64,000 nt of DNA from Naegleria gruberi. Taxonomy: Eukaryota. The position numbers were made by a program, and so were the translations under genes. Below, in pieces: positions 1 through 64,000 of the stretch. Location of the stretch: the NCBI GenBank assembly GCA_000004985.1, contig GG738885.1; one strand, given 5' to 3'. Positions within the stretch are counted from its first letter, which is position 1. Every line of letters starts with the position of its first letter. The notes below the pieces were generated by a model. That model did not search any database. It was not told where the DNA came from and was given only the letters and a program-made list of their open reading frames with translations.

Positions 1-1870
1 AGAATCGGCATATTTCCTTTCATGGTTAATCACATTTTTAGTGATTAGTTTAGTTTTTGCTTTGGTGAATGTGTTGGGTGGAATGATCTTTCAAATGTCC
101 ATATTTTTGAATGCAAATTTTGTTGTTTTGTTTCTTTTATTCTTTAGTTTCTCATTTTCACTTATTTGCCTTTCATTCTTTCTGTCAACTTTTATTAAGG
201 AATCAAGAAATGCATTAATTCTTGGATTTACAGTTTTGGCTATATCATTTGTAAGTTCTCAATATTTTTTGTAATTTATAATATTGGAGAAAGATATTGA
301 ACTTGACAGTTTCGAATGGAGGAATTGTTTATCTTCTCTATTCAGACAAAATTTCTCCCTTCTTCTATATCATCTTCTCATTCTATCCACCATTTAATTT
401 TGCAAAGGTTTTCATTGATATTGCTTCTAAAACCTTACCTGAATACGATTCTGCACTGAGAAGATTTGTTAGTGGTCCTGGTTACTCTTTTACAGATTTT
501 TTTGTTGGAAAGAACTCTTATGATTATGTACCTGCTTCTTGGATTGGAGTTGGTCTCTTGTTCCTAGACGGTTTGTTCTTTCTAATCCTGTATTGGTATT
601 GTGACAATGTCATTTCTGATGGAAACGGTATTCGAAAGTCACCAATCTTTTTTCTCTATCCTTCCTATTGGGGAATTCAATGCTTTCGTTCAAAGGAACA
701 CAAAGCACCATCAGATGATAACATTACCTTCTCCAAATTTGAAACAGATGATGTCAAGGTAGAATTTAAAAGAGCAAGAGATTGGAGTCAACCAGCAATT
801 GTTAGAATCATTTCATTAAGGAAAACATTTTCTGGCTTTTTTTCAAGAATTGCACACAAAATACTTCCTCAAAAGTATGCTGACAAATTTTCAGAGAAGA
901 AAGCACTCAAAGAGTTGAATCTTGTTGTGAGGGATAATGAATGTGTCAGTTTGTTAGGGCATAATGGAGCTGGCAAGTCAACTACAATGAATATTTTGAC
1001 AGGTTTGTTTGAGCAATCACATGGTGAGGCATATGTTTCTGATTTAGATGTTAAAACTTCCATTTCTGCTGTTAGAAAACAGCTTGGCATTTGTCCTCAA
1101 CATGACATTTTGTGGGATGATTTGACAGCTGAAGAACATTTGGAATTATTTGGAGATTTGAAAGGAATTCCAAGAAAAGAATGTAAAGAGCAAGTTAAAT
1201 CGTTATTAGATTCTGTCGAGCTGTCAAAAGTTGGACATCATTTGACAAAGACTTATTCTGGTGGAATGAAGAGAAGATTATCCATCTGTATTGCATGTAT
1301 TGGAAATCCTAAATTGATTCTTCTCGATGAACCAACAACTGGATTAGTAAGTAAGCTCTTCAATTATTCATTTACCAACTCTATTCGAAATAGGATCCCT
1401 ATTCAAGAAAGAAAGCTTGGAATTTAATTCACAACATGAAAAAAGGAAGAGCCATGATTTTGACAACACATGCAATGGATGAGGCTGATTATCTTTCGGA
1501 TAGAATTGCAATCATGGCCAATGGTGAGTTGAAATGTATTGGAACCTCACTTTCAATCAAATCTCAATATGGAAGTGGTTACAACTTGATGGTTGTGGCC
1601 AATTCAGGTCACGAAGATAGTATTCTCACATTAATCCAACATAAAGTTAAAGATCTCAAGGTTGTGAGTGAAAATGCTGGAAATTTCATATTTAACATTC
1701 CAAAGCATCAAGTGAGTGAACTTTCTGATTTGATTTCAGAAATGGAAAAGCAATCATCTAGAATAGATGGTATCATTAAGGATTGGGGAATTTCTCAAAC
1801 CACATTAGAAGAGGTCTACTTGAAAGTTACTCAAAAGTCAGAGTTTTCCTTTTCCAAAAACAAAACCTGA
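1..1870 (+). CDS. ABCA-family ABC transporter, C-terminal part (5' end outside window). Exons about 1..250, 294..1346, 1394..1870, with 43- and 47-nt introns.
   Basis: Hydrophobic TM segment at 41-250. Walker A LLGHNGAGKST. ABC signature plus Walker B YSGGMKRRLSICIACIGNPKLILLDEPTTGL, then a gtaagt..atag intron. After splicing the frame reads DPYSRKKAWNLIHNMKKGRAMILTTHAMDEADYLSDRIAIMANGELKCIGTSLSIKSQYGSGY, matching the ABCA NBD pattern. Confidence 0.8.
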
Positions 1871-2024
1871 TTGTTGATAAAGCACCAACATTCCTTTACA
1901 ACAATCAAAACTCTTTCAATGACAGTGTAATCCAATCAATTCAATACTTGTTACTAAAATCTGTAAAACTCTAAAGATTCTCATCACACAATAAAATTAA
2001 CTTTTTTTTGCATTTAAAAAAAAA

Positions 2025-4274
2025 ATGTTTTTGCAAAAGTCAAAAGTGAGCAGAGTTTTGGTTCACACCTCTGCTCGCCATCAGCAGCAATCTCATCATC
2101 AATTTAAGAAGAACAATGTTGTTGTTCATCATGGCACCAACGGAATGACTTCATCATTGACTAGACACAGATCCATCGCTTTGAATAATAGCAATTTTAT
2201 AGAAGCTTCATTATCCAGCTTGGTATCATCCAATAATAATAATAATAATCATAATGGATTGAATAGTCATGTAATTATTAGTAATGCTAAACAGAAGAGT
2301 TATTCTACTACCTCTTCTTCATCTTCTTCATCTTCTTCATCTCTTTCAGTTTCTAAACCATCAAATCAACAAACAATTTTAACCTTTATTGAAACAACAA
2401 AAAAGAAGAGAATTGAGACTGAAAAGAAGGAAATGGTTAAAGATATTCTTGATACCTTCTCCGATGACCCATTCACATCTAAATTCTTGACTAACATCAT
2501 TTCAAGCAAGGTTTTTGCATATTCTACACCAAAGAAATTGAAGGATACCTTTCAAGTTTTATTATTGAGAAAATCTAGAAAGACTATTCTGTCTAGTAAA
2601 TTTGATGAATTACCGGAAGAGAGACAATATTCATTAATGTGTAAAACATTGAGCGAAGACCTTCTTCCCTTCATTCAAGAATACATTAGTGAAGGAAAAT
2701 TCGATTTCTTGAAAAAGGATACTATTTTACAATCACTCTTCCTTCCAACAAGATCTATGAGATATATTTCTAGAGATGTTGCTTTATATCTTTTGGAGAA
2801 TAATACTTATATGAAATTGAATATCAAGAGAAGTATTGTTGAAGATGCAGTGCTTTCATATTATAGAGTTATGGAAGATTTATCAGGATTTACCAAGTTT
2901 GTTACTGAGAATCAACTCGACATGTCTGTTCTTCGTTATGGAATGTTCATAGAATTGATTAATAAGAATGGAGATTCTAATTCATTAACAACTGTTTTCG
3001 AGGAATTGTTGAATTATCTTTTACAGAGAGAAGAGTTAAATCTCACTCCTAAAGAATGGGATATTATTTCCAAGTCTTTTAGTTTAGCTATTAATCATTA
3101 CCAATTATTAGGAGAACTTGACAAGGCAGAGGAATTATTCAGTCTTTCCATTCACTCTCAAAATCTGTACTCTAAACCATCCAATTTTAAAACTGAAAAG
3201 GACATTTCAATTTTGAAATCACATATTTATAGCTCTTTGACTACATTCAATTCAATAATCAAGACCTACCTTAATGCTGGAATGGTAGAACAATCTTACA
3301 AGTTAGTGGAAGTTGCATTTGCAGAGTTAGCATATTTGGCAAACAAGAAAATTATTAATGCTCCTCTTGTAAAACAATCCAAGCAATTCATTTCTATCAT
3401 CAATCCATTGTTGAATGTACTTATTTCAAGGGGTAATTTGCAAGAAGCTGATAAGGTAGTAACATCGATATTTGACAAGTCATCATCTTTGCAAAAATCA
3501 TATAACCGTACTATGAACCAATTGTTTACTACTTCTGACTATTCAATTAATGCTGACCGTGTTACTTTCTTGATACTTATCAGAAGACATAGTATTGATG
3601 GAAATATTACAGAAATTGTAAATATTATGAGAAATATGCACGTTTTTGGCGTAAGTCCATCCAATGAAATTCTTCAGTCAGCCATTGTTAGTTTGGCCTT
3701 CAATGGTCAATCTGCTGGTGTTGAAGCACTATTACAATTCTTAGTTTCTGAATTTGATTACAAACTCACAGATTATGCTGCTTATGCCATAATGAAGTGT
3801 TATGTGCAAACAGGAAACATTCAAAAGGCTGAAAGAGTTTTAGAAGAATATTCTGGAATTGGCAAACCAATTATTGGCATGTATAATGTTGTCATTGGTT
3901 CTAATCTGACTCAACTCCATAACTATGAAGCAGCTTGTCAATATTTCTTCAATGCTGTACAGCAATCCGGATTGGCTTTCGCTGTTAACCAACATACCTT
4001 TACCCCATTCATTAACTTTTTCACAATTGCTGCCGATGAAACAGCTTTAAAGTGTATCAACACTCTTCAGACGCTTGCTAATCAAAATCCAAAGGAAACA
4101 GCATTCTTAAAATACTCTCAAATACTGAAAACTATTTATGAAGATATTTCAAAGGGAAGAAAGGGTGAAAATAATGGAGCATCAGTGGAATCTGTTGTTG
4201 AACAAGCAGTTCAAAAGACAAAGTCATTACTCTCTCAAGCTAAGAGTGAAATACATAAGGAAATGCGTAAATAA
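2025..4274 (+). CDS. Hypothetical protein, 749 aa. N-terminal presequence-like region and poly-N/poly-S tracts; C-terminal half looks like a PPR/TPR-type helical repeat.
   Basis: Long uninterrupted ORF starting at ATG 2025. N-terminus MFLQKSKVSRVLVHTSARH is basic/hydroxylated, like a mitochondrial presequence. Repeated about 35-aa helical hairpin motifs (e.g. SFNSIIKTYLNAGMVEQSYKLVEVAF, YNVVIGSNLTQLHNYEAACQYFFNAVQQSGL). Product assignment is tentative. Confidence 0.55.
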   Translation: MFLQKSKVSRVLVHTSARHQQQSHHQFKKNNVVVHHGTNGMTSSLTRHRSIALNNSNFIEASLSSLVSSNNNNNNHNGLNSHVIISNAKQKSYSTTSSSSSSSSSSLSVSKPSNQQTILTFIETTKKKRIETEKKEMVKDILDTFSDDPFTSKFLTNIISSKVFAYSTPKKLKDTFQVLLLRKSRKTILSSKFDELPEERQYSLMCKTLSEDLLPFIQEYISEGKFDFLKKDTILQSLFLPTRSMRYISRDVALYLLENNTYMKLNIKRSIVEDAVLSYYRVMEDLSGFTKFVTENQLDMSVLRYGMFIELINKNGDSNSLTTVFEELLNYLLQREELNLTPKEWDIISKSFSLAINHYQLLGELDKAEELFSLSIHSQNLYSKPSNFKTEKDISILKSHIYSSLTTFNSIIKTYLNAGMVEQSYKLVEVAFAELAYLANKKIINAPLVKQSKQFISIINPLLNVLISRGNLQEADKVVTSIFDKSSSLQKSYNRTMNQLFTTSDYSINADRVTFLILIRRHSIDGNITEIVNIMRNMHVFGVSPSNEILQSAIVSLAFNGQSAGVEALLQFLVSEFDYKLTDYAAYAIMKCYVQTGNIQKAERVLEEYSGIGKPIIGMYNVVIGSNLTQLHNYEAACQYFFNAVQQSGLAFAVNQHTFTPFINFFTIAADETALKCINTLQTLANQNPKETAFLKYSQILKTIYEDISKGRKGENNGASVESVVEQAVQKTKSLLSQAKSEIHKEMRK

Positions 4275-4294
4275 TAAATTTAAGGGAATTTAAA

Positions 4295-6666
4295 TCAAAA
4301 TTTTATGTCATAGGATCTTTTCTGTTGTGGAACCTCTTGAAAAGAGAGTTTTGGAGAAGGTACAGTGATAGATCTAGTTTCTAAACACTCTCCTTCCTGT
4401 TCGACATATTGAATAAAATGCTCACAAATAGATTTCAAGCCAGTGGAAATATTTGAAAATCTGCAAAATGTAAATAAATCTCTCACGGTTTGATTTCCAT
4501 TCATTTCAAAATAGTTTCTAAATCTACTGTCTAGCTCAACAAGATTTGCAAAATTGTCACTTTCTGAAATACCCACAACAATTACACTCATAGGAATACT
4601 TGAGCATTGTTGTAGCTCTTTGATTGTGGAGTTAATATCATTGATATCAGTATGGGTAAGTACAAGCACTGTGGTATAGCATTTCTCTGAAATACTTTGT
4701 TTCTTGATGATACTTCTGGCGTTGTGTACAATAGGTGCCAACAAATTTACCTGCCCGTTTGGAACAATATCACCTCTTTCTATATTATCCATTAAAATCA
4801 TTTGTTTTGCTATCAAATTTTGGTCTTGTAGGTTTGATCCACCAACCACCTCAAAACAACTTTGATTCACTCTTGATTTGTCCATTCTTAGTTTTCCTCT
4901 ATGATAGAAGAGCTTGTGTTCTCTTTTTGATCTGAAATTCTCCATCATACTACCAAACATGTGGATAGATTGTGAGTATCTTGAAGAAAATGATTCCAAA
5001 TTATTTTTCTCAAAATTCACATCAATATTTACAATTAAATCCAAAGAATATCCACTCTTCAAGTATTGATAAATGTTTGGTCTTGATTCAATGGAGAACA
5101 CATCCAGTTTTACAATTCCACTATTCACATAGTTTGGATTTTGGTTGTACCTTTCATTAACAAGTGAAAATTCTCTACCTTGTGAAATCTATAATTACGT
5201 ATCAATACAATAATTATTCTCAATAACAAACTAACCTTCAATTCGTTAAATGTCGTCTCAAAAACTCCAATAAATGAGTGTTTTCTCTTATCGCTACAAT
5301 GAATGTCAATTTTGTTTCTATTATTGAATATATTACTTACATATTCCAATCAAATACTTCAATCTTTAGGGGTGTATCAAAATTTGTGTTAGAAATGTCA
5401 AATGAAGCAATTTTTCTTTGTTTCCATGTTGGATTTTTGGTATGTTTATACTCTGTCACAATTACCTTCTCATAGAATCCCTCAACATCTTGCTTACTTA
5501 TCACCAAGTAAGGATCACTGGTATCTTGAATGTATCCCTTTCCATCCAAATTACGAGCAGAAAATTGCAAAGTAACTAGATTATTGTATAGGGAGCTCTC
5601 TTCTGCCATTATATTAATAGATCCAATTGTATTGATTCTATTCTCGTCATAGACATTCTTCCTTAATAGTGCTGATGATGTAGTAATCAAATCATTTGAG
5701 AATAAAAACTATGTTGTGTTAACTAATTTTGTTTGAAAAATCATTAATACTTACACATTCACCAATTATTTCATTATTCTCATTACTAATTGAAATACAC
5801 AATTTTTGTAAGTGATGAAATTTGTAATGATAGATTAGTGGCTTCTCCATTTTGAATAATTCAGAACATTTGATAAGGCTTGTCTCTGAAACCACTGGCC
5901 ACTGTTTACAATCACTCACATATACATTTTCCACTTTCAACTTGACTTTTAACACGTCTGCATTACATTGACTCAAATTAACATTTGCAAAAACCTCTAA
6001 AATCGTCTCTGAGGCACATTTTGAATCGGGTTTAGTTTTTTGAGGAGGTCCCAAGACATCCATCATTGAAGATCTTCCACTTGGTGAGGCAGGAAATACA
6101 GAAGGAATACTATTCGAATATCGATTCAATTCACTTTCTAATGATGGAGAGGGCGACTCGGCAATCGGTTTTAATGAATGATTGTTGCTATTATTAACTA
6201 TTATTGGCTTAAAGTGAGTCGTTGAAGTAGTGGGAATATGTTGTTGTGAAGGTATTTGATAATTACTTCCAGAATCTGATGAAAGGCTACCACCATGTAT
6301 ATTGATCGGAGAAGATGAATGAGATGGATTGTGAATAGATTCTCCATTCCGATTTCCAATTAGTGTTGTTGGAAGCCAATGCTGTGCCGACGATGTAAAA
6401 GTATTATTATTTGTATTTGCATTTGCATTGTTGATATTGTTGTGATTTACTTGTTGATTATGATCAAAGAATAGTGCTTGTTGATGTTGATGAGCATAGA
6501 ATCGATTCATATCTGGACTTTCCAAGGTTCCGAATGATAAATTATTTGCAAGGCTCGGAGTAACATTTAATGTTGTTGTTTGATATTGTTGTAATTGATG
6601 TTGCTGATGCTGCTGATGAGGAGAATTGAACATTTGATCATTGACTCCAGTAGTTGAAAGAATCAT
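4295..6666 (-). CDS. Copine (two C2 domains plus C-terminal vWA-like domain). Multi-exon; coding ORF segments 5719..6666, 5337..5690, about 5230..5330, 4295..5128.
   Basis: C2-like segments (TLQFSARNLDGKGYIQDTSDPYLVIS...KNPTWKQ; LKVKLKVENVYVSDCKQWPVV). Copine vWA-type segment (PMSVIVVGISESDNFANLVELD, YTTVLVLTHTDINDI). Q/H-rich N-terminus. gtaagt/ag introns between the ORF pieces. Confidence 0.8.
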
Positions 6667-6865
6667 AATATTAATAATATTATTTACGGAATCTATTTGA
6701 TAACAGACAGTGTAAATATCCTGTTGGTTGTAATTTATGGATCAAACCTTCCTTTCTGTTTTGTTTGCTTTTTTTCTTGGAATTTGAATTGGAAGGTAAA
6801 TGGTTTGTTGGTTATTATGAATTCTAAAAGGACTCTTGATTCCAATTCGGAACACAGGTTGCAGT

Positions 6866-8419
6866 TTATTGAGTTAAATCCATGAAATAAATCATTTCCT
6901 TGACTGAGGAAAAACGTTTGCTATTCAAAAGAATGTCTCTATGTTTGAAATGAATGTTGAAAGCGTTGGAATGTGTGGTAATGTGGTAGATGGTTTCGTC
7001 TGGATACCTAAAGAAGGATGGAGAAATATTGAGGGTGGAAAAGAGTTCTGAACTTTCTTGGAGTGTATTTTCAAACCTTAAACACAGTAATTTATGTCTG
7101 AGATATTTGAGGACATTCTCAAAATGTACAAAAGCTTTCCTATAATATTGAGATATTCGATTAAATGGGCAATTATCAAAAAAAAACACTTACTCTAATG
7201 TTAAGGTATTGTCTCTGACCATATCATGAACTTGAAGAAGACAATCCTGAAGTAAAACATCAATTGATTCACTGTTCAATAGAGTGGCGGCTGCTTCTGG
7301 AGCATTGAGCAACTTGGTTTGAGTCTCCCAAAATGGCTTTAAGGTGTAAGATGAAAATTATAATAGAAATACATACTGAAGATGATGATTCTGTAAGTGT
7401 CACTACTAAAATTACATTTTGATTAATTTGAATTTTGATTTCCAAGTCTGTTAGTTCTACAACAGTAAATTCTGTGTTGGTTGGTCTTGACACGCAAGCA
7501 ACAAGCTATTGAACTGTTAGAAAATGGTCACATCAAAAATTACACATACCGTATCAAATAATTCCAAATAAAAAACAGATTGCTGAGCTTTTTCTAAAAT
7601 GTCATCAACATTCTTGAGTGTATCTGGGTAGTGTTTTGAAATGACAGAGGTAAGCATTGATCGTCTTCCGTAGGTTGCTATGGCTGGAATAATTAAATCG
7701 ATTTTCTTAGCTTCCCTCTTTCTGATAATTTTTACAAGGATAGTTTCATACAGTTTCATAGAAGGGAAATTATAAGCAAGATCCACAAAAAAGTTATTAT
7801 TTCCAAATTGTTTCACTTTCCACTTTTTTTGTAATTTGAAAATAGTTTGATAAAAGTCACTGGTTCTTTCCGATCTTTTTCTCAATTGTTCACTTCCACT
7901 CTTTAAAATTCCATGAGTGTAGATAAGTTGTTCAATTCTACTTGGGAAAAGTTCTCCAGCTTTTTCTTTAGTCCTCAAGTCTTCATTAAAAGTTCTGTGA
8001 GCATTCACAGTTTCTATTAATTGATCATCCGATGTCTCCTTCATCATTTTGGAAACGTCGTGAATAAATTGTACTTCATAGATTGCTTGTCTTAACTTGT
8101 TTACAGTCTTTTCCCATTCTGGTTCTGGGACTTTTCTTATTGTTGGTGGAGGAAGTTGTTGTGAGTCATCAAATCTAATTGATTCCAATTGTCTTTGATA
8201 ATAGGTAGGAGTAAAATCGAATTTGTTTTGTATAATTCTGGCAAAATTCTCTTCAGCACCTAGATTTGGTACAATAGTTTCCTTGCCATCAGTATCATAA
8301 AATTGTATCCTAAATTCTTCGTATGGATCCAGGTTGAGAAGTATTTGTTCTCTCTGTGATGAAGATGATCCACCATTCTCGTTTTCATGTATTGTTCCTC
8401 CATTTGTATTTTCAGTCAT
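6866..8419 (-). CDS. Hypothetical conserved protein, multi-exon (main exon 7517..8419, further exons about 7269..7493 and 6866..7189).
   Basis: 300-codon ORF with ATG at 8419. Downstream minus-strand ORF pieces are separated by GT..AG-bounded AT-rich gaps (e.g. donor gtaagt around 7190). No family recognised. Confidence 0.5.
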
Positions 8420-9774
8420 TTTTTTGTGTTGAATTTAAAAAATTGTTTTTATTCATCGGAATTGTTTTGTCTTGTTTACTTGCCAAGCCAATTTACCACA
8501 CAAAACCTATTCATAAGAAACTTGATAAAACACGAATTGTTGTTGAATTTCGTATGTCTTACCAATGTTGTATGTTTAAACAATAATGCCATGGTTGATG
8601 ATTCAAACAAATCAATTAAAAATATGATGATGGTTATTCTCCTTTGAATGCACTTGATGGGAAACATTTACTGCTTGCTATTGATACCTTTAAAACAAGC
8701 ATCCAAACAAGCAACAACTACCTCACTAATGAATGGCAAAATAATCAACAGAAGTGTTTCGGAGTTGATAGCTATTTGGTTAATTGAAAATTGTGTCAAT
8801 ACTATTAATTAGAAAATTGAGGAAACCAATATGAAACAGAGCCAACCAATCTATGAAATTATTATTAGGCATGGAATAATGCAAAATCAAAACTATTGGA
8901 AAGATATGATATTTCATCATTTCTCTCTTCTGAAATCAAAAATAAGATATTACAACTTGTGATTACAAGAAAGTTAGTAACAAAAAGTGACAAAGTGGAG
9001 AATGATTTAACTTGGTCAGACTTGGAGAACAGAGGATTGGTAATGTTAGAGCAATTTAATACAATCAAAGAAAACTCTTCACAAGAAGAGAATGCTCAAG
9101 TTCAGGTTACATATCCTATCATTCTTTCATCATTATTACCTACTAATTTAAGAGATATTTACAACAAATTATTCAATACCAACCTCTCTGAACTATAGAA
9201 GGCCATCTTCTTGGGAGGATGTAGTTTTTGAATATTATTATTTGACCCTGGTATTATCGAAAGAACAAAAATCATTAACATTGAAAGAATTATTTCCATT
9301 TTCAAAATGAATCCAACACATCAGATTTAATAAGACTTATTCGAAACATGAAGTTAATTTCATCATGATGATTTGGATTTCCAATAGTTGTAGCATTCTC
9401 CTCATTATGACGATGAGAACAACATCAAGACCTCCTATTTCCAAAGCTCTCTTCAGTTGCTCCCAATTGACTTGGTGTGAATAATTTGGTGGTGTTTGAA
9501 TGTTGTTTAACCCACCTGCCTACAGAATAATCAATGAAGTAAAATTAAAAGGCTGATGATGAATATGATTACATGATGAACTCATTACGGAATCGTTATT
9601 GTTGATCCAACTGGCTCTCTAACATTAAATATGTTTGGATTTGTGGATGTTGGTTGTGTTTTGATGTTTCTTGCAATCTTCTCCTTTCGTTTGGAATGTT
9701 GAGGCATTTTGCTCTCATTCTCTCCATACTAAGAGTCTGCACAATCAACAAGCCTTGTTCTCCTTTACAAAAAA

Positions 9775-11442
9775 ATGTCTTCCAAGCCTAATAGTAGTAG
9801 TGGTATCAAAAGTGACAAGATAGCAATATATCAAGCATGTTTCATTTCCCCCGAGTATGAAGAAAAACTATTGGAAGTGGATGCAATCTTGGAGGCTAGA
9901 AAGAAAGACAAATCTATTTCTATTGATGACTTTCTGAATCAATCACGTGATAGAAAAAGCAAGAAGAAAAAGAAGAGTGAAGATAGCCTTCTAATGGATA
10001 CTGAGGATCTAAGAAAGTTATTTGATGTAATCAAGAAGAAGGCTGACATTGGAAACGAGGATAACTCGTTCACTAGTAAAGGAAAAAGGGAAAAGGAAGA
10101 AATCATTATCAACCTATTAGCTGGTAATGAAAAGGCTTTGAATGTGTTTCGTGACATCCTCTCGGAATGCAAAAAGAATATAGTTGCTCACAACAATAGA
10201 TTTGTCAAAATTGAGCCAATTTGGCAGGTTGGTGTTGCTGTAGTTTTGACAAGCAAATTCAAAGATGACTATATCAATATTGGATTTGGTAATTTGAAAT
10301 CTGTACCAGTTGAGGGAAGTGAAATAGTCCAAGTAGAAATTAGACAAATTCTTGAACATGCTGAACAATTTGTAAATGGTGTTGAAATAGTTACGGGAAG
10401 TATTATTGATTATCCCTACTCTCTGCTCTCTAAATACATGACGGAACAGGATAATCGATTGTTGAGCAATCCTCCTCCATCCAGAAGAAATATACTGCCT
10501 GTTAATAATCTATTAATATTTGATAGCAGATCTACTCGAATGGATATTGGTGGTGAAGAAAGTGTAATGAATGTTGATCGTATGCATGTAGATCAACCTA
10601 TTATAAGTGATCTGGATAGAATAACAAGTAATAATTCCGATAGTGGTAGTAGTAATATCAATCAAATTGCAAATAATCCTATTCCAAATACTATTCAAAA
10701 TAATCATACTAGTAATCATAGTCTTGTTCCTACTAATCCAATCCATATTAATAGTAATCCTATTCTTACAAATAGTTCAATTAATAATCAAGTTGTCACT
10801 AATCTACACAACTCTTCAAATAATAACAAATTGAGTTTCATTTCAAATCATAATAATACTACTCTAATTGCTATGAATAGTAATGACAATATTCCAGCAT
10901 CTGCATTACTCCACAATTATGAGTACATGTTCGGAAATGATGGTATAAGCAACCCAAACACCAACAAGCCATTTCTAGTAGTTAGTACAAAAGATATGAT
11001 AAAGCTCTTAGACAGCTACAGTCAATTGATAGCACATTATGATATTATGAAAATGCAAATTGACAGTGACTCTCAATTAATCAATAGTTTCAAGATATTG
11101 GCCAGTGGTAGAAAAATAATTGATACTTCTGTTGTTGCAGTACAAACAGTTATCATCCTTTTTGGACAAAAAGAGAAGGTTATTACTAAGACTGAATTGG
11201 CTAATTTCAAAAAAATCGTTCATATTAATCATGCTCTGGACAAGATAGTCGAGTGGTTTGACCTTGAAGAAAGTAATTTAAGCAATCATGAACAACAGTT
11301 AAAAACATTTCTAAGTCAATACCATAAAGGTCTTGAATTGAATGAAAGTTCTTTGAGAAATAGAAATTCAAAGAAACCCCCTAAAAAGAAGAGAAAACAG
11401 GTACAAGACAGTAGTGGTGCAAGTAGTAGCAATGATCAATGA
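9775..11442 (+). CDS. Hypothetical protein, 555 aa, with a central N/S/T-rich low-complexity region and a basic C-terminal tail.
   Basis: Single long ORF from ATG 9775. Lys-rich patches (KSKKKKKSED; KKPPKKKRKQ) look like nuclear localisation signals. No recognisable catalytic domain. Confidence 0.55.
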   Translation: MSSKPNSSSGIKSDKIAIYQACFISPEYEEKLLEVDAILEARKKDKSISIDDFLNQSRDRKSKKKKKSEDSLLMDTEDLRKLFDVIKKKADIGNEDNSFTSKGKREKEEIIINLLAGNEKALNVFRDILSECKKNIVAHNNRFVKIEPIWQVGVAVVLTSKFKDDYINIGFGNLKSVPVEGSEIVQVEIRQILEHAEQFVNGVEIVTGSIIDYPYSLLSKYMTEQDNRLLSNPPPSRRNILPVNNLLIFDSRSTRMDIGGEESVMNVDRMHVDQPIISDLDRITSNNSDSGSSNINQIANNPIPNTIQNNHTSNHSLVPTNPIHINSNPILTNSSINNQVVTNLHNSSNNNKLSFISNHNNTTLIAMNSNDNIPASALLHNYEYMFGNDGISNPNTNKPFLVVSTKDMIKLLDSYSQLIAHYDIMKMQIDSDSQLINSFKILASGRKIIDTSVVAVQTVIILFGQKEKVITKTELANFKKIVHINHALDKIVEWFDLEESNLSNHEQQLKTFLSQYHKGLELNESSLRNRNSKKPPKKKRKQVQDSSGASSSNDQ

Positions 11443-12134
11443 TAGGTCAGTCGGAAGGACTTTACTTTGCAGTGTGGAAGTAGCAGTTAATTATTAGAAG
11501 CATTTGATGATGGCGATTATGGAATTGAGTTGTTGATTTTTTTTGTAATTATGCATGGTTTATTCAGCGTCTCCATATTGCTTGTCAGAATGAATAATAA
11601 TTGTGCTTACTCTCCACACAATTTGTACAATAACAACAATAAACATTCAATCCAAACAAATATAATTATTTCTCTCGAATCACATTTCCCGATTTGGGCC
11701 AAGAAGTTTTTCATATGTAAAAAAAGTTGGTAAAAATCCCAATTTTCTCAATCAAAACCACCTTCTTACTACCCTCAGTAGGTGTTTAGTAACAAAAGTA
11801 ATTATTCCCTTGTTCCGAAAATTCCATGATGATATCCACCAATACTAATTATCGAAGGAATTGTATCATGTATTATCGATGTTTGGTATGCTAGAAAAAA
11901 TATTTGTACTATTGCTCATCTAAATATTCACCACAGAAGTTCTATTAATCGAGGTAATACTATCTTTAATGTCCTTCAATTTACCATTATTATTGCTTGA
12001 TGATGAAAGCATGAAAATTGGTATTATTAAAAATCATGCCTCATTTTTTTTCATTGTAAATTACCAGTAGGTTAGACAACCTAGAATTTTGAAAAAGTTT
12101 GTTGAAAAAAAAATCCATAAATCTCACGCCAAAA

Positions 12135-12596
12135 ATGCCATCAAAGTTATTCAGTCAACTCTTGGTTCAAATCGGTAGACCAGTCGTCTTCTCATCTGGT
12201 GCCAACAAGGGAAAGTTAGCCGTTATTGTTGATATTCTCGATGCCAACAGAGTTTTGGTTGAAGGTGAACAAATCCCAAGACATATTGCTTGTACTGGTG
12301 ATATTCAATTGGTTAACGCCCTCGCTGCTGTTACCTCTGCTTCCACCACTGAAGAAGTCGTCAAGGCTGCCCAATCATCTGAAGTCCAATCTGCTTATTT
12401 GGCCAGTCCACTTGTTAAGTTGCACTTGAAGAGAGTTAAGAGACAAAACTTGACTGATTTCGATAGAGTCAAGGTTCAAATCTTGAAGAAGAAGAAGAAC
12501 GCTCTCATCAGAGAAAAGCTCTCTGCTTTGGTCCAAAAGAACGGAAGTGAAGTTGTGAAGAAGCTCGCTGCTAAGAACGCTCCATTGAAGCAATAA
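12135..12596 (+). CDS. RPL14: 60S ribosomal protein L14e
   Basis: MPSKLFSQLLVQIGRPVVFSSGANKGKLAVIVDILDANRVLVEG matches the L14e N-terminal KOW-like region. Lys-rich C-terminus. ATG at 12135 lies inside the longer ORF-track frame. Confidence 0.8.
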   Translation: MPSKLFSQLLVQIGRPVVFSSGANKGKLAVIVDILDANRVLVEGEQIPRHIACTGDIQLVNALAAVTSASTTEEVVKAAQSSEVQSAYLASPLVKLHLKRVKRQNLTDFDRVKVQILKKKKNALIREKLSALVQKNGSEVVKKLAAKNAPLKQ

Positions 12597-12791
12597 ATTT
12601 TATAAAACAATAATTAAAATTCACAAATCTGTTCTTTCTTTTCCGATCATCATTAAACTAATAATAAAATCTAGGATATTGTTGATTTGCAGGATTTTGT
12701 TGAATTAAAGTGAAAATAGATTTTTATCTCCTGAAACTATTTCAAACTAATTAAGGCTGCAAGGTATTGCATTCTAAAAACTTCACATAAT

Positions 12792-14844
12792 TTATTCTTG
12801 CTTTTCCAACTCGTTAAACCTCTTTTGCAAAACTTTCATTCCTTCCTTTTGGTAACTCTCCTTTCTTTTCTTATTTGCCTGTCCGAGACCTCCTCCAGTG
12901 TTGGATTTTGCAAAGCCAAGACCAGTATTTTTTTCTGTTTGTTTGGCACTGATTGGAGTGGTGATACCTGACTTGTTCTTACCCAATCCTTCACCTTTTG
13001 TCCAACCAAGCTTTTCTAACATTTTCTTACCGACATTGTTATCGTCAATTTCCTTCTTTTCCAATTCCTTGGCATTTACTGGCTTTGTATCACGCTTTCG
13101 TTTTACTCCTTGTTGGGATTTACCATTTTCTCTATTGAGTTGTGAGGTGGCCTGCTCAATATCCTTTTCCAATTGTTTTAATTGTTCATTGAATTCAGGG
13201 TTAGGAACAAATCCTCCTGAACTGATAACCTCAATGACTTGCTCCTTTTCCTCTTCTTGGGGTTTAGGAAGAGATGGTCCAATTACTTTGCCTTCAGTTG
13301 TTGGATTCTTTTCCTCAGAATTGTCGTTTTGTTCGCTTGCATCGGTTCCTTCAGCAGGGAATGCAACGTAAGTTTTATCTTCCTCATTATAATACATCCA
13401 GAATCCTCCTGCACAGTCATAGTAGTATCCGGTATTGATATCATAGTAATAATTAAGTTCACTATTATAATAGTAACCAGAGTCTGAATCAAAGATAAAG
13501 CCACTTTCTGCGAGTGCTTTATCCTGTTTTGAAAGGTTAGTATCTGCCGAGGAGCTCTCTATTATTTTTTGCTTTTCTTCTAGCTTTTGATCTGTGCCAG
13601 TATAACTGTATAAGGAATTCCAACTGGCTATTGTTGGTTCAGATTCATTTTCTTGTGACTGTTGACGTTTGGCATAGGCAACGTTAACACGAACACCATC
13701 AATAAATAGTTCAGAAACTTTTGATAGAGCGTTTGTGGCATCCTATATTGAATATTGTAGAAATGTAAAATATCAATAAAACATACCTCTAAAGAGAAAT
13801 ATTCCACAAAACCAAACTGTCTGGATATTTGGGTCGTCTTATCTCTAATAATTCTACATGCCTTGATTGGGGCAAAGGTAGAAAATACACTCAATAACTA
13901 GATATTGATAAGCTGAATGAATATTATAAACCAATCATACCGTTGTTTCATTAGTGAGAAGGTTAAGACCTCTCACAATAAGCTCTGTAGTTGGTGTGAC
14001 CTCTTCGTTAACATCGGAGGCATCTTTTGCCAACTCGTCTTTTGGAATAGAACAACCGAAACAATTAGTTCTATGCATAAAATTTTTAGTATTGCACTAT
14101 CAAAGAATTAATCAAATATTCAGTTATCAAAACAACTTACATGACCACAAAACCAATCCTTGAAACTTTTTTCATTTTCTTTTCCTTCCTCCGAGTGAGG
14201 TGTTTTGTGACTGTACTCCAACTCTACATAATCATTTCCAATAAACATTCCACCATTTGAAGAATTCATAAATTGCTCACTTTCGGTTAATGTAGCAAAG
14301 TCAACAAAACCAAATCCTCTACTTTGTCCAGTTGCTTTATCACGAACAATTCTGACACGTGTTGGTTGTAGTCCATGAATTTGAAAAACAAAATTTGAAA
14401 TATCATCTTCACTTGCAAGATTTGACAAACCTTTCAAAATAACAGAAGTAGATGGTTGAAAATGATTGCCTCTACGTTCTTCCCATACTTTTCTCTTCTT
14501 TTCCCTAAATTTTTGTTTGCCTTCATCTGGATTTTTAAACTTTTCTTGTAATTGTTCATATGCTTGTGTATGTCTTGGTTTTAATTGATGACCATCTTCT
14601 TCCTTTCTCTCCTGATGTGTTGTATTACTGAACGGATTACTTTTCAGTGTTCTTTGAAAAGGTTTCTTTTGATCCGATCTATTAAATCGTCATAATACAA
14701 GTTATTGTTAGATTGATTTTTGTTTAGTTTTAGATATGAATTTTATCCTGAACCGAACCTGTTTGAAGTGGTGTGACCGTGATCCCGGTTACTGCCAGTA
14801 TTATTTGAATATTGTTGTTGGTGTTGAGAATTGTCTTGTGGCAT
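12792..14844 (-). CDS. RBM5/RBM10-like RNA-binding protein: RRM1, RanBP2-type zinc finger, RRM2, OCRE, G-patch. At least 5 exons; resolved introns 14679..14758 (80 nt) and 14097..14140 (44 nt), and further unresolved ones through 13400-13950.
   Basis: RRM1 VRIVRDKATGQSRGFGFVDF. The zinc finger only appears after splicing: DWFCGH|CNTKNFMHRTNCFGC fits W-x-C-x2-C-x3-N-x6-C-x2-C. RRM2 IRDKTTQISRQFGFVEYF. Tyrosine-rich OCRE YYYDINTGYYYDCAGGFWMYYNEEDKTYVAF. G-patch MLEKLGWTKGEGLGKNKSGITTPI. Confidence 0.8.
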
Positions 14845-15080
14845 TTTTTCTAAGATTTAAAAATAATCTAATTTTCTAATATTTTATATTATATAATTCT
14901 TTAATTGTACCTTAATTGGCAAGTGGTTAATGATATTGTATTTAATATTGTATAGTAATCTTCATGTAAATAAACATTCATAATAAATAAAATCAAATAA
15001 TTACTCATTAATTTAAATTATTAATATTATTGTTTTAATTTCTTTTAAAAATAAAAATATATCACAATTAGATCATCAGG

Positions 15081-16483
15081 ATGAAGAGAAAATTAAACAA
15101 TAATTCCTCCTCACTGAGTAGTCTTTCGGAAGGCTATAGAAGTGATGATGAAAGTAGTCAGAATGCAATTGATGAGGAAAAGCCATCAAAAAAGTTAGCA
15201 ACCTCATCTTCACCAACAACTAATGACAATCATCACACAGATGGTGAAGAAAAGGATTTAACCAACAAGACAGTTATTATAGAAAAAAGTAATGATAATG
15301 ATTTTACATCAATACCTTCGGAAGAATTTGATATTGAACAAATTACAGGTTTTTCTGCATGTTCAACAGTGGAAAATTACGAGTTTTTAAATAATATTGG
15401 AAGTGGAACATTTGGTGTTGTGAGTCGAGGAAAATGTAAAGAAACAGGAGAGATTGTAGCTTTAAAGAGAATTAAATTAATGAAGGAATTTACTAGTAAG
15501 GAGGGATTTCCATTGACAGCACTTCGTGAAATGAATACACTTCTCCAGATGAGACATGAAAATTTAGTTTGTGCTAGAGAGGTTGTATGTGGATCTGATT
15601 TAAACAAAGTCTTTATTGTTATGGATTATATGGATCATACTTTGAAGGATGTTCTTGATAGATATAGCTTTAGTATGAGTGAATGTAAAAGATTAATGAT
15701 ACAATTATTATTAGGATTGCAATATATGCATGAGGATTGTTGGTTAATTCATCGTGACTTGAAGACTTCTAATATTTTGATGGATAATAAGGGATCTTTA
15801 AAGATTTGTGACTATGGTCTTACGAGAAAATATGGTTCTCCAATTAGAGATAATTATACTCCAGTTGTGGTGACACTTTGGTATAGAGGTGAGTTTTTTA
15901 TTATGTTTTAAATATGTTGATGAAATAATTTCAAGCACCTGAACTCTTATTGGGAGCTAAGAAATATTCGACACCAATTGATATGTGGAGTGTTGGATGT
16001 ATATTTTATGAAATAATTACTGGTGAATATTTATTTACATCTGACAGTGAAATTGGTCAAATGAAGAAAATATTTGAAGTTTTAGGAAAGCCAACAGAAT
16101 CAGAATATCCTGGATTTTCACAACTTCCAGCAATTAAGAAATTTAAATGGGATATTAGTAATGTGAAAGGAAGAGCTCAATTAATTAGACTTTTAAAAAC
16201 TCAATATCAACTCTCTGATCAAGGATGTGATCTTTTCAATAGATTATTATGTTTTGATCCAGAATCTAGAATTACAGCAAGGGAAGCACTTGCCCATCCA
16301 TTCTTCAAAGAAGCACCTCTTCCACAAACTAAGGAAAATATGCCGACATTCCCATCTGTACAAACAATTGACAGCTCAAAGAGAAAATCAACAAGAGAAT
16401 CTGGAAGAGATGAAGAACAAGTAGTTCAACACTCGAGAGCTAATGAATTGGAGAAGGAATTTAATAGATTCATGACGGAATAA
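15081..16483 (+). CDS. Cyclin-dependent kinase, CDK11/CDK10-like (PITSLRE type). Two exons 15081..15888 and 15936..16483; 47-nt intron.
   Basis: GSGTFGVVSRGKCKETGEIVALKRIKL, PLTALREMNTLLQMRHENLV, HRDLKTSNIL, DYGLTR. The intron gtgagt..tcaag splits WYR|APELLLGAKKYSTPIDMWSVGCI. The acidic/Ser-rich N-terminal extension is typical of CDK11. Confidence 0.85.
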
Positions 16484-16538
16484 TATTTCCCGCCAAATAA
16501 ATCATTTAATTCCAAACGTTTTTTAAATTATCAAAAAA

Positions 16539-17186
16539 ATGTCTACAAACATTTCTAGAGGAGCCTTTATTGTTTTCGAAGGATTAGATCGATGTGGAAA
16601 AACTACCCAAACAAATAAATTGGTAGAATTATTGAAAAATCAATTCGGAGTAGTTCATGAAATTGCCTTCCCTGATAGAACAACTGAAACTGGAAAATTA
16701 TGTGATGAATATTTGCGAAACAAGAATAATTTGAATGATCGTGCTATTCACTTGATGTTTTCTGCTAACAGATGGGATAAGATGCAATGGATTCAAAAAA
16801 CACTCCTCTCCGGTGAGCATGTTGTTTGTGGAAGATATGCATACTCTGGTGTTGTTTATAGTGCTGCAAAGGGAATTGACAGAAAGTGGTGTAAATCACC
16901 AGATGTTGGTCTTATTGAACCTGACTTGGTGATTTATCTTCAAGTGGATCCATCTATTGCCTCTACAAGAAAAGAATATGGAAATGAAAGATATGAAAAG
17001 GAACAATTCCAAAAAGCTGTTAAGGAACAATTTGAAACTTTATTTGAAGAAGATGGTTATAAGAATGTTAAAGTTATCGATGGAACAAAGAGTATTGAAG
17101 AAATATCTGAAGAAATTGCAGAAATCACCAAATCAACAATAGAGAAAGTTAAGTCTGAACCTCTTAGAAAGTTGTGGAGTGAATAA
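16539..17186 (+). CDS. Thymidylate (dTMP) kinase
   Basis: P-loop FIVFEGLDRCGKTTQ, DRY-like lid region, overall TMPK length of 215 aa. Confidence 0.9.
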   Translation: MSTNISRGAFIVFEGLDRCGKTTQTNKLVELLKNQFGVVHEIAFPDRTTETGKLCDEYLRNKNNLNDRAIHLMFSANRWDKMQWIQKTLLSGEHVVCGRYAYSGVVYSAAKGIDRKWCKSPDVGLIEPDLVIYLQVDPSIASTRKEYGNERYEKEQFQKAVKEQFETLFEEDGYKNVKVIDGTKSIEEISEEIAEITKSTIEKVKSEPLRKLWSE

Positions 17187-17214
17187 GTTTTTCAATACAA
17201 TATATGATAATTTA

Positions 17215-18840
17215 TTAATTTGAGATGAGATTGTTTTCATGAGCCCATTTGGCAATAATTTGAAGGATAATATTCTTTTCTTCTCTGCTTGAATTCTTCA
17301 ACATGTGGACAATATCACGTAAAGTTTCACTCGATTCCTTTCCTATTACTATTTGTTGGAATACACCTATACAAGCACCTCTCTTGCCTTCCCAAAATTC
17401 AGAATTCGAATCCAATCTTTCCAGAACATCGAAAGCCTTAGCAGCATAGTAATACGATCCAATCTTGTAACAATCATTAGCTATTAATTGGAGCAGATTC
17501 ATAGCATCTATTGAGGTTTCCATTTTCAAATATAATTCCCAAGCTAACTCTGGTTTGTTGTTCATAATGTAACATCTTGCTAACCAACTATTATATACAT
17601 AATCTCTCTTGTAACTTTCATCTGCAGCCATTGAAAGTGCTTTTTCTCCTTCCTTATAATTTCCAACAAATGCGTGAGCAATACCATAATTCCAATGGAA
17701 ATCACTATCATCTTGGAAGAAGTTTTCTACAGATTGAAGATATACTATTACATCGGCAAAACGTTTTGTCAAGAAGAAGCATGATGCCATACATTGTCTA
17801 CCTGGAATTGTGTCACATTCAGTATCTGATGTACCAACAAGTTGGAAGTAGTGTTCTGCGTTTTTGAGATGTTCTCTCGAATCGTGTAATTGTCCTTTAC
17901 ATGCATTAACAACACCCTTCAAAATATATTCACTTGCTTTCATTGGTTCCAAATCCTTAATTAATTCATATGCTTCATCTACATCTCCATTCTTTAAATG
18001 GTATATTACAAGGTTTAGCTTTGCTTCTGGTAAAATATCAAGAAGAGGAGGAAGCACTTGAAGAGCATTCTCTCCACTTCTGAAAACTACCATATTGTGC
18101 TTGATCAAATAGTTTTCAGCAGTATGTGAAGTTTGTTGGAGTTCTATAATTGGTTGGAGAACAGCTTCTGCTTTCTTTCCAGAATATGTCTTGAAGATGT
18201 TGCAAGCTCTAAGATTAAGTGCTGTTGGACTGTCTGGGTGTTTTTGAAGATAACTGCTCAGTACTTCCAAAGAAATATCAAAGAAATCTAATTTAAAGTA
18301 ACAAAGAGCTACATAGATTTGCAATGCTTCAAATGAACTGTCCTCCATCAATATATTTTTGTAAATATTTACAGCTGCTTGAACTTGGTTTCTAGAAAAG
18401 TGCATTGCAGCCAAACTCAATTGATCTTCAATATTGTTATCATTCAATTTTTTGTGACATTGATTCACTAAATCCTCTTTTTGGAGTTTATCTGCAACAT
18501 GGAACAAAATTCTATTTTGGAGTGGATTATCTGGACCTTTAATGCAAGCTTCATAAGCTTCTTCATATTCTCCTAAGAAGAAATAACAACAAGCAATATG
18601 AAGGAATACAAATGAATCCTTTGTTTTAGTGTATAACTCTTCCAAATATTCAATTGCTTTAGCGTATTCTCCTAAATGAAAACAACAATAGGCCAACCAT
18701 GGAAGTGTTGGTCTCACTCTTGGATGTTCCTTTCCGAGCCCCTTAAAGAACTAAAATACAAAATATTATTCCGACTTATCTTCTTATTAAACATACCTCC
18801 AACACTGCAATAGCACCAGAAAAATCACGTTGTTGTATCA
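17215..18840 (-). CDS. IFT56: Intraflagellar transport protein IFT56 (TTC26/DYF-13). Exons 18840..18796 and 18750..17215; 45-nt intron.
   Basis: Extended collinear similarity to TTC26: WLAYCCFHLGEYAKAIEYLEEL, NRILFHVADKL, DTIPGRQCMASCFFLTKRFADVIVYL, WLARCYIMNNKPELAWELYLKMETS, ANDCYKIGSYYYAAKAFDVLERLD. First exon encodes MIQQRDFSGAIAVLE, then gtatgt..tattttag. Confidence 0.85.
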
Positions 18841-19217
18841 TTGATACGATATCAATTTCTGTTTGTTCCGTCTTTTTGGTGTTTGCAACAGGTTTCTTTG
18901 CCTGTTGGGCAGCTGCTGTTTTCAGCTTTCCTGTAACTGGTCGTTTGAACATTTTTTATTCTTGTTGTTGTTTTCTTAGAAGTGCAAGTAATTGAGGTTA
19001 GACGATTAATCGTAAACAGTTCGCGCCAAAACCAGTTCAAAGAAATGGCGCCACAAACAATTAAAATTATTAAATTTATAAAAAATTCAAAGCTTTGCAG
19101 AACTACAACCTCTTGATAATAGATTATTCATAATATCTGCATTGAAATTGAATCAGAATCACGAATGATAGTTAATTGCTAGAGGAGGAAATATTGGAAT
19201 AATTATTAAAAGGAATC

Positions 19218-21011
19218 ATGAAACGAAGAGATGTCAAACCACCCGATTCAGCAAAAGGACTGATTTCAAGAGGAACCTCTGCAAAGGCAGGCACTTTAAT
19301 GAGACCTCAAAGTGAGTCAGTGAAGAAAACGTCAGAGTTTGGAGTTGTTAGGAATGTTCCATTTACAAAGGGTTTAAATACTGGTATGATGAATAATCAC
19401 TTTACATCACAAACCGAATCACAAAAGGATTTATTGGAAAAATTTAAAAGTGATAGTAGGGGTATTGCTAGTAAATTAACTCAACTCACAAAGAAAGTAT
19501 CTACCAAAAAACAACAAATCAAAAAGGTTGCTCATAACACCGAGTGGGGAAACGAATGGAAAAAGCTCAGAAAAATTCAAAGAGAGTTGGAAAGTGAAAT
19601 AGTGGACGAAATGAAGGCCGAGAGAGAAGAGTATTATTACGAAATAATGAACCAAGTTGAAGAGGGACAGAATAATCCTCTGAAATCAATTAGAGAAAGT
19701 ATTCATCGGCTTATTCTGGATAAAATTGAGAGGACAACGTGTGAGATATATAATTTAGAGAACGAAATCAATACCTTGTTTAAAAATTATGAGAGCTTAA
19801 ATCCCAACTCTATTGATATGGAAATTGATAATAATACATTCTCAGCGGATGAGTTTGTCAATAATATTTTGAGATCATTCAACTATTCCATAGACACGAC
19901 TTTAACCTTAATTCTTGAGGAGTTCAAGAAGAAGATCAATCAAATAATTGAGCTATACAAACAAGGGAAAGTTGTTCTTACTCCACATAATTGGGCAAGC
20001 GAGGATCATGAAAGATATAAACATGTTTATAGACAATATCAAAATGGAGAGCATTTTGGAAAGAATCTAGTATCATATTGGGAGCTACTGAAAAATACTC
20101 TTCCAACGAAATCGGAAACAGATATCAAAGATCATGATATGTGGTACAAGAAAGTTCACAAAATTGAGATCCACAAGATTAAGGAAAACAAGGAAAGACT
20201 TTTGAAAGATTTGGAAAAGATAGAGAGCATCAGTAAAGAGACAATCTCTTTTTATATCGAATCAGAGGAGAATAAGAAGAAAGAGGAATTGGAAAGGAAA
20301 CGGTTTAATGTTATTGCAGAAGAAGCTCGCAGAATGTTAGAGGAACAATTGATTTTGAAGGAAGAAAAAACCAAGGTAGACAATGAGAGAAAGGCCAAGG
20401 AGGAAGAAATCCGAAAGCAAGAGGAAGATGAAAGAGATTTGAGGGAAAGAGAGAGAAGAGAAAAGCTTAAAGAACAATTAGAGAAATATTTCAAAGAGAA
20501 GGAAGAAATCAATCAAATTCAAGAGGAGGAAAGAAAGAAAGAACAAGAAAGATTGAAAGAAGAACAAGTCCTAACCCAAAAACTCAATAAGGAAAGAGTA
20601 GACTTTAGAAAAAACAAAGAGTTTGAAAAGTTGGAAAAGAAAAAAGAAGAACAAAAAAAGAGAGAAGAGGAAGCTCTTAAAAGGGAGGCTCAACTCAATA
20701 AGCTCATAGAAAGTGTTTATGAGGAGATGAATTTATTGGAAATAGATATTGATACAAAACGTCTAAATCAACCAACTCAATCACTATTAAACAAGCAAAA
20801 GGAGGAAGAAGAGCAAGTTGAAAAGCTCAAACTTTATGGATATACTGCAGATCAATTAATGAAGGACAGAAAGTTCAAATTGCAACTCCTACTACAGGAA
20901 GCTGGATTACTCAATACTGATTATGCAAGAGAAATATTCAGTACATTGAAACCATCTCGATTGACAAGAGTAGATAATCTGACAACTGACCAAAAGACTC
21001 GCATCAACTAA
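19218..21011 (+). CDS. Coiled-coil protein, E/K/R-rich (597 aa).
   Basis: Long ORF from ATG 19218. C-terminal half is charged heptad-like low complexity (EEEIRKQEEDERDLRERERREKLKEQLEKY...). No enzymatic motif. Confidence 0.6.
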   Translation: MKRRDVKPPDSAKGLISRGTSAKAGTLMRPQSESVKKTSEFGVVRNVPFTKGLNTGMMNNHFTSQTESQKDLLEKFKSDSRGIASKLTQLTKKVSTKKQQIKKVAHNTEWGNEWKKLRKIQRELESEIVDEMKAEREEYYYEIMNQVEEGQNNPLKSIRESIHRLILDKIERTTCEIYNLENEINTLFKNYESLNPNSIDMEIDNNTFSADEFVNNILRSFNYSIDTTLTLILEEFKKKINQIIELYKQGKVVLTPHNWASEDHERYKHVYRQYQNGEHFGKNLVSYWELLKNTLPTKSETDIKDHDMWYKKVHKIEIHKIKENKERLLKDLEKIESISKETISFYIESEENKKKEELERKRFNVIAEEARRMLEEQLILKEEKTKVDNERKAKEEEIRKQEEDERDLRERERREKLKEQLEKYFKEKEEINQIQEEERKKEQERLKEEQVLTQKLNKERVDFRKNKEFEKLEKKKEEQKKREEEALKREAQLNKLIESVYEEMNLLEIDIDTKRLNQPTQSLLNKQKEEEEQVEKLKLYGYTADQLMKDRKFKLQLLLQEAGLLNTDYAREIFSTLKPSRLTRVDNLTTDQKTRIN

Positions 21012-21635
21012 TTTATTACTACACTACTTTACACTATTGTACATATAATTTTTAACAAACTACTTTGAATTTGTCTTTGAGGAATGAGGTTTTGCCTTTA
21101 AATCTCTGGAAAAAAGAGAAGAATGATTGATACGTTGCTCCTCTTTGAATGTCTTTACAGGACTGAATGTCTTGTAATGCCCAGCATAAAACAAGTTGGA
21201 ATTAGCTGTTAATGGTTCAGTTTTATGAGTCTTGTGGTGATCCTTCTTCAAGTGTTTCAGGTCTCTAGAGAATAACGAATAACTGCGCACATGTTCACTG
21301 TTAGATGTTCTCACAAAGAGATTGGAGAATTGAGTTGACTTTCTCTTGAGGGCACTAATGATCATCTTTTTTTTGAATTGAAATATTTGTAAGGACCTAA
21401 ATGGTTGTAAAAATAGTTTCAAAAAGAACGCGAGAGGAGGAAAGGAAAATTTTCACTTAAGGCGAATGTACAAAAGTTACCAAAGAAACCATTGAAAATA
21501 ATCTGACCAGAAATGTAACGAAACTTTTCAGTTAAATTATTACCATTTCAAATTGAACCTATGAAAATCCAACAAAAAGAGATTCAATAATTATTATTAC
21601 AAAATAATTATTGAATTAATAATGCAAATAAAAAA

Positions 21636-22834
21636 ATGCTCAAAAACCAAACACTAGGAAATCACAATGGCAAACAATATAATTTTGGAAGGGAATTGCT
21701 CACCACCATCACCATGATGATTATTCTAGTTATCGGGTTGTGTACATTATTTTGTGCTCAACCATCGGAGGCTTCGGAAGTTGTAGCAATTGGTGATTTG
21801 CATGGAGACTATTCAATGTTTTTAGAATTATTAAATTATTTAAATCTTACGAGAGATGAGACGAGTGGATGGATCAATACTGGAGATGTTGAACTTATTC
21901 AGACAGGAGATGTTTTGGATAGAGGAGAATATGGATTGGAACTTGTTAGACTATTTATGAATAATACAAATAATTCTAAAGTTGAAATGTTAATAGGTAA
22001 ATATTTATTGATGATGTATTTTGGTCAACTTTGTTAGGGAATCACGAGGAATTAAATTTATTAGGAGCATTTCACTATGTAAATATTAATGAATATTCGG
22101 AAGAATATAAAGATTCAATGTTAAATAAGTCTTCATTGATAAGGAAATTCCTATTGAGTAGAAAGGTTGTGAAAATTGTTGATGGTGTAGTTTATGTGCA
22201 CGCTGGTATTTTACCATCATTCATTGAGAAGGAGGACTTTGCTAACAAGGAACCAAATGATATTGTGCAATATTTGAATGAAATTATATCAAATTTACTA
22301 GATCATCTCACTTCAATTCATGTGAGATCATCAAACTCATTACTAGGTCACAGAGGTCCACTTTGGCTCAGAGATTATTCAGAGGGAAGAAATTGTGAAA
22401 GTTTATACAGAGTTTTGGAAATTCTTGGTGCTAAACATATGGTGGTTGGTCATGAAATTCAACAAGATATTACCATCAGATGTTATGATCCAAAGAAACA
22501 AATGAGTGTTATTTGTATTGATATTGGAATGAGTAATGGATATGGAGGAGCAAATCCAAGTGCAATCAAAATTGTGGATGGAAAGACTTTATATGTTTAT
22601 GAGAACATTCCAACAGTTAGAATGGTTGACTTGGCTACCAATACTGTAATGCATTTGGATTCTAATGCATTTACTGGAGGATTCAGGATTGGAATTTTTG
22701 GAGTATTTATTTCCACTCTTTTCGTTGTGTTATTGACAATAGTCTTATGCAAACCACCAAAAGAAATAATTACAGATAAGGATGACATTCAAATTGTTTT
22801 TAATTTTGACAAGAATAAGGAACTGGGTCAATAA
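21636..22834 (+). CDS. Calcineurin-like metallophosphoesterase with N-terminal signal/TM segment and C-terminal TM anchor. Exons 21636..21996 and 22038..22834; 41-nt intron.
   Basis: GDLHGDY, GDVLDRGEY and, across the intron, LIG|NHEELN reconstitute the GDxHG/GDxxDRG/GNHE metallophosphatase motifs. Hydrophobic tail FGVFISTLFVVLLTIVLC. Confidence 0.75.
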
Positions 22835-22867
22835 ATTATTTTCATTTTCTGAAATCATTAATATAAA

Positions 22868-24808
22868 TTACTTTTTAAAAAATTCATTAAATTCTAATGA
22901 AGTATAATCCAAGAATGGAGCATCCCAACCATTGAATGTTGGTTGAGCTACAGAAATATCAATATTAATCTTTCCATCATTCATAGGTCTAAACATTATA
23001 CTATGTTCAGTGTAACCACGGCAAGCCCTTTGCAATACTTGTCTCATTTGAGAATTGCAATCAATTTCAGCAAGATGGGACGATTTGGTTTGCTCAGTAA
23101 TTGGTAATTCAATAGAACGAGCCCACTCATCAATCAAATTTGAAGCTGCTTGATATCTCCACATTGATGAAAATCCATTACCTTGACCAAAGTTCTTCAT
23201 TGAATCACGATCTCCACTTTCAACACCATAAAGATGATTGTGATTTGATGCTCCAATTGAATTGTTTACAAAATAAGGGTAAGCTTGACCAGGTACCCTC
23301 ATCATTCCACTCTTCCAATCTCCTTCATAGACAAAAGATGGTGGATACTTATTCGAAACGTTATTAACACGTCTAGAAAATACCAAGATACATCCAGTCA
23401 TACATGATCCACCCATTGTTCCCTTTCTAGATTCAATTTGCTGTTGAATGAAGGGTGGTGTTGCCATGGCAGCTGATGTTTTTTGAATAATATCCTTAAC
23501 AATCCATGCTACTATTGTTCCTTGTGACCATATTGTTCCAGGTTGATTAACTCCGTAATTCATCATTGAATAGACTCCATCTTCATTGATGGCACTCAAT
23601 GTTCCAATGAAACCAGGCCACATTACTGATACATATCTCTTATCTTGAGGATTATCAGATTCTACTGTAGTAATCAATACTGAATGAACAGTAACTTTCT
23701 TCATATCGATTTCTCCATCCATATTTCTAACAGAAATAATATTCGATTGTTGTTCCTTTGGACAGTTGGCAGATGTAAATTTACCCCAAACAGAAAATTG
23801 AGTACAAGCAGCATTACTATCAGATGATTTCTTTCTGTTCATTTTGATTCCTCCCTTAAGAGTTGAAAGTTCTCCTACTATTTTTGGAACACCATGTCTA
23901 CCAATATATTCCAATTCAATATATCCATTAATTGCAATGATATCAATTGGCAGAAATTTTCTTCCTAGCTCAGGAATAGTCAAATCAACTTTGGAATCCA
24001 ACATTCCAGAATAAACTCCTTGAATACCAGACATAAATTCCTTATCATAGGTGAATGCAGCACTATTCAAAGCAGGAACGTGTACATTAAGATAACTAGA
24101 AGCTGATTGAATTGTTCCTTCCAAAATATAAAATCTGAAAAAGTCAATTACATGTTGAGCCATAAGATATCCATGAGCATAACCTCTCTGAGCTTCATTT
24201 CCAAACAAAGATAACACAGGAAGTCCTTTAATAAATCTGAAATATCCGTATTGATGATAACCTTCCTTTGGATATGGAGTCACTCCTTCCACAATAAAAT
24301 CCAAATCATTTAAACTATTTCTTTCACTTGTTAATTTAATAACTTTGAAATATTCGGCTGGTCCATCTCTATACCATCCATTGAAGCTTGTAGTTTTCAT
24401 TCCAGAAACAATCTGTCCAAGAATTATATAATTTTGATTCAATTCAACATTGAATTTGTATCCAATTTGTGTACTTTTTGGATAATTATCGGACAACATT
24501 TGTAATTTTGTGAAATTTGTAAATTTTGGAGTCAAAGTTGTCAATTCTACCAAATCAGGAATATATGGATACGAATTATTATCACTTTCTACAATTTGTA
24601 ATTCATAAATTGAAATTTTAAGTGTGATCATTGATTGATCATCAATTAAAGCATTATATTGATTCGGATTATTAATTTTTAATGTAATCAAGCCTCCAAT
24701 ATTATTTTGCGAAGTGGTGATGATTGTTGTATGGCCATATTCAAAAACTCCTCCCAACATGACCAACAAAACCATCAACAAATAAATTAATTTGATTTGA
24801 GCTGACAT
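22868..24808 (-). CDS. Secreted protein (646 aa), possible Ntn-hydrolase (phospholipase-B-like / acid-ceramidase-like).
   Basis: Signal peptide MSAQIKLIYLLMVLLVMLGGVF. Single long ORF. A Cys-Thr dipeptide (NAACTQFSVWGK) about 335 aa in could be an Ntn nucleophile. The family call is an inference and weak. Confidence 0.55.
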   Translation of the reverse strand: MSAQIKLIYLLMVLLVMLGGVFEYGHTTIITTSQNNIGGLITLKINNPNQYNALIDDQSMITLKISIYELQIVESDNNSYPYIPDLVELTTLTPKFTNFTKLQMLSDNYPKSTQIGYKFNVELNQNYIILGQIVSGMKTTSFNGWYRDGPAEYFKVIKLTSERNSLNDLDFIVEGVTPYPKEGYHQYGYFRFIKGLPVLSLFGNEAQRGYAHGYLMAQHVIDFFRFYILEGTIQSASSYLNVHVPALNSAAFTYDKEFMSGIQGVYSGMLDSKVDLTIPELGRKFLPIDIIAINGYIELEYIGRHGVPKIVGELSTLKGGIKMNRKKSSDSNAACTQFSVWGKFTSANCPKEQQSNIISVRNMDGEIDMKKVTVHSVLITTVESDNPQDKRYVSVMWPGFIGTLSAINEDGVYSMMNYGVNQPGTIWSQGTIVAWIVKDIIQKTSAAMATPPFIQQQIESRKGTMGGSCMTGCILVFSRRVNNVSNKYPPSFVYEGDWKSGMMRVPGQAYPYFVNNSIGASNHNHLYGVESGDRDSMKNFGQGNGFSSMWRYQAASNLIDEWARSIELPITEQTKSSHLAEIDCNSQMRQVLQRACRGYTEHSIMFRPMNDGKINIDISVAQPTFNGWDAPFLDYTSLEFNEFFKK

Positions 24809-24981
24809 TTTTTAAAAGTAAAATTTATGTAATTTAAAATTATTTGATTATTTACAACAGAACAATTTTGGGATAGAATTAGAGAAGAAACAAATAAGAA
24901 TTTGCCAAATATTAGTTTAATACTCAATGTTTTGAATGAAAGTTAAGCTCTTTCAAGTTTCCTCTTATTTCTAGAAAAAAA

Positions 24982-27900
24982 ATGACATCATTAGATTGGC
25001 TGCAAGTGAGCGGAATTCGTTCCTTCGATCACACAAGTGGAGCACAAACGATCAAATTCTTCAAGCCTTTGACAATTATTTTGGGAGCCAATGGTGCGGG
25101 AAAGGTTTGTACTAGTAAAATTATATAAATATTAATATTAATATGCGATCAAATATTAAATTATGATAGACGACAATTATTGAATGTTTGAAATGTGCAA
25201 CAACAGGTGAATTGCCACCAAATTGTGATCGTGGTAAATCATTTATACACGATCCCAAAGTTTCGGGTGATTCGGAAGTAAAAGGTCAAATTAGGCTTCA
25301 ATTCAAGTCTGGCAACAAGAAACGATACATCACAGTAAGAAGTTTTCAAGTTTCACAGAAAAAGAAAACAACTCAGTTTAAACAATTGGAGGCTGTACTA
25401 CAGACTAAAGGAGAAGATGGAGAAGTGAAGAGTAATAGTTACAAATGTACAGATATGGATAAATTGATTCCGGAATGTATGGGTGTTAGCAAAGCTATTT
25501 TGGAAAATGTTATATTTTGCCATCAGGAAGAAGTAAATTGGCCACTCAGTGACAGTTTATCTTTAAAGAAAAAGTTGGATGATATTTTCTCTAGTACCAG
25601 ATATTCTAAAGCTTTGGAGGCTATTAAAAAAACAAAGAAAGAGATAGGACAACAACTTTCGGATTATGAAAAGGAATTGGCTGTAGCTGAAACAGAAAAA
25701 TCTCAATCTGTCAAGCTGAAAAAAGAAGCTGAATCAGAAATTGTTAAACTACAAAAATTGAAGGAAAGTATGGAAAAATATGAAACAGAAATGCAAGAAA
25801 TTGGTGATAAGGTATCAAAATATGAAGGCGTTATCGAAAAAATCAATAGCTTGAAACAAAAATTCACTGAGAAGGATACTCAAAAGAAAATGCTTCAAAA
25901 GCAAGTAGCTGAGCTCTATGCCGGTTTGGAACAAGAATTCACTGAGACTGACCAGGAGGTGGAAGATTTTGAGAAAAATTTCAAGAAACAACTCGAGAAC
26001 TTGAACCAGAGCAAGATAACCACCGAAAGCTCACTGAAAACAAATGAAGTAACAAAGAATTCTGTGAACAAGGAATTGAATGGCCTGAATGAAGAATTGG
26101 GAAAGCTCAAGTCCTTTAAGGAAACTCATGAGAGTAAATTAATGGATATCAGTGCTGAAATATTCACTTTAGCTGAGAGATACAAGATTTCTGGATATGA
26201 CCAATTGCCACTTAATGAAAGTCAAATTGACGCATTTTCTAAAGTGATTTCAAAACTTTATGAAGATAACAAGAAAGCTTTTGATACCTTGAAAATGCAA
26301 CACAAGTCAGAAGTCGATCAACTTACTAAGGAAATGAACGTTGCCCACCAAAAGAAGGAAACCGTTCTCAAACAAGTTAAAGTTACAGAGCAACTCAAGA
26401 CGAAATATGAGAGAGAAGAAAAAGATTTGAAAGAAAAACTTAGTAAGATTAATACTAATGCAGCTATTGTTAAGAAGGCAGAAGAAGAATTCCAACAATT
26501 AAAAACAGCACTGAAAGAAAAGCAAGAAAAGAAAGAATCTGAAAGTTTCAAAAATCAAATAGAATCAAATAATAAGCAATCTAAAGAAATCACTCAAAAG
26601 ATTTCCTCCATCAATAAGGAACTCACATCCAGAGAAAAAGAGAAGGAAATTAGTTTCAAGATACAAAATCTGAAGGAAGAACTCACCAAACACAACTCTT
26701 CCCTAGAAGAAAAGCTTCTAGACCTTAAAGGACGTTACGAAACTGTTTTAGGTGTTCAAGAAAATGATGTAACAACAGCCAACATTGAACCAAAGATCAA
26801 AAACCTTATTAAGAAAAGCACGGAACAAGTTAATGCTAAAAACGTTTCTATTCAATCGACAGAGAAGAGCATTTCTGTAACCAAATCTAAACTTGAATCT
26901 ATTACAAACCAGGAAAAGAAGATTAAGAGAGACATTGAAACCAAAGAAAAGAATGTCGAATCAGTGCTTCCTTCTGGTAAGTCTTGGGAAGAGGCTATGA
27001 GTGAAGCTGAAGAAGCTGTTTCTGATTTAAGAAACGAGGTCAGTTTGACAGAGGCTCTCAAAATGTGTTATGAAAACTTTGTAAAGCACGCTCGTACAAA
27101 CCATCAATGTCCTGTTTGTGAAAGAGGCATGAACACAGAAGAATGCTCTACTTTTGAAAGTTTACAAATGACCAAGCTTGAACAAACTCCAAAGTTTCTC
27201 CAAAAGAAGAAAGCCAAGTTAGAAGTGGCTATCCAACAACAAGAAAAGATTAGAGAAATCAAACCAATTATTACAACTATCCAAAACTTGAAGAGTAAGG
27301 ATCTTCCAGATGCAGAAAAAGAACTTGCATCTCTGAATGAAGAAGTACAAAGACTCAACTCTATTGTTTCTAAATTCACACAAGAACTCGATACTCTCAA
27401 GCAAGAAGAAAAGAAAGCCAACGATCTTTTACCTAGTGTTGCTGATTTGAAAATCTTACAATCAGCTATTCGTTCAAGTCAACAACGTTTAACTGAGCAA
27501 GAAAATGAACTCAAAAAACTTGGACTTCCAGAGGATCTTGTACCATACGAAGACTTGAAGCGAAATCTTGAAGAATCCCAAACTTTGAGAGAGAAACTTG
27601 CCCAACAAAATCAAAACTTACAAGTTGAATTGGAGAAAGCCCAGAGTGAGTTAACAAAACTCAATAACGAGGTTCACCAAAAGCAAAATTTATTACAAAA
27701 ATTACAATTTGAATTGAAGGAAATGGAAAGATTAAATGAAAGTCTTGCACAAAAACAAAAAGATTTGCAACAAACAATCACTGATATTGAAAAACAACAA
27801 CAAGATATACCTACCCTTGAAAAGACGGAGCAAAATCTTAACACCTCACTAACAGAATTGAAAGAAAAGCATAGAAAGGAAGAATACATCATGGAAGGTA

Positions 27901-28997
27901 CAGTCACTGAGTATCAACAAGAGCTTTCAAAATTGAATGCCCTGACAATGGAAATTAGGAAGTACAGAGAAAGAAACGTTGAAGACAATCTCAGTACTGT
28001 TCAAATGAAAATTGCCAAACTAGAGGTAAGATTGGAAGAAAATAAGAAGGAATATGAAACCCTTTCCGAGAATCTCAAAAAGTACAACAGCATGCTTGAA
28101 AAGCAAAATGTTATCAAAAAGAATATTGAATCCAATCTCAAATACAGAGCAAAGAAGAAGGAAAATCAACAAGTATCAGATGAATGTGATAAACTCTCTG
28201 CTGAAATTGAAAAAATCACAGGTAGTGATGCATCCTTAGATAGTTACCAAGATATCAAATCCCTCAAAGAGAGACAAACAGAATTATCGAACAAGAGATC
28301 ACAAATATCAGGTGCCAGAAGTACCATAAAGAATAGAGTTAAATCTATTCAAGATGATCTTAACTCTGATCAATACAAGGATATCGATAACAAGCACAAA
28401 TCCTTATTGATCAAACTGGTAACTACCAAGCATGCTGTAGAAGATTTGGATAAATACTCAAAAGCTTTGGAAAAGGCATTGACAAAATACCATAGTATGA
28501 AAATGGCTGAAATTAATGAAATTATCAAAGAACTTTGGCAAAAGACTTACAGAGGTAACGATATTGATACCATTTGCATCAAATGTGATACTGAAACAGA
28601 AAATAGTAGAAAGACTTATAATTACCGAGTTGTAATGGTAAAAGGTGATGTGGAATTGCAAATGAGAGGACGTTCTTCTGCTGGTCAAAAAGTATTGGCC
28701 TGTTTGATTATTAGATTAGCTCTTGCTGAAGCATTCAGTATTGACTGTGGTATTTTGGCTCTTGACGAACCAACAACTAATCTGGATTTGGACAATATTA
28801 ACAGTTTGGCCGAATCTTTACGATTCCTGATTGAAGATAGAAGAAAATTGTCAAACTTCCAACTCATTGTCATTACTCACGACGAAGAGTTTGTGAAAAA
28901 GCTTGGAAGAGCAGAATTTGTGGAAAATTACTATAGAATTTCTAAGGATCCAAGAAATGGAGGTTCCATGATTGAACAACAAAAGATTGCTGAATAA
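24982..28997 (+). CDS. RAD50: DNA repair protein RAD50. Exons 24982..25104 and 25170..28997; 65-nt intron.
   Basis: Exon 1 ends in Walker A ILGANGAGK|. Exon 2 starts TTIIECLKCATTGELPPN. Long coiled coil with zinc hook NHQCPVCERGM. C-terminal signature/Walker B/D-loop (SAGQKVLACLIIRLALAEAF, LALDEPTTNLD). About 1316 aa in total. Confidence 0.95.
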
Positions 28998-29341
28998 TTT
29001 GTAAATAGTTGTACTAGTACTTGTTAACTTATTGGAAAATAAAAATGATTCCTCAATACTATGTACAACAGTACCCTCACCAAGTTAGAAGATTCCACCA
29101 TCACATCATTAGATATTTATCTTCATTGATTTCATGTATCACACATTAATACAACAATAAGATTGATGGAAATCGGCGCGACTTTTTCAATTCAAAAATC
29201 TGGCGAATACAAAGTCCCTCCTCAGTTATAGAAATCCTTTTTAGTCTTTCAAACTTCTCAAACCTAAAAACAGCCCACAACAAGATCAAACAACAAGAAC
29301 ACATTGAAGCTGCTATAAATTCTTCTTCTTTTAAAAAACAA

Positions 29342-30217
29342 ATGATCAACGACTTTTACTCTTCAAATCAATTCAATAGAGGGGTGGCAACACAGATCAG
29401 CGTTGCTACTAATGCTAATAACAACAATTTTGGGTATTCTGGTTTCAGATCATCGGTTCCTTCCTCAATATTTAGTCACAATGTGAGTCAGGCATTAGAT
29501 AGTAAGACATGTCCTATTGGTCAATCTCAAATAGTACAAGAATTAACTCTGCTCCATTCACTACTCGTCCAATATTTGAAAAACAATACTTCACCAACAT
29601 CGTCAACATGTTCTTCCAATAATAGTGTATGTTTCACCACACCAACAAAATATTCAATTGGGAGTGATTCAATGAATTTTGCATGTGGTAATAGATTCAC
29701 ATCCAGTTCTTATTCATCTGAGTCATCCATTTCCAATCCACTCCTAATGAGCAGTAGTAGTGCTACTTCACCATATGGTGGATGTTCAAGTCCTGTCAGA
29801 TCATCCATTGCAACAACTTCATTCTCTTCACCGACACACATCCAACGAACATTTAGCAATTCGAATTTCCAATCATTTTCATCAACACCACTCAGTTCCA
29901 TGAGTGAATACGAGGAGAGAATTTCCAAACTAGAACAATTAGTCAAACAAATTCTCAGTTTAATTTATAGAGGCGATTATAAATCACCAGCAACAGATAA
30001 CAAGTCAAGCTCACAAGTTGTTAAACTTGATTCTACTAACTCAATCAAACAATTACTAACCAGTAAAATTAAGGAAACCTATCAATTAGATATGGAACCT
30101 CTCAAACAAATAGTTGCCTCAGTTGTTCATCATGAACCAAAACGATTAAATATGGGATATGATATCATCTTCCAAATGAAAACTGAGTTGACGTATTTAA
30201 GTCAATTGTGTAAATAA
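29342..30217 (+). CDS. Hypothetical Ser/Thr/Asn-rich protein (291 aa).
   Basis: ORF with ATG at 29342 filling the gap between RAD50 and the dephospho-CoA kinase gene. Low-complexity composition, so modest confidence. Confidence 0.4.
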   Translation: MINDFYSSNQFNRGVATQISVATNANNNNFGYSGFRSSVPSSIFSHNVSQALDSKTCPIGQSQIVQELTLLHSLLVQYLKNNTSPTSSTCSSNNSVCFTTPTKYSIGSDSMNFACGNRFTSSSYSSESSISNPLLMSSSSATSPYGGCSSPVRSSIATTSFSSPTHIQRTFSNSNFQSFSSTPLSSMSEYEERISKLEQLVKQILSLIYRGDYKSPATDNKSSSQVVKLDSTNSIKQLLTSKIKETYQLDMEPLKQIVASVVHHEPKRLNMGYDIIFQMKTELTYLSQLCK

Positions 30218-30222
30218 ACAAT

Positions 30223-31138
30223 TTAATTAAATAAGAATTTCAAAATGAATCCACAAATAATTATTCCAATAGCGATCAGAAAAACCTTCAATCCAAATGT
30301 AGAAGCATGTTTGGCACATCTATCCACAACTTTGAAAGTTTCCTCTTTCAAATATGTCTTATCTTTACAATTGTCAATTACAAAATTACTTCTTCTAGCT
30401 TTCTCTTCAACTGGAAGTTGAGATTTAATTCTTTGCAAAGCTTCCTCTTCACTATATCCATTTCTACTCATTAGCCATTGTAACTGTCTTTCATCTGATG
30501 TTTTAATACAAACTATTGTCGAAACAATATATTTAAAAACTTTGGTTTCGAATAAAAGAGGTAATTCCACAAAACACAAAGTTTCCTTTCCAATTCTTGT
30601 CATGGATTTGAAAAATTCTTTAAATATTCTAAACATTATTTCTTTAAATATCTCCATATGTGTGGCTGAATTAATCATTTTCCTAACCTTAACATCTTCC
30701 ACAAATCAACTCAACTCAATCCACAATTTACCTACCTTTAAAAACAGCAGCACTCAACTTGGCTCTATCAATTGTTTTCCCATCATGATTGAAAATATCA
30801 ACTCTCTCCCCTGTTTCACTATCCAAATAACTTTCAAAAAACAATTTTACAGTTTTGTAACATTTAGATTCGGGTGAGTAGATGGAGTGAGCAATTTCAT
30901 CACTATCAATAATGACAACATGATATTGATCGGAATAAATTTCACCATATTCCCTCAAATATTGTGTTATAGTTGTCTGTATATTCATCATGTAAATAAT
31001 TACAACAATTAATTGTTGATATTAATAGTAATTTACCTTTCCTAAATATTCCGAAATTAAATAAATTGTTGTTGATCAAATGATGCTTGTTTCTTACCTA
31101 CCACATGATATTCCTCCAGTAACACCAATTAATTTCAT
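30223..31138 (-). CDS. Dephospho-CoA kinase with C-terminal TM tail. Four exons: 31138..31102, 31041..31037 (5-nt micro-exon), 30976..30736, 30695..30223.
   Basis: After splicing the P-loop reads MKLIGVTGGISC-G-K-TTITQYL (GxxxxGKT). HVVIIDSDEIAHSIYSPESKCYKTVKLFFESYL...DGKTIDRAKLSAAVFKD and FVELPLLFETKVF...LMSRNGYSEEEALQRIKSQLPVEEKARRSNFVIDN are collinear with CoaE. Hydrophobic C-terminus LIAIGIIICGFILKFLF. Confidence 0.8.
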
Positions 31139-31423
31139 TTTTTCAAATTATTAAAAACAGAACTATTTCTAAATTTTTTCTAAAGTCTTTGAAATTGAAT
31201 TCACAAATAGTAATCCATCCTGGGTGCTGATTAGAGTTTATTAGATTCATGCAAAAATCTAAGTGTCTTGTGTTAAATCTATCAGGTTTGAATGTGTTCA
31301 ATCTTCCTAGTATCTTAATTATCTTAATGCCAAATTATTCTCTCTCTTGACGTATCGGAAAGTGTTTGATTGTAATTGAATCGGTCAATCTTGTTTACAA
31401 TAAACAAATAAATAATAAAAAAA

Positions 31424-32521
31424 ATGGAAGAAGAACTGCCAGCCATTGTACTCGATATAGGATCAGCATTTACAAAAGCTGGATTTGCAGGTGATGATTA
31501 TCCACGTGGATCCGAACCAATGCCCACACTCGTTGGTCTTCCAAAGTCTAGTGTTGGAGTGCAGGAGACTGCTGGAGATGTGGCCTTCCTCAGACGTTAT
31601 CAATTTAGAATAGTTCATCCAGTGAAAAGAGGTTTAATTCAGGATTGGGATTGTTTGGAGAAATTATTATATTATTCATATTGGACATGGTTGAGATCAC
31701 ATCCGAAAACTTATGGTGTGTTGTGGAGTGAATCAAGTTTGAAATTGGATAGAAAAAAGATTACTCAATTGATGTTTGAAAAGTTTGAAGTACCTGCTTT
31801 TCATTTGGTCAATCAAGGAGTTTTGGCATTGATGGCAACTGGACGAACGAATGGAATAGTTTTGGAGGTAGGAGATGGATGTTCACAATCTATTCCAGTT
31901 GTGGAAGGGTATGCATTGAGACATGCAATAATGGAAGTGGATTTTGCTGGATACGATTTGACAAGGTATTGGATGGAGAGTGTTGGAGCTAGTTCTGAAT
32001 TTGCAAGTGACACAATTTTAAACCATGATGTTATGCGAATAATGAAAGAAAAATTGTGTCATGTTGCTTTGGATTATGAATCGAGTAAGAATGATACTTC
32101 AGTAGTGGAATATGAATTACCTGATGGAAGTATAATTAAAGCAGGTAATGAGCGATTCAAATGTGCAGAATTACTCTTTCAACCACACCTTATTGGATTG
32201 GATATTTTGGGAATTCACGAGTCTGTCATTACTTCAATCAGAAAGTGTGATATTGATTGTAGGAAACTCATGTTTAATAATATTATTCTATCAGGTGGGT
32301 CAACATTGATGAAGGGTATTGTTGAGAGATTGAGAAATGAATTGGTTGAATCGACTTCTTCATGTACTAAAATTGCTGTAAAAGATGTTCCAGAAAGAAG
32401 ATTTCTACCATGGATCGGAGGTTCTATTGCTGCTTCCTTATCCACTTTTCAATCACTGGCTATCTCAGCAACAGAATTTGCCGAAGCTGGAAGTAACATC
32501 TTGTACAGAAAGTACCAGTGA
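31424..32521 (+). CDS. Actin-related protein (divergent Arp; subfamily not assigned).
   Basis: Actin-fold motifs: IVLDIGSAFTKAGFAGDDYP (phosphate-1), VPAFHLVNQGVLALMATGRTNGIVLEVGDGCSQ, YELPDGSIIKAGNERFKCAELLFQP, ILSGGSTLMKGIVERL...WIGGSIAASLSTFQ. Single 365-codon exon. Confidence 0.8.
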   Translation: MEEELPAIVLDIGSAFTKAGFAGDDYPRGSEPMPTLVGLPKSSVGVQETAGDVAFLRRYQFRIVHPVKRGLIQDWDCLEKLLYYSYWTWLRSHPKTYGVLWSESSLKLDRKKITQLMFEKFEVPAFHLVNQGVLALMATGRTNGIVLEVGDGCSQSIPVVEGYALRHAIMEVDFAGYDLTRYWMESVGASSEFASDTILNHDVMRIMKEKLCHVALDYESSKNDTSVVEYELPDGSIIKAGNERFKCAELLFQPHLIGLDILGIHESVITSIRKCDIDCRKLMFNNIILSGGSTLMKGIVERLRNELVESTSSCTKIAVKDVPERRFLPWIGGSIAASLSTFQSLAISATEFAEAGSNILYRKYQ

Positions 32522-32802
32522 GATTTTGACAGACAAAAGTTTCCTCCTATGCCTACAATTAAAATACCAATCATTCCATTGGTAAATTCTATTTGGATGA
32601 AGTGAAAGAATGTGATATGAATCTTTTAGGCAATCAAATGGTACATTTTACAACACTTTAAGAGTTATCAAGAAGTTGGTTATAATTTTGAATCCATTCC
32701 ATATTTAATTGTTGATGTTCCATCAGATTTAATTCAAATTCAATCGAATTATAATTTAAAAGCAACATTAAAAAACAAGTTAGTGATGGTTACTGTACAA
32801 AC

Positions 32803-35800
32803 TTATTGCAAAATCTTTATTTGAAGTGTTTGAGCCAATAAAAGTCTCAATTCAGAAAGTGTTAACAGCTTTGTTTGAGTGTCGTTGCTTATATTTTCTT
32901 TGAACTCAAATTCCATATATTCAACATGTTCCATTACTGAAAGTAATTCAGTGTACTGAAGTAATGTCAAATTGATGGACATTAATAATTCCATTTTAAG
33001 TTCAGAGTTGGGAATTTCGGAGAGAGTGGAAGGTAACAAGTGGGCATTAGCTTCACAATTATCGAGTATCTTAAAGAAGGAAGAGATCCATTGAATTTCT
33101 GGCATTTCAATCATGAAAGAATATTCCTCAAGACCATAATGCACATATCTCAAGTTTTGAGTTGTGCTTATCTTGTCTCTTATCACATCTTCCAGTTCAT
33201 CCATATTACCTGATTTGTAAACATGATAAATACCAGCAGCAAAATTATGTTCAGCAATATATGCCAGTCCTAATTTCAAGTGAAGTTTACCGCAAACAGT
33301 CTTAGCAAATGGTGTATCCTTAACATATCTGTAAATCTTATCAATTTGATTTTCGTTTGTAATATGAATATTCAAAATAATATTGGTAATAATATCTTGA
33401 ATTTGCTTTTGAGATTCGTCATCATAATAAGAAAGATAATCAACAGCAATCTTCCAAAGATCGTTTTCCAAGTTTTCGCATGGATTGGTATCAATCAATT
33501 TTTGATAATAAGGAAGTAACTCTTCAATAACATATAATTTGATTGCTTCGTTTTTGAAAATATGCAAACTTTCAAGATAACTATTGGCATTGGTTGCAGT
33601 ATAAATCCTTTGATAAAGGAAATTGATATGGTAGAAGAAAGTAGCAATATGTGACATGAACCAGTGGTATTTGAAAAATTCTTGGTTTTGATTTGATAAA
33701 GCCAAACCTTGATCAATATTCTTCAACGTGTCCTCCAAATTATCACCAAAAACAATCAAACCAATAGCTTCAAGAACAAGACTTGGTTCATCCTCTTTAA
33801 GATTTTTGGCATGAACAGCCAAATCAATAATTTCATTGATATCAGCAAAATGTTGATACTTATATAATGCCAAACCAATAAGAATTTCAATCCAGTTTTC
33901 AGAGACATCTGTGATGATATTTTCATTTCCAATAAGTATTTCAATGCAAGTGTTAAGGAATGCAAATTCATCAGATCCATCATCTTGACCTTGTAATTCC
34001 TTTTTAAGCTTAAGGACTAACCTCTTCCAAACTTGCATTTCATCAAGATATTCTTCGAATGTAGCTGATATCGAAGAGTAATTAACTACATTAGGACGTT
34101 TAGATAAAATTTCCAAGAATGCTGTATATAAATCATGTAATTTCCTTGGCATTGTCTTTAACTCTGCACTCTTTTGTTGCTTGATAGCTTCAACAACTTT
34201 AGATGAATGCTCACCAATAACCAAAAGTCTGTAAAGATTTTGATCTAACTCACTTTCCCTACTGAAACAGACAGAACTTCTAATGTACCATTTTACAAGT
34301 TTTTGAAGTAAACCTCCTCTGCAGAATCTGTTAAAATAAAATATATCAACAGCAGAGAATATATCAAAATAGGTACCAAATTGTTTAAGTTCCCCAATAC
34401 CTTGGTAGATGATTGATTTGAATTGGGAAATAGTTTTTTCCAAAATATTCTTATCTAGTTTGTCCTCTAGGAAAGCATCTTGCATATAAAGGAACATTTC
34501 TGCAGATTCGTGCAAAATCTTCCACCATAAATCTTCTTTAGATAAAGAGGAATTAGAGTTTGGAGTAAATTCCAAATATTCAGGATTATAAGAGTCGTTA
34601 TCTTCCTCCATAGCTGTATTATTAGAAAGGATTGATCTTTGATAAACTGATTGTGTTGGTGGTGATTTAGCGTTCAAAGGACTGTTCGAAATACTGAATA
34701 TAGTGTCGTTATGATCTGTTGTCTTTTCCAAATATTTGGCAAATGGTGATACTCCATTAGTGCTTGATTCAAAAGAGTCATTATTGAAAGGAACAGAGCC
34801 CTGGATTGGTGCTGTTCTGTTCAAGTCTACAACTTGGCTTGGTTTTGATTGAAATGCTGGCCTATTCATCGCAAACTTGTCTTCTTCTAAAACCAATGGA
34901 TCGTTATCGAGTAAATCTTCTTCATCAACCTTCTTTTTAAAATCAAACTTTGAGCCAGCTTTAACATATGACACTGTGTTTGGTGGTTTTTTGCTTCTTA
35001 CTGCCTTAGGTGTGGAGGTGATTGATGTTATTGGTTGTTCATCATCTTCCATATCTTCATAGGTTTTGGAAATTTGAGGATTCATTGGGAAGTTAATGAC
35101 TGGAGCAGTGGTTTCAGATTTGTTATTGAATCCAAATGAAGGGAAGGATTGTGGTTCGCTTGAAGTATTTCCAAACGAAAAGGAGGTTGGTGCTTTGGTT
35201 GGCACTGGTTCTGAACTACTCTCATCGCTACTGCTACTATCATCATCGTTGTTTGTTGCAAGCTTTCCAAATGAAAATGGAACAGCTCCTTTTCCCAATG
35301 ATGTATTACCTGGATTAAAGCCAGTACTAGAACTGGATGAAGAGCCACTTCCAGGATTAAATCCAAAAGATAAAACTTGACCAGTTCCAGGATTAAATCC
35401 ACCAACTGATTCTTTTGGCTTTTCAGGTTCTGAAGGTTTTGCAAAATTGAATGAACCAGTTGTAGGCTCTGTAGTTGTACTTGATCCAAAATTGAATGAA
35501 AATGGTTTTGTTGTAGATTCTTCTTGTGTAAATCCAAATGAAAGAGTGTTTCCGGTATTGGATTTAGCAGCCTCCTTTTCTGTAGTTGAACCCAAGGAAA
35601 ATGGCTTTGGTACTGATGCTGGCTCTGAGCTACTCTCATCGCTACTGCTACTATCATCATCGTTGTTTGTTGCAAGTTTTCCAAATGAAAATGGAACAGC
35701 ACCTTTTCCTAATGAAGTATTACCTGGATTAAAGCCAGTATTAGAACTGGAAGATCCGCTTCCAGGGTTGAACCCAAAAGATAAAACTTGACTAGCTCCA

Positions 35801-36381
35801 GGATTAAATCCTCCAATTGATTCCTTTGGTTTTTCTTGTTCCTTTGTTTGTCCAAATGAAAATGGTTTTGGTTCAGTATTGCCAGTAGTTGTTGTTCCAA
35901 AAGTAAATCCTTTTGATGAATCAAATGTATCTTTTGGTTGTTCTGTTGATGTATTAGTAGTTTCACTAGTTTTAGTACTCGCCAATGCTCCGAATGAAAA
36001 AGGTACAGAACCAGTTCCAAGTGATGTTTGTCCTGGGTTAAAACCCGAAGATGAAGAACTTCCACTACCAGGATTAAATGCAAAACCTCCACTGCTACTA
36101 GTTCCACCAAAATTGGGTTTTGTTGTGACTGGTGTAGTGAAAGAAAAGCCTCCTTTTGTTTCCTTTACACTAGAGGTTCCTTCCAAAGCAGATGATCCTT
36201 CACTTGAATCCTTTTCCACTAAATTATCCTCGCTCTTTTCAGGTTCATCGGTAGGCTTATTAAAGACAAAATTAACTGGTTTTGAAGGCATATCCACAAG
36301 GATTGGTGGTGTTGTTGTTGTAGGTGTATCATTTTGTGTTTCCTTTGTTGCACGAACTTGAAAAGTCGAAAGAAAACCCAT
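32803..36381 (-). CDS. FG-repeat nucleoporin-like protein: N-terminal FG/FSFG/GFNPG repeats, C-terminal about 570-aa alpha-helical domain.
   Basis: Dozens of FG motifs in a Ser/Thr/Gly-rich N-terminal 600 aa (PFSFG, SFGF, GFNPG, FNFG). Helical C-terminal half. Start taken at first ATG (36381) inside the ORF, which opens at 36417. Confidence 0.75.
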   Translation of the reverse strand: MGFLSTFQVRATKETQNDTPTTTTPPILVDMPSKPVNFVFNKPTDEPEKSEDNLVEKDSSEGSSALEGTSSVKETKGGFSFTTPVTTKPNFGGTSSSGGFAFNPGSGSSSSSGFNPGQTSLGTGSVPFSFGALASTKTSETTNTSTEQPKDTFDSSKGFTFGTTTTGNTEPKPFSFGQTKEQEKPKESIGGFNPGASQVLSFGFNPGSGSSSSNTGFNPGNTSLGKGAVPFSFGKLATNNDDDSSSSDESSSEPASVPKPFSLGSTTEKEAAKSNTGNTLSFGFTQEESTTKPFSFNFGSSTTTEPTTGSFNFAKPSEPEKPKESVGGFNPGTGQVLSFGFNPGSGSSSSSSTGFNPGNTSLGKGAVPFSFGKLATNNDDDSSSSDESSSEPVPTKAPTSFSFGNTSSEPQSFPSFGFNNKSETTAPVINFPMNPQISKTYEDMEDDEQPITSITSTPKAVRSKKPPNTVSYVKAGSKFDFKKKVDEEDLLDNDPLVLEEDKFAMNRPAFQSKPSQVVDLNRTAPIQGSVPFNNDSFESSTNGVSPFAKYLEKTTDHNDTIFSISNSPLNAKSPPTQSVYQRSILSNNTAMEEDNDSYNPEYLEFTPNSNSSLSKEDLWWKILHESAEMFLYMQDAFLEDKLDKNILEKTISQFKSIIYQGIGELKQFGTYFDIFSAVDIFYFNRFCRGGLLQKLVKWYIRSSVCFSRESELDQNLYRLLVIGEHSSKVVEAIKQQKSAELKTMPRKLHDLYTAFLEILSKRPNVVNYSSISATFEEYLDEMQVWKRLVLKLKKELQGQDDGSDEFAFLNTCIEILIGNENIITDVSENWIEILIGLALYKYQHFADINEIIDLAVHAKNLKEDEPSLVLEAIGLIVFGDNLEDTLKNIDQGLALSNQNQEFFKYHWFMSHIATFFYHINFLYQRIYTATNANSYLESLHIFKNEAIKLYVIEELLPYYQKLIDTNPCENLENDLWKIAVDYLSYYDDESQKQIQDIITNIILNIHITNENQIDKIYRYVKDTPFAKTVCGKLHLKLGLAYIAEHNFAAGIYHVYKSGNMDELEDVIRDKISTTQNLRYVHYGLEEYSFMIEMPEIQWISSFFKILDNCEANAHLLPSTLSEIPNSELKMELLMSINLTLLQYTELLSVMEHVEYMEFEFKENISNDTQTKLLTLSELRLLLAQTLQIKILQ
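35205..35835 (-). repeat. Intragenic tandem duplication: two about 215-nt units (about 35205..35420 and 35620..35835, about 90 % identical; period 414 nt) inside the FG-nucleoporin gene.
   Basis: Nucleotide blocks ...gctactgctactatcatcatcgttgtttgttgcaag...ccaaaagataaaacttgac... occur twice. At protein level KESxGGFNPGxxQVLSFGFNPGSGSSSS..TGFNPGNTSLGKGAVPFSFGKLATNNDDDSSSSDESSSEP occurs twice. Antisense ORFs 35096..35380 and 35447..35791 mirror the duplication. Confidence 0.85.
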
Positions 36382-36671
36382 AATGTCATTGGCTCCCTCC
36401 TTTCTGTTATTGTTCAAAATTGTTCAATAATAAATTATCATCATGATTGTGATGGAAATTGTTGTGGTGAATAAATTTTATTATTAAAATCACCTACCCG
36501 AAAAGTCCTGACATTTTTTTCTTTAAATTCTTGAAGTTTATTCAAATATTAATAACAATACAACACTATGTAATATGTTTCATCACAACACTGTAATAAT
36601 TAAATCCTTGTTTTCCACATGGAAAAACAACTTTTCTTATTAATTGAAGAAGCAAATAATTGAAAGAAAAA

Positions 36672-37001
36672 ATGAGTGAACAATCAAGTAGTAATTCATC
36701 ATCAAATCAACAAGTGGCAGCCACTTCATCATCGGCCGATTTATTATTTGTTGATCCTCTACAATTAAAAATTAAAACATTCTTGGAGAAGGCTAAAACT
36801 GTAACATTATTGGAAAATTTGAAATCACAAAGACAATTCCATAATCCAGAAATTTTAAATAAAATTATGAAAGAATTTTCTCTTCATGATGAATATGGAA
36901 CCAATACACCATCAGAGATTTATACACCAATTAGTGCTGAAGAATATAAGGAAATGAGTAAGAAGAGACAATTGGATCAAGAAAAACAGAATTTCATGTA
37001 A
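36672..37001 (+). CDS. HCNGP-domain (SAP30-binding-protein-like) protein, small. The 3' end may extend through a short intron.
   Basis: KSQRQFHNPEILNKIMKEFSLHDEYGTNTPSEIYTP resembles the HCNGP signature (F-R/H-N-P ... GTN-P). ATG at 36672. The apparent stop at 36999 directly abuts gtaagt, so a terminal micro-extension (...NF|IQMQKQKYRR) is possible. Confidence 0.5.
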   Translation: MSEQSSSNSSSNQQVAATSSSADLLFVDPLQLKIKTFLEKAKTVTLLENLKSQRQFHNPEILNKIMKEFSLHDEYGTNTPSEIYTPISAEEYKEMSKKRQLDQEKQNFM

Positions 37002-37114
37002 GTTTCATTATTTTACAAAATCCAAATTGACCAATCCAGCCAAATGCAAAAGCAGAAATACAGAAGATAACAGAATTTACAAATTTAGATGTATTATTAA
37101 CAATTAGAAAGAGC

Positions 37115-37738
37115 TTATTCTTTCTTTTGACCTATGAAGGACATAACAAATGGTAAAAGATTTTGTTGTAATCCAAGTAACAATCCAGCTCCAGCTTCCT
37201 TACTTCCCTCAAAGTACTTTCCAACGTATGTGTATAACTTTCCTCTGGCGAAACTGAGAACCTTATCAATATCTTGTTCCAAATTTTCCCACTTCATTAA
37301 CTTATAAACACAATTATCAAAGAACCATATGCAAATACTCTTTGAGGTAATGACATAAATAACAAAAGCAAGTTTGAAAATGTAATAAATTGGGAGGGTA
37401 TTGTAGAAGAAATCTTCCAAAATAAATTCAATAGCATAGAGAATAGTATAGATCATCCAATAAGCAAGCCATTTCTTGTGATTTCCTTCCAACATTTCAA
37501 CTTGTTCTTCCTTCCAAAGTTGTTCTTGTCTTTCGGGAGTATTAAATTCAAATCCTGTATTCACAATTCCCTCTCTCTTCTTCTTTTCTTGAAGTTTTTG
37601 AAATTTAATAACAATTTCATATTCCTCTTGTTTTTGAATGAACTGTTTGGCAGTATGATACGATGCAATTAATGGGTATACAAGTCCAACCAGTACACAC
37701 GACAAATTAGAAAAGTAAAATAATGTTGCTCCGATCAT
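37115..37738 (-). CDS. REEP/Yop1/DP1/HVA22-family membrane protein.
   Basis: VYPLIASYHTAKQ...KKWLAYWMIYTILYAIEFILEDFFYNTLPIYYIFKLAFVIYVITSKS matches the TB2/DP1 hairpin-TM core, with a charged insertion after the first motif. Confidence 0.7.
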   Translation of the reverse strand: MIGATLFYFSNLSCVLVGLVYPLIASYHTAKQFIQKQEEYEIVIKFQKLQEKKKREGIVNTGFEFNTPERQEQLWKEEQVEMLEGNHKKWLAYWMIYTILYAIEFILEDFFYNTLPIYYIFKLAFVIYVITSKSICIWFFDNCVYKLMKWENLEQDIDKVLSFARGKLYTYVGKYFEGSKEAGAGLLLGLQQNLLPFVMSFIGQKKE

Positions 37739-38118
37739 TTCAAATTATTCCAAAAAATGTTTTTAAAAACAATTAATAATAGCGTAATTCTTATACCACG
37801 CTAAAATGACACAATTCTAATTCCAATCTATTAACGATGGTGATGAGAATAAATCACATACAATTTAGATGAAAATTCAAACGCTCCGAGATCAGCGATT
37901 CTGCACGTTTTGTCTTTGGATTTTTTTTAAATTTAATAAAAAATAGCGGGAAAGCCTCCATGCAAAGATTCCTTAATAACAACCAAGCGATAATAAGAAG
38001 CAAGAGAGCAAACTCAAAACGTTGATTTGTTAATGAAAATAATACAATGAGGTAAACTGAAAGATTATCTTCAGAACAATCAAATGTCTAAAGGTGGAGG
38101 TTTTGACAAGCAAAAAAA

Positions 38119-39485
38119 ATGGGTAAAAAGCAATCAAAGCAAAATTCATTGTCACTTGTTCTTCCTCCAAGCAAGTGTCCAGATCATATTCAAATTCCGA
38201 TAACTTTGGACGATAGTAGTAGATTTTCGTTTTTAGGAAATCATACGTTTTTGATTCCAACAGTACAATTGGATGATGTATTGAGAAGATTAGAATGTAC
38301 AAGCGAATGGATTCCAATAGAATTTGCTGTTAATAATTTGAATGCCACAAATCGTATTGTTGCTTTTGGACATTCAGAGAGTTTAGTTGTTATTGTTACT
38401 GGTAGGTAATAGTGTGGATTACCTTAGGTTGACTTGTTTGATTTAGATGATTTCAAAGTGTTTTGTGCTGGAAAATCAAGTGAGTTAAATAATACTGGAA
38501 ATAATGCCACATGGCGTGATTTCAAAAAGATTAAGAATACTTTTACTGAGGTTATTAAATCAGTATACTGTATTAAAGAAAGTATACTATTTACTACTGT
38601 AGATGGACAGGTATATGCCTACAGTAACTCAAAGACAGCTAAATTAGGACTTGGAGAAGCTATTGCAACAATGGAGCCTGTCAAAGTTGAAAAGGCTGAT
38701 ATTTTCGAAAAAGGATTAGCTGAGGAAATTCCACTACCAAAAATCAAATCAATTAGCTTTAGTGAAAACATTACAGCTTTTATTAGTGAAGAGGGTATGT
38801 AGATATCATTTGAAATCGTACTTAATGAGATAATTTAGGAAAGGTATTTGTTTGTGGTTATGGAAGCGGTGATAAATGGAAATTTCCAATCAAAGATGAA
38901 GATGAAACACCATTCAAACGTCTTGATACACCAGCTCTTGTAAAAAGTTTACTTAAGAATAAGGTTATTAAGCAGGTAGCTTGTGGTTTTTATCACATGC
39001 TCTTCCTTACAGATAATGGAGAATTATATGTTTGTGGTAATAATGAGTTTGGTCAACTTGGAAATGGAAAAAATGAAAATGTTGAAGGTTGTGTAAAAAG
39101 AGTCAAATTTGGAATTGGTGTTAAGCATATTGCTGCATCAAACAATTTTTCAGTTATTGTAACTGAAGATAATCAAATTTATAGATTTGGAGATTTGAGT
39201 TGGCAAGTGAAGAATAACCCAACTACTTTCAATTTACCAACTTTACTGACTGAATATACAGAAGTTGGAAATCCTCCTGTTAAATCAATTTATGCTGTAC
39301 AATCTGGAGTTGTAATTCAAACTGAGAGTGACGAAATTTACATGATTGGGCCACTTGAAGCAAAATTAGGATTTGAAGCCTTTAGAAAATTAAGTATTCT
39401 AAAAGGAGATGGAGAAATCTCATTATCCATTACTAGCAATTCAATTGTGTGCGACTATGATTCAAACAAGAAATATAAATTCTAA
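38119..39485 (+). CDS. RCC1-repeat (beta-propeller) protein with a candidate N-myristoylation signal (MGKKQS). Multi-exon; ORF pieces 38119..38402, 38447..38799, about 38840..39485.
   Basis: RCC1-type repeats: VACGFYHMLFLTDNGELYVCGNNEFGQLGNG; HIAASNNFSVIVTEDNQIYRFGD. Introns with gtaggt/gtatgt donors between ORF pieces. Confidence 0.7.
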
Positions 39486-39584
39486 GTTACAAGATGTCAC
39501 AATAATTTTATGTACATAATTTTGAATGAATTTCCAAAATTTCTAATCTATACAAGGAAAATATGATAAATTATCACCAAATAA

Positions 39585-40483
39585 TTAACATCCACATCCA
39601 CCTCCTCCACTTCCAGAATTGTTTGACTTCCCTGATGAAGGATGTGATTGAGGTTGAGATCCTAAGGTCACAGTCTTTGTTCCAGTCTCCGAAGAATTAT
39701 TCTTTCTTCTATTAAATTCACTTTCAGCATAATTACCTGCTTGATATAAACGATCCAACATATTGTCAAATGGTTCTTTTACACCAGAACCATCCTTTGC
39801 TGATGCTTCAAAATATGGAATATTAAATTTCTTTGCTAATTCTTCAGCTCTGCTACGATCAACTACTCTTCTATGAACCATATCACTCTTGTTACCTACA
39901 AGTGTAATAAGAGCATTCTCTTGAGCATTGGATTTAATTTGTTGAATCCATTTGGTTGTATTTTGGAAACTAGTTTCATTTGTCAAGTCGAAAACTACTA
40001 GAATACCATTTACACCTCTATAGTATGAAACAACAATACTATTAAAACGTTCCTATATAATGTTGTTATTGTGTTAATCATCCATTATTATTATTATCCA
40101 CGTTAGCTTCACTTATTGTTAATATTATTAAACATACTTGTCCAGCTGTTACTTGATAAGACAAAACTATTAATTTCAAGAAGAGACTTACCTGTATCCC
40201 ACAATTGCATTCTAGCAACCTTTTGATTTTGCATTAACTTGTTCTTAATTTTAAAATCAACTCCTATTGTACTTTGATATGTATCATTATATTCATTGTC
40301 TGTGTATCGTAAAATTAAACAAGTCTATTATCATCCGATTATTATTAAATTCCATTCATTAATAACAATTATTTACCTTTCCAGCGCCAGAATCACCTAT
40401 TGAAATTTAAATACTTTCAACGTTTACAAAAACATACCGACCAGCAAAATTTTAACGAACAAGTCGTAATTTTCTTCTTTCAT
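39585..40483 (-). CDS. Rab-family small GTPase, 5 exons with 4 short introns, C-terminal CGC prenylation motif.
   Basis: Spliced product MKEENYDLFVKILLVGDSGAGKTCLILRYTDNEYNDTYQSTIGVDFKIKNKLMQNQKVARMQLWDTAGQERFNSIVVSYYRGVNGILVVFDLTNETSF...LVGNKSDM...FEASAKDGSGV...GGGGCGC. P-loop, switch I TIGVDF, WDTAGQE, NKxD and SAK motifs are all present. Confidence 0.85.
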
Positions 40484-40900
40484 TTTATTTTGGTGGGAAA
40501 TTTGAAGGTTTTTAGCTTGTTGCTTCTTTTTTATTGTTTCTGTTTCAGAGACAGAATAATTTATCAGAGCATAAAATAGAATTGGTGATTGACATTTTCA
40601 TTCCAAAAGTACATTAGTTTGTTCTCAACGTAAACCTGAAACGTGTTGTTGTTCCTTTTACATTGCTACACAAGATTTTTGTTCTTGCTGCTAATAATAT
40701 TGTTATTGCAACAATATTCAAAAATATTCAATATTGAAAAAGGACATCTCATGCTACTAGGATCCATCTATTAAACCATTCCTCCCAATACGCCTGGATC
40801 TAGAAGGATTGCAAGGAACAATTGCTTGGACCAATAACAAATAAATATTTAATTAAATTTTTTTAAAAATTCAAAATAAATTTTCAATCGAAATAAAAAA

Positions 40901-41482
40901 ATGACTAACAGAAAGGACCTCATCTTTAAACTTGCCAAAGGTTATTTCGGCAGAAGTAAAAATTGTTGGAGAACAACAAGAAATAGAGTGGAGCATGGTC
41001 TTGAACATGCCTACCGTGGAAGAAAGGAAAAGAAAAGAACAATGAGTAGTATTTGGATACAAAATGTTAAAGCTGCTACCGAACAACATGGAGTAAAATA
41101 TAGTCAATTTATGAATGGATTTGTTCTTAGTGGATGCCAAATTAATCGTAAAGTACTTGCCGAATTGGCCCAAACAGAACCTTTAACTATGCGTGCTTTA
41201 GTAGCCTTGTCTGTGCAAGCACGTAGAGAATTTGCTGTAGAATTCGGAAACAAGGATAACTCAGCTGGTGCTCTTTCGTATGAACTTGACTTCCCAGTGG
41301 AAGCTGAATTATCTTATGAAGGAGAAGATGCTGAAGTTACTCGTATAACGGAACATTTGTCCAAAGTTTTCTCTGACCTTGTTGCCAAGGAATATGAAGA
41401 AGATAAGATTTACCAACAAAAACTTGAACAAGAAATTAAGGATAAGAAGATTAAAGTCACCGGAGACCCAATTATTGTATAA
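40901..41482 (+). CDS. Mitochondrial ribosomal protein L20 (bL20m).
   Basis: LAKGYFGRSKNCWRTTRNRVEHGLEHAYRGRKEKKRTMSSIWIQNVKAATEQHGVKYSQFMNGFVLSGCQINRKVLAELA is collinear with the bL20 family. Extended C-terminus typical of mitoribosomal versions. Confidence 0.8.
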   Translation: MTNRKDLIFKLAKGYFGRSKNCWRTTRNRVEHGLEHAYRGRKEKKRTMSSIWIQNVKAATEQHGVKYSQFMNGFVLSGCQINRKVLAELAQTEPLTMRALVALSVQARREFAVEFGNKDNSAGALSYELDFPVEAELSYEGEDAEVTRITEHLSKVFSDLVAKEYEEDKIYQQKLEQEIKDKKIKVTGDPIIV

Positions 41483-41667
41483 AAACCTAAAAAAACAAAT
41501 ATTATATGGATTAAATTATATTTTCTAAATTGTTTCATCTCCTCCTTACTGAAATTGAGAAACTTTACAAATAATTATTAATATTATTTGGAGAACATGC
41601 AACCCTTTAGATAATTTAAAAAAGTCAAAAGCATTAAAACCAACAAGTTGCAAATTTTCAATAATAG

Positions 41668-41685
41668 AATTTTGAGATAGACAAT
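41668..41685 (+). promoter_or_regulatory. Conserved 5S upstream box (AATTTTGAGATAGACAAT) abutting 5S copy 1.
   Basis: Shares AATT..G/GAGATA..AAT with the 16 nt immediately 5' of the other two 5S copies (44291..44306 on the minus strand; 47180..47195). Confidence 0.4.
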
Positions 41686-41803
41686 GGCTACGGCCATATC
41701 ACGATGAATGCACCTCATCCCGTCCGATTTGAGAAGTTAAGCATCGTCGAGCCACATCAGTACTGAGGTTGGAGACAACTTGGGAACCTGTGGTGCTGTA
41801 GTC
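41686..41803 (+). rRNA. 5S: 5S ribosomal RNA gene, copy 1 (118 nt).
   Basis: GGCTACGGCCATATCACGATGAATGCACCTCATCCCGTCCGATTTGAGAAGTTAAGCATCGTCGAGCCACATCAGTACTGAGGTTGGAGACAACTTGGGAACCTGTGGTGCTGTAGTC. Canonical 5S blocks CCATA(U/C)CAC, CATCCCGTCCGAT, GAAGTTAAGC, AGTACT, GGGA(A)CC. The 5'/3' ends pair to form helix I. Followed by TTTTT, a Pol III terminator. Confidence 0.9.
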
Positions 41804-41838
41804 TTTTTCAAATTAACACTTTTAATGTTTGTTCCAGA

Positions 41839-42804
41839 TTATTCAAAATGATGTTTATTTTCTTGAATGAATTGTTCCAAAGATCTTGGTTTCTTTCCAG
41901 TAACAATCTCAAAATCTGCATGTACATTAGCAGAGGTTCCATTCAATTTGTAAAATTGGAATAATCTCACCAGTCCAAATACTAAAAACTTTGGTAATTG
42001 ACCTAATTGATTAGCCAACTCAATTTCATCAATTCTTGCCCAAGTAATTTGTCTTCCAATAACTTTGGAAATAATCTCAGCTACTTGATCATAATTTAAA
42101 GATTGAGGTCCTGTAATATTGTAAACTTGTCCTCCGTGAATATTTGGATTTTCGGTGAGAATTTGAGCAGCCATATCAGCAATATCTCTAACATCGACAT
42201 GACTAATGTGATATGGAACTCCATGGTCATTTCTTGGCTTGAAGAATTGAGATGAGTTTTTGATGGAATGAATGTCATCTCTAAGGAAGTTTTGCATGAA
42301 TAGATTAGGTCTTAAAATTACGTAGGAAACATTTGGTGCCTTATTCGAAAGTAAATTACCAATTACAACTTCAGAATCGCCATGATATCTGAATAAACTA
42401 TTCGATTCAATAGTTGTTGAAGCACCCAATCCAGATAATCTTATCACTTGTTTCAAATCATACTTTGAATATTGAAGAATCTTGTCAATTAATTGCTCTT
42501 CCACTTTTGGTTGATTTGGTGCACTCAATGTTAAAACGAAAACCCTTTCAATCTTTTCAAATGTACTCGATGGAATTAATTCGAGTTGATTCAAGTCACC
42601 TTGAACATATTCTACATCAAGATTATTTACATAATTTACAAGTTCTTGTTTTGCCTTTTCAACATTTCTCACCAAAACCTTCACTGATTGACCAAATGAT
42701 TTCTGTTCTGAAAGGGCTTTCAATAAATGCTTTCCAATAGTTCCTGTTGCTCCAGTAATAAGAATACTGCTCTTACTATTGGTTGCTGTGATTTCGCTTG
42801 ACAT
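41839..42804 (-). CDS. NmrA-like / atypical SDR NAD(P)-binding protein.
   Basis: Rossmann motif ILITGATGTIGKHLLKAL near the N-terminus; NmrA-like length. Start taken at ATG 42804 (the ORF-track start at 42858 is TTG). Confidence 0.75.
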   Translation of the reverse strand: MSSEITATNSKSSILITGATGTIGKHLLKALSEQKSFGQSVKVLVRNVEKAKQELVNYVNNLDVEYVQGDLNQLELIPSSTFEKIERVFVLTLSAPNQPKVEEQLIDKILQYSKYDLKQVIRLSGLGASTTIESNSLFRYHGDSEVVIGNLLSNKAPNVSYVILRPNLFMQNFLRDDIHSIKNSSQFFKPRNDHGVPYHISHVDVRDIADMAAQILTENPNIHGGQVYNITGPQSLNYDQVAEIISKVIGRQITWARIDEIELANQLGQLPKFLVFGLVRLFQFYKLNGTSANVHADFEIVTGKKPRSLEQFIQENKHHFE

Positions 42805-43023
42805 TTTGCTGTTTTTTTTTGTTTGTTTTATTTGCTGCAACTGTTTCAACTTTCCCAATTAATAGCTTTGTCGCACTTGATTTGTACGTGCTGCGCAGAT
42901 CAGCAAAAATATTCTGCTTCTGAAAAATAGTGCACTTTTAAGCAGCGAGTAAGCACAAAATTCCTATTCACGTTTCGAATAAAAAAAGGGGATATTCAGT
43001 ATGCAGTAGAATAGTAAGAAAAA

Positions 43024-43506
43024 ATGTCAACAAGAGCATTCGAAACTGTTAACGTGTATGTGAGTGGAGTTATTCCAAATGTTAGTGCATCAACTGTTTG
43101 GTCACTGATTGGTTCTTTCAATGGTTTGCCAACTTGGTATGATACTGTTGCCAGCAGTGAAATGGACAATAATCAATCGGATAATACTGTGGGAGGTATT
43201 CGAAAGCTCACCATGAAAAATGGTATTATTCAACGTGAAAGATTAATTGCTATGGATTTACGGAATTCTTCTTACACTTACTCCCTAGTTGATGGTATCC
43301 CATGGGAAGGATATAATAATGATTACTTTGCAACTATTTCAGTCAAGCCAATTACAACAAATGGAACTGATAAGGTAGATAACACATTATTGGAATGGGA
43401 GGCAGAATTTACATGTCCACATGGTGAAGGAAAGAAATGGCAACAAGTTATTGAGGGAATATTTGAGTATGGAATTAAATGTTTACAAAATATTTACAAC
43501 AAGTAA
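43024..43506 (+). CDS. SRPBCC (Bet v 1 / polyketide-cyclase-like) small protein.
   Basis: 160-aa ORF. Composition and length suggest a START/Bet v1-like hydrophobic ligand-binding fold (VSASTVWSLIGSFNGLPTWYDTVASSE ... EWEAEFTCPHGEG). Assignment made by eye. Confidence 0.5.
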   Translation: MSTRAFETVNVYVSGVIPNVSASTVWSLIGSFNGLPTWYDTVASSEMDNNQSDNTVGGIRKLTMKNGIIQRERLIAMDLRNSSYTYSLVDGIPWEGYNNDYFATISVKPITTNGTDKVDNTLLEWEAEFTCPHGEGKKWQQVIEGIFEYGIKCLQNIYNK

Positions 43507-43619
43507 TAAGATTGAATAAAGGTCTTTCAAATGGACTCGATTTTGATTTCTGTCTTGGCTTGAAATTTTGTTTGAATTCAATACTACATTATTAAATATA
43601 AAGATATGTTTACACGGTT

Positions 43620-43685
43620 AACTACTAGGCCTCATCCCGTCAGACGTTGAGTCACATCTGATAACTTGGTGATGTAGTTATTTTT
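43620..43685 (+). pseudogene. Truncated 5S rRNA-like element (about 60 nt plus T5), with internal deletions.
   Basis: aACTACtaGGCCTCATCCCGTCaGAcgTTGAGtcacatctgataACTTGGtgaTGTAGTtaTTTTT. Keeps the 5S 5' end, the CCTCATCCCGTC-GA-TTGAG core and the 3' end ACTTGG..TG.TGTAGT followed by a T-run. Lacks positions about 10-27 and the box-C region. Confidence 0.5.
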
Positions 43686-44172
43686 CCATTTCTATTAAAT
43701 GAAAATGCAATATCAATTACTGGTTGGCTAGTTAGCACTTGTTATCTACTTGCTCGTCTAAATATCAACCTAACAAAAAAAATCTCAGTTAGATTTGATA
43801 CGTTTCACTTTGTGGATAATGTAATTATTATTATCAACAACAGTAAACATATTTCTATTTAAATATTTTATGGAAATATTCATCAATTTTAGATAAATTT
43901 ATCAAAATTATTAAATTTTTTAATTCTTTGCTCATTTCCAATAAAAATTGATTTCAATAACATTATTTTCAAATAGTTGTAATCTTTCAAATCCAATGTT
44001 GTTATTATCAAAATAAGTATTTACGATAAAATTATATTTTCAGAAATATTTTCAGATAACGAAATAAATAATTAGTATTATAATTTAAATTATTACTAAA
44101 AACATCTTTAAAATCATAAATAGTTTCAATATATTCAATCAGTCTATTGGGATTATTCAAAAAAGAAGAAAA

Positions 44173-44290
44173 GACTACAGCACCACAGGTTCCCAAGTTG
44201 TCTCCAACCTCAGTACTGATGTGGCTCGACGATGCTTAACTTCTCAAATCGGACGGGATGAGGTGCATTCATCGTGATATGGCCGTAGTC
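44173..44290 (-). rRNA. 5S: 5S ribosomal RNA gene, copy 2 (minus strand).
   Basis: The reverse complement is identical to copy 1 except G2->A. 5' flank (44291..44306) is the box AATTAAGGAGATAAAT. 3' flank is TTTTCTTCTTTT. Confidence 0.9.
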
Positions 44291-44354
44291 ATTTATCTCC
44301 TTAATTCTTAGTATACAAACAATCTCATACCACTACCTAATTAAGCAATTGGAC

Positions 44355-45605
44355 CTAATATTGTAGTTTTTCAAAAACTATCTTCATGTTTTGTGGTAAA
44401 TCTAATTCAGGTTTGTTGAACCCCTTCGAATAAATTAGTTTTTCTAATTTTGGTAATTTCAATAAAGATTCCAATCCAAACTGGTCTATTTCAGCATATT
44501 TGATGGAGAGTTCCTTAATGGACTCGAATTTAGAGAAATGTTCTGCTAATTCATTGGTAATACTAAACATTTTAAAGGTTTCCAATTGTTTAAACGTTTC
44601 AGGGTTCAACCTAGCGAGATTTTCCCCATATCCACCATCCTCAAATGAAAGCTCTTTCAATTGACTATTTTTGGAAATTGAATCCATCAAATAATCAGAA
44701 AAATCAGCATATGACAAGCTTAATCTCAATGTTTTGACATTCTCGCAAAATGGTACTCCAAATCCTTCAATTCGTTCTCCATGCAAAGTAATCTTCTCTA
44801 AATGTTTCAACTTATTTATGGCTGCAAATGATTCAACAACTTGCTCACTTGTTGGATCTTCTGTAATTTCACCTCTTATTAGATAAATAACGGAATATAT
44901 CTCTTTAAGATTCTTCCAATTTTCAAATATTTCTGGCGCTGTAAAAATTGATGTTAATGACTTGTTTTTGAAATATTCTAATTGAGGAGTGTTTTTTGAT
45001 ATTTCAATAAAATGTTCAATTAATGAGCTTGAATCAATACAATCCAATGTCAATTTCTTCAAATTTCTACACTGTGCAATTAAAGAAGCCAAGCTGGAGA
45101 GACCATAATCACTATTAGAATAATAATCACATCTAATATAAATATTTTCCAAACTTGGAAATTTTTTCAATGCCCATTGAGAAACATATTCTGGAAGATA
45201 GTCACTAGATAACTGAATTGATTTAACCAAATCTGTATCCACATTTTTGAATGTTCTTTCCAAATTTTCAATTACTTTTTCTTTAGTATTATGTTTCTGG
45301 AGGTTTGGTTTCAAAATATTTGATTTTTCACCTTCTATCAAGTCAATTCTCTTTCCATCATTGGCACAAAGTTCAATATTTATCACTTGTCTTTCAAATG
45401 ATTCTTCCACCCTCGTTTGGTCCCAACACAAATTCTTGAATAAGAAGCAAATATTTCCTGTTGGAAATCTTCCAAAATAATACTTGAAAAATGTTGAAGA
45501 TTTTCTACTGCACAACTTGGCTTCAAATTCTAAATAGGACAAAATTTCCATTATGATTTCTGATGGAAGCTGGTGATAGAGTTCACCACCATCATGTGTT
45601 GACAT
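44355..45605 (-). CDS. F-box / leucine-rich-repeat protein.
   Basis: N-terminal F-box LPSEIIMEILSYLEFEAKLCSRKSSTFFK, followed by repeated LxxLxxLxL units (LKKLTLDCIDSSSLIEHF, LEKITLHGERIEGF, LKELSFEDGGYGENL...). Confidence 0.7.
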   Translation of the reverse strand: MSTHDGGELYHQLPSEIIMEILSYLEFEAKLCSRKSSTFFKYYFGRFPTGNICFLFKNLCWDQTRVEESFERQVINIELCANDGKRIDLIEGEKSNILKPNLQKHNTKEKVIENLERTFKNVDTDLVKSIQLSSDYLPEYVSQWALKKFPSLENIYIRCDYYSNSDYGLSSLASLIAQCRNLKKLTLDCIDSSSLIEHFIEISKNTPQLEYFKNKSLTSIFTAPEIFENWKNLKEIYSVIYLIRGEITEDPTSEQVVESFAAINKLKHLEKITLHGERIEGFGVPFCENVKTLRLSLSYADFSDYLMDSISKNSQLKELSFEDGGYGENLARLNPETFKQLETFKMFSITNELAEHFSKFESIKELSIKYAEIDQFGLESLLKLPKLEKLIYSKGFNKPELDLPQNMKIVFEKLQY

Positions 45606-45943
45606 TTTTTTTTAAAATTGGCTATTTTTCAAAGTTCATCTAAGCGCTATCCTGAAAGATTGAAATGTAAAATTCATTTAAATTGAGAATAGAGTGATGT
45701 TGCATTTGTAACAACTTTATTCCTGATACTGTAACCATGTAGTGTTGTTTGTTACAATTGTTATTGCAAAATTCTAATGATTGTTAACAATTAGCTAATA
45801 GTTAATAAAGATGAGATGATCATAGACACAATAGTATCAATTTCATCAAGTGGAAATGTTGATAATTAAATATTCTGATGAATAGTTTACTTTCTAAAAC
45901 GTTCGGTAATCCTTTCCATGAACTTTAAGATCAACAAAAAAAA

Positions 45944-47002
45944 ATGCAAAGATCACAACAACAGCAAACCATCAAACTCACCAAAGCAAAACAAAAGAAA
46001 ACAATTTCTTCAGAAAGATTGCCAACAGAAACATTTATATCCATTGTTAGAGATTGTGTAAAATTACAACTTGATATTAGACCTTTACAATTCAAAAAGA
46101 AAATCTCTAACGGAACCAGAGACTTTCTTTGTGATAAGGTAAAGAATTCGAAGGCAGTTTGTCGAGAAATCAATAGAGGAGATAATGTCATGATGAATAT
46201 AATTTTCACATGTCAAGATTCTCAACCAATAATTCCAAATTATATTAAGGGAGTAACGAGTTATATTGAAAAGCATAAAATTTCGTACCCAGACAAGATC
46301 ATGTCAATTGACACTTTACGAATTGATATTGAATTTCCGTACCATAATTCAATAACAGAGGTTGCTAAGAAGATTAATTTACATGAGGAAGAATCATTGA
46401 TCAATTCTCTTATAACCATTATTGATAAGGATGATCATCAAGTGTATTTCAAAATGAAAACTAATTATTGCAATGAGGATAAGGAACATTTGTATAGATA
46501 CATTGTAATTGGAAAAATGGATCAAAGTGAGCATGCTTTCATCTTTGATGTGAGCGATTTTATAAATATTTGTGGTATCAATGGTGGTATTCCAAAAAAT
46601 CTCAAAAAGATTTATGATTTGTGCATGCCAAAGGATTTAGTCCAATATTTTGAAAAGAATGGATGCAGCTCAACAAATTCAGATACAAGTGTCAGAAGAG
46701 TTGGATTTGGAATGTTCTTCAGATCAGATACCAGACCACGCAGAGAGCGTTTCGGACAATACTACCGCCCATGTTGGGAATCAGATGGTTCAGTTGCAGC
46801 CTTAGTGAACTCGTACTCAAGGAATGGAGATTATGGTATTCAAATATTGGCACAGGGCGCAAGAGAATTCCATCCAACTGAGTATTCTGGTGAGATTGAT
46901 GTAGGATATTACAAATTTAAAATGGGATGGTGTAGATTCACTTCATTCCAATCAGCCCAGCACTACACTTGCAAATTAATCCAGGAAGTTAAAAATTCAT
47001 AA
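45944..47002 (+). CDS. Hypothetical protein (352 aa); no domain recognised.
   Basis: Uninterrupted ORF with ATG at 45944. Complex, non-repetitive sequence, Cys/His-containing C-terminal part. Confidence 0.55.
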   Translation: MQRSQQQQTIKLTKAKQKKTISSERLPTETFISIVRDCVKLQLDIRPLQFKKKISNGTRDFLCDKVKNSKAVCREINRGDNVMMNIIFTCQDSQPIIPNYIKGVTSYIEKHKISYPDKIMSIDTLRIDIEFPYHNSITEVAKKINLHEEESLINSLITIIDKDDHQVYFKMKTNYCNEDKEHLYRYIVIGKMDQSEHAFIFDVSDFINICGINGGIPKNLKKIYDLCMPKDLVQYFEKNGCSSTNSDTSVRRVGFGMFFRSDTRPRRERFGQYYRPCWESDGSVAALVNSYSRNGDYGIQILAQGAREFHPTEYSGEIDVGYYKFKMGWCRFTSFQSAQHYTCKLIQEVKNS

Positions 47003-47057
47003 ATATTGAATTTTATTCTGCTACGATTTCTTTTTGAACTTCGATCATAAATTGGTA

Positions 47058-47145
47058 AAGGCAAAATGTGTCCAATAAATAGAAGATTGATCAACCGTTT
47101 CAAATTCTTCAACCAAACCTTGCTGAACTAAGAATCTTTACGTTT
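47058..47145 (+). repeat. About 88-nt dispersed repeat, copy A, 50 bp upstream of 5S copy 3. Its partner is at 48098..48190.
   Basis: ggcaaaatgtgtccaataaatagaagattgatcaaccgtttcaaattcttcaaccaaaccttgctgaactaagaatcttt versus ggcaaatgttcaataaatacgagggtgatcaaccttttcaaattcttcaaacaaaacctgaaccaacaagattctgtc, about 80 % identity. Confidence 0.7.
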
Positions 47146-47195
47146 TGTTCCAAGTATATATTGTTATTTAAATACCAGAAATTAAGGAGATAAAT

Positions 47196-47313
47196 GACTA
47201 CGGTCATATCACGATTCATGCACCTCATCCCGTCCGATTTGAGAAGTTAAGCATCGTAGAGCCACATCAGTACTGAGGTTGGAGACAACTTGGGACCCTG
47301 TGGTGCTGTAGTC
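47196..47313 (+). rRNA. 5S: 5S ribosomal RNA gene, copy 3 (sequence variant).
   Basis: GACTACGGTCATATCACGATTCATGCACC...GTAGAGCC...GGGACCCTG... carries 5 substitutions relative to copy 2 (C9T, GA21-22TC, C63A, A101C). Same upstream box AATTAAGGAGATAAAT. TTTTT terminator. Confidence 0.85.
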
Positions 47314-48097
47314 TTTTTATTTTCAACCTTTTATCATGAGAGGAAATGATTGTTGGTTCGAATCAAGTGTTCCTTTATAGAAGTCCTTTCAAAATGAAAT
47401 ATTCTTTTGCAAACCATGTTAAGAGTTTTACAACTTTTTCAAAATTCCAAAATGTTTCTATTATTTAACAGAGCGAGAAATCATACCAGATGAATACTCA
47501 CAGGACAAAATTGAGAAGGAACAACCACTTTGATTATTGACCAAATTCTAGCTACTCATCCTCTGAGTGAAAGGAGGAGAGTTTCCAGATTCACATTTCA
47601 GTCTTCATGATCTCTGAAATGTCCTTCTAGGTAAGTATGAAGAAAGCAAAGAGTGCAAATTCAAACAAATCTTAAAAACCTTTCCAGATGTATTTATTTT
47701 TGAAAATTGAATTATTGTCATTGTTTGTTTTTTTATGATTTGAATTCTTTGAAATTGTTGAACATGAAGTAAACACCGAGTTGACATAATTATATTGAAA
47801 TTTATGTAGGATGTGAATTGAATCAGAAATTCAGACAGTTCAGAAGAGAATAACGAAAATTCAACTGTGCATAATTGAATATTTTGGTTTTATTTACAAT
47901 GGTTGCCTAGGCTTACAAAATTTTATGGAGTTCACCACATTTTGAATTGTTTGTTTCTCATTTCAACAGTATTCTGTGATTGAGATTTGGAAGTTTTACT
48001 TGTTTCACTTCCAATAGAAGTAATGTTTGAAATAGATGAAGTTTCAATTTCGATTTGATTAAGAAAATATCAAACCAAAATTTGGATCAAGCAACTC

Positions 48098-48190
48098 AAC
48101 ATGGCAAATGTTCAATAAATACGAGGGTGATCAACCTTTTCAAATTCTTCAAACAAAACCTGAACCAACAAGATTCTGTCTTCGTTGCCT
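48098..48190 (+). repeat. Partner copy B of the dispersed repeat. On the minus strand it coincides with a candidate terminal exon (...RILLVQVLFEEFEKVDHPRIY*).
   Basis: See copy A. Minus-strand translation of copy B gives an open frame ending in TGA, preceded by an acceptor (aattttcag at 48296..48288). Copy A translates to the related RFLVQQGLVEEFETVDQSSIYWTHFAFTNL*. Confidence 0.6.
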
Positions 48191-48953
48191 TCACTGTTCA
48201 TACAGTCAAAGACTGTAGCGGGATAGTCGCCATATTCCTGGCAGGCTTCCCGTCCAAAATTACAAATGATAAACAAACAATAATTCTGAAAATTGCATCA
48301 GAACAACAGTGTGATATCATCACAGGAGGTGTACACCATGTACTACTTCATCTGGGAGTTGAGTATAACCACATCTGCTCTCGTAAAATGTTATTCCTTT
48401 GAGAACAGGAGTCAAGGCTTCCTTATTATCACCTCTCTTCAAGATGACCATATTCAATGGTCCCCCTCATGGCCGAATCATAAGCTAGGATATCTATATC
48501 TTCTTCAGTCATTTTTTTGGTTTCTTATTATTACCTGATTTCTGCATCTTGTGTTCTTGAAGTTTCTTCACTTCTGAGGTTTAAAAGCCCAATAAATATG
48601 ATATTTAATATAATAATTAAATAAATAAGAAAATAATTTTTATTATTCAATTCATTAAGGCAATAACTGGCATATCTTTTCAGAATAGTCCTAAACATTG
48701 ACTTTTCATCATTTTCACTCGTCGTTGAGAAATGAATCAGCTGTACTCGCAACAGTTTACTCAAGATTCAAATTGAATTAAACATGAACCGAGTTTGTGT
48801 CCAGAAACAAAAATCGGTTCATTGACAGAATTTCTTTGCATAAGAACTACTTTCTAAAAATATACATCTCAAACAAGTATAAAAAACAAGGAAGTGCATG
48901 GTGTTTTGAATTCAAAAAAACAACAAAACAAGAAAAACATAACAACAAACATA

Positions 48954-49412
48954 ATGCAATTATTTGTCAAGACACTCACTGGAAGAACCATCACTTTGGA
49001 GGTTGAATCTAATGATTCGATTGAAAATGTGAAAAGAAAAGTGCAAGATAAGGAAGGAATTTCACCAGATCAACAAAGACTCATCTTTGCAGGAAAACAA
49101 TTGGAAGATGGCAGAACTATTAATGATTACAACATTCAAAAAGATTCAACTCTTCATTTGGTGTTGAGATTAAGAGGAGGAATGCAACTTTTTGTAAAAA
49201 CCTTAACTGGAAAGACAATTACAATTGAAATGGAATCGATTGATACTGTTGAGAATATGAAACAAAAGATATTTGATAAGGAAGGTATTCCATCAGATCA
49301 ACAACGATTGATTTATGCCGGTAAGCAATTGGAAGATGGAAGAACTATAAGTGATTACAATCTTCAAAAGGATTCAACTGTGCATTTAGTATTGAGATTG
49401 AGAGGAGGTTAA
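48954..49412 (+). CDS. Di-ubiquitin (two head-to-tail 76-aa ubiquitin units, each ending RGG). Unusually divergent from canonical ubiquitin.
   Basis: [76 protein letters not shown] plus [76 protein letters not shown]. Exactly 152 codons then TAA. The ORF-track start at 48894 is GTG; ATG at 48954. Confidence 0.85.
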
Positions 49413-49594
49413 GTTAGCAAAATATCATAGATTCTCTCAATTATTGCCAATAAATTACACTGTAACTTTTTTTGGCTGTGTGTTCGATTCCATTCAACCT
49501 TTTAGCTTTAGAATAAGTAGATTTGCTAGTCTTCATTTTCAGGTGGAACCAATTGAAAGTTCAAACTGTTAACTGGAAGAAACAATTTTACAAA

Positions 49595-50992
49595 AAAATG
49601 CCTCTAACAGATTTAAACTTTTTTAAACGCAGAAAGATGAATGCTAGTAAAGAAACTAGTAGCATTCAACTCTCCGAAGGCTTTAAACAATTATTTTCTA
49701 TTAAAGATATATTTCAATCAATTGTAATGGGAGGATTTATTTCTCTCCCTGATGCTATTCGAATGTCGCTAGTTTGTAAAGATTGGTTTCAAATGATCGA
49801 AAGTACGGAATCGTATAACATGTTTTTGAAATGTTTTATTCAATCATCCACTAAACATCTCTCCAAATTGACTATCCAAAATTCTACCAATGGTACTGAC
49901 ATTAGTTTAACAAAAGATCATGCCAAAATAATATATGAAATGATCAGAGGATGGAGTTGTGTTAGATCATGCCAAAGTAATCGATCATTCTATTTCACAG
50001 AGAATAATAATTATCCCTATATTGGTGATCAACATGTGGTGTCAGCTCAGCAATTTTTCACTCCTCATCTAATTAACACTAATTTAACAATTGTACCAGA
50101 TAACATCCCATCCAGAAAAAAAGAAATCTTTGGATTATTTTACAATATCGGAAATGAGAACGAGGAGTTTAATTTTGAGAAAATCTATTGGGCACAGAAA
50201 GAGATAGTGTATAATTATGAAGAGTATTTTTTCCTACCCATGATTAAATTAACTAGAAAGAAAGGAAGCAATATTAATTGGAAAGATATTTATTTTGGCT
50301 CCTGTGCTGAATGGAGGGATGAGCATAAAGAGCTCATCAGAAATATAACCAAGGATGGCAAAACATTTGTTGTGGATTCGAATTTGTCGTATGTTTTTGG
50401 ATCATGTTTCGATGGTGAGGTGGAGCATAAAATTCTGAAAAACATTAGAAAGTGCTCAAGATTTACTCTTCGTCACCTACCATACGAATTTTTGCATGGA
50501 AATTTCAACGATGACGATGATGATACCAAGCCAAATAGTCATAAAGGAGGATTGAATGACTTCTTCAATCTTACTTTGAAGAAGATGCTCTACCGATACT
50601 TGAAAATGAATTTGCTAAATATTCCAATATGTAGAGAGTATATTTTTACCTTTTTGATTTATCTTTCTAAGAAACTTCACTATGCTCACAGATTTTCGTT
50701 TTATCACGATTCTCAATTGGAGGGAAGTTCACTTATTCAATTAGGTGCAGATGAACAGGTAATGGATTGGCTGAATGAATATAAGAAATGTGAATGTAAA
50801 AACTATGATGAGATCTTTCACACCATTGTGAGAGTTGAGTTGGATTATTATGGATCTATTCAGGGAGAGGAGGTAAAATCTCATTTATATGTTCTCTCCT
50901 TAAAGAAAGATGATGAAAATGAAATATGCAATTTTGAGTTTGTGGACTATCATTATTATAATTACAAAATTGTTGGAGAAATTCTGAGTTAA
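49595..50992 (+). CDS. Hypothetical protein with an N-terminal F-box-like motif (466 aa).
   Basis: ISLPDAIRMSLVCKDWFQMIE resembles an F-box. Long ORF. An acceptor (ttcattttcag at 49541) upstream suggests a possible 5' exon or UTR intron. Confidence 0.55.
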   Translation, partial: KMPLTDLNFFKRRKMNASKETSSIQLSEGFKQLFSIKDIFQSIVMGGFISLPDAIRMSLVCKDWFQMIESTESYNMFLKCFIQSSTKHLSKLTIQNSTNGTDISLTKDHAKIIYEMIRGWSCVRSCQSNRSFYFTENNNYPYIGDQHVVSAQQFFTPHLINTNLTIVPDNIPSRKKEIFGLFYNIGNENEEFNFEKIYWAQKEIVYNYEEYFFLPMIKLTRKKGSNINWKDIYFGSCAEWRDEHKELIRNITKDGKTFVVDSNLSYVFGSCFDGEVEHKILKNIRKCSRFTLRHLPYEFLHGNFNDDDDDTKPNSHKGGLNDFFNLTLKKMLYRYLKMNLLNIPICREYIFTFLIYLSKKLHYAHRFSFYHDSQLEGSSLIQLGADEQVMDWLNEYKKCECKNYDEIFHTIVRVELDYYGSIQGEEVKSHLYVLSLKKDDENEICNFEFVDYHYYNYKIVGEILS

Positions 50993-51212
50993 TAAACCTT
51001 TCAATTATTATTTGGAAGATGTGACAATAAAGAATTATTTAATGTTTGGTTATATATCTATTGTTTTATCTCCTTAATGAAATTAATTGTTAATTACAAA
51101 TAATTATTGGTTAGTATTTTTCACATTTCTCCACAATCACCAAATAGTAAAAAATCATCACTATTGAATCGTCCTCCGAATTTAAAACCACACAGACAGA
51201 CAACAGAAAAAA

Positions 51213-53028
51213 ATGGAAGAAGCAACATCATCACCAATGGTAGATTTATTCTCCTCTCAAAATTATTTCACTGTCGGATTGAGTGTGATCATTGTTTTGA
51301 TTACTATTCTCTATATTAAATTAATACCAAAGAAACCAGCAAAATCTCCGCCAATGGAAGGTAGATTTTTGTGGCCATTCATGGGAGTAGGAAAGAGATT
51401 CGGAACAGAGCCAGTTAAATTATTGAATGAATGCAAGAAAAAGTATGGTGATGTATTTACTCTTCATGTTGCTGGTAAATGTTTCACATTCTTGACAGAT
51501 GCTGAATTGTTTCAATATTTTTTTAATCCTGCAAAGGGTAATTCGATTCGTGTTAAAAATAAGAAACCAAGTGGTGAAGAACATAAATTGGCTATTAGTT
51601 TCGATCATGCTGTATTGGAATTTATTAGTAGAGTATTTGGAATTCCAGTTAATGATTTCATGTCTCAACACATTACCATGGTTAATACTATGAGAGCTAA
51701 ATTGAGTCCAAGCACAACTCTTCCATTCTATACCAAAGAAATTGCATCAAATTTAATGGATGTTTTTGAAAAGACAACTGAAAATAATACAAATGTCATG
51801 GGTTATGTTTGGGATCCAAAGGGAACTGATGATCTTTTCAAAGCCATTACTGAAACACTTTTTTGGAGTACTGTTAAGTCATTGTATGATAAGAAGGCAT
51901 TCATTTCAAATGAACAAGATGCTTGTAAATCATTTCAAACCATTGATTCACAATTTGAAATTAGAGCCAGTGGTTATGTTCCAGAATCATGGATGAAGAC
52001 ATTCAAGGGATCTAAGGACTTTTTATTGAAGATGATTTCATCACTATCAACCAATATGGATGATACCACTCCTGATAATGAAAAGAGAATGTTCCAATTG
52101 CTTAGGGAAGCTCTCAAGGATGTTGTTGAGGATCAATCAACCATTGACCACTTTGGTTTGGCTATGCTTTGGGCCTCCCAAGCCAATTCTCTTCCATCAT
52201 CTTTGTGGACTATTTGTTACGTTTGTAAGGAACCTGCAATTTATGAAAACCTTCAAAAGGAAGTTGATGAAGTTTTTGCCAATCATTTGGAAAATCCACG
52301 TGATTTAACATTTGAAAAGTTGAATTTATTCCCATATGTTAAAGCTTGTATTTATGAAGGTAAGAATATGATTGAATATTTCCATTCTAATATTTAAACA
52401 ATTATTATGATAATTATAATAATTACTATTCAATTAATTATTTAAATGAAACTTCAAATAGCTATTAGAATTATTCCACCAGGAATGTTAATTAGAAAGG
52501 TCATGCATCCAATTAAACTTCCAGATAGAGACATTATCATTCCAGAAGGACACAATCTCTGTATTTCTCCATTCATTACTCATTTGGATGATTGTTATTA
52601 TGATGAACCTCTCAAATATAGACCTGAAAGATGGTTAGAAAGTGGTGAAAATAGTTTGAGTGATAGAAGTAAGCAATTTATTGCTTGGGGAAGAGGTCCA
52701 CATGGTAAGTACCTTCTTTACAATTTACCAATATTTTCACACATTACAAAAAAAAATACCTCAAACCGTTTTAAATACTGAATCCTCCTAATAATTATAA
52801 ATTATTTATCAACCCAATCAAATATCATGATAATTCCTCAACTTTATAATAGAATGCCCAGGTAAAGCCTTCAGTATTGTAGAAATGGTTACATTCATTG
52901 CTCTATTCTTCTACAAATTTAGAAATGTAAAAATCAATGGTGAAATTCCATCTCCTGCTCTTCACCGTTTAATTGGTGTTCCTCATCCAAGTCAACCAAT
53001 TTCAATTTCATTTGAGAAGAGAAATTAA
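51213..53028 (+). CDS. Cytochrome P450, clan 7 (CYP7/CYP8/CYP39-like). Exons 51213..52359, 52462..52704, 52853..53028.
   Basis: N-terminal TM plus PPMEGRFLWPFMG. Collinear with CYP7A1 (GDVFTLHVAGKCFTFLTD; LAMLWASQANSLPSSLWTICYV). ExxR (EAIR) and PERW. Heme loop reconstituted across the last intron: FIAWGRGPH|ECPGKAF. Confidence 0.85.
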
Positions 53029-53600
53029 ATTATGTAATACTAAATAATTCGAATATAATTTTGATTGTTTTTTGTAATGAAGAAATGTTAATCAATTTTA
53101 ATATTAGAAATGTTCATTGGTGTGTACATTGGTATTGTTGACTTTCGTTTACTTTAGTTTAATTGATTGAATGACAAGAGTGGATCTTCATCAGCACTTT
53201 TTTATCTCAACTATTGAACAGTTTTCTCTCGCGCTAATTTTAACGTTGAAAGTGTTGAACTTTTTGTAAACGCCCCACGTTTTTGTTTCGTCCAACTTCC
53301 CTTCAACTTCGATATTCAACCTGAAAATGCATGTATCATTCAATATTATTATCCAATTTTTCATCGCACCAAACAATTTACTTTCAATCTTCCATGTAAC
53401 CAGCCAGGTTCAACATTATCAAGAAGGATTCAAAAAATTCTCTTTACAACTTTCTCTTTCGTCGACTTTCGACCAGTTATTTCTGGAAAGGCAAACAAGT
53501 TCCTGCATATTCGTTCTAAAAAGCCAAGCAACCTAACCACCAATACGTGATTGTGGCATACTCTTTCCTGACAGTTGTCATTAAAAAAAAATCCCTAAAT

Positions 53601-55781
53601 ATGGAGCGTTTAAAATCCCTCTTTAAAAGCACACGAGAAGTAACTGATCTTCAATCAAAACCAATAGAAGAATGGAGTGTAAAAGACTTTCAAGAATGGT
53701 TGAGAGAACATCAATATCAAAAGAAGGTTACACAGAGTAAGTGATTTTTAAAGTTTAATTATTCGAATATATAATGTTGTATGAAAGTTTTAAAAAAGGA
53801 AGAATGGAACGGAAAGTGTTTAATCGATTTTACAGAAGAAGATTTAAAAAAGCTAGGAATTCCAAGGTTTGTAATTTTATATAGCCTCCTTTCGAATAAT
53901 TTTAATTTTTACTTTCTAATAACAATTTATTGATGTAATTTCTATTATTATCAAAATTCGAATTGTACAATTATTATTATTATTAATATTATTTGGTGAT
54001 GATGATTTTAATTTTGATGATTCTTTATTTCACATGTCAAAATTTCTTTTTAACACTAAACACTTTTTACCAATTAATTGACAACATATATTAACACTTT
54101 TAATTGGTCTTTAAAACAGTGGTTCAGCTAAAGGTATAACCAATTCCATCAATCAACTCAAACAAGAACAAATCAAAGCAGGACTTTTCCAACCATCAAG
54201 AGCATCCAATGCTTCACAACGTTTAGATAATAATTCCACATCAACTACAACCTCAACAACAACAAACAATACTGATGATCCAAATAGTGCTGTTTCGAAT
54301 AATCGTCAATCATCAGAATCGAATACTAGTACTGGTACAGCAACAACAGATTCAACACAAAATGGTCATCAAGTGGTTCAATTGTTGGACAAATCAGAGG
54401 AGGAAGACAATTGTGAATCATCATCGGCAACAACAACTCAACAACGATCAAAGGGAGGTACTCTTTTTAATACATCATCTGGATCTGAAATGAATAGTAC
54501 TTCTGGAGGATTAGCTAACGGAAGTGAAAGATATGTTGCTGCACCTCCATTTCTTGTTTCCTCTCTGACAGGTGAAGAAAAGAAGGATTATGACAAGTGT
54601 TTAAAGAAGGTTGAATTGGCTTGTCAAGATTATCCACCTTCTGTTCAAGCTACTATTTGTCAAGATTGTATTTTCCCAGATAGATTTCAATATAGATATT
54701 TTAATCCACTGAGATTGTCAGATAAAGATAGACAAGTTAACAAAATGATGGAACCTTTCATTAAAGTTAAATTGGTCATTACTGAAATGGATACTGGTAT
54801 GGCTCATAGATTATTGAGATTAATTGGTACAAGAATTCACAAAACTATCAAATCTATGGATTACGGAATGTTTCACACTGCTCTCATTGTCGGTGTGTAT
54901 TATGTTGAGGTATGTTGTTATTGTTTTTATTTTTATGGAACGTATTTGAATTTACTTTCTAATTGAATGATAATATTATAATATCATCGTTACATAATAT
55001 TTAATAATAATAATAATTATCTATCATCAATATGTTTGTGATGTGAATTCACATTTTGAAAAAGTGGGTCGATTCTTCACTGGTGACAGTTAGAAAGAAG
55101 AGTAGTAGCAAGGCAGTTTTTGCAACAGACATTGCAACAATTTCAGGACAAGAAAATGTCGATAATGCTTTTAAAAATTTATCGGAATTGATTTGTACAT
55201 GGAACAGAACACGTGACTATGATAACAAGTCATCAAATTGTCAACATTTTTGTACTGAGGCAATTGAAAAACTTGGTTTAGCGTCAGCTTTTGATAAAAT
55301 TGCAAATCAAGGACCACTGAAGGAATATCTCACAAGACTCAAAACCACAGGAGCATGTGACATGTCATACAGAGTTAACGATGATGTTAAAGAAACATTA
55401 TTGAATTCTGATAGTATAACTCCTGAATTGACTGAATTCTTGAAATCTTCTGGAAATGCATTAACATTCCCTTCACACAAAATTCTCGATCAGTTCGTTC
55501 ACATTTTACAAGAAGAAGATCCACTCTATTTTGAGAATGAACCATTCGATTATGTTTTACTGAAAGCTTACGACAGAGCTTTCTGGTTAAGAAGTCAATC
55601 AAAGGGAACCGGTGGCGTTGATACTTCACATTATTGGACAAATCCAAACACTGGTGCTTGCATGTGTCCATTCAACAAGAATGCAACCAATGTTGAAAAT
55701 GAGGAAATTGTCAATTCAATCATTGGCAAAGATTTTGAACTTGGTTCTTATAGACCTACTTATCCTGTGAGATTGGATTAA
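53601..55781 (+). CDS. SAM-domain plus LRAT/H-rev107 (NlpC/P60 papain-like) domain protein. Exons 53601..53736, 53788..53866, 54120..54909, 55065..55781.
   Basis: SAM: WSVKDFQEWLREHQYQKKVTQ|ILKKEEWNGKCLIDFTEEDLKKLGIPR|SGSAKGI. Long N/S/T-rich linker. LRAT-like core FHTALIVGVYYVE|WVDSSLVTV...NKSSNCQHFCTEAIEKLGL carries the His ... Cys (NCxHF) catalytic signature. The 253-nt, very AT-rich third intron is the longest in the window. Confidence 0.7.
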
Positions 55782-56275
55782 TATTTTGTTTCTTTCTAAC
55801 TCTCTACATGTACAAAATAAATTTAAAAGCATTGTGTTCATAAATTTATTTATTTCTCTTCAATATTGACCAATACACATTCCAATACTTAATGTTCATA
55901 GTTCTTAAAGTTCTTAATATATTCCAGGAATATTGATTGTTAGATTGAAAAAAATGTCCAACACTGATGATACTGATCATCATTACAAGCTTTTGATTGA
56001 TAATATTCTTCATGATCGGAAGAAGTATCCATTCCTTGGTCATAATTTTGTTCGATCTGCTCCGATTACAGAAGATGGAAGTGCCACTCATCATGATGAT
56101 AAAAAGGATTTATCAATTCCTATTGGAGCATATGCTTTTCTATTGGATGAATTGGGTTCTTGGGAAGCAATTTATAAGAAATTGTAAATATTTTAATATT
56201 TATTTAAATATTTATTTAATTAATCTTTAATTTAATTGATCAAGATTTTCAAATATATTTGAAGATGTTTCAAAT

Positions 56276-58465
56276 ATGAATGAAGATGTTTGTCTTTTAA
56301 AGATTATTCCAACAGCAGAAGAAGTACAAAATGAAGATTGCATTGAAATTGGAGCTTCCAAATTTGGTGGTTGTCCTGATTTACCAGATTCTATCAATTG
56401 GCCACAAGGAATTGACTCAAATCCTGCCAAATTCATTGCTCAAATCAATTTGCATGATTTGAGATTTTATCACAGTCCAAAAGGTGTTTTACCTCAAAAG
56501 GGATGGTTATTCTTTTTTGTTGGAGTGGACAATGCAAATCATTCACAAGATATGAAACAAGTATTTAGTTTTTATTGGAATGGATCAAGGGATGAAATGA
56601 AAAGAAGATTATCATCCACATTTGAAACTCCAACTCGATTGATTTTTGATGAAAATTCTGAACAAGTGGAGAATGATTATCCAGATAGCTTTTCTTTTTA
56701 TTCGAATCCAATTCAATTGTTTGGACATTCACTCTTTGTGACCTATCCAATCACTACAATGCTATTGTATGCATCTGGTTATGTATTCTTTTTGGAAAGT
56801 GAAATTGAGGTAAGAAAGAGAAAGGGAATTCAATCCCTAATTAACAGATATGAAAGAAGGGGAACAACTGATTATATTTCACCAACGAATATTTCAATTC
56901 TATCACAAGAAGCATATGATAACAGTGGTCAAAGTAACACCTTCTTAACATTTGATTCAACTGCGTTGATTTTTAAGAGATATAGCTCTGTATATCAGAG
57001 TAGAGTTACTGATTGGGATACAAATTCATTTCTGCCACCATTTGTTAAGAGGCACGAACCAAGTAGAGAAAATGAACAGGAAACTGTTAAGTTTTGGAGA
57101 AGAAGTGAAATACTGACTCCTGGTCAAGTGATTTCACCTCCTAAAAAATTGATTACTGCTAATTTTATAACAGAGGATCCGATCAAAACTTCAGTAGACG
57201 AATCTCTTCCTGATACAATTTTAAATAAGGACAAGTGTTTTAGAATTAGTTCTATACTAGCACCAGAAGAATGTGCAGCATTAAGAGTTGCATCTTTACC
57301 TTTCTATACTAATATCCAATCTGAATATCCGAAAGAATATAGAAATTGTGAGAGAGCTCTTTTAAAAAGTCAAAAGTTAGCCGACTTGTTGTGGGAACGA
57401 ATTAAGCCATACCTCAATGAGAATGATTTTAAGAATGTGCTACCCTATGGTTTTGATAATAATGGAGTGTGGAAACCAATGGAAATTAATCCGTGCTTTC
57501 GTTTTTCAGCTTACAAACCAGACACTTATTTCAAACCTCATAAGGATGCACAATTTGTTAGAAATGATAATGAAAAGAGCATTTTCACACTTCTTATTTA
57601 TTTGAATGGAGTAAATCAAGGTGGTTCCACAACGTTCCTTCAAAAGATAAGAGATCAAGAAGCTGAGGATGGATCTGGAATGACCTTTAGAGTTTTACAT
57701 GATGAAAACCCTGAGGAAGGTTCTGTCATACTATTCAATCATGATCTCTATCATCAAGGTTCTGTTGTACGATATGAAAAGATTGTATTGAGAACTGAGA
57801 TTATATTTAAGAGAGTTGATGCATTGAGTGTTCCTCGTTCTGACTATAGAAATACAGAGGAATATGTCAAAGTTAGACAATTAATTGAGGAATCGAATGA
57901 ACTGGAAAAGCAAGGAGATACCAAGCAATCTCTGTTGAAATACCTTCATGCATTGGATTTACAAACTAACATGTCTCCATCTCTTCAATGGTCAGATTTG
58001 AGTAAGAAGAGCAATGTAGAAAGATTACCTGAGGAAATTATTGGAATAATTTGCTCCTTCTTAACAAGTAGAGAAATTGCTAGACAAATGATTCCTCTCT
58101 CTATTTTATTGAACTCTTATTCTAGAAGTCCAATCATTTGGAAGGAGAAATATTATCAAGAGTGGCATCATTCTTCGAATCCTGAAATTGAATACGAAGA
58201 CAATAGTAATCTTGATGATTTGGTTGTTTACTTTAGTGATAATGGAATGCCAGTGGAATGTAATCGAAATGAAATAATTTACAATGAAAATTCTAAGGAA
58301 TACAAGGATTGGTATGCAATGTTCATTTCAAGAAAGTATATGGATTTGTTCTGGTCTCCTGTTCTACTTGATCCAGGAACTTCTTCCTATCGTTATTCTC
58401 TACAAAATTCAGAGACTGCAGATAAGGATATTATGGTATGTGGTAAACCACATCATCCACAGTAA
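56276..58465 (+). CDS. Multidomain ORF (729 codons): DUF1963 (YwqG-like), prolyl-4-hydroxylase-like 2OG-Fe(II) oxygenase, F-box, and at the extreme C-terminus the N-terminus of an actin-related protein.
   Basis: DUF1963 IGASKFGGCPDLPDSINWPQG...FIAQINLHDL...LPQKGWLFFFVG. P4Hc YFKPHKDAQF (HxD), TLLIYLNGVNQGGSTTF, VILFNHDLYHQGSVVRYEKIVLRTEIIFK. F-box LPEEIIGIICSFLTSREIARQMIPLSILLNSY...IW. Then MDLFWSPVLLDPGTSSYRYSL...DIMVCGKPHHP resembles the actin N-terminus. No stop codon interrupts this frame. Confidence 0.6.
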   Translation: MNEDVCLLKIIPTAEEVQNEDCIEIGASKFGGCPDLPDSINWPQGIDSNPAKFIAQINLHDLRFYHSPKGVLPQKGWLFFFVGVDNANHSQDMKQVFSFYWNGSRDEMKRRLSSTFETPTRLIFDENSEQVENDYPDSFSFYSNPIQLFGHSLFVTYPITTMLLYASGYVFFLESEIEVRKRKGIQSLINRYERRGTTDYISPTNISILSQEAYDNSGQSNTFLTFDSTALIFKRYSSVYQSRVTDWDTNSFLPPFVKRHEPSRENEQETVKFWRRSEILTPGQVISPPKKLITANFITEDPIKTSVDESLPDTILNKDKCFRISSILAPEECAALRVASLPFYTNIQSEYPKEYRNCERALLKSQKLADLLWERIKPYLNENDFKNVLPYGFDNNGVWKPMEINPCFRFSAYKPDTYFKPHKDAQFVRNDNEKSIFTLLIYLNGVNQGGSTTFLQKIRDQEAEDGSGMTFRVLHDENPEEGSVILFNHDLYHQGSVVRYEKIVLRTEIIFKRVDALSVPRSDYRNTEEYVKVRQLIEESNELEKQGDTKQSLLKYLHALDLQTNMSPSLQWSDLSKKSNVERLPEEIIGIICSFLTSREIARQMIPLSILLNSYSRSPIIWKEKYYQEWHHSSNPEIEYEDNSNLDDLVVYFSDNGMPVECNRNEIIYNENSKEYKDWYAMFISRKYMDLFWSPVLLDPGTSSYRYSLQNSETADKDIMVCGKPHHPQ

Positions 58466-59435
58466 GTTATTGAAATATTTTCCTAACTAAATTAATTAAC
58501 AACTTTTCAGTTTCAATTTACCAGGATTTGGTATGTACGACATTCTTGCAGGGAGTAGAGCAGCAAACATTAGGAATTCACATTTGATATCTCGTCTTCC
58601 TCTTGTTGATGCTTGTGGAAGAATTGAAGATTATTTAAATTTCAAGACTTTCCTATTTCAATTATATGAAAATGACTTGAACGTCAAATTTCAAACACAT
58701 CCACTTGTGTTAGCTGTCCCATTTTCTTGGACAGAGAAAGATATTTTGATGGTTAAAAGAATAATTAATGAGCTTGGAATTCAGCTATCATGTCTAATAG
58801 ACTCTTCCAAATTGATTGCTTACAATTATTCGAAACCTAATTGTATTTTATTGAATATTTCAGCAAGTGGTACTGCTTGTGTACCAATCAGAAACTATGA
58901 GCCACTGAATGAAATGAAAATATTTGAGCCATTCAATGTTTCTTCCATTCCTCATTCTATGAATTTTTGGGATAATATTTATGGAGCTCTCAGAGTAGTA
59001 CTGATGGTGCCTCCAACCCCACTGGAACAATACGAAACAATGAAGGAAAAGTGGGAAGGTATCACTTATGGAACTAATTATGGAGTGGAGGTGAATTATA
59101 ATCAACATGTATTTGAGGCAGAAACTTTACTTACTATTGGAAACCAATTGTTTGTTAATGCATTCAAAGTATTGAGAAAAACAATTAAATCTCTACAGAT
59201 TAACAGTGATAGTATTGAGGATGTTTTAATTTGTGGCGGGTTTTCCTCAATACACGGCATGAAAGATAGATTAACACGTGAAATTAGAGAAATCTATCCT
59301 AATCTCAATTTGGAATTCAAATCTGATGAAATGGAAGTTATTGGCGGTGCTAAAATAATTTGTAACTTAGCAAAATTTAAACAACAACTTGAAGCGTTCC
59401 AATTAGACAACAATAAATTGCTTAATTTAAGTTGA
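58340..59435 (+). CDS. Divergent actin-related protein. Exons about 58340..58461 and 58511..59435 (49-nt intron). Alternatively this is the C-terminal domain of the preceding ORF.
   Basis: Spliced: MDLFWSPVLLDPGTSSYRYSLQNSETADKDIMVCGKPHHP-H-FNLPGFGMYDILAGSRAANIRNSHLISRLPLVDACGRIEDYLNFKTFLFQLYENDLNVKFQTHPLVLAVP... is collinear with actin (LVVDNGSG..., YVGDEAQ, LKYPIEHGII.NWDDMEKIWHH.F, HPVLLTEAP). The C-terminal half has DVLICGGFSSIHGMKDRLTREI and IGGAKII. Confidence 0.6.
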
Positions 59436-59511
59436 AAGTTTGTTCCAAAAGTGTAAATTACAGTAATTCACGATAGAATTAAACGAAAGAATAGTTTACA
59501 ATAAAATCCGT

Positions 59512-61626
59512 TTAAGGGTTTACATCTGTTATGTGTTTCGTGTAGGATTGAACTGATTCCCATTTTTTGTAAGTAGAGGTTTCTTGTAATCTCTTAAATG
59601 TATCAGATAGGTTTAGCAATAAATCAGGTCCTAAACAATCCCACAGTCTTTCGTATCCTATTTGCCCATCTTTATCACAATCTTTCATCAAAGCATAAAA
59701 CTCCTTCTTACAAACTGATGGAATATTCACTTCAAACTTGGAATAAGGTTGTATAAACTGACTTTCAATATCTTTCATGTCTGTTAACCTTACAACATTA
59801 CTCTCCTTCAATGATTTCAAAATAATATATAATTCATAATTCTCTGAGCTAAACTCCTTCTGACAATATTCCTTAAAAATCTTCAATATTTCAGAATTTT
59901 CCAATTCAATTTCTAAACTTTCATTCTTTTTCACATTTCTATTGGCTATCATTTTGTATATCTCAATAATTAGAACATTCCCACCACTCAATAACGTAAA
60001 ACTAAAACAAGCCAGAGTGTTGAATATTCCTGCCAAAATTTGAACAATATACGTATTTGATGAATCTACTAACAAATTTTCTAAACCTGATGTAATAGCA
60101 ATGATGACAGGAAGGATTAAAGTGAGAAGATCGACTCTAAGATAAAAAGGATCGTCATAGAAAAAGAATTTTCTCAAACCATCTCGAATAATAGATTTTC
60201 TTTGAGTAATGACATCATATATTACGCTCACTAATCCAATAATCCAGAGCAGGATAAGTAAAACCAATATTACAACTGGTCTATAAATATCAGCCAATGA
60301 CTTATCTTCATTAATGAAGAAAAATGTACTGACACAATTTACAATAATGGACAAGAAAAAAGTCATGACGACTGTCATTAGGAAACCACCTTTCTTAGAA
60401 GCCATCATTTTCAATAATTTCTCTCTTTTTGGGAATCTAACTATCAGAGAATATAGATTCCTCAAAAAATAAAATTGTGCAATTGTTGTAATATATATAA
60501 AAAACCACCAGATCATTACCAATAAGGAAACACTATACCAGAATCCAACACATGTCCTAGATAAACCCGTGAATGTTATCATTAGAGAAAATCCTAATAG
60601 TGAACAGTATGGCAATCCAATTCTTCTGATCATTGCAGGCTTTTTGTAAAGTTTCAATCCAAAGAACAAAACAAAGTAAGAAAATACAATCAAGAATTGA
60701 GGTATAATCCAATAATCTAGAACTGGAGAGAAATCCTCACCAAAGCAGCCACTTGTCTCACACATATAGCATGTTGAAGGCAAAAGTAAAGAGGAAATTG
60801 AATAGTACGAAAGATCTGTAAAATTTGAAGAGAATTTTCCAACTTGTTGAGAAATTATAGAATAATTAGCACTTATTTGAGTTCTTCCTGTAACCCCTTG
60901 TATTATTAGAAGATCTGTTTGTGAAAAGTTTGAATATCCAGAAAGCCATCTAAAATTTTGAGCATCTGATACGTCTGGACCATCTAAACATGAAGTTTGT
61001 TCATAATCAAATAAAGAACTGTCAAGTGTTAATGATTTGATTGTAGAAAATGAATAAACTTCGTATGGAATCAGTGGAAAGGCCACAAAATCACTAGTTT
61101 CCATAAATTTACCATCTGTCATTTGTACATCCCTGTAAAATCTCACATAGAAGGAGAAAATATAAGGATCCAGTAAAATAGAATCATACTTTCGCATGTA
61201 ATTTCTTCTCTGGCACATGTCTACGTGTAAATAAATGTTCGAGAAGGTTGATGTTGTAGATGAATCTCCTTTTGTAATAGGTATTTGATAAATACCAAAG
61301 AATTTGGTTAGGTACTTGGTAAATTCAGGTCTTGTGCCAACTGTCAGTTTGTTGTTTTTCAACCAATTCATAATAAAATTTCGTGTTTCATCGTGATTAT
61401 TCATAGATGCAATAACAGTCTGTTCATTGGATGTGAATTTGTTTTTCCACACAAAGAGTATTAGAAAAGTTCTTACACCAACAATTGTATCTCCATTCTT
61501 GATAGAAGAAAGCAGTGAAGAAGTTTGAGCGTGGGTCACACCATTCTTTCTTTCACATTGAACTATTGAACAAAACGTGATTAGAAGTATGATGAAATAC
61601 ACTAGTGTTTGTGTTGTTTTTTTCAT
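59512..61626 (-). CDS. Seven-transmembrane protein with cleavable signal peptide, about 300-aa extracellular N-terminal domain and C-terminal RGS domain (7TM-RGS).
   Basis: Signal MKKTTQTLVYFIILLITFCSIVQC. Seven hydrophobic helices between residues about 300 and 560. RGS box FKEYCQKEFSSENYELYIILKSLKE...FIQPYSKFEVNIPSVCKKEF. Confidence 0.75.
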   Translation of the reverse strand: MKKTTQTLVYFIILLITFCSIVQCERKNGVTHAQTSSLLSSIKNGDTIVGVRTFLILFVWKNKFTSNEQTVIASMNNHDETRNFIMNWLKNNKLTVGTRPEFTKYLTKFFGIYQIPITKGDSSTTSTFSNIYLHVDMCQRRNYMRKYDSILLDPYIFSFYVRFYRDVQMTDGKFMETSDFVAFPLIPYEVYSFSTIKSLTLDSSLFDYEQTSCLDGPDVSDAQNFRWLSGYSNFSQTDLLIIQGVTGRTQISANYSIISQQVGKFSSNFTDLSYYSISSLLLPSTCYMCETSGCFGEDFSPVLDYWIIPQFLIVFSYFVLFFGLKLYKKPAMIRRIGLPYCSLLGFSLMITFTGLSRTCVGFWYSVSLLVMIWWFFIYITTIAQFYFLRNLYSLIVRFPKREKLLKMMASKKGGFLMTVVMTFFLSIIVNCVSTFFFINEDKSLADIYRPVVILVLLILLWIIGLVSVIYDVITQRKSIIRDGLRKFFFYDDPFYLRVDLLTLILPVIIAITSGLENLLVDSSNTYIVQILAGIFNTLACFSFTLLSGGNVLIIEIYKMIANRNVKKNESLEIELENSEILKIFKEYCQKEFSSENYELYIILKSLKESNVVRLTDMKDIESQFIQPYSKFEVNIPSVCKKEFYALMKDCDKDGQIGYERLWDCLGPDLLLNLSDTFKRLQETSTYKKWESVQSYTKHITDVNP

Positions 61627-61788
61627 ATTTACCCTTGTCTAGAATGTGACTGTTCGAACAACGTTAAGATATCAAATTTCACATTTAATTTAATTGTTGC
61701 ACTTTAGGATATCACTACTAAAAAAACTTTGAACTTCTCCTTTTGAAATTGCTGTACTAATTAAGCATTGTATTAAGACCTATTTTTC

Positions 61789-63268
61789 TTATTGATATTT
61801 AGCAAAAAGTAAACTCGAGTTTGTTCCGCCAAATCCAAACGAATTACATAAGGCAGCTCTCACATTAGTGTTGCATGATTGACCTTTAACAATTTGAATA
61901 TTTGATTTTTCTATACCTGTCAAATCATCATCCAGAGTTTCAAAATTAAGAGTTGGTGGAATAGAGTTATTGTAAATTGAAAGAACAGTTCCCACAGATT
62001 CTACTGCACCTGCTGCTCCAAGCATGTGTCCAAGAGATCCTTTCATGCTATTCACATATACAGTTTGTCCACTTTCTGCGAACAGGGATTGGATAGCTTG
62101 CAACTCTACTTTATCACCTGCTGGGGTGCTTGTTGCATGACAATTTACATGGTCAATATCATTCAAATTAATATCTACAATTGAATCATTCAAAGCATTC
62201 TTCATAGCTGTTATGGCTGCTCTACCATCTGGTGAAGGTGTAGTAGGGTGATAAGCATCAGCTGCTGTTCCATACCCAACAATTTCTGCGTAGATTCTTG
62301 CTCCTCTCTCTAAGGCGTGGTCCAATTCTTCCAAGACCAAACAACCTGCTCCTTCTGACATTACAAAACCATCTCTACTTTTATCAAATGGTCTACTCGA
62401 TGTTTGTGGATCTGTAATACCAGACAATGCTCTTGCTCTTGCAAATCCAACATAGAATATTGGATAGTAAGAATTTTCACATCCTCCAGCAAGCATAATT
62501 TTACCTTGACCATATTTGATAAATTGGAATGCCTCTCCAATGCTATGAGCTCCTGTAGCACATGCAGTTGAGCAACTAACCATTGGACCTTGTAAATCGT
62601 GTTGCATAGCAATATAACCAGCTGCCATATTGTTCAAAATACGTGGATAAAATACTGGGCTAACCTTTGTATGTTTCTGAATGATTTGCTTTCTAATGTT
62701 TTATATTACATTGGAAACTTACCAAGCTTTCAACCATTGTAAATGCTTCTCCAATTTCAGCTGCAGCTCCAAGAGAAGAGCCCACAGAAACACCAATACT
62801 ACTTCTATCTTTAATTGACTTGATATCCAATCCAGAATCGATAATAGCTTGATAAGCAGAAACCATACCAAATTGAATAAATTTTGATAATCTAGATTTT
62901 GTAATACTCTTATCTCTATTTGTTGATTCTGTAAATGCAAGACATTTTTCAATTGATTGATCCAACTCTGATTGATCGATAAATCCACCAATACGATTTG
63001 AAATCTTACTCCAAATATTTTGTTCATTCTCAGTCATATTTTCGATTGGTACTGTTCTAATACCACACTTTAAAGAATTTAATTCACTCCACATCTTTTC
63101 AACAGAATTTCCGAGTGGAGAAACAACACCCAAGCCTGTAACAACAACTCTTTTAGGCTTTGGAATTTCCTTCTTTACATTAAATGAATACTTTCTATAG
63201 TGTGTATTATGAGCATTGATAAGTTTAAATGATATTGATTTTCTATTCATCATTTTACTATTGAACAT
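61789..63268 (-). CDS. Mitochondrial 3-oxoacyl-[acyl-carrier-protein] synthase (KAS II / OXSM / CEM1-like). Exons 63268..62723 and 62676..61789.
   Basis: GPMVSCSTACATGAHSIGEAF (active-site Cys), HATSTPAGD, GHMLGAAGAVE, NSFGFGGTN. The intron gtaagt...attcag is 46 nt; an alternative acceptor 12 nt upstream would give a 34-nt intron. The N-terminus MFNSKMMNRKSISFKLINAHNTHYRKYSF looks like a presequence. Confidence 0.85.
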
Positions 63269-63379
63269 GTTCCGGATTTAATTTGATCAAATTAAATATT
63301 ATTAAAAATTCTGTGGTGTAAGCTTGATTATTCAAATTTTTTTTAAAATCTAAAAATACAAAAATCAAATATTAAAAAA

Positions 63380-63769
63380 ATGAGTTATTATGGCAACTAT
63401 CCAGCTCATCACGGCTATGGCGGATATCAACCAAACATGATGCAACCTCCACAACAGCAACAACAACAATATGAAGATGAAGAGGATCATGGAAATAATG
63501 TTGCTGACGAATCCGATGTTATTCCAACTCATTTTAGACAATTGAGAGCTTGTTTGACTTGTGGTCTTGTTAAAACTACTGATCAATTTAAACAAAATGG
63601 ATGCGAAAATTGTCCAAAGGATAATGATACGCTTTCTAATACAACAACATCATTTGAAGGATTAATTACATTGATGAATCCACAAAAGAGTTGGGTCGCT
63701 AGGTATCAAAACTTGCAAGACAAAGTTGAAGGAGTTTATGCAATCACTGTTCACGGACAACAAAATTAA
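63380..63769 (+). CDS. SPT4: Transcription elongation factor SPT4 (DSIF small subunit) with Q-rich N-terminal extension.
   Basis: LRACLTCGLVKTTDQFKQNGCENCP (C4 zinc finger), FEGLITLMNPQKSWVARYQNL...GVYAITVHG matches Spt4. Confidence 0.8.
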   Translation: MSYYGNYPAHHGYGGYQPNMMQPPQQQQQQYEDEEDHGNNVADESDVIPTHFRQLRACLTCGLVKTTDQFKQNGCENCPKDNDTLSNTTTSFEGLITLMNPQKSWVARYQNLQDKVEGVYAITVHGQQN

Positions 63770-64000
63770 TACTAGGAAAAAATTTCATCAATTTGTAAAT
63801 AAATCGTCATAATCATCATTTCCGAATCAATTATTATCATGGTGTAATCTTCAATAATAATTAAATAATTAATGTTGAAGAACCGCCCAATTTATTGTTA
63901 TTTAAAAATTTAAAATAATAAAATTTGGCTTTAAAAAATATTTGAAAGGCTCCCGTTGATTGTTGCCAAGGAAATAATTCATCATGTTGGTGGTTATTTC

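What the first reader, a model, noticed from the sequence alone, without database searches (positions are those of the whole stretch)
30976..31102. Five-nucleotide micro-exon encodes the Gly-Lys of the dephospho-CoA kinase P-loop
The only way to obtain an intact Walker A (GVTGGISCGKTT) is to splice exon 1 (ending TGT G), a 5-nt exon GAAAG (31041..31037, minus strand) flanked by tatttag| and |gtaaat, and exon 3 (ACA ACT...). Each flanking intron is about 58-60 nt, with canonical GT/AG. Micro-exons this small are rare and are easily missed by gene predictors; missing it frameshifts or truncates the catalytic motif.
Basis: partly seen in the sequence, partly recalled or inferred. Interest (0 to 1): 0.5.

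Follow-up and report, generated by a model that had tools for sequence, protein, structure and literature searches.

The report
Five-base micro-exon in Naegleria CoA kinase
A 5-base exon (GAAAG) between two 60-base introns supplies the essential ATP-binding lysine of the Naegleria gruberi dephospho-CoA kinase gene; it is conserved across Naegleria species and public gene annotations have missed it, but it is one more example of a known kind of very small exon.

Summary
The window is Naegleria gruberi NEG-M. On the minus strand lies a four-exon dephospho-CoA kinase (DPCK, CoaE) gene:

- exon 1, 31138-31102
- intron, 60 nt
- micro-exon GAAAG, 31041-31037
- intron, 60 nt
- exon 3, 30976-30736
- intron, 40 nt
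- exon 4, 30695-30223

Only three GT-AG splice paths keep the frame open from the ATG into exon 3. Only the micro-exon path gives a Walker A motif (GVTGGISCGKTT). A suitable AG|GNAAR|GT arises by chance in about 0.2% of shuffled intervals.

The same 5-nt exon (GAAAG or GAAAA) sits at the same codon position in N. lovaniensis, N. fowleri and a further Naegleria-like metagenome contig, although the introns have diverged. Willaertia magna has the same codons in an intronless gene.

My N. lovaniensis splice model reproduces the public protein exactly. The public N. fowleri protein skips the micro-exons and has no P-loop. No N. gruberi model for this gene turned up.

I found no direct transcript evidence. 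Ultra-short micro-exons are already known, notably in plants, so this is a new member of a known kind and is of moderate interest.

The parts
31102..31138 (-). Exon 1 of the DPCK (CoaE) gene. It runs from the ATG at 31138 and encodes MKLIGVTGGISC plus the first base (G) of the Gly13 codon.
   Evidence: The N-terminus aligns without gaps to Willaertia, N. lovaniensis and 2if2.
31042..31101 (-). Intron 1, 60 nt, GTAGGTAAGA...ATATTTAG. It contains a TGATCAAC motif that may be the branch site.
   Evidence: The donor TGTG|GTAGGT is conserved in all four species.
31037..31041 (-). The 5-nt micro-exon GAAAG. It supplies bases 2-3 of Gly13 (G|GA) and the whole Lys14 codon (AAG) of the Walker A motif GxxxxGK[ST].
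   Evidence: Orthologous GAAAR micro-exons are present in L001, L003, L004 and L005.
30977..31036 (-). Intron 2, 60 nt, GTAAATTACT...AATATACAG, phase 0, directly after the Lys codon.
30736..30976 (-). Exon 3, 241 nt, encoding TTITQYLREYG...AAVFK plus one base.
30696..30735 (-). Intron 3, 40 nt, GTAGGTAAAT...GTGGAAG, phase 1. An intron lies at the same position in N. lovaniensis (55 nt), N. fowleri (98 nt) and L005.
30223..30695 (-). Exon 4, 473 nt including the stop codon. It encodes the rest of the CoaE domain and a C-terminal hydrophobic tail.
   Evidence: (ORF 30223..30702). The exons sum to 37+5+241+473 = 756 nt, which is 251 codons plus the stop.

Best explanation
This is the Naegleria gruberi dephospho-CoA kinase gene, which catalyses the last step of CoA synthesis. 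The segment of its coding sequence that encodes the P-loop is interrupted by two canonical 60-nt GT-AG introns lying only 5 nt apart. The constitutive internal micro-exon between them, GAAAG, completes the Gly13 codon and carries the whole codon of the ATP-binding Walker-A lysine.

Productive mRNA requires both introns to be removed, joining ...TCATGTG-GAAAG-ACAACT... The order of removal is inferred rather than shown. A 5-nt exon is too short to carry splicing complexes on both sides at once, so the two short introns are probably each recognised by intron definition and removed one after the other. Removing either one first leaves a normal site for the other: AAAG|GTAAAT as donor, or TATTTAG|GAAAGACA as acceptor. 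Skipping the micro-exon, or retaining either intron, gives a frameshift or an immediate stop and no kinase.
For: - Sequence and coordinates are exact.
- It is the only GT-AG splice path that gives a Walker A motif, here and in three orthologous loci. L005 has one further pattern match, through a 39-nt exon that does not give the family N-terminus.
- The chance of such a motif in the interval is about 0.002.
- The model protein matches Pfam CoaE at E = 5e-35. It aligns without gaps to intronless Willaertia and to solved DPCK structures across MK.IG.TG.I.CGK.T.
- The micro-exon and its AG/GT flanks are conserved, while the flanking introns are only 57-60% identical between N. fowleri and N. lovaniensis.
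- The exon carries a synonymous change, AAG to AAA, in N. lovaniensis.
- dN/dS between N. fowleri and N. lovaniensis is 0.13, so the gene is under purifying selection.
- The public N. lovaniensis protein equals my micro-exon model exactly, and the intron lengths sum to gene span minus CDS, 212 nt. That annotation was made with BRAKER1 using RNA-seq (PMC6125883).
- The GTAGGT donor is used again at intron 3 of the same gene.
Against: - I obtained no transcript, cDNA or junction read for N. gruberi. A search of metagenome and metatranscriptome contigs for the spliced junction found nothing.
- The spliced protein is not in the 15-billion-protein collection.
- A stronger-looking donor, AG|GTAAGA, overlaps the proposed one 4 nt downstream and could compete with it.
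- Whether RNA-seq reads actually supported the N. lovaniensis micro-exon model is inferred from the method description, not seen.
- The order of intron removal is pure inference.
Confidence: 0.9

Rival explanations
1. There is a single 125-nt intron (31101-30977) and no micro-exon. The gene is then a pseudogene, or it makes only an N-terminally truncated protein without a P-loop that starts at the Met in exon 4.
For: Gene callers do produce such models. A prokaryote-style call on the metagenome contig starts at MINSATH (P0002). The N. fowleri annotation uses one long intron across the region.
Against: - The single-intron product frameshifts to a stop after 23 codons.
- Exons 1-3 are conserved at the protein level across species, and dN/dS is 0.13.
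- A P-loop-less DPCK would lack the ATP-binding lysine that defines the family.
- The micro-exon is conserved inside introns that have otherwise diverged.
Confidence: 0.03
2. The overlapping consensus-like donor TGTGGTAG|GTAAGA is the one mainly used. This would give GR instead of GK, or a frameshifted non-productive isoform.
For: AG|GTAAGA is closer to the general eukaryotic donor consensus than G|GTAGGT. In a crude scan, GTAAGT is the most enriched donor hexamer at candidate introns in this window.
Against: - Every path from that donor frameshifts into a stop within about 10-25 codons.
- In the other three species the second GT is followed by ATCA, AACA or TGTT, which are poor donors, while TGTG|GTAGGT is invariant.
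- GTAGGT is also the donor of intron 3 here and of the extra upstream intron in N. fowleri.
- At most this donor could give a minor aberrant isoform in N. gruberi.
Confidence: 0.04
3. The AG-GAAAG-GT string is a chance occurrence inside one intron, and the apparent restoration of GK is a coincidence.
For: The motif is short and the genome is AT-rich. The pattern occurs 8 times in the 64-kb window counting both strands.
Against: - The probability is about 0.002 for this interval.
- The same 5-nt exon is found in register in three further diverged orthologs, and no other path there gives the family N-terminus.
- The product matches the intronless Willaertia sequence residue for residue in length.
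Confidence: 0.01

Closest known systems
Ultra-short (1-15 nt) constitutive coding micro-exons of land plants (Yu et al. 2022, Nat Commun 13:820, PMC8831610)
   Same: - They are internal coding exons of a few nucleotides flanked by canonical introns.
- They encode part of a conserved protein motif and are conserved across species.
- Intronless orthologs carry the same bases inside a larger exon.
- They are pervasively missing from reference annotations, which gives wrong N-termini or broken domains.
- Tandem micro-exons occur, for example 5 nt plus 12 nt in a rice gene. Compare 11 nt plus 5 nt in N. fowleri and N. lovaniensis.
- That paper also argues that the two flanking introns cannot be spliced at the same time.
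   Different: - The host is a heterolobosean amoeba (Discoba), not a plant.
- The flanking introns are very short (38-73 nt).
- The motif is the Walker A lysine of a P-loop kinase.
- My full-text searches found no paper describing micro-exons in Naegleria.
Dephospho-CoA kinase, CoaE family (PF01121), e.g. Aquifex aeolicus 2if2 and the DPCK domain of mammalian CoA synthase 2f6r
   Same: - The full CoaE domain is present.
- The N-terminal MK.IG.TG.I.CGK.T P-loop aligns without gaps.
- The conserved IDxD and PLLFE motifs are present.
   Different: - The Naegleria and Willaertia proteins carry an extra C-terminal hydrophobic tail of about 25 aa.
- The gene is split by 3-4 introns.
- Enzyme activity was not tested.
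Animal alternative micro-exons (3-27 nt, neuronal, regulated)
   Same: They are very small exons that aligners and gene predictors miss (PMC7821500, listed).
   Different: Animal micro-exons are mostly frame-preserving cassette exons under tissue-specific regulation and lie in long introns. This one is 5 nt, not a multiple of three. It therefore cannot be skipped productively and must be constitutive for function.

Membership tests
Dephospho-CoA kinase (CoaE, PF01121) | Pfam CoaE domain above the gathering threshold | tested here: met
   121.2 bits against a cut-off of 27, residues 3-203 on profile positions 2-174 of 180.
Dephospho-CoA kinase (CoaE, PF01121) | N-terminal Walker A motif G-x4-GK[ST] | tested here: met
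   GGISCGKT is present only when the 5-nt exon is included. It aligns without gaps to the 2if2 P-loop.
Dephospho-CoA kinase (CoaE, PF01121) | Sequence similarity to experimentally solved DPCKs over the whole domain | tested here: met
   2if2 at E = 1.7e-18 over residues 1-220. Also 4zo4, 1uf9, 2f6r, 4ttp and 4i1u.
Dephospho-CoA kinase (CoaE, PF01121) | ATP-dependent phosphorylation of dephospho-CoA | not testable with these tools
   Needs an enzyme assay or complementation of a coaE or cab5 mutant.
Ultra-short internal coding micro-exon (15 nt or less) | AG immediately upstream and GT immediately downstream, with two flanking introns of normal size for the genome | tested here: met
   tatttag|GAAAG|gtaaat, with both introns 60 nt. 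Orthologous introns are 38-73 nt. The median intron in N. lovaniensis is 80 bp (PMC6125883).
Ultra-short internal coding micro-exon (15 nt or less) | Inclusion is required to keep the reading frame and a conserved motif | tested here: met
   Exhaustive enumeration of splice paths in four loci.
Ultra-short internal coding micro-exon (15 nt or less) | Conservation of the micro-exon and its splice sites in orthologs while the introns diverge, with the same bases contiguous in an intronless ortholog | tested here: met
   N. lovaniensis GAAAA, N. fowleri GAAAG and L005 GAAAG. Flanking introns are 57-60% identical between N. fowleri and N. lovaniensis, against 85% nucleotide identity for the CDS. 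Willaertia is intronless.
Ultra-short internal coding micro-exon (15 nt or less) | Transcript evidence: junction reads or cDNA through both junctions | not testable with these tools
   No transcript data were reachable. The junction search of metagenome contigs found nothing and the exact-protein look-up was negative. The only indirect evidence is that the N. lovaniensis annotation, made with RNA-seq guidance, contains the micro-exon.

The most novel reading that the evidence does not exclude
The codons GGA AAG|ACN AC of P-loops may be a recurrent intron-insertion site (proto-splice site) in Naegleria. This would explain three introns within 16 coding nucleotides of the DPCK gene in N. fowleri and N. 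lovaniensis. It would also explain a phase-0 intron at the identical GK|TT position in the unrelated Rad50 gene of the same window. The resulting tandem micro-exons (11 nt plus 5 nt) would then have to be spliced in a fixed order, and failure or regulation of that order (intron retention or exon skipping, leading to a premature stop) could gate the production of active DPCK and so of CoA.
Probability: 0.15. Interest if true: 0.55.

Novelty: new member of a known kind. Interest (0 to 1): 0.4.

Why it matters
- **Annotation.** The gene for the last enzyme of CoA biosynthesis seems to be missing from the N. gruberi reference proteome. In the pathogen N. fowleri it is annotated without its ATP-binding loop. 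Metabolic reconstructions and drug-target lists for the "brain-eating amoeba" that rely on those annotations would therefore record DPCK as absent or defective. The corrected 251-aa models are given in the full report.
- **Splicing biology.** It extends conserved ultra-short micro-exons, including a tandem 11-nt plus 5-nt pair, to Heterolobosea, a lineage with very short introns. I found no report of them there.
- **Experimental use.** It offers a compact natural substrate for testing how two adjacent spliceosomes deal with a 5-nt exon.

Tried and rejected
- **Exact look-up of the spliced protein.** The exact sequence is not in the protein collection.
- **Spliced junction in metagenome contigs.** A degenerate 29-nt pattern covering three Naegleria species gave 0 hits.
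- **More orthologous loci from metagenomes.** Only distant relatives at 25-35% identity came back, and no additional Naegleria loci.
- **Annotation at the N. gruberi locus.** I tried to see the called genes by looking up the neighbouring protein, but it is not on record. That the N. gruberi annotation lacks this gene is therefore inferred: one search returned no N. gruberi hit, although N. gruberi proteins are in the same database.
- **Literature.** No paper combines Naegleria with micro-exons in a relevant way, and none combines Naegleria with dephospho-CoA kinase.
- **Rfam scan of 30000-31600, both strands.** Nothing found, so no structured RNA offers an alternative explanation.
- **Crude ORF-bridging intron scan of the window.** The aim was a genome-specific donor consensus. 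It was too noisy for more than a qualitative statement that GTAAGT, GTATGT, GTAAAT and GTAGGT donors recur.
- **Rejected readings.** A single 125-nt intron, the alternative donor AG|GTAAGA, the unspliced transcript, and chance.

Full report
**Source of the window.** The intronless ORF at 31424-32521 (+) is 100% identical to NAEGRDRAFT_60797 of Naegleria gruberi. The window has about 32% G+C throughout. It is therefore nuclear DNA of N. gruberi NEG-M.

**Checking the observation.** From 31138 the minus strand reads ATG AAA TTA ATT GGT GTT ACT GGA GGA ATA TCA TGT G | gtaggtaaga...aatatttag | GA AAG | gtaaattact...gaatatacag | ACA ACT ATA ACA CAA.
- Exon 1 ends at 31102, the micro-exon is 31041-31037 and exon 3 begins at 30976.
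- Both introns are exactly 60 nt with GT...AG ends.
- The alternatives all fail. The unspliced transcript stops after CGR. A single 125-nt intron frameshifts. The overlapping donor AG|GTAAGA frameshifts with or without the micro-exon.
- I listed every GT-AG path with one to three introns that keeps the ORF open from the ATG into the exon-3 frame. The limits were up to two introns of at least 25 nt and up to three introns of 30-200 nt. Three paths exist. Two of them delete most of the N-terminus (MKLIGTTI..., MKLIGKTTI...). Only the micro-exon path gives MKLIGVTGGISCGKTTITQYLREYG.
- A suitably placed AG-GNAAR-GT appears in 0.16% of mononucleotide shuffles and 0.21% of dinucleotide shuffles of the 125-nt interval.

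**The whole gene.** A third intron of 40 nt (30735-30696, GTAGGTAAAT...GGAAG, phase 1) joins ...AAVFK to DVKVRKMINSATH. The exons sum to 37+5+241+473 = 756 nt, which is 251 codons plus the stop.
- The protein matches Pfam CoaE at 121 bits against a cut-off of 27.
- It aligns from residue 1 to Aquifex DPCK 2if2 at E = 1.7e-18. The segments MKLIGVTGGISCGKTTITQYLREYG and MKRIGLTGNIGCGKSTVAQMFRELG pair without a gap.

**Comparative evidence.** This is the main support. The closest full-length homolog is N. lovaniensis C9374_012577 (XP_044554219.1), at 68% identity and 251 aa. Next is Willaertia magna at 53% and 244 aa. I fetched the encoding loci.

| Locus | Structure around the P-loop |
|---|---|
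| Willaertia magna (L002) | Intronless; reads TGT GGG AAG ACA ACG contiguously |
| N. lovaniensis (L001) | ...GGTGG \| 50-nt intron \| TATTGCGTGTG \| 52-nt intron (gtaggt...ctgtag) \| GAAAA \| 55-nt intron (gtatgt...cgcaag) \| ACAACT |
| N. fowleri (L004) | Same layout; 11-nt exon TATTGCATGTG and micro-exon GAAAG; introns of 49, 56 and 73 nt. The species assignment rests on its exon-4 ORF clustering with the N. fowleri protein and on the annotated protein being reproduced exactly from this contig |
| Metagenome contig L005 | TGTG \| 38-nt intron (gtaggt...ttgcag) \| GAAAG \| 40-nt intron (gtacgt...acttag) \| AGTACA. Its exon 4 is 66-74% identical to the three Naegleria species and 62% to Willaertia |
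| Metagenome contig L003 | N. gruberi-like; repeats the window's structure |

- In L001 and L004 the same unbiased enumeration finds exactly one path with a Walker A motif, and it uses the 5-nt exon. In L005 a second path also matches the pattern, through a 39-nt exon ending in GAAAG, but it does not give the family N-terminus.
- The introns flanking the micro-exon are only 57-60% identical between N. fowleri and N. lovaniensis, against 85% nucleotide identity for the CDS. The only change inside the micro-exon is synonymous, AAG to AAA.
- dN/dS between N. fowleri and N. lovaniensis is 0.13, so this is a functional gene.

**Public annotations.**
- My N. lovaniensis splice model, with the 11-nt and 5-nt exons, translates exactly to XP_044554219.1. 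The four introns sum to 212 nt, which equals gene span minus CDS. The deposited annotation therefore already contains this micro-exon. It was produced with BRAKER1 using RNA-seq (PMC6125883). This suggests, but does not prove, that spliced reads support it.
- The N. fowleri protein FDP41_002369 (XP_044563262.1, 259 aa) is different. It is reproduced exactly by a model that starts at an out-of-frame upstream ATG, reads through the true start as ...AKNEVSGCDRR, and uses one 194-nt intron that skips both micro-exons. It has no P-loop.
- The corrected N. fowleri model is 251 aa and begins MKLVGVTGGIACGKTTLTNYLKEYG.
- No N. gruberi protein was returned for this gene, although N. gruberi proteins are in the same database. 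Neither the 251-aa model nor the exon-4 ORF is in the collection. The reference annotation probably lacks the gene; this is an inference.

**Mechanism.**
- Shown: the micro-exon supplies bases 2-3 of the Gly13 codon and the whole Lys14 codon of GxxxxGK[ST]. Any transcript without it, or with either intron retained, ends prematurely.
- From established knowledge of P-loop kinases: the Walker-A lysine contacts the phosphates of ATP and is essential.
- Inferred: 5 nt cannot hold complexes on the upstream acceptor and the downstream donor at the same time. The two short introns are therefore probably recognised by intron definition and removed one after the other. Either order leaves a normal splice site for the second step. 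The same argument is made for plant micro-exons (PMC8831610).
- The donor G|GTAGGT is invariant at this position in all four species. It is also used at intron 3 here and at the extra upstream intron in N. fowleri, so it is an ordinary Naegleria donor.
- The overlapping AG|GTAAGA donor is specific to N. gruberi and could at most give a non-productive minor isoform.

**Comparison with what is known.** Micro-exons of 1-15 nt are well documented in land plants. There they are constitutive, conserved, encode parts of conserved motifs and are frequently misannotated. Documented cases include validated 1-nt and 5-nt exons and a tandem 5-nt plus 12-nt pair (PMC8831610). The present case has all of these properties in a heterolobosean. 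Full-text searches found no report of micro-exons in Naegleria and no paper on Naegleria DPCK. I class it as a new member of a known kind.

**What led nowhere.** No transcript evidence could be reached. The metagenome search for more orthologs gave only distant relatives. The Rfam scan of the region found nothing. The crude intron scan of the window was too noisy to give a donor consensus.

**Verdict.** Interest is moderate at 0.4. The finding is a tidy, well-conserved example with practical consequences for Naegleria gene annotation, but it is not a new principle.

Noticed in passing
window 24983-25200 (+): The Rad50-like gene (Pfam AAA_23 and SbcC Walker B) has a 65-nt intron (25105-25169, gtttgt...gatag) directly after the Walker-A lysine codon: ...GGT GCG GGA AAG | intron | ACG ACA ATT. 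This is the same phase-0 GK|TT position, with the same flanking exon bases (GGAAAG|ACNAC), as intron 2 of the DPCK gene. It may reflect a proto-splice-site preference.
   Followed up: partly
L004 2385-3456 (N. fowleri contig SRR29240419_285): The public N. fowleri protein FDP41_002369 / XP_044563262.1 (259 aa) is a misannotation. It starts at an out-of-frame upstream ATG and skips the 11-nt and 5-nt exons with one 194-nt intron, so it lacks the P-loop. The corrected model is 251 aa and begins MKLVGVTGGIACGKTT.
   Followed up: yes
L001 3027-3199 and L004 2451-2644: N. lovaniensis and N. fowleri have an additional intron (GG|T) that N. gruberi and L005 lack. It creates an 11-nt exon next to the 5-nt exon, so there are three introns within 16 coding nucleotides. 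Willaertia magna has none of the gene's introns.
   Followed up: partly
window 30223-31138 (-): The homology search returned no N. gruberi protein for this gene, although N. gruberi proteins are in the same database. The DPCK gene seems to be missing from the NEG-M reference annotation.
   Followed up: partly
window 31424-32521 (+) and 32803-36417 (-): In N. lovaniensis, N. fowleri and Willaertia, Nup85 lies directly upstream of the DPCK gene on the same strand. In N. gruberi a divergent actin-family gene (NAEGRDRAFT_60797, about 45% identical to actins) sits between them on the opposite strand. The N. gruberi Nup85 ORF also carries a long N-terminal FG/GFNPG-repeat region.
   Followed up: partly
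window 31071-31078 (-); L004 about 2539-2553: A TGATCAACAACAAT motif is shared by intron 1 of N. gruberi and the homologous N. fowleri intron, although the introns are otherwise divergent. ATCAAC or GATCA-like motifs recur in the other introns. It may be the branch site.
   Followed up: no
window 30223-30300 (-): The DPCK ends in a hydrophobic tail of about 25 residues (FGLKVFLIAIGIIICGFILKFLFN). It is conserved in Naegleria and Willaertia and in a more distant homolog (P0006), which suggests a tail-anchored membrane protein.
   Followed up: no
window 30696-30735 (-): Intron 3 is only 40 nt and has an AAG acceptor. The orthologous intron is 55 nt in N. lovaniensis and 98 nt in N. fowleri.
   Followed up: partly

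What the first reader, a model, noticed from the sequence alone, without database searches (positions are those of the whole stretch)
41600..47320. Interspersed 5S rRNA mini-cluster, alternating orientation, each copy in the 3' flank of a same-strand protein gene
Three 118-nt 5S genes (41686..41803 +, 44173..44290 -, 47196..47313 +) sit about 2.4 and 2.9 kb apart, separated by ordinary protein-coding genes rather than arranged in a tandem array. Each lies 65-215 bp downstream of the stop codon of a gene on the same strand (mito-L20, the F-box/LRR gene, and the 45944..47002 gene). Copy 1 also ends only 35 bp from the convergent stop codon of the NmrA-like gene. This suggests that 5S copies insert into, or are retained in, gene 3' flanks.
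Basis: seen in the sequence. Interest (0 to 1): 0.6.

Follow-up and report, generated by a model that had tools for sequence, protein, structure and literature searches.

The report
Scattered 5S rRNA genes in Naegleria
Three genuine 5S ribosomal RNA genes sit between ordinary genes in the amoeba Naegleria gruberi; this is that genome's normal scattered arrangement of about 280 copies, here lying inside a 9.7-kb stretch that two related amoebae lack at this site.

Summary
Rfam finds three full-length 5S rRNA genes at 41686-41804 (+), 44172-44290 (-) and 47196-47314 (+), and the flanking genes are as described.

The window is Naegleria gruberi NEG-M. A published table lists 279 putative 5S genes on 117 scaffolds of this genome, with no tandem arrays: 207 singletons, 30 pairs and 4 triplets. 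This locus is the scaffold_41 triplet, so interspersed 5S copies are normal here.

Each copy looks like a self-contained Pol III unit: a conserved ~20-35 bp upstream element, the 119-nt gene and a T-run. Flanks beyond that are unrelated. Copy 3 is a weakened variant, and a decayed fourth copy lies near 43604-43685.

The "same-strand 3' flank" rule is a geometric result of all copies lying in convergent (3'-3') spacers. That bias is real at this locus but unproven genome-wide, and one other Naegleria-type locus contradicts it.

New context:
- The cluster, plus a probable U1 snRNA gene, lies in a ~9.7-kb block absent between L20 and P450 in N. lovaniensis and Willaertia.
- The gene pair between copies 1 and 2 has a 93-96% identical paralogous pair on another scaffold.

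Verdict: an ordinary member of a known kind (dispersed 5S family), of modest interest.

The parts
41686..41804 (+). 5S rRNA gene, copy 1 (modal sequence, G at position 2)
   Evidence: RF00001 105.4 bits, full length. 117/117 identical to copy 2 over positions 3-119. T-run TTTT follows directly.
44172..44290 (-). 5S rRNA gene, copy 2 (modal sequence)
   Evidence: RF00001 106.2 bits. Conserved downstream of the F-box gene in environmental contig L019.
47196..47314 (+). 5S rRNA gene, copy 3, a diverged variant
   Evidence: RF00001 94.9 bits. Substitutions C9T, G21T, A22C, C63A, A101C. G21T and A101C break helix pairs. Energy on the copy-2 structure is -36.3 against -42.1 kcal/mol. It is also the low-similarity member (0.708 against 0.75) of the scaffold_41 triplet in PMC3369914 Table S1.
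44291..44322 (-). Conserved upstream element of copy 2 (AGAATTAAGGAGATAAAT next to +1, with an A/T-rich TATA-like stretch at about -22 to -30)
   Evidence: The inverted repeat between copies 2 and 3 extends 32 nt upstream of the gene (154 nt, 93%). The same upstream stretch is shared with unlinked locus L007 (158 nt, 91.8%). In-register view; motif search.
47164..47195 (+). Conserved upstream element of copy 3
41651..41685 (+). Upstream region of copy 1, a more diverged version (AATAATAGAATTTTGAGATAGACAAT)
   Evidence: In-register comparison.
43604..43685 (+). Probable decayed, internally deleted 5S pseudogene (relic)
   Evidence: Colinear local alignment to 5S, including an exact CCTCATCCCGTC and a terminal TGTAGT followed by a T-run. 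Score 48, against a best of 41.5 in 1042 window tiles and 45.5 in 1000 shuffles. Not reported by cmscan at E<=5.
47474..47638 (-). Probable U1 snRNA gene, convergent with copy 3 and 159 nt away
   Evidence: RF00003 38.5 bits (below the gathering score of 69.5), E 8.6e-7 in the 16-kb search and 3.5e-6 in the whole-window search, full model. Exact 5' AUACUUACCU, stem-loop I loop GAUCAUGAAG, Sm site AAUUUUG. MFE z-score is unremarkable.
40901..41482 (+). Mitochondrial-type ribosomal protein L20 gene; left anchor of conserved synteny
   Evidence: Pfam PF00453. 100% identical to the N. gruberi L20 protein. Orthologues in L017 and L018.
41483..51212 (.). ~9.7-kb block absent at the orthologous L20-P450 junction of N. 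lovaniensis and Willaertia magna. It contains all 5S copies, the relic, U1, NmrA, cyclase, F-box/LRR, the 352-aa orphan, a small spliced gene, di-ubiquitin and a 489-aa F-box-like ORF.
   Evidence: In L017 and L018 the P450 gene starts about 200 bp after L20. In the window the P450 orthologue starts at about 51213. No tblastx HSP of 45 bits or more from L017 or L018 falls inside 41483-51200.
41839..43506 (.). Divergent gene pair NmrA-like (41839-42804, -) and Polyketide_cyc2 (43024-43506, +), bracketed by inverted copies 1 and 2; duplicated elsewhere in the genome
   Evidence: Exact proteins XP_002674322 and XP_002674254. An adjacent paralogous pair, NAEGRDRAFT_73482 and 73481, lies on a 290,827-bp scaffold at 93.5% and 96.2% aa identity. 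Inverted repeat I2 is 125 nt at 99%.
44355..47002 (.). Divergent gene pair F-box/LRR (44355-45605, -) and the orphan 352-aa gene (45944-47002, +), bracketed by inverted copies 2 and 3
   Evidence: Pfam. Exact proteins XP_002674323 and XP_002674255. The orphan family has only 10 representatives with E<=1e-3 among 1.84 billion.
48112..48524 (-). Small spliced minus-strand gene that closes the third spacer as convergent
   Evidence: Three in-phase minus-strand coding segments (MTEEDIDIL... to ...EEFEKVDHPRIY*). Its 3' coding end has a 77% identical copy at 47069-47137. No Pfam hit.
51213..53022 (+). Cytochrome P450 gene; right anchor of conserved synteny
   Evidence: tblastx to the P450 genes of L017 and L018; ORF.

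Best explanation
This locus is an ordinary sample of how Naegleria gruberi keeps its 5S rRNA genes. They form a dispersed multigene family of about 280 copies rather than tandem arrays.

Each copy is a self-contained RNA polymerase III unit of about 160 bp. It has a conserved ~20-35 bp upstream element with a TATA-like stretch, the 119-nt gene with its internal control region, and a T-run terminator. Transcription is independent of the neighbouring protein genes (inferred; expression not measured).

Copies arise by DNA-level duplication or ectopic conversion of this short unit. They persist where they do no harm, and some decay: copy 3 is a weakened variant and a relic lies at 43604-43685. This is birth-and-death under strong purifying selection.

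The three copies here, with a U1 snRNA gene, lie in the 3'-3' spacers of a ~9.7-kb block of lineage-restricted genes. That block entered the L20-P450 junction in the N. gruberi lineage. The "same-strand 3' flank" pattern follows from sitting in convergent spacers, which in this compact genome are the intergenic positions free of Pol II promoters.
For: Shown:
- Three full-length 5S genes.
- The window is N. gruberi NEG-M.
- 279 hits on 117 scaffolds; minimum spacing 462 bp (involving a partial hit) and otherwise at least 1.1 kb; 207 singletons, 30 pairs, 4 triplets; the scaffold_41 triplet has this window's spacing (PMC3369914 Table S1).
- Similarity between copies stops about 32 nt upstream and at the T-run.
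- The same upstream stretch occurs at unlinked locus L007.
- T-runs follow every copy.
- Copy 3 carries 5 substitutions, 2 of which break pairs.
- The relic scores above all controls.
- All copies lie in convergent spacers.
- The block is absent in N. lovaniensis and Willaertia, and cmscan finds no 5S in 83 kb of those genomes.

From the literature:
- PMC3369914 reports an ICR and TATA box in N. gruberi 5S genes, and found no TFIIIA in the genome. That fits reliance on a conserved upstream element.
- Dispersed 5S families evolving by birth-and-death are described for S. pombe and filamentous fungi (cited in PMC3215682).
Against: - No expression data, so the activity of each copy, especially copy 3, is inferred.
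- The mechanism of dispersal (duplication or ectopic conversion) is inferred only from the sharp homology boundaries.
- Whether 3'-3' spacers are preferred genome-wide was not testable. The nominal local enrichment (about 1% by spacer length) rests on 3 non-independent copies and a rough ORF-based gene map.
- Local clustering (38 links under 6 kb) is 3-6 times the random expectation and is not explained by simple independent dispersal.
- PMC3369914 Table 1 labels the N. gruberi genes 'tandem', although its own coordinates do not support that.
Confidence: 0.7

Rival explanations
1. One reading: 5S units are actively targeted to, or functionally coupled with, the 3' flank of a same-strand protein gene. 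Examples would be insertion at polyadenylation regions or co-transcription with the upstream gene.
For: All three copies and the relic have a same-strand gene 64-203 nt upstream. The window's convergent spacers without 5S are very short.
Against: Same-strand placement is automatic in a convergent spacer. Each unit has its own conserved upstream element and terminator. The F-box-to-5S distance differs by 120 nt in a ~97% identical strain. In L007 the 5S abuts the 5' end of a divergent gene, and related 5S genes in 12 environmental contigs mostly lie next to start codons.
Confidence: 0.1
2. Dispersed 5S units, and other small-RNA genes such as U1, are seams of genome remodelling. Identical ~160-bp units act as substrates for ectopic recombination, so divergent gene-pair modules bounded by 5S copies get inserted or duplicated. 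The 9.7-kb block would then have been built from such modules.
For: Copy 1 sits at the left edge of the lineage-specific block, 203 nt from the L20 stop. Inverted, virtually identical copies 1 and 2 bracket the NmrA-cyclase pair, and that pair is duplicated as an adjacent pair on another scaffold at 93-96% aa identity. Copies 2 and 3 bracket a second divergent pair. 5S genes cluster locally 3-6 times above random genome-wide, at spacings of one to two genes.
Against: The paralogous locus could not be inspected, so it is unknown whether 5S copies flank it. There is no 5S at the right edge of the block. Rearrangements without 5S also occur nearby: the segment 36722-40327 is inverted relative to N. 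lovaniensis. Only one locus was examined.
Confidence: 0.15
3. The 5S genes are retained in 3'-3' spacers because Pol III complexes bound there block Pol II read-through between closely packed convergent genes, acting as a roadblock or insulator.
For: Copy 1 ends 34 nt from the NmrA stop and copy 2 starts 64 nt after the F-box stop, so the mRNA 3' ends must abut or overlap the 5S units. Pol III factors are known from yeast work to block intergenic Pol II transcription; this is recalled from memory and was not checked here.
Against: Ten other convergent gene pairs in the window manage with 5-281 bp spacers and no 5S. 207 of the 241 loci are singletons whose context is unknown. L007 is not in a convergent spacer. 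No transcript data.
Confidence: 0.08
4. The cluster arose by local duplication of gene-plus-5S modules (copy 1 to 2 to 3).
For: Copies 2 and 3 share 154 nt including 32 nt of upstream sequence. A 69-nt duplicated gene fragment brackets copy 3 and U1.
Against: The intervening genes are unrelated to one another. Flanks beyond -35 and the T-run do not align. The shared upstream stretch also occurs at unlinked L007, so it is a family-wide promoter element and not a local duplication scar.
Confidence: 0.07
5. The copies are retroposed (RNA-mediated) 5S pseudogenes or 5S-derived SINEs.
For: Dispersed short Pol III-derived sequences are typical of retroposition.
Against: The copies are full length, score 95-106 bits, share upstream non-transcribed sequence, end at the native terminator, and have no A-rich tail, no SINE body and no target-site duplications. 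No reverse transcriptase or integrase domain was found in the block ORFs scanned.
Confidence: 0.03
6. Assembly artefact: a collapsed or mis-joined repeat.
For: 5S is a multi-copy repeat, and short-read contigs break at it.
Against: Independent environmental contigs reproduce the unk352-F-box-5S junction (L019) and both sides of copy 1 (L016 ends 183 bp before it and L020 ends 34 bp after it). The coordinates match the published NEG-M 5S table to within a few bp.
Confidence: 0.02

Closest known systems
Dispersed 5S rRNA gene families of Schizosaccharomyces pombe and filamentous fungi (birth-and-death model of Rooney and Ward 2005, as cited in PMC3215682)
   Same: Individual 5S genes are scattered among protein-coding genes on many chromosomes or scaffolds. 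Flanks are unrelated. Sequence variants and truncated pseudogenes coexist with a dominant functional type. The genes are not linked to the large rRNA genes.
   Different: The Naegleria copies carry a strongly conserved ~20-35 bp upstream element. More than half of the 279 hits share one similarity value (161 by my count from the table). About a quarter of same-scaffold neighbours lie within 6 kb, in mini-clusters separated by one or two genes. Whether variants are shared between species, a hallmark of birth-and-death, was not tested.
Published N. gruberi 5S inventory (PMC3369914, Table S1)
   Same: Same genome and same genes. The scaffold_41 entries 297689, 300171 and 303199 correspond to copies 1-3, with the third of lower similarity.
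   Different: That paper gives only BLAST coordinates and summarises the arrangement as 'tandem'. It gives no strands, gene context, synteny, relic or U1 linkage.
5S rDNA-U1 snRNA linked repeat units (Asellus aquaticus; razor shells, PMC3178405, as cited in PMC3215682)
   Same: A 5S gene and a U1 snRNA gene lie within a few hundred bp of each other.
   Different: In those animals the two genes belong to one tandemly repeated unit. Here it is a single convergent pair in a unique spacer with no repeat unit.
Acanthamoeba castellanii dispersed 5S genes (recalled from memory: Zwick et al. 1991; not checked here)
   Same: A free-living amoeba with many dispersed 5S genes.
   Different: A different supergroup. 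I could not check the details with the tools.

Membership tests
5S rRNA (Rfam RF00001) | Covariance-model score above the curated gathering threshold over the full model | tested here: met
   105.4, 106.2 and 94.9 bits against a gathering score of 38, model 1-120.
5S rRNA (Rfam RF00001) | Three-way junction fold of about 120 nt with helices I-V | tested here: met
   CM alignments. The MFE folds of copies 1 and 2 give the canonical three-arm shape at about -42 kcal/mol. Copy 3 keeps it with 2 broken pairs (-36 kcal/mol).
5S rRNA (functional Pol III gene) | Pol III terminator (run of T) at the 3' end | tested here: met
   TTTT, TTT(C)TTCTTTTTT and TTTT directly after ...GTAGTCT.
5S rRNA (functional Pol III gene) | Promoter: internal control region and/or upstream TATA-like element | tested here: inconclusive
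   A conserved upstream element and A/T-rich stretch were seen. The ICR and TATA box are reported by PMC3369914. No functional test.
5S rRNA (functional Pol III gene) | Expression and incorporation into ribosomes | not testable with these tools
   No RNA or ChIP data available.
Dispersed 5S multigene family | Copies not in head-to-tail tandem arrays | tested here: met
   Minimum spacing among 279 hits is 462 bp (involving a partial hit) and otherwise at least 1104 bp; 207 singletons. No tandem structure in the window.
Dispersed 5S multigene family | Copies on many chromosomes or scaffolds, with unrelated flanks | tested here: met
   117 scaffolds. Flanks of the three copies and of L007 do not align beyond about -35.
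Dispersed 5S multigene family | Not linked to the 18S-5.8S-28S unit | tested here: met
   No other rRNA found in the 64-kb window. PMC3369914 Table 1 gives 'Located with rDNA units: N'.
Birth-and-death evolution | Coexistence of functional copies, variants and pseudogenes | tested here: met
   Copy 3 variant, relic, and 15 partial hits plus graded similarity values in Table S1.
Birth-and-death evolution | Variants shared across species (trans-species clustering) | not tested
   No 5S genes from N. lovaniensis, N. fowleri or Willaertia were retrievable. None were present in the 83 kb held.
5S-snRNA linked tandem repeat unit | 5S and U1 within one tandemly repeated unit | tested here: not met
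   A single 5S-U1 pair with no repeat of the unit in the window.
5S-derived SINE or retroposed pseudogene | 5S-like head joined to an unrelated body or A-rich tail, with target-site duplications and no conserved upstream sequence | tested here: not met
   Full-length genes ending at the terminator, with shared upstream sequence.
Pol III-gene-targeted retrotransposon hot spot (Ty3 or TRE type) | Retroelement ORFs (RT, integrase) at a fixed distance from the Pol III gene | tested here: not met
   No such Pfam domains in the block ORFs scanned. The small gene and the spacers were checked only by ORF listing.

The most novel reading that the evidence does not exclude
Dispersed 5S units, with other small-RNA genes such as U1, are the seams along which the N. 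gruberi genome gains and duplicates short gene modules. Identical ~160-bp units would provide homology for ectopic recombination. That would explain why copy 1 sits at the edge of a lineage-specific 9.7-kb insertion, why inverted copies bracket divergent gene pairs, and why one such pair (NmrA-cyclase) has been copied to another scaffold. A linked possibility is that the units are kept in 3'-3' spacers because bound Pol III machinery stops Pol II read-through.
Probability: 0.15. Interest if true: 0.55.

Novelty: new member of a known kind. Interest (0 to 1): 0.3.

Why it matters
The result corrects the record for a reference protist genome. N. gruberi 5S genes are dispersed singletons and small gene-interspersed clusters, not tandem arrays as one published table summarises them. 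Each carries a conserved upstream element, which fits a published report that no TFIIIA was found in this genome.

It also gives a concrete and cheap test case for two questions. First, does a compact genome confine Pol III genes to promoter-free 3'-3' spacers? Second, do dispersed 5S copies mark sites of lineage-specific insertion and segmental duplication?

For annotation, it adds a probable U1 snRNA gene and a 5S pseudogene. None of this changes current understanding of 5S biology, so the value is mainly descriptive and comparative.

Tried and rejected
1. DNA of the paralogous NmrA-cyclase locus, and of NEG-M generally. The exact-protein look-up for the paralogue P0001 found nothing on record, and the look-up for the N. 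gruberi L20 protein returned only an environmental contig, so the NEG-M assembly seems not to be indexed. Whether 5S copies flank the paralogous pair is therefore unknown. Guessing its scaffold from accession order or Table S1 coordinates was too unreliable to use.

2. Genome-wide test of spacer class and orientation. This was impossible without the NEG-M sequence and annotation, and Table S1 has no strand column. As a substitute I scanned metagenome contigs for the 5S core. Only one Naegleria-type contig (L007) turned up.

3. Identity of the other contigs. The remaining 12 contigs carry a 5S that is ~77-85% identical to the Naegleria 5S; 11 are AT-rich and L015 has 51% GC and is probably a different organism. 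An FGGY kinase search gave only ~40% hits to insects and Acrasis, so the source organism stays unidentified. Their context data are weak evidence only.

4. A viral-contig scan for the same core found nothing.

5. Orthologous or paralogous loci in Willaertia (L001, L018) and N. lovaniensis (L002, L017). No 5S genes in 83 kb, so 5S organisation in those genomes remains unknown. At the N. gruberi density, zero in 83 kb is not surprising.

6. Local-duplication origin of the cluster. Rejected, because the flanks do not align and the shared upstream stretch is family-wide.

7. Terminal repeats bounding the 9.7-kb block. None convincing.

8. The upstream motif as a marker of further Pol III genes in the window. 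Only the two known sites matched.

9. U1 thermodynamic support. The MFE z-score is only -0.71, so the call rests on the covariance model and the sequence signatures.

10. Literature. Rooney and Ward 2005 (PMC555991) is not held. No paper in the library describes Naegleria 5S organisation apart from PMC3369914.

Full report
OBSERVATION. An Rfam scan of the whole window finds exactly three matches above gathering score, all to 5S rRNA (RF00001) over the full model. They are 41686-41804 (+, 105.4 bits), 44172-44290 (-, 106.2 bits) and 47196-47314 (+, 94.9 bits). No tRNA genes were found.

SOURCE ORGANISM. The L20 protein is 100% identical to the Naegleria gruberi protein. Four window proteins match N. 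gruberi NEG-M entries exactly (XP_002674322, XP_002674254, XP_002674323, XP_002674255), all on one 362,555-bp scaffold. The window is ~32% GC and gene-dense.

GENOME-WIDE CONTEXT. PMC3369914 lists 279 putative 5S genes in NEG-M with scaffold coordinates (Table S1). I analysed that table. The hits lie on 117 scaffolds, and 264 are at least 110 nt long. The smallest same-scaffold spacing is 462 bp and involves a partial hit; the next is 1104 bp. There are no head-to-tail arrays. Linking copies closer than 6 kb gives 207 singletons, 30 pairs and 4 triplets. The scaffold_41 triplet (297689, 300171, 303199; spacings 2482 and 3028 bp) matches this window (2486 and 3024 bp). Its third member has the lower similarity value, as copy 3 does here. 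Interspersed 5S genes are therefore the rule in this genome, and the 'tandem: Y' entry in that paper's Table 1 is not supported by its own coordinates. Clustering is still real: 23% of same-scaffold gaps are under 6 kb against 4% expected for random placement in a genome I took as 41 Mb (my assumption). By my count from the table, 161 of the 279 hits share the modal similarity value of 0.75. That is consistent with, but does not prove, a dominant identical sequence.

ANATOMY OF THE UNITS. Copies 1 and 2 differ only at position 2 (G or A, each able to pair with U117). Copy 3 differs from copy 2 by C9T, G21T, A22C, C63A and A101C. G21T and A101C break helix pairs and cost about 6 kcal/mol on the common structure (cmscan also flags non-canonical pairs). 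Aligning the copies with 200-bp flanks shows that homology is confined to the gene and a short upstream stretch. The inverted repeat between copies 2 and 3 is 154 nt at 93%, which is the gene plus about 32 nt upstream. The same upstream stretch occurs at an unlinked Naegleria-type 5S locus from a metagenome (L007; 158 nt at 91.8% to copy 2). In register, the upstream sequences share AGAATTAAGGAGATAAAT next to +1, preceded by an A/T-rich TATA-like stretch; copy 1 has a more diverged version. Every copy is followed directly by a T-run. PMC3369914 reports an internal control region and a TATA box for N. gruberi 5S genes and found no TFIIIA in the genome. A conserved upstream element travelling with every copy fits that report. 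I infer that each copy is an autonomous Pol III unit of about 160 bp. Expression was not testable.

ADDITIONAL ELEMENTS. (i) A more permissive Rfam search finds a full-length U1 snRNA match at 47474-47638 (-). It scores 38.5 bits, below the curated threshold, with E 8.6e-7 (16-kb search) and 3.5e-6 (whole window). It has an exact 5' AUACUUACCU, the stem-loop I loop GAUCAUGAAG and an Sm site. Its MFE is unremarkable. It is convergent with copy 3, 159 nt away. (ii) At about 43604-43685 (+), 100 nt downstream of the cyclase stop, there is a colinear, internally deleted 5S-like sequence: an exact CCTCATCCCGTC and a terminal TGTAGT followed by a T-run. Its local alignment score of 48 exceeds all 1042 window tiles (best 41.5) and all 1000 shuffles (best 45.5). 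It is probably a decayed fourth copy. (iii) A 69-nt direct repeat (47069-47137 and 48109-48177, 77%) is a duplicated 3' coding end of a small spliced minus-strand gene at 48112-48524. It brackets copy 3 and U1.

THE 3'-FLANK PATTERN. Copy 1 lies between L20 (+) and NmrA (-). The relic and copy 2 lie between the cyclase (+) and F-box (-). Copy 3 and U1 lie between the 352-aa gene (+) and the small minus-strand gene. The more informative statement is that all copies are in 3'-3' spacers. In a rough ORF-based map of the window, the other ten convergent spacers are 5-281 bp, and convergent DNA makes up roughly 10-25% of intergenic DNA. Three independent placements there would be unlikely, at about 1% or less.

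LIMITS ON THAT PATTERN. The copies are not independent, since they share one inserted block (below), and the test is post hoc. Other evidence also argues against a strict rule. In a ~97% identical environmental strain the F-box-to-5S spacer is 184 nt rather than 64 nt (L019). In L007 the 5S is 165 bp from the start codon of a divergent alpha/beta-hydrolase gene. Twelve further contigs carry a related 5S (~77-85% identical; 11 are AT-rich, and the source organism was not identified). In those, 9 copies lie within about 250 bp of a start codon, and none of the four with both neighbours visible is in a convergent spacer. I conclude that passive retention in promoter-free spacers is plausible locally, that active targeting or coupling to the upstream gene is unsupported, and that the genome-wide test is still needed.

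SYNTENY. In N. lovaniensis (L017) and Willaertia magna (L018), the L20 orthologue is followed after about 200 bp by a P450 gene and then a SAM-domain gene. In the window L20 ends at 41482, the P450 orthologue begins at about 51213 and the SAM gene lies at about 53660-55780. No tblastx HSP of 45 bits or more from either outgroup locus falls inside 41483-51200. Two outgroups share the L20-P450 adjacency, so the ~9.7-kb block was gained in the N. gruberi lineage. It holds the three 5S genes, the relic, U1, NmrA, the cyclase, F-box/LRR, the 352-aa orphan, the small gene, a di-ubiquitin gene and a 489-aa F-box-like ORF. The block is older than the split from the environmental strain, whose contigs reproduce its junctions and break at the 5S positions (L016, L019, L020). 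Its genes are lineage-restricted. The 352-aa protein has only 10 representatives with E<=1e-3 among 1.84 billion. The closest Willaertia NmrA (63% identity) lies on another contig with different neighbours and no 5S within 10 kb. Nearby, the segment 36722-40327 is inverted relative to N. lovaniensis, so small rearrangements are common in this region.

A DUPLICATED MODULE. The NmrA-cyclase divergent pair is the segment bracketed by the inverted, virtually identical copies 1 and 2 (125-nt arms, 99%). It has an adjacent paralogous pair (NAEGRDRAFT_73482 and 73481) on a 290,827-bp scaffold, at 93.5% and 96.2% amino-acid identity. That is about the divergence seen between NEG-M and the environmental strain (F-box 95.7%). 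I could not retrieve that locus, so I do not know whether 5S copies flank it. This is the basis of the more novel reading, that 5S units act as recombination seams, to which I give about 15%.

EXPLANATION AND COMPARISON. The best-supported reading is a dispersed 5S multigene family of autonomous Pol III units that evolves by duplication or ectopic conversion, purifying selection and occasional decay. This locus is one of its rare triplets, lodged in the promoter-free spacers of a recently acquired block. The closest known systems are the dispersed 5S families of S. pombe and filamentous fungi, described under the birth-and-death model (as cited in PMC3215682). The defining features I could test are met: no tandem arrays, many scaffolds, unrelated flanks, no linkage to the large rRNA genes, and variants and pseudogenes present. 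Trans-species sharing of variants was not testable. The 5S-U1 linkage known from Asellus and razor shells involves tandem repeat units and is not matched here. Retroposition, SINE origin, a retrotransposon hot spot, local module duplication and assembly artefact were each considered and are contradicted by the data.

VERDICT. This is a new, better-characterised member of a known kind of organisation in a published genome. Interest is modest (0.3). The synteny gain, the duplicated bracketed module and the U1 neighbour are worth a quick genome-wide follow-up.

Noticed in passing
window 47474-47638 (-): Probable U1 snRNA gene below Rfam's gathering score (38.5 against 69.5 bits; E about 1e-6), with a canonical 5' end, stem-loop I loop and Sm site. 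It is convergent with 5S copy 3.
   Followed up: partly
window 43604-43685 (+): An internally deleted 5S-like relic 100 nt downstream of the cyclase stop. It scores above all window tiles and all shuffles but is invisible to cmscan.
   Followed up: yes
window 47069-47137 and 48109-48177: A 69-nt direct repeat (77%). It is a duplicated copy of the 3' coding end (…EEFE(K/T)VD…IY) of the small minus-strand gene at 48112-48524, and it brackets 5S copy 3 plus U1.
   Followed up: partly
window 41839-43506; paralogues NAEGRDRAFT_73482/73481 on another scaffold: The NmrA-cyclase divergent gene pair is duplicated as an adjacent pair elsewhere in the genome (93.5% and 96.2% aa identity). The DNA of that locus could not be fetched.
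   Followed up: partly
L020 (ENA ERZ929261 contig, = window 43335-41838): The environmental NmrA is mosaic. Its N-terminal part is closer to the window copy (96.5 against 90.6%) and its C-terminal part is closer to the paralogue (96.4 against 93.8%). It also carries a frame break. This could reflect gene conversion between paralogues or a chimeric assembly.
   Followed up: no
L019 2288-2407 versus window 44351/44352: A 120-bp insertion/deletion between the F-box stop codon and 5S copy 2 in a ~97% identical environmental strain.
   Followed up: yes
window 36722-40327 versus L017 2316-9796: The segment carrying the Arf/Rab, RCC1, TB2/DP1 and HCNGP genes is inverted relative to N. lovaniensis, and two N. 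lovaniensis genes (575 aa and 448 aa) have no counterpart there.
   Followed up: partly
PMC3369914, Table 1 versus Table S1: The paper summarises N. gruberi 5S genes as tandemly arranged, but its own coordinates show 117 scaffolds, 207 singletons and no spacing under 1.1 kb between full-length copies.
   Followed up: yes
window 48953-49408 (+): A di-ubiquitin-like gene made of two 228-nt repeats only 76% identical at the DNA level, inside the lineage-specific block.
   Followed up: no
L003-L006, L008-L014 (metagenome contigs VFQM/VFQO): An unidentified AT-rich protist whose 5S shares the 30-nt loop C core with Naegleria (~78-85% identity where a full or near-full hit was obtained) and also has single 5S genes embedded among unrelated protein genes. 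Its FGGY kinase has no close relative (about 40% identity).
   Followed up: partly
L018 25-107 (-) and L001 16520-16606 (+): tRNA genes 83 and 87 nt long (so possibly intron-containing) in the Willaertia magna loci.
   Followed up: no

What the first reader, a model, noticed from the sequence alone, without database searches (positions are those of the whole stretch)
43620..43685. Miniature 5S-derived element between SRPBCC and F-box genes
About 60 nt retain the 5S 5' end (AACTAC.GGCC), the CCTCATCCCGTC-GA-TTGAG core and the 3' end (ACTTGG..TG.TGTAGT) followed by T5, but two internal segments are missing, including the box C region. It could be a decayed 5S pseudogene. Because both helix-I strands and a terminator are kept, it could also be a 5S-derived small RNA or SINE-like element.
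Basis: seen in the sequence. Interest (0 to 1): 0.5.

Follow-up and report, generated by a model that had tools for sequence, protein, structure and literature searches.

The report
Decayed 5S rRNA pseudogene relic
This 62-base stretch of the Naegleria gruberi genome is the shrunken remnant of a 5S ribosomal RNA gene lying among three intact copies, and nothing I could test suggests it is more than a dead gene.

Summary
Window 43620-43685 (+) is homologous to the 5S rRNA genes of this window: gapped score 54 against a background maximum of 38 in about 12,660 windows. Homology runs from 5S position 1 to the T5 terminator.

The window is Naegleria gruberi NEG-M. A published survey reports 279 dispersed putative 5S genes in this genome, some of them short, low-similarity hits. 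Three full-length copies flank the element (41686-41804 +, 44172-44290 -, 47196-47314 +).

The element is a collinear relic that has lost about 57 nt in four internal deletions, not two. These remove box A and box C of the internal promoter. It also lacks the 18-32-nt upstream motif shared by two intact neighbours. All substitutions that change base composition are GC->AT.

The Rfam 5S model does not recognise it. Its predicted fold is no better than shuffles or simulated neutral decay. It has no tail, no target-site duplication beyond chance and no second copy in the 64 kb.

Best reading: a decaying 5S pseudogene (confidence about 0.85). The small-RNA and SINE-like readings have no support. 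Interest is low.

The parts
43620..43680 (+). Body of the 5S relic (61 nt), collinear with 5S positions 1-119 apart from four deletions
   Evidence: Alignment. Window-wide score scan (54.3 against a background max of 38.2).
43620..43631 (+). AACTAC + TA (insertion) + GGCC, matching 5S 1-10 (helix I 5' strand), with G1->A
   Evidence: alignment.
43632..43644 (+). TCATCCCGTCAGA, matching 5S 30-42 (helix III 5' strand and loop C), with C40->A. The junction before it deletes 5S 11-29 and has a CC microhomology.
   Evidence: (D4). Microhomology read directly from the sequences.
43645..43658 (+). CGTTGAGTCACATC, matching 5S 60-73 (end of box A plus the intermediate element), with C63->T and C67->T. 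The junction before it deletes 5S 43-59, which is most of box A.
   Evidence: An alternative placement (5S 43-48 kept, 49-66 deleted) removes all of box A.
43659..43669 (+). TGATA + ACTTGG, a remnant of 5S 74-77 or 88-91 plus 93-98. About 15 nt of box C and helix IV are deleted here.
   Evidence: The breakpoint is ambiguous by a few nt.
43670..43680 (+). TGATGTAGTTA, matching 5S 109-119 (helix I 3' strand), with C111->A, C118->T and T119->A. The junction before it deletes 5S 99-108 and has a TGG microhomology.
43681..43685 (+). T5 run at the position of the 5S Pol III terminator
   Evidence: All three intact copies have a T-run at the same place. T5+ runs occur about 3 per kb per strand, so one at exactly this position is unlikely by chance.
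41686..41804 (+). Intact 5S rRNA gene A (context: local loose cluster)
   Evidence: Rfam RF00001, 105.4 bits.
44172..44290 (-). Intact 5S rRNA gene B, convergent with the relic and about 490 nt away
   Evidence: Rfam RF00001, 106.2 bits.
47196..47314 (+). 5S rRNA gene C, a variant with 5 differences, some of which break base pairs
   Evidence: Rfam RF00001, 94.9 bits with non-canonical pairs flagged; alignment.

Best explanation
The element is a non-functional relic (pseudogene) of a complete 5S rRNA gene unit. That unit once belonged to the loose local group of dispersed 5S genes in this part of the Naegleria gruberi NEG-M genome. After it was released from constraint it lost about 57 of 119 nt through four internal deletions of 10-19 nt. 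Two of the junctions lie in 2-3-nt direct microhomologies, which is compatible with slippage or microhomology-mediated repair. It also gained two small insertions and about eight substitutions. Shown here: the homology, the collinearity from position 1 to the terminator, the loss of promoter boxes A and C, the absence of the upstream motif, the AT-ward substitution bias, and the lack of any special fold. Inferred: that it is not transcribed and has no function, and the mechanism of the deletions.
For: (1) Homology with the window's 5S genes is highly significant and unique in the window.
(2) It is collinear from 5S position 1 through the T-run, so it descends from a whole gene unit by internal loss.
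(3) The organism is N. gruberi NEG-M. The SRPBCC ORF is exactly EFC41510.1. PMC3369914 reports 279 dispersed putative 5S genes in this genome, about 15 of them short (80-106 nt) low-similarity hits, so degenerate 5S copies are a known component.
(4) Three full-length copies lie within 3.6 kb, and one of them (C) already carries 5 differences that break pairs. The locus therefore shows a series of decay states.
(5) Box A (50-64) and box C (80-97) are largely or wholly deleted. The 18-32 nt upstream block shared by copies B and C (154-nt repeat at 93%, I1) is not present upstream of the relic.
(6) Six of the eight substitutions are G/C->A/T and none is A/T->G/C. The element's GC is 45%, between the 5S genes (50%) and the surrounding intergenic DNA (21.5%). 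This is drift towards background composition.
(7) The Rfam 5S covariance model gives no hit even at E<=10.
(8) The fold is unremarkable. MFE is -15.7 kcal/mol, z = -1.48, and 16 of 200 shuffles do as well. A 5S-like three-way junction would be only -6.9 kcal/mol and has essentially zero ensemble probability. 13% of simulated neutral decay products fold at least as well.
Against: The ratio of large deletions to substitutions is high: four deletions of 10-19 nt against about eight substitutions. Both termini and the terminator survived. The G1->A and C118->T changes together keep the first helix-I pair, which could be read as compensatory. A TATA-like TATAAA lies at about -20, and a new 6-bp stem (GUCAGA/UCUGAU) is made partly from derived bases. 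None of these exceeds chance in the controls I ran. They mean that Pol III transcription from an upstream element cannot be excluded, especially since PMC3369914 found no TFIIIA in N. gruberi. Genome-wide copy number and expression were not testable.
Confidence: 0.85

Rival explanations
1. The element is a transcribed 5S-derived small RNA. RNA polymerase III would start at about 43620, directed by an upstream TATA-like element, and stop at the T5 run. The product would be a 62-66-nt RNA folded as an extended hairpin (helix I plus a new 6-bp stem), with some function of its own or as a by-product.
For: A TATAAA lies 17-22 nt upstream and T5 follows directly after helix I. Helix I is kept with ensemble probability of about 0.94, and the GUCAGA/UCUGAU stem has P of about 0.99. 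G1->A and C118->T keep a base pair. No TFIIIA was reported in N. gruberi, so upstream elements may matter for its 5S genes (PMC3369914).
Against: Boxes A and C are deleted. The upstream block conserved between intact copies B and C is absent. TATA-like strings are ubiquitous in DNA that is 21.5% GC. Fold stability is within shuffles (z = -1.48) and within simulated neutral decay (13% as good). The substitution spectrum is purely AT-ward, as expected without constraint. There is no second copy in the window.
Confidence: 0.08
2. The element is a member of a 5S-derived SINE-like or other mobile repeat family in Naegleria.
For: Only that it is 5S-derived and short, and that 5S units in this genome are dispersed as units of about 150 bp. 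This shows that some mechanism spreads 5S sequences.
Against: There is no second copy in 64 kb. It has no internal promoter and no body or simple-repeat tail, since it ends in the gene's own terminator. The flanking 8-nt repeat TATTAAAT is at chance level: about 19% of random positions have a flanking repeat of 8 nt or more. At 62 nt it is shorter than the shortest SINE consensus in SINEBase, 75 nt (PMC3531059). A junction-spanning pattern found only unrelated high-GC bacterial sequences in metagenome contigs, and 14-mer scans of the viral and prokaryote collections gave only chance hits.
Confidence: 0.02
3. The resemblance to 5S is a chance similarity in AT-rich intergenic DNA.
For: Individual blocks are short (6-14 nt). 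Gapped alignment with cheap gap extension can over-fit, as the score-38 match in RCC1 coding sequence shows.
Against: The score is about 8 sd above the window background and well above the maximum of about 12,660 windows and of 500 shuffles. There is a 12/12 exact block and a 12/14 block, all blocks are collinear, the T-run sits at the homologous place, and three true 5S genes are adjacent.
Confidence: 0.01

Closest known systems
5S rRNA pseudogenes and degenerate 5S copies. Examples are the short, low-similarity entries among the 279 putative 5S genes of N. gruberi in Table S1 of PMC3369914, and, from my own knowledge, the truncated 5S pseudogene in the Xenopus oocyte 5S repeat and the RNA5SP loci of mammals.
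   Same: It derives from a 5S gene, lies next to intact copies, has lost promoter elements, and is decaying by deletion and AT-ward substitution.
   Different: It is more heavily deleted (62 nt) than any entry in that table (shortest 80 nt) and is not listed there. The expected position, about scaffold_41:299,623, is absent. Unlike 5'- or 3'-truncated pseudogenes, it keeps both termini.
5S rRNA-derived SINEs, such as SINE3 of zebrafish and the 5S-headed SINEs of fruit bats (as catalogued in SINEBase, PMC3531059)
   Same: A short sequence derived from 5S rRNA.
   Different: SINEs keep the internal Pol III promoter in the 5S head, carry a body and a simple-repeat tail, are at least 75 nt long and occur in 100 or more copies. 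The element has none of these features that could be tested.
Dispersed functional 5S rRNA genes of N. gruberi (Rfam RF00001)
   Same: It has the same 5' and 3' terminal sequences, the same loop C sequence and the same terminator, and it sits in the same kind of intergenic position between convergent genes.
   Different: It gives no RF00001 hit at E<=10. Helices II, IV and most of V, and loops B, D and E, are gone, so it cannot fold as a 5S three-way junction.

Membership tests
5S rRNA gene (Rfam RF00001) | Scores at or above the family gathering threshold (38 bits) with the covariance model | tested here: not met
   No 5S hit in 43500-43800 even at E<=10. The three neighbours score 95-106 bits.
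5S rRNA gene (Rfam RF00001) | Three-way junction with helices I-V and loops A-E | tested here: not met
   Only helix I (6 bp) survives. A forced 5S-like junction is -6.9 kcal/mol against an MFE of -15.7, and its pairs have probability of about 0.
5S rRNA pseudogene / relic | Significant, collinear sequence homology to the organism's functional 5S gene | tested here: met
   Score 54 against a background max of 38; shuffle z of about 7; collinear blocks from position 1 to the terminator.
5S rRNA pseudogene / relic | Disabling lesions: loss of structural elements and of the internal control region (box A 50-64, box C 80-97) | tested here: met
   The deletions 43-59 (or 49-66) and about 78-92 remove most or all of both boxes. 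Box definitions follow PMC3369914 and established Xenopus work (my own knowledge).
5S rRNA pseudogene / relic | Evolves without constraint | tested here: inconclusive
   The substitution spectrum is 6/8 GC->AT and 0 AT->GC, and GC is intermediate between gene and intergenic DNA. This fits neutrality, but no orthologous or paralogous copy was available for a rate test.
5S rRNA pseudogene / relic | Not expressed as a stable RNA | not testable with these tools
   No expression data are reachable.
SINE (SINEBase definition, PMC3531059) | [quoted passage not shown] | tested here: inconclusive
   There is one copy in 64 kb, and none in the metagenome, viral or prokaryote collections.
SINE (SINEBase definition, PMC3531059) | At least 60% identity with 5S rRNA over an overlap of at least 60 nt | tested here: not met
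   Only about 50 of 119 5S positions are matched, in blocks of 14 nt or less separated by deletions. No 60-nt overlap reaches 60% identity without counting the deletions.
SINE (SINEBase definition, PMC3531059) | Internal Pol III promoter in the head | tested here: not met
   Boxes A and C are deleted.
SINE (SINEBase definition, PMC3531059) | Modular structure with a simple-repeat or A-rich tail (and usually a body), flanked by target-site duplications | tested here: not met
   The element ends in the 5S terminator T5 with no tail. The best flanking direct repeat is 8 nt, and a repeat of that length or more is found at about 19% of random positions.

The most novel reading that the evidence does not exclude
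The relic is not dead. It would be a Pol III-transcribed RNA of about 62 nt, driven by an upstream TATA-like element in an organism reported to lack TFIIIA. It would keep the 5S termini (helix I, a La-binding U-tail) and the loop C sequence, and would have been reshaped into a hairpin. That would make it an early stage in the birth of a new small RNA from a 5S gene, or a founder of a 5S-derived repeat in a heterolobosean.
Probability: 0.05. Interest if true: 0.5.

Novelty: new member of a known kind. Interest (0 to 1): 0.1.

Why it matters
It matters little on its own. It adds one unannotated, heavily deleted 5S pseudogene to a genome already reported to hold 279 dispersed 5S copies. It also shows that homology searches with covariance models or BLAST miss relics of this kind. 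The only wider point is that the locus offers a small decay series: two intact copies, one variant copy and one relic dominated by deletions. With the whole genome in hand, that series could be used to estimate the deletion bias of N. gruberi intergenic DNA and the turnover of its dispersed 5S genes.

Tried and rejected
- **Rfam.** A scan of the region at E<=10 gave no 5S hit and no other credible family on either strand.
- **Second copy in the window.** blastn-short and nhmmer found none.
- **Metagenome contigs.** A pattern spanning a deletion junction gave five hits, all unrelated high-GC bacterial DNA.
- **Prokaryote-genome and viral contigs.** The 14-mer CCTCATCCCGTCNGA was too unspecific. 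It returned hundreds of chance hits, none extending to real homology.
- **Rest of the N. gruberi genome.** I tried to reach it, and the paralogous locus of EFC38743.1, through the look-up of encoding contigs. Nothing was on record.
- **Orthologous locus in a more distant Naegleria-like metagenome contig (L001, 71% aa identity).** Synteny is not kept; a Sec5 gene follows directly and there is no 5S-like sequence. Uninformative.
- **A possible second relic at 38985-39065 (score 38).** Rejected: it is RCC1-repeat coding sequence.
- **Upstream homology.** I considered an alternative 5' alignment in which AAAGATA...ACGG upstream of the element matches the GGAGATA...ACGG of intact copies with the same spacing, and a shared TTATT(T)AAATA at about -30 with copy C. 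Both are too weak to separate from chance in DNA of this composition.
- **A miniature 5S three-way junction (CUCA/UGAG and UCAC/GUGA hairpins).** Rejected on energy.
- **Target-site duplications.** At chance level.
- **The N. gruberi genome paper.** Not held in the library.

Full report
**What is there.** Window 43620-43685 (+) reads AACTACTAGGCCTCATCCCGTCAGACGTTGAGTCACATCTGATAACTTGGTGATGTAGTTATTTTT. Rfam finds three full-length 5S rRNA genes in the window, at 41686-41804 (+), 44172-44290 (-) and 47196-47314 (+), scoring 95-106 bits. It reports nothing at the element itself, even at E<=10.

**Is the similarity real?** A gapped global alignment of the element to the window's own 5S sequence scores 48.8. 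Five hundred shuffles give 18.0 +/- 4.2, with a maximum of 34.7. I also scanned every 70-nt window on both strands. The element scores 54.3, against a background mean of 17.6, sd 4.6 and maximum 38.2 over about 12,660 windows. The best background window, 38985-39065, lies in RCC1-repeat coding sequence and is a chance match. The homology is therefore real and unique in the window.

**Organism and context.**
- The SRPBCC ORF upstream (43024-43506; Pfam Polyketide_cyc2, E 4e-13) is identical to N. gruberi protein EFC41510.1/NAEGRDRAFT_70680. The window is therefore Naegleria gruberi NEG-M.
- PMC3369914 reports 279 putative 5S genes in this genome. They are not linked to the rDNA and are spread over many scaffolds. 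About 15 of them are short (80-106 nt), low-similarity entries.
- The spacing and similarity values of three scaffold_41 entries (297689, 300171, 303199) match the three genes of this window. The element itself, expected near 299,623, is not in that table.
- The 5S genes sit in intergenic regions. Copy A lies between the 3' ends of two convergent genes (bL20 and NmrA-like). The relic and copy B lie together between the 3' ends of two others (SRPBCC and the F-box/LRR gene). Copy C lies downstream of an ORF with no Pfam match, next to a U1-like gene.
- Copies B and C share a 154-nt unit at 93% identity, which includes about 32 nt upstream of the gene (I1).

**Anatomy.** The best alignment is collinear from 5S position 1 to the terminator:

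| Element sequence | 5S positions | Changes |
|---|---|---|
| AACTAC | 1-6 | G1->A |
| TA | none | insertion |
| GGCC | 7-10 | none |
| TCATCCCGTCAGA | 30-42 | C40->A |
| CGTTGAGTCACATC | 60-73 | C63->T, C67->T |
| TGATA | remnant of 74-77 or 88-91 | breakpoint ambiguous |
| ACTTGG | 93-98 | none |
| TGATGTAGTTA | 109-119 | C111->A, C118->T, T119->A |
| T5 | terminator position | matches the T-run of all intact copies |

- Four segments are missing: 11-29, 43-59 (or 49-66 in an equally plausible placement), about 78-92, and 99-108.
- Two of the junctions lie in 2-3-nt direct microhomologies (CC and TGG).
- By the box definitions used in PMC3369914, box A (50-64) is mostly or wholly gone. Box C (80-97) is reduced to its last five bases. 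Only the intermediate element survives.
- The upstream block conserved between copies B and C is not recognisable upstream of the element.

**Signs of constraint, or the lack of it.**
- Six of the eight substitutions are G/C->A/T and none goes the other way.
- The element's GC is 45%. The intact genes are at 50% and the rest of this intergenic region is at 21.5%. This is what drift towards background composition looks like.
- The predicted fold is helix I plus a new 6-bp stem, at -15.7 kcal/mol. Its z-score against dinucleotide shuffles is only -1.48, and 16 of 200 shuffles fold as well.
- A 5S-like three-way junction, which can be drawn on paper, costs about 9 kcal/mol more and has essentially zero ensemble probability.
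- I simulated 1,000 neutral decays of the 5S gene with the same deletion sizes, eight AT-biased substitutions and three inserted bases, and no deletion allowed in the terminal 6 nt. Of these, 13% fold at least as stably and about 32% keep six or more consecutive helix-I pairs.
The G1->A/C118->T pair that preserves pairing consists of two transitions in the favoured mutational direction. It is weak evidence at best.

**Mobile-element reading.**
- There is no second copy in the 64 kb.
- There is no body or tail; the element ends in the gene's own terminator.
- The best flanking direct repeat (TATTAAAT, 8 nt) is matched or exceeded at about 19% of random positions.
- A pattern spanning a deletion junction found only unrelated high-GC bacterial sequences in metagenome contigs.
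- Scans of the viral and prokaryotic collections gave only chance 14-mer hits.
- By the SINEBase criteria (PMC3531059) the element fails on promoter, modular structure, overlap with 5S and length. Copy number could not be settled.

**What could not be done.** That includes the scaffold carrying the 96%-identical SRPBCC paralog or allele EFC38743.1, which would be the best comparator. The only related contig recovered (L001, 71% aa identity) is not syntenic downstream of the SRPBCC gene. No expression data were available.

**Verdict.** The element is a solitary, deletion-riddled 5S rRNA pseudogene sitting in a loose group of intact 5S genes. It is an ordinary by-product of 5S gene turnover in a genome known to hold hundreds of dispersed copies. 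My confidence is about 0.85. I give about 0.08 to a transcribed small RNA, about 0.02 to a repeat family and about 0.01 to chance. Novelty: a new, unannotated member of a known kind. Interest: low.

Noticed in passing
window 47474-47638 (-): A likely divergent U1 snRNA gene. Rfam RF00003 gives 38.5 bits (below the gathering score of 69.5) but E = 2e-8 in the local search. It has a perfect 5' AUACUUACCU, the loop GAUCAUGAAG and an Sm-like AAUUUUG. It lies 160 nt from 5S copy C.
   Followed up: partly
window 47196-47314 (+): 5S copy C differs from copies A and B at five positions (C9T, G21T, A22C, C63A, A101C). Several break base pairs according to the Rfam alignment, and it scores 94.9 against about 106 bits. 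It may be a variant or an early-stage pseudogene.
   Followed up: partly
window 44169-44322 (-) and 47164-47317 (+): 5S copies B and C share a 154-nt unit at 93% identity. It includes about 32 nt upstream, ending ...GAATTAAGGAGATAAAT directly before +1. Copy A has only a loose version (GAATTTTGAGATAGACAAT). This is a candidate upstream promoter element for Naegleria 5S genes, in an organism reported to lack TFIIIA.
   Followed up: partly
window 41686-47314: The three 5S genes are spaced 2.5-3.0 kb apart and interleaved with protein-coding genes. Copies A and B lie between the 3' ends of convergent genes. Table S1 of PMC3369914 shows similar 2-3-kb spacings on other scaffolds, for example scaffold_7, scaffold_12 and scaffold_81.
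   Followed up: no
window 43024-43506 (+): The SRPBCC gene has a 96%-identical second copy (EFC38743.1, NAEGRDRAFT_73481) on another scaffold of the same assembly. It is either a recent segmental duplicate or an unmerged divergent haplotype.
   Followed up: no
window 38985-39065 (+): RCC1-repeat coding sequence (…GNNEFGQLGNG…) that aligns by chance to 5S positions 76-101 at about 20 of 24 bases. It is a reminder that gapped alignments to 5S can give spurious partial matches.
   Followed up: yes

Follow-up and report, generated by a model that had tools for sequence, protein, structure and literature searches.

Ubiquitin is the textbook near-invariant protein, with ~96–100% identity across eukaryotes, and polyubiquitin precursors usually carry one or more capping residues after the last repeat. 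NEDD8 carries Ala72 where ubiquitin has Arg72, ISG15 and FAT10 have a non-cleavable linker and dedicated E1 and E2 enzymes, and many giant viruses encode ubiquitin or polyubiquitin. The Arabidopsis 'polyubiquitin-like' genes UBQ8 and UBQ9, with their non-identical repeats, belong to the same class of variant paralogues as the gene described here. The human UBBP4 variant UbKEKS has only four differences from ubiquitin, and both its conjugation and its distinct targets have been shown experimentally (PMC7066184; PMC10537958). The ubiquitin moieties of UbS27a and UbL40 in Giardia and Plasmodium are divergent and are thought to serve mainly as chaperones for the ribosomal protein (PMC10457151).

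The gene analysed here comes from Naegleria gruberi. The window, i.e., the whole 64,000-nt stretch of DNA that was analysed (contig GG738885.1), is 32% GC and carries densely packed eukaryotic genes, some with introns of ~40–55 nt. A first-pass annotation had placed a di-ubiquitin gene with exceptionally divergent repeats at 48954–49412, and such a gene is present there as a single intact ORF with two Pfam ubiquitin domains. The gene and its putative flanking signals are laid out as follows:

48954–49412, + strand: complete di-ubiquitin coding sequence (ORF and translation), 459 nt, 152 codons plus TAA at 49410–49412
48954–49181, + strand: repeat 1, a ubiquitin variant identical to human ubiquitin at 65/76 positions, with K11R, ending in LRLRGG and followed by the Met of repeat 2
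49182–49409, + strand: repeat 2, a ubiquitin variant identical to human ubiquitin at 61/76 positions, with LRLRGG abutting the stop codon and no C-terminal cap
48878–48883, + strand: possible TATA box (TATAAA), 71–76 nt 5′ of the ATG, a candidate by motif match only
49449–49454, + strand: possible polyadenylation signal (AATAAA), 37 nt 3′ of the stop codon, likewise a candidate by motif match only

The translation consists of two 76-residue ubiquitin repeats joined head-to-tail without a spacer, and the junction LRLRGG/MQLFVK at 49179–49184 (the slash marks the repeat boundary) is of the GG/M type found in polyubiquitin precursors. An in-frame stop codon lies upstream at 48855, and the ATG at 48954 is the first in-frame ATG after it. 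The protein matches the Pfam ubiquitin profile PF00240 over two full-length domains with E = 3.5e-59. It is identical to XP_002674256.1 (EFC41512.1, UniProt D2VP04), 'polyubiquitin [Naegleria gruberi]', which lies on a 362,555-bp contig of strain NEG-M with the adjacent accessions EFC41509 to EFC41511 as its neighbours. The sequence is already public and annotated, though undiscussed in the literature we found: a literature search on Naegleria ubiquitin genes returned no paper dealing with this gene or its divergence. A tblastn search of the 64-kb window revealed no other ubiquitin-coding sequence.

Compared with human ubiquitin, repeat 1 is changed at 11 of 76 positions (I3L, K11R, P19S, S20N, T22S, A28R, I30V, P37S, L56I, S57N, E64D) and repeat 2 at 15 of 76 (I3L, L15I, V17M, P19S, S20I, I23V, V26M, A28Q, Q31F, P38S, F45Y, L56I, I61L, E64D, L67V), corresponding to identities of 85.5% and 80.3%. 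These are exactly the counts, K11R included, that the first-pass annotation had given. The two repeats had also been said to differ from each other at many sites, and we count 16 amino acid differences between them (79% identity) with a DNA identity of 75.9%. Both repeats keep the L8/I44/H68/V70 patch, I36/L71/L73, R42, R54, R72, K48, K63 and LRLRGG, which bears out the earlier statement that L8/I44/V70, K48, K63 and the C-terminal LRLRGG are retained. All seven acceptor lysines (K6, K11, K27, K29, K33, K48, K63) are present in repeat 2, while repeat 1 has R11. The substitutions either exchange one core residue for a similar one (I3L, L15I, V17M, I23V, V26M, I30V, L56I, I61L, L67V) or sit around the helix and its flanking loops; the segment 13–39 carries 6 of the 11 repeat-1 changes and 9 of the 15 repeat-2 changes.

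Neither the near-invariance nor the identical repeats of canonical polyubiquitin are thus found in this gene. The divergence that had been claimed is real, but 'exceptionally' holds only in a relative sense: the best 120 database matches include 16 poly-ubiquitin-like proteins in which every repeat is at most 68/76 identical to human ubiquitin, a heterogeneous and divergent set, so divergent polyubiquitin-like genes as such are not rare. In many tri-ubiquitins from environmental sequences the repeats are divergent and unequal, K11R being a frequent change, and in some of them one or two extra residues are inserted between repeats (GG-G-MQ, GG-DG-MQ). Polyubiquitin-like genes of this heterogeneous kind seem to be widespread among uncultured protists and giant viruses.

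The fold appears to be that of ubiquitin throughout. An AlphaFold2 model of the di-ubiquitin has a pLDDT of 89.9 and consists of two beta-grasp domains, with the beta-beta-alpha-beta-beta pattern occurring twice, and its best structural matches in Foldseek are linear di-ubiquitins. Both repeats belong to the ubiquitin family by the PF00240 profile and by the predicted beta-grasp fold, and both end in R72-L73-R74-G75-G76, the C-terminus of ubiquitin proper. A NEDD8/RUB identity is excluded by R72 and by an identity of 54–55% to NEDD8 versus 80–86% to ubiquitin.

Proteins with at least three repeats dominate homologue searches with the di-ubiquitin, since their scores add up to more than a two-repeat orthologue could reach; among the matches only a tri-ubiquitin from N. 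lovaniensis is informative. This protein, C9374_007316 (232 aa), consists of three non-identical divergent repeats followed by YYLL, and its internal junctions are LRLRGG/M and LRLRGG/R. It has the derived states L3, R11, N20, S22 and D64 in common with repeat 1, and F31, S38 and Y45 in common with repeat 2. Judged from these residues, a common origin of the N. gruberi and N. lovaniensis variant genes is likely, though convergence may account for some of the shared states. For each N. gruberi repeat, identity to human ubiquitin (65 and 61/76) slightly exceeds that to any family member (56–62/76). Comparing the window with the N. lovaniensis locus, we found no synteny beyond the ubiquitin gene, so that the two genes are not established as orthologues. 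The N. lovaniensis gene lies 3.5 kb from the end of its contig and adjoins a DDE_Tnp_4 (Harbinger/PIF-type) transposase gene, the two genes occupying 696–2233 and 3473–4171 of PYSW02000029.1; there are hints that the variant family may spread by transposon-associated duplication.

Across the five family repeats, two from N. gruberi and three from N. lovaniensis, 45 of the 76 positions are unchanged, including Q2, F4, K6, L8, T12, T14, K27, K29, K33, E34, I36, R42, I44, K48, R54, D58, Y59, H68, V70 and the whole L71–G76 tail. Residues 41–55 (except 45) and 66–76 (except 67) are invariant in all five repeats, and the three N. lovaniensis repeats also keep the same patch and arginine residues (L8/I44/H68/V70, I36/L71/L73, R42, R54) as the N. 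gruberi pair. K11, on the other hand, is replaced in four of the five. Mutational scans of yeast ubiquitin found R42, I44, K48 and G75–76 to be sensitive, with L8, I36, V70, L71 and L73 also sensitive under stress, and K11R to be well tolerated with high fitness (PMC4862753). On this alignment of five repeats, the invariant family positions cover those that are mutation-sensitive in the yeast scans.

The reading that we prefer, with a probability of roughly 0.65, is that the gene is an intact, selectively maintained polyubiquitin paralogue, part of a Naegleria-lineage variant family that has escaped both homogenisation and the near-absolute purifying selection on ubiquitin. It would encode a head-to-tail precursor of two ubiquitin variants, the first characterized by R11 and the second by F31/S38/Y45. 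Ordinary deubiquitinases would cut this precursor at the internal LRLRGG/M junction, after which the ubiquitin E1 (R72 type) would activate the variant monomers and the normal E2 and E3 enzymes would attach them to substrates. The pool would thereby gain ubiquitins without K11 and with an altered helix face, probably at modest expression. We infer cleavage into two variants and their entry into the normal E1/E2/E3 pathway from the intact gene, the fold, the determinants that are kept, the purifying selection, and the presence of canonical ubiquitin elsewhere. The perfect GG/M or GG/R found at each of the three internal junctions in the family supports processing into monomers.

The main competing possibility, which we consider unlikely, is that the gene is a redundant or decaying polyubiquitin duplicate that has escaped homogenisation and drifts under relaxed constraint, producing little, nothing or generic ubiquitin, and having no variant-specific role. 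Such a duplicate would fit the observations that the substitutions fall mainly at positions tolerant in the yeast scans or are conservative core swaps, that each repeat is about equally close to canonical ubiquitin and to its relatives, and that the codon usage is ordinary. Specifically, the gene has a GC content of 0.33 and a GC3 of 0.26, like its ordinary neighbours. The window's only cytosolic ribosomal-protein gene, a single comparator, has a GC3 of 0.43, and the value of 0.26, well below this, argues against high expression of the di-ubiquitin gene and hints at modest expression. The same reading could draw on the proteomic record: XP_002674256/D2VP04 is not among the entries listed from the N. 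gruberi proteome table (PMC9035749), which is not evidence of absence, and it is absent from the supplements of PMC8134430.

What counts against decay is the pattern of substitution itself. Between repeats 1 and 2 we estimate dN = 0.141 and dS = 1.68, which is saturated, giving dN/dS = 0.084, and all ten pairwise comparisons among family repeats give dN/dS values of 0.05–0.17. By these estimates the two repeats are old duplicates that have not been homogenised and that are under purifying selection; this selection is far weaker than that on canonical ubiquitin. The ORF has stayed intact despite the saturated dS, and no known essential residue falls outside the 45 positions that stay constant across five independent repeats, whereas a neutral pseudogene of that age would show stop codons, frameshifts or changes at R42, I44, K48 or G75–76.

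The tryptic Gly-Gly remnants of the di-ubiquitin variants are the same as those of canonical ubiquitin. Because both end in LRGG, the tryptic remnant cannot discriminate variant from canonical ubiquitin, and standard tryptic GG-remnant proteomics cannot reveal use of the D2VP04 variants; Lys-C remnants, as predicted from the sequences, would discriminate both repeats from canonical ubiquitin. Within 390 nt upstream of the ATG there are no HSE-like promoter motifs, the only two GAAnnTTC-type matches being at 48554 and 48559, ~400 nt upstream of the gene. A 7-bp inverted repeat, GAACCGA ... TCGGTTC (48786–48792 and 48814–48820, 21-nt spacer), lies ~135–170 nt upstream of the ATG.

It is also conceivable, though quite improbable in our view, that the precursor is left uncut and that linear di-ubiquitin is activated and attached as a two-domain unit of 17 kDa, in the manner of ISG15 or FAT10. 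The TAA directly after the last GG, in place of the cap that is usual in polyubiquitin, would suit such a tandem modifier, as would a fold-level resemblance to ISG15-type tandem UBLs (Foldseek ranks 34–50, 27–32% identity). However, the internal junction is a perfect LRLRGG/M deubiquitinase site, an intact linker of a kind that ISG15 and FAT10 lack, and the N. lovaniensis junctions are likewise LRLRGG/M and LRLRGG/R. The N. lovaniensis relative, moreover, does end in a C-terminal cap, YYLL.

The first-pass annotation had left two options: either the organism's ubiquitin is fast-evolving, or the gene is a paralogue distinct from a canonical polyubiquitin encoded elsewhere. Under the first option Naegleria ubiquitin would have diverged as a whole and the di-ubiquitin gene would simply be the organism's polyubiquitin, as its 'polyubiquitin' annotation could suggest, and a similarly divergent gene does exist in N. 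lovaniensis, the sister species of N. fowleri. We nevertheless reject it as very improbable. For the N. fowleri polyubiquitin NF0029300 (PDB 5VIX) an identity of 96% to human tri-ubiquitin 5H07_A is reported (PMC7990177, Table 3), so that the genus does have a canonical, near-human polyubiquitin, and the wwPDB validation report maps the 160-residue 5VIX chain to UniProt D2V6G7, with eight tag residues as the only discrepancies (PMC7990177 supplement). The entries D2VP04, D2VNZ9, D2VP01, D2VP03, D2VNZ2 and D2VWS0 are all from N. gruberi (_NAEGR), and from this accession block we infer that D2V6G7 is an N. gruberi protein too. N. gruberi itself would then encode a canonical polyubiquitin that is identical to that of N. 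fowleri over 152 residues. Antibodies against human K48 and K63 chains also stain N. gruberi (PMC11772885).

The di-ubiquitin protein, in contrast, is only 85% identical to 5VIX, against 82–83% to human linear di-ubiquitin (Foldseek), the comparison with 5VIX resting on the published 96% figure and this Foldseek identity. Counted over the full di-ubiquitin, the excess over human comes to only ~2 residues, which leaves room for few of the derived states shared with N. lovaniensis in the canonical ubiquitin of Naegleria. Together with the canonical gene, the low identity to 5VIX supports the second option, a paralogue, and speaks against drift of the whole lineage. The rates point the same way: over 152 residues the canonical genes of N. 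gruberi and N. fowleri show 0 changes (with D2V6G7 assigned by accession block), whereas the best-matching N. gruberi and N. lovaniensis repeats of the variant family, for which orthology is not established, differ at 14 or more of 76 positions. As far as these sequences can be compared, there is a large rate contrast between the canonical polyubiquitin gene and the variant family. Another N. gruberi 'polyubiquitin', XP_002669208.1, which is not in the window, is listed in the whole-cell proteome at 191 kDa with 11 peptides and 11% coverage (PMC9035749); this size is odd for a polyubiquitin, and the entry could reflect a flawed gene model or a fusion protein with a ubiquitin domain.

Horizontal acquisition, e.g., from a giant virus, is scarcely credible. 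AT-rich contigs of metagenomic or viral origin often carry divergent ubiquitins, and a Hokovirus polyubiquitin is among the database matches, but the best viral or metagenomic sequences reach only 66–67/76 to the repeats while being themselves 70–73/76 canonical, and scans of metagenome and viral contigs (30 and 2 loci) yielded none that surpasses canonical ubiquitin in closeness to either repeat. The GC and GC3 of the gene match those of its neighbours, the flanks are ordinary cellular genes, and the closest relative by shared derived residues is another Naegleria gene, even though raw identity slightly favours human ubiquitin.

The genes of the window include Rad50, a Nup85-like gene, APC3, actin-like, PPR, P450, RGS and F-box/LRR genes, mitochondrial L20 and KAS, and RPL14e. 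The Rad50 ORF is 63% identical to Rad50 of N. fowleri and 56% identical to that of Willaertia magna. Several other features of the window were located:

31424–32521, + strand: divergent full-length actin-like ORF (Pfam Actin, E = 5.7e-91), clearly not conventional actin
32803–36417, – strand: Nup85-like ORF, 1204 aa, with the Nup85 Pfam match at residues 627–1073
41686–41804, + strand: 5S rRNA gene
44172–44290, – strand: 5S rRNA gene
47196–47314, + strand: 5S rRNA gene (Rfam scores of the three, 95–106 bits)
44355–45605, – strand: F-box/LRR ORF with weak Pfam F-box and LRR matches, flanking the di-ubiquitin gene
49599–50992, + strand: ORF with the F-box-like motif LPDAIRMSLVCKDWFQMI and no significant Pfam match, flanking the di-ubiquitin gene
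58533–59435, + strand: divergent actin-family ORF, a partial fold match with E = 2.5e-10

The three 5S rRNA genes are 95–99% identical to one another and are dispersed singly between protein-coding genes within 5.6 kb, the last of them lying 1.6 kb upstream of the di-ubiquitin gene. The Nup85-like ORF has an N-terminal extension of ~600 residues outside its Pfam match, and a word-based search in a collection that includes other Naegleria genomes returned no homologue of this ORF at E ≤ 1e-5. A link between the flanking F-box-like ORFs and the ubiquitin gene is possible, but in an F-box-rich genome their proximity is probably a coincidence.

A bolder reading, which we consider unlikely, is that Naegleria maintains a small set of variant ubiquitins that serve as separate signals. 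Most of them would lack K11, with changes on the face of the helix that points away from the hydrophobic patch. They would be written by the normal E1, E2 and E3 enzymes, would not be able to build K11 chains, and would be recognised or removed in a different way. Copies of ubiquitin that escape the usual constraint while remaining under purifying selection reveal what the molecule cannot do without. Conjugation of the variants, if it occurs, would expand the 'ubiquitin code' of an early-branching eukaryote and make a natural K11-less ubiquitin available for study. For annotators, the label 'polyubiquitin' on D2VP04 should not be taken to mean the canonical N. gruberi gene. The significance is modest unless variant-specific conjugation is demonstrated.

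Relative to canonical polyubiquitin (yeast UBI4, human UBB and UBC, D2V6G7, and NF0029300/5VIX), the N. gruberi gene has the same spacer-less 76-residue repeats, the same LRLRGG ends and the same predicted fold, and it shares the hydrophobic patch, the E1 determinants (R42, R54, R72, G75–G76), K48 and K63. It differs in having only two repeats, which are 79% identical to each other and 80–86% identical to the canonical sequence, in having no sign of concerted evolution (dS is saturated), no K11 in repeat 1 and no cap, and in its ordinary codon usage. The divergent UbS27a and UbL40 moieties of protists resemble it in having changes at 15% or more of their sites without loss of the predicted fold or of the 8/44/70 patch, but they are ribosomal-protein fusions whereas this is a pure ubiquitin-repeat gene. 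ISG15 and FAT10 also have two beta-grasp domains per chain and a free C-terminal GG, but their identity to the di-ubiquitin is ~30% (fold search), and the di-ubiquitin's linker is a canonical processing site with a ubiquitin-type R72. In concept, the protist fusions and the variant paralogues of human and Arabidopsis come closest to it. Human UBBP4/UbKEKS has in common with it the polyubiquitin architecture, the substituted repeats, the coexisting canonical genes and the kept GG tail, through which conjugation is possible in principle (PMC7066184; PMC10537958), and differs in that the Naegleria gene carries 11–15 differences per repeat, is known from its sequence alone, and arose independently in Heterolobosea. 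By analogy, the variant ubiquitins of Naegleria could possibly be a protist counterpart of UbKEKS, used in stress or in the transitions between amoeba, flagellate and cyst.

What the first reader, a model, noticed from the sequence alone, without database searches (positions are those of the whole stretch)
56276..59435. One uninterrupted ORF fuses DUF1963, a prolyl-4-hydroxylase-like oxygenase, an F-box and an actin-related protein
A 729-codon ORF with no stop in this AT-rich DNA is very unlikely by chance. In order it contains: a bacterial-type DUF1963/YwqG module (SKFGGCPDLP...FIAQINLHDL...GWLFFFVG); a complete 2OG-Fe(II) P4H-like catalytic core (HKD ... LYHQG ... RTE); an F-box (LPEEIIGIICSFLT...IW). 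It then runs, still in frame, into a recognisable actin N-terminus (VLLDPGTSS...), which continues through a 49-nt intron (58462..58510) into a full Arp body. Either this is a single protein of unprecedented domain composition, or two or three genes are packed with no intervening stop (for example through an unseen splice). Speculatively, a P4H tethered to an F-box is reminiscent of the Skp1 prolyl-hydroxylation pathway of some protists, in which Skp1, the F-box partner, is the substrate. That link is inference only.
Basis: partly seen in the sequence, partly recalled or inferred. Interest (0 to 1): 0.75.

Follow-up and report, generated by a model that had tools for sequence, protein, structure and literature searches.

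The report
Hydroxylase–F-box–actin-fold gene, extra bacterial-type head
This is a real, already annotated but unstudied gene of the amoeba Naegleria gruberi, belonging to a large, apparently undescribed family of eukaryotic proteins that join a prolyl-hydroxylase-like enzyme, an F-box and an actin-shaped domain; this copy alone also carries half of a bacterial-type YwqG domain at its start.

Summary
ORF 56276..58465 is 729 codons. A 49-nt GT-AG intron (58462..58510) joins it in frame to 58511..59435. The 1036-aa product is identical to Naegleria gruberi XP_002674260 (NAEGRDRAFT_51124, "predicted protein").

The domain combination is only partly unprecedented. The core of P4H-like 2OG oxygenase, one TPR-like hairpin, F-box and actin-fold domain is a conserved family. 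There are 115 cluster representatives at E<=1e-30, from Naegleria/Willaertia paralogs, chytrid fungi and Amoebozoa. In 73 of 99 long hits all three modules occur in the same order. I found no paper on this family.

- **Catalytic residues:** H422, D424, H493 and K502 are conserved in at least 69 of 70 aligned homologs.
- **Oxygenase type:** by sequence it is closest to collagen-type prolyl 4-hydroxylases, not to the Skp1 hydroxylase PhyA.
- **DUF1963 head:** it is real (37% identity to a Bacillus YwqG protein) but covers only the first of two repeats. None of 151 homologs has it. It sits where other members carry Macro, WWE, NADAR or ankyrin modules.

Most likely function, by inference: a Skp1-docked, hydroxylase-armed F-box protein. 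Whether the head is translated with the rest needs cDNA.

The parts
56276..58461 (+). Coding exon 1 (aa 1 to the first two bases of codon 729) of N. gruberi NAEGRDRAFT_51124
   Evidence: ORF list. The spliced product is identical to XP_002674260.1. Codon usage is coding-like in every segment, 0.28-0.41 against a training mean of 0.33 +/- 0.11. GC is a uniform 33-34% with no AT-rich dip inside.
58462..58510 (+). 49-nt intron, GTAAGT...CTAAC...TTTCAG
   Evidence: Sequence. It keeps the frame. GC is 20% against 33% in the exons. The splice recreates the HPHF motif that is invariant in the five aligned heterolobosean proteins. The product equals the database protein.
58511..59435 (+). Coding exon 2, including the stop codon at 59433-59435
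   Evidence: A 99%-identical environmental contig (L005) differs at 13 positions over 58147..59407 (one in exon 1, twelve in exon 2), of which 8 are synonymous and 5 nonsynonymous.
56342..56644 (+). First repeat of a YwqG/DUF1963 ('TYPP') domain, aa 23-123, with the GGxP motif (SKFGGCPDLP) and the conserved Q (FIAQINL)
   Evidence: Pfam DUF1963 at 52-54 bits, profile positions 1-94 of 216. tblastn finds bacterial YwqG-family genes, best Bacillus thuringiensis at 3e-7. Pairwise identity is 37% to WP_053514050 aa 41-141. The motifs are as defined in PMC4275035.
56645..57061 (+). Unassigned stretch, aa 124-262. No detectable second TYPP repeat; possibly a relic (IQLFGHS, FLTFDST).
   Evidence: No Pfam hit, no PDB hit and no alignment to the second half of the Bacillus YwqG protein. 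It is still coding-like (0.30). AlphaFold confidence is below 50 because no homologs cover it.
57062..57835 (+). Prolyl-4-hydroxylase-like 2OG/Fe(II) oxygenase, aa 263-520, including the conserved N-terminal strands that start at the FWRR motif. Catalytic codons: H422 at 57539-57541, D424 at 57545-57547, H493 at 57752-57754, K502 at 57779-57781.
57851..57976 (+). Single TPR-like helical hairpin, aa 526-567, between the oxygenase and the F-box
   Evidence: The profile hits consensus TPR proteins at 4e-5. AlphaFold predicts two helices, 528-545 and 549-566, at pLDDT above 90. It is conserved across the family (consensus).
58025..58174 (+). F-box, aa 584-633 (LPEEIIGIICSFLT...IW)
   Evidence: Pfam F-box-like reaches only 14.6 bits for this protein, but paralogs pass the cut-off. 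43 of 62 homologs match F-box-like. The family profile hits FBXL5 at 2.7e-15, and also KDM2A/B, FBXW7, Cdc4 and Skp2. Helices 586-594, 598-605 and 610-616 are predicted at pLDDT about 90. W622 is present in 68 of 68 sequences.
58175..58357 (+). Linker, aa 634-694, ending in the conserved DWY...F..R helix that leads into the actin fold
   Evidence: D678, W679, Y680, F683 and R686 are invariant in the Naegleria/Willaertia set. W679 is present in 65 of 68 family members.
58358..59405 (+). Divergent actin-fold (orphan Arp-like) domain, aa 695-1027, interrupted by the intron
55954..56244 (+). Uncertain: a candidate unannotated 5' exon (ATG 55954 to 56183) plus a candidate 61-nt GT-AG intron (56184..56244). 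Together they would add about 87 aa in frame upstream of M1.
   Evidence: The small ORF has coding-like codon usage in its own frame (0.48) and 34% GC, and is flanked by segments of 23% and 11% GC. The splice would be in frame. It is not in the protein collection. The alignment to Bacillus YwqG then runs to its residue 2, but gains only about 1 bit. The splice signals are weak. It could equally be a separate small gene.

Best explanation
What it is (shown). One N. gruberi gene with two coding exons, NAEGRDRAFT_51124. It is a divergent lineage-specific paralog in a widespread eukaryotic family for which I found no published study. The family's fixed core is a collagen-type P4H-like 2OG/Fe(II) oxygenase, one TPR-like hairpin, an F-box, and a divergent actin-fold domain.

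What is special here (shown at sequence level). The variable N-terminal slot holds the first repeat of a bacterial-type YwqG/TYPP (DUF1963) domain. In other members that slot carries Macro, WWE, NADAR, ankyrin or other adaptor modules.

How it most likely works (inferred):
1. The F-box docks the protein on Skp1, either inside an SCF ubiquitin ligase or as a Skp1 heterodimer.
2. The oxygenase has an intact Fe(II) triad and a 2OG-binding Lys. It is probably an active O2- and 2OG-dependent protein prolyl hydroxylase.
3. The actin-fold domain sits where F-box proteins normally carry their substrate-binding domain. In this copy it has lost the actin residues needed for ATP hydrolysis. It probably acts as a protein-binding platform rather than a polymerising ATPase.
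4. The N-terminal half-TYPP module adds a peptide-binding or dimerising adaptor.

The net effect would be hydroxylation and/or ubiquitination of a bound client, gated by oxygen and 2OG.
For: Gene model. The spliced product is identical to XP_002674260.1. The intron recreates the conserved HPHF motif. Codon usage and GC are coding-like and uniform across all 729 codons, with no AT-rich break. A second strain differs at 13 positions over the Arp region, 8 synonymous and 5 nonsynonymous.

Family. The full HMMER scan gave 3794 hits at E<=1e-3 and 115 at E<=1e-30. Named members are from N. lovaniensis (5 paralogs), N. fowleri, Willaertia, the chytrids Nowakowskiella and Rhizophlyctis, and the amoebozoans Pyxidicula and Dictyostelium purpureum. 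Pfam on 62 long hits found 2OG-FeII_Oxy_3 in 62, F-box-like in 43 and Actin in 28. Iterated family HMMs found all three modules in order in 73 of 99 long hits.

Enzyme. H422, D424, H493 and K502 are invariant or nearly so. Sequence and fold are closest to prolyl 4-hydroxylases.

F-box. The family profile hits solved Skp1-binding F-box proteins at up to 2.7e-15.

N-terminal slot. Macro, WWE, NADAR and Ank modules occur there in other members. TYPP domains are predicted peptide-binding modules that arose from a dimer-forming unit (PMC4275035).

Precedent. The Dictyostelium F-box protein JcdI is a Skp1-bound, O2-dependent JmjC dioxygenase (PMC9485057).
Against: - No experimental or transcript evidence was available. 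Skp1 binding, hydroxylase activity and the substrate are all inferred.
- The F-box of this particular paralog is below threshold in Pfam (14.6 bits). It lacks the usual Trp of the 'CKRW' position.
- The DUF1963 match covers only half a domain that normally needs both repeats to fold. No homolog among 151 shares it. M162 would give a protein of 875 aa, the same size as the paralogs.
Confidence: 0.6

Rival explanations
1. The DUF1963 head is not part of the working protein. It would be the remnant of a truncated, horizontally acquired YwqG gene lying upstream in frame, and the functional product would start at M162 (875 aa, like the paralogs). That could happen through an internal transcription start or leaky scanning.
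For: - Only repeat 1 of the two-repeat domain is detectable.
- None of 151 homologs has it, and no DUF1963 was found among 62 homologs scanned with Pfam.
- Homology to the paralogs begins only at about aa 254-273.
- M162 to the end is 875 aa, against 832-922 aa for the heterolobosean homologs.
- No relatives of the head were found in the word-index search or the metagenome scan.
Against: - There is no stop anywhere between M1 and M162.
- Codon usage is coding-like (0.36 for aa 1-116, 0.30 for aa 117-262) and GC is 33% throughout.
- The only strongly AT-rich, promoter-like segment (11% GC) lies upstream of M1, not upstream of M162.
- The GGxP motif and the Q are intact.
- The annotated model starts at M1.
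Confidence: 0.2
2. One reading: a Skp1-directed prolyl hydroxylase. The F-box would tether the enzyme to its own substrate, Skp1, as a fused counterpart of the PhyA pathway of Dictyostelium and Toxoplasma.
For: - An F-box places the enzyme next to Skp1.
- Skp1 prolyl hydroxylation exists in several protist lineages (PMC9485057).
Against: - The oxygenase profile finds collagen-type P4Hs but no PHD/PhyA chain at E<=1.
- It has a 2OG-binding Lys, as collagen-type P4Hs do. My own knowledge is that PHD-type enzymes use Arg.
- Multiple paralogs per species (at least 5 in N. lovaniensis), each with a fast-evolving Arp domain, fit many clients better than one fixed substrate.
- No paper holds Naegleria, Skp1 and hydroxyproline together.
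Confidence: 0.1
3. An actin-directed enzyme. The actin-fold domain would pair with actin or with an Arp-containing complex, as Arp4 pairs with actin, and so deliver the hydroxylase and/or the ubiquitin ligase to the cytoskeleton.
For: - The four-subdomain actin fold is complete and closest to eukaryotic actin, actin-like proteins and Arp4.
- Actin-fold proteins commonly form heterodimers (Arp4-actin and Arp7-Arp9 structures are among the hits).
- One report describes prolyl hydroxylation of non-muscle actin by PHD3 (PMC4161513).
Against: - The Arp domain is the least conserved part of the family.
- It is only 12-16% identical to actins.
- A systematic study reports lack of activity of recombinant PHDs on reported non-HIF substrates (title of PMC6739866).
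- No contact surface could be examined.
Confidence: 0.15
4. Annotation artefact or decaying pseudogene: a chance run-on of unrelated fragments.
For: The gene is annotated only as 'predicted protein'. The F-box and the second TYPP repeat are degenerate.
Against: - P(no stop in 729 codons) is about 1.6e-25.
- All catalytic residues are intact.
- The same architecture occurs in many species.
- Most differences from a second strain are synonymous.
- AlphaFold confidence is high for aa 275-1027.
Confidence: 0.03

Closest known systems
Dictyostelium JcdI/Fbxo13, a JmjC dioxygenase that is also an F-box protein (PMC9485057)
   Same: A non-haem Fe(II)/2OG dioxygenase and an F-box in one polypeptide. 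JcdI binds Skp1, is O2-dependent, and is conserved across protists.
   Different: JcdI's oxygenase is JmjC-type and lies C-terminal to the F-box. Here it is P4H-type and N-terminal, followed by a TPR-like hairpin. The C-terminal domain here is an actin fold.
Animal KDM2A/KDM2B (FBXL11/FBXL10)
   Same: The order is oxygenase, then adaptor modules, then F-box, then a C-terminal protein-binding domain. The family's F-box profile hits the KDM2A and KDM2B F-boxes at 6e-12 and 1e-11.
   Different: KDM2 proteins are JmjC demethylases with CXXC/PHD modules and LRRs (established knowledge). No P4H and no actin fold.
Collagen-type prolyl 4-hydroxylases: B. anthracis P4H (3ITQ/5HV0), Chlamydomonas Cr-P4H-1 (2JIG/2JIJ), PBCV-1 vCPH (5C5T), human P4H-TM (6TP5)
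   Different: In the entries matched here they are free-standing or membrane-bound enzymes, not fused to an F-box or an actin fold. This family has a conserved N-terminal extension (FWRR, EYPxxYRNxxR, RPYGFxxxGxW) whose role is unknown.
PhyA, the Skp1 prolyl 4-hydroxylase of Dictyostelium and Toxoplasma (6T8M), and animal PHD/EGLN
   Different: No sequence-profile match at E<=1. Lys rather than Arg binds 2OG. PhyA has no F-box and acts on Skp1 as a substrate rather than docking through an F-box.
Actin and orphan actin-related proteins (Arp4/ACTL6A, Arp7/Arp9, kinetoplastid axonemal actin-like proteins)
   Different: 12-18% identity, and no closer to any numbered Arp class than to actin itself. 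The phosphate-2 loop, Q137 and H161 are replaced in this protein. It is fused behind an F-box. I did not find this described in the two actin/Arp surveys I checked.
Bacterial YwqG / DUF1963 ('TYPP' superfamily; PMC4275035)
   Same: aa 23-123 align to the first repeat of Bacillus YwqG at 37% identity, with the GGxP motif and the conserved Q. The YwqG family was already noted in 'a small group of eukaryotes'.
   Different: The second repeat, which carries the nearly invariant pocket Q, is not detectable. Here the module is an N-terminal appendage of a eukaryotic multidomain protein.

Membership tests
F-box proteins | A motif of about 45 residues matching the F-box profile (LPxE[IL]...I...L......W) | tested here: met
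   Alone, the window protein is below threshold (Pfam F-box-like 14.6 bits against a cut-off of 24.3). The homologous segment passes the cut-off in paralogs. The 46-sequence family profile that includes it hits solved F-box proteins at 2.7e-15 to 1e-8.
F-box proteins | A three-helix F-box fold | tested here: met
   AlphaFold predicts helices 586-594, 598-605 and 610-616 at pLDDT about 88-95. No separate fold search of this small domain was possible.
F-box proteins | Binds Skp1 | not testable with these tools
   Needs co-immunoprecipitation or a complex prediction with Naegleria Skp1.
Prolyl 4-hydroxylase family of 2OG/Fe(II) oxygenases | HxD...H iron-binding triad plus a basic residue that binds the 2OG C5 carboxylate | tested here: met
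   H422, D424, H493 and K502 are invariant in A1 to A3 and present in at least 69 of 70 sequences in A4. K502 aligns with the Lys of B. anthracis P4H.
Prolyl 4-hydroxylase family of 2OG/Fe(II) oxygenases | Double-stranded beta-helix fold closest to known P4Hs | tested here: met
Prolyl 4-hydroxylase family of 2OG/Fe(II) oxygenases | Hydroxylates peptidyl proline | not testable with these tools
   Needs an enzyme assay and identification of the substrate.
PhyA/PHD-type (Skp1 or HIF) prolyl hydroxylases | Sequence membership in the PHD/EGLN/PhyA subfamily | tested here: not met
   The oxygenase profile found no PHD or PhyA chain at E<=1, while collagen-type P4Hs scored 3e-10 to 1e-4. Resemblance exists only at fold level.
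Actin / actin-related proteins | Four-subdomain actin fold | tested here: met
Actin / actin-related proteins | Intact nucleotide-binding and hydrolysis motifs (phosphate 1, phosphate 2, Q137, H161) | tested here: not met
   Phosphate 1 is kept (D699, G701, R706 in place of K18).
Actin / actin-related proteins | Assignment to a numbered Arp class (Arp1 to Arp11) | tested here: inconclusive
   The best matches are spread over actin, actin-like proteins, Arp4, Arp7, Arp8 and Arp9 with similar scores and 9-18% identity. No phylogeny was made.
YwqG / DUF1963 (TYPP) domain | First repeat with the GGxP motif and the conserved Q | tested here: met
   Pfam 52-54 bits against a cut-off of 23. 37% identity to Bacillus YwqG aa 41-141. 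Motifs SKFGGCPDLP and FIAQINL.
YwqG / DUF1963 (TYPP) domain | Second repeat carrying the nearly invariant pocket Q, which completes the strand-swapped two-repeat fold | tested here: not met
   The Pfam match stops at profile position 94 of 216. aa 117-314 alone gives no DUF1963 or PDCD2_C hit even at E<=10. There is no alignment to the second half of the Bacillus protein. The only trace is a possible relic, FLTFDST against LLQIDTN, in which the Q is replaced by T.

The most novel reading that the evidence does not exclude
The P4H-TPR-F-box-actin-fold family would be a self-contained 'hydroxylate and ubiquitinate' device. The oxygen-using enzyme and the E3 substrate receptor, which are separate proteins in the animal PHD/VHL system, would be hard-wired into one polypeptide. 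The actin-fold domain would serve as a new kind of F-box substrate-binding module. Exchangeable N-terminal readers (half-TYPP here; Macro, WWE and NADAR elsewhere) would choose the clients. That would make it an ancient oxygen- or metabolite-gated proteolysis system in protists and chytrids, possibly linked to ADP-ribosylation or the cytoskeleton.
Probability: 0.25. Interest if true: 0.85.

Novelty: new variant of a known kind. Interest (0 to 1): 0.55.

Why it matters
Fusions of F-box proteins with 2OG oxygenases are known for the JmjC type (KDM2A/B, Dictyostelium JcdI). In Dictyostelium, JcdI is described as contributing to O2 sensing. This window shows a different and apparently unstudied solution.

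- A prolyl-4-hydroxylase-type enzyme is fixed to an F-box and to an actin-fold domain.
- The arrangement is conserved from Heterolobosea to chytrid fungi and Amoebozoa, and is expanded into several paralogs in Naegleria.

If the enzyme is active and the F-box binds Skp1, the family gives direct handles on two open questions. The first is what cytoplasmic P4H-like enzymes do in protists beyond modifying Skp1. The second is whether an actin fold can serve as a ubiquitin-ligase substrate receptor.

The recurrence of three different ADP-ribose-related modules (Macro, WWE, NADAR) in the N-terminal slot of other members is an unexplained lead.

The DUF1963 head is of narrower interest. It is a probable bacterial-type acquisition placed in that slot, and a rare single-repeat TYPP module.

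Tried and rejected
- **First structure prediction:** the alignment of 5 sequences gave an unusable model (pLDDT 38). The second, with 72 sequences, was good for aa 275-1027. The head stayed unmodelled because no homologs cover it.
- **Fold libraries and coordinates:** the afdb50 library was unavailable.
- **Relatives of the head:** the word-index search with the head alone found nothing. The search with the 5-sequence alignment added nothing new. In the single full HMMER job the top 150 places were filled by oxygenase-family hits, so it says nothing about relatives of the DUF1963 head. A JGI metagenome scan for the head found no relatives.
- **Solved structures and NCBIfam:** the PDB sequence search with the head did not reach the YwqG structure. 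NCBIfam gave no hit.
- **Genomic context:** the N. gruberi contig and the paralog P0002 are not in the gene-position index. Synteny and other N. gruberi paralogs therefore could not be examined.
- **Upstream DUF1963 gene in relatives:** no DUF1963 match anywhere in the loci fetched around the N. lovaniensis, Willaertia and N. fowleri homologs, including upstream of them.
- **Literature:** searches for the locus tags, for F-box + actin-related + dioxygenase, for Naegleria + Skp1 + hydroxyproline, and in the Dictyostelium actinome and Naegleria actin papers found no description of this family. Two West-lab papers on the distribution of the Skp1 pathway are not held.
- **Internal intron:** a possible intron at 56810..56847 was rejected. 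It is 38 nt, would shift the frame, and the ORF is coding-like across it.

Full report
**Observation**

The window is AT-rich (about 32.6% GC) and gene-dense, with 24 ORFs of at least 250 codons. ORF 56276..58465 (+) has 729 codons. The chance of no stop over that length at this composition is about 1.6e-25.

A GTAAGT donor sits at 58462 and a TTTCAG acceptor ends at 58510 (49 nt, 20% GC). Splicing there joins exon 1 in frame to 58511..59435. The spliced 1036-aa product is identical, residue for residue, to Naegleria gruberi EFC41516.1 / XP_002674260.1 / UniProt D2VP08 (NAEGRDRAFT_51124, 'predicted protein'). The window is therefore N. gruberi, and the gene model already exists in public databases. 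The splice recreates an HPHF motif that is invariant in the five aligned heterolobosean proteins.

**Domains in the window protein**

Pfam gives three matches:
- DUF1963 at aa 28-116, 52-54 bits, but only profile positions 1-94 of 216.
- 2OG-FeII_Oxy_3 at aa 409-503, 30-31 bits.
- Actin, 38-40 bits.

The F-box is below threshold in this protein (14.6 bits).

**The core is a conserved family, not a one-off**

The word-index search found four relatives at 33-36% identity covering about 75% of the query. They are a second N. gruberi paralog, N. lovaniensis, N. fowleri and Willaertia magna. All carry the oxygenase and the actin domain, and the N. lovaniensis protein also has an annotated F-box. 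Each is called as a single gene in its genome.

The exhaustive HMMER scan of 1.84 billion cluster representatives gave 3794 hits at E<=1e-3, 987 at E<=1e-10 and 115 at E<=1e-30. Nearly all of the best 150 match query aa ~312-635, which is the oxygenase through the F-box, and many continue into the actin part. Named members are:
- four further N. lovaniensis paralogs;
- the chytrids Nowakowskiella sp. and Rhizophlyctis rosea;
- the amoebozoans Pyxidicula operculata and Dictyostelium purpureum.

Pfam on 62 long hits found 2OG-FeII_Oxy_3 in 62, F-box-like in 43, F-box in 32 and Actin in 28. Family-specific HMMs iterated on the hit set found oxygenase, F-box and actin fold, in that order, in 73 of 99 hits of at least 550 aa. 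Iterated HMMs can drift. The Pfam counts are the conservative figure.

The window protein is 34-38% identical to the heterolobosean full-length homologs and 19-29% identical to the other full-length homologs. Its oxygenase domain is 46-53% against 31-37% identical. It is therefore a divergent member of a lineage-specific expansion.

I found no paper that describes this family.

**Oxygenase**

H422, D424, H493 and K502 are invariant in three alignments and present in at least 69 of 70 sequences in the fourth. The family probably consists of active enzymes.

The domain therefore belongs to the prolyl-hydroxylase structural family, and by sequence to its collagen-type side. The oxygenase is the best-conserved part of the protein. 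It also has extra conserved motifs of unknown role: FWRR, EYPxxYRNxxR and RPYGFxxxGxW.

**Linker and F-box**

Directly after the oxygenase comes a conserved pair of helices (aa 528-545 and 549-566, pLDDT above 90). They match consensus TPR proteins at 4e-5.

A 46-sequence alignment of the F-box segment, with the window protein as first row, hits solved F-box proteins: FBXL5 at 2.7e-15, FBXW12, KDM2A at 6e-12, KDM2B, FBXO3/4, FBXW7, Cdc4 and Skp2. The model has the expected three helices at high confidence. The window copy keeps the N-terminal LPxE[IL]...I...L part and the closing Trp (W622, 68 of 68). It lacks the usual Trp of the 'CKRW' position, as do its Naegleria paralogs.

**Actin fold**

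With the 72-sequence alignment, AlphaFold gave pLDDT 70.9 and pTM 0.68 overall. Values for aa 275-1027 were mostly 90 or more.
- Foldseek aligns the C-terminal domain to conventional actins over about 360 columns, with target-normalised TM 0.70-0.75 and 12-16% identity.

It is a complete eukaryotic actin/Arp fold that fits no numbered Arp class better than actin itself.

The phosphate-2 loop and the catalytic residues are replaced: D154N, G156S, D157A, G158S, H161A and Q137S. ATP hydrolysis of the actin kind is therefore unlikely in this copy. Across the family this domain is much less conserved than the oxygenase.

A 99%-identical environmental contig differs at 13 positions over 58147..59407 (one in exon 1, twelve in exon 2). 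Eight are synonymous and five nonsynonymous, which is weak evidence of purifying selection.

**The DUF1963 head**

tblastn of aa 1-270 against plasmids finds genes annotated as YwqG family or DUF1963 (best Bacillus thuringiensis, 3e-7). All matches end by about aa 125-134. Pairwise, aa 23-123 are 37% identical to aa 41-141 of WP_053514050, including the GGxP motif and the conserved Q.

According to Burroughs and Aravind (PMC4275035), this domain ('TYPP') consists of two strand-swapped repeats derived from a dimer-forming unit. The YwqG family is mainly bacterial with a few eukaryotic members. The domain is predicted to bind extended peptides.

The second repeat is not detectable here. At most a relic remains (FLTFDST against LLQIDTN), in which the pocket Q is replaced. 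None of the 151 homologs in hand has this head. No DUF1963 turned up in the Pfam scan of 62 homologs. No DUF1963 match occurs in the three loci fetched around the homologs.

In other family members the same N-terminal slot holds other modules:
- NADAR in Pyxidicula;
- Macro, WWE or ankyrin repeats;
- WW, FYVE, rhodanese or a RanBP zinc finger.

The head therefore looks like one more exchangeable adaptor.

**Is the head part of the same protein?**

For:
- No stop occurs anywhere in the ORF.
- Codon usage is coding-like in every segment, including aa 1-116 (0.36) and aa 117-262 (0.30). The in-frame training mean is 0.33 +/- 0.11 and the off-frame mean is -0.78.
- GC is a uniform 33-34% with no AT-rich break. 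The only promoter-like stretch (11% GC) lies just upstream of M1.
- No Met lies between residues 162 and 441.

Against:
- Only half a domain is present, and it is unique to this gene.
- M162 would give 875 aa, the size of the paralogs.

I put the fusion at roughly 70-75%. Only cDNA can settle it.

**Mechanism (inferred)**

1. The F-box docks the protein on Skp1.
2. The P4H-like domain hydroxylates a protein proline, using O2 and 2OG.
3. The actin-fold domain stands where F-box proteins carry their substrate-binding domain. It probably acts as a binding platform.
4. The N-terminal module adds a further reader or a dimerisation element.

The nearest functional precedents are Dictyostelium JcdI and animal KDM2A/B. 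JcdI is a Skp1-bound, O2-dependent JmjC dioxygenase with an F-box (PMC9485057). In both precedents the oxygenase is JmjC-type, not P4H-type.

A link to actin is possible but weak. One report describes PHD3 hydroxylating actin (PMC4161513). A later study reports lack of activity of recombinant PHDs on reported non-HIF substrates (PMC6739866).

**Verdict**

- The gene is real and already annotated, but uncharacterised.
- The three-module core is a widespread family for which I found no published description.
- The fourth module is a unique half-domain addition whose expression is unproven.
- Function is inferred from anatomy only.

Noticed in passing
window 55954..56244: An unannotated 77-codon ORF (ATG 55954, stop 56185-56187) lies between the upstream SAM-domain gene (which ends at 55781) and the finding's gene. 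In its own frame it has coding-like codon usage (0.48) and 34% GC, and it is flanked by segments of 23% and 11% GC. A GT (56184) ... AG (56244) intron of 61 nt would join it in frame to the main ORF, which is open from 56240. The splice signals are weak, so it may instead be a separate small gene.
   Followed up: partly
L003 9150..9725 (N. fowleri VFQX01000063.1): The annotated N. fowleri homolog (P0004, FDP41_008733, 832 aa) lacks the TPR-like hairpin and the F-box. tblastn shows that the genome encodes this segment at 9150-9725, so the published gene model probably removes it as a false intron.
   Followed up: partly
proteins P0023, P0085, P0102 (homologs from the representative search): Three different ADP-ribose-related modules occupy the N-terminal slot of different family members: NADAR in Pyxidicula, and Macro and WWE in unnamed sequences. 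This recurrent association with the P4H-F-box core is unexplained.
   Followed up: partly
window 59512..61626 (-): A 704-aa protein with a run of hydrophobic segments and a C-terminal RGS domain (Pfam 28 bits) converges on the finding's gene, with only 76 nt between the two stop codons. An RGS-domain gene also lies about 8 kb upstream of the N. lovaniensis homolog (L001 1-279), which may be coincidence.
   Followed up: no
L005 1262..1290 versus window 59408..59497: A 99%-identical environmental contig (ENA ERZ929261) differs by a deletion or rearrangement at the 3' end. Its protein ends at ...FQLE, whereas the window's ends at ...FQLDNNKLLNLS. The extreme C-terminus therefore varies between strains.
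   Followed up: partly
window 54373..55781 (+): The upstream gene (NAEGRDRAFT_80697, 573 aa, 'SAM domain-containing protein' in UniProt) shows only a weak PPPDE-peptidase-like Pfam match (E 0.023) in its last exon.
   Followed up: no
window 61789..62637 (-): An ORF whose translation looks like the C-terminal half of a beta-ketoacyl-ACP synthase (motifs CHATSTPAGD and GHMLGAAG, recognised by eye). It is probably one exon of a mitochondrial fatty-acid synthesis gene. It was not searched.
   Followed up: no
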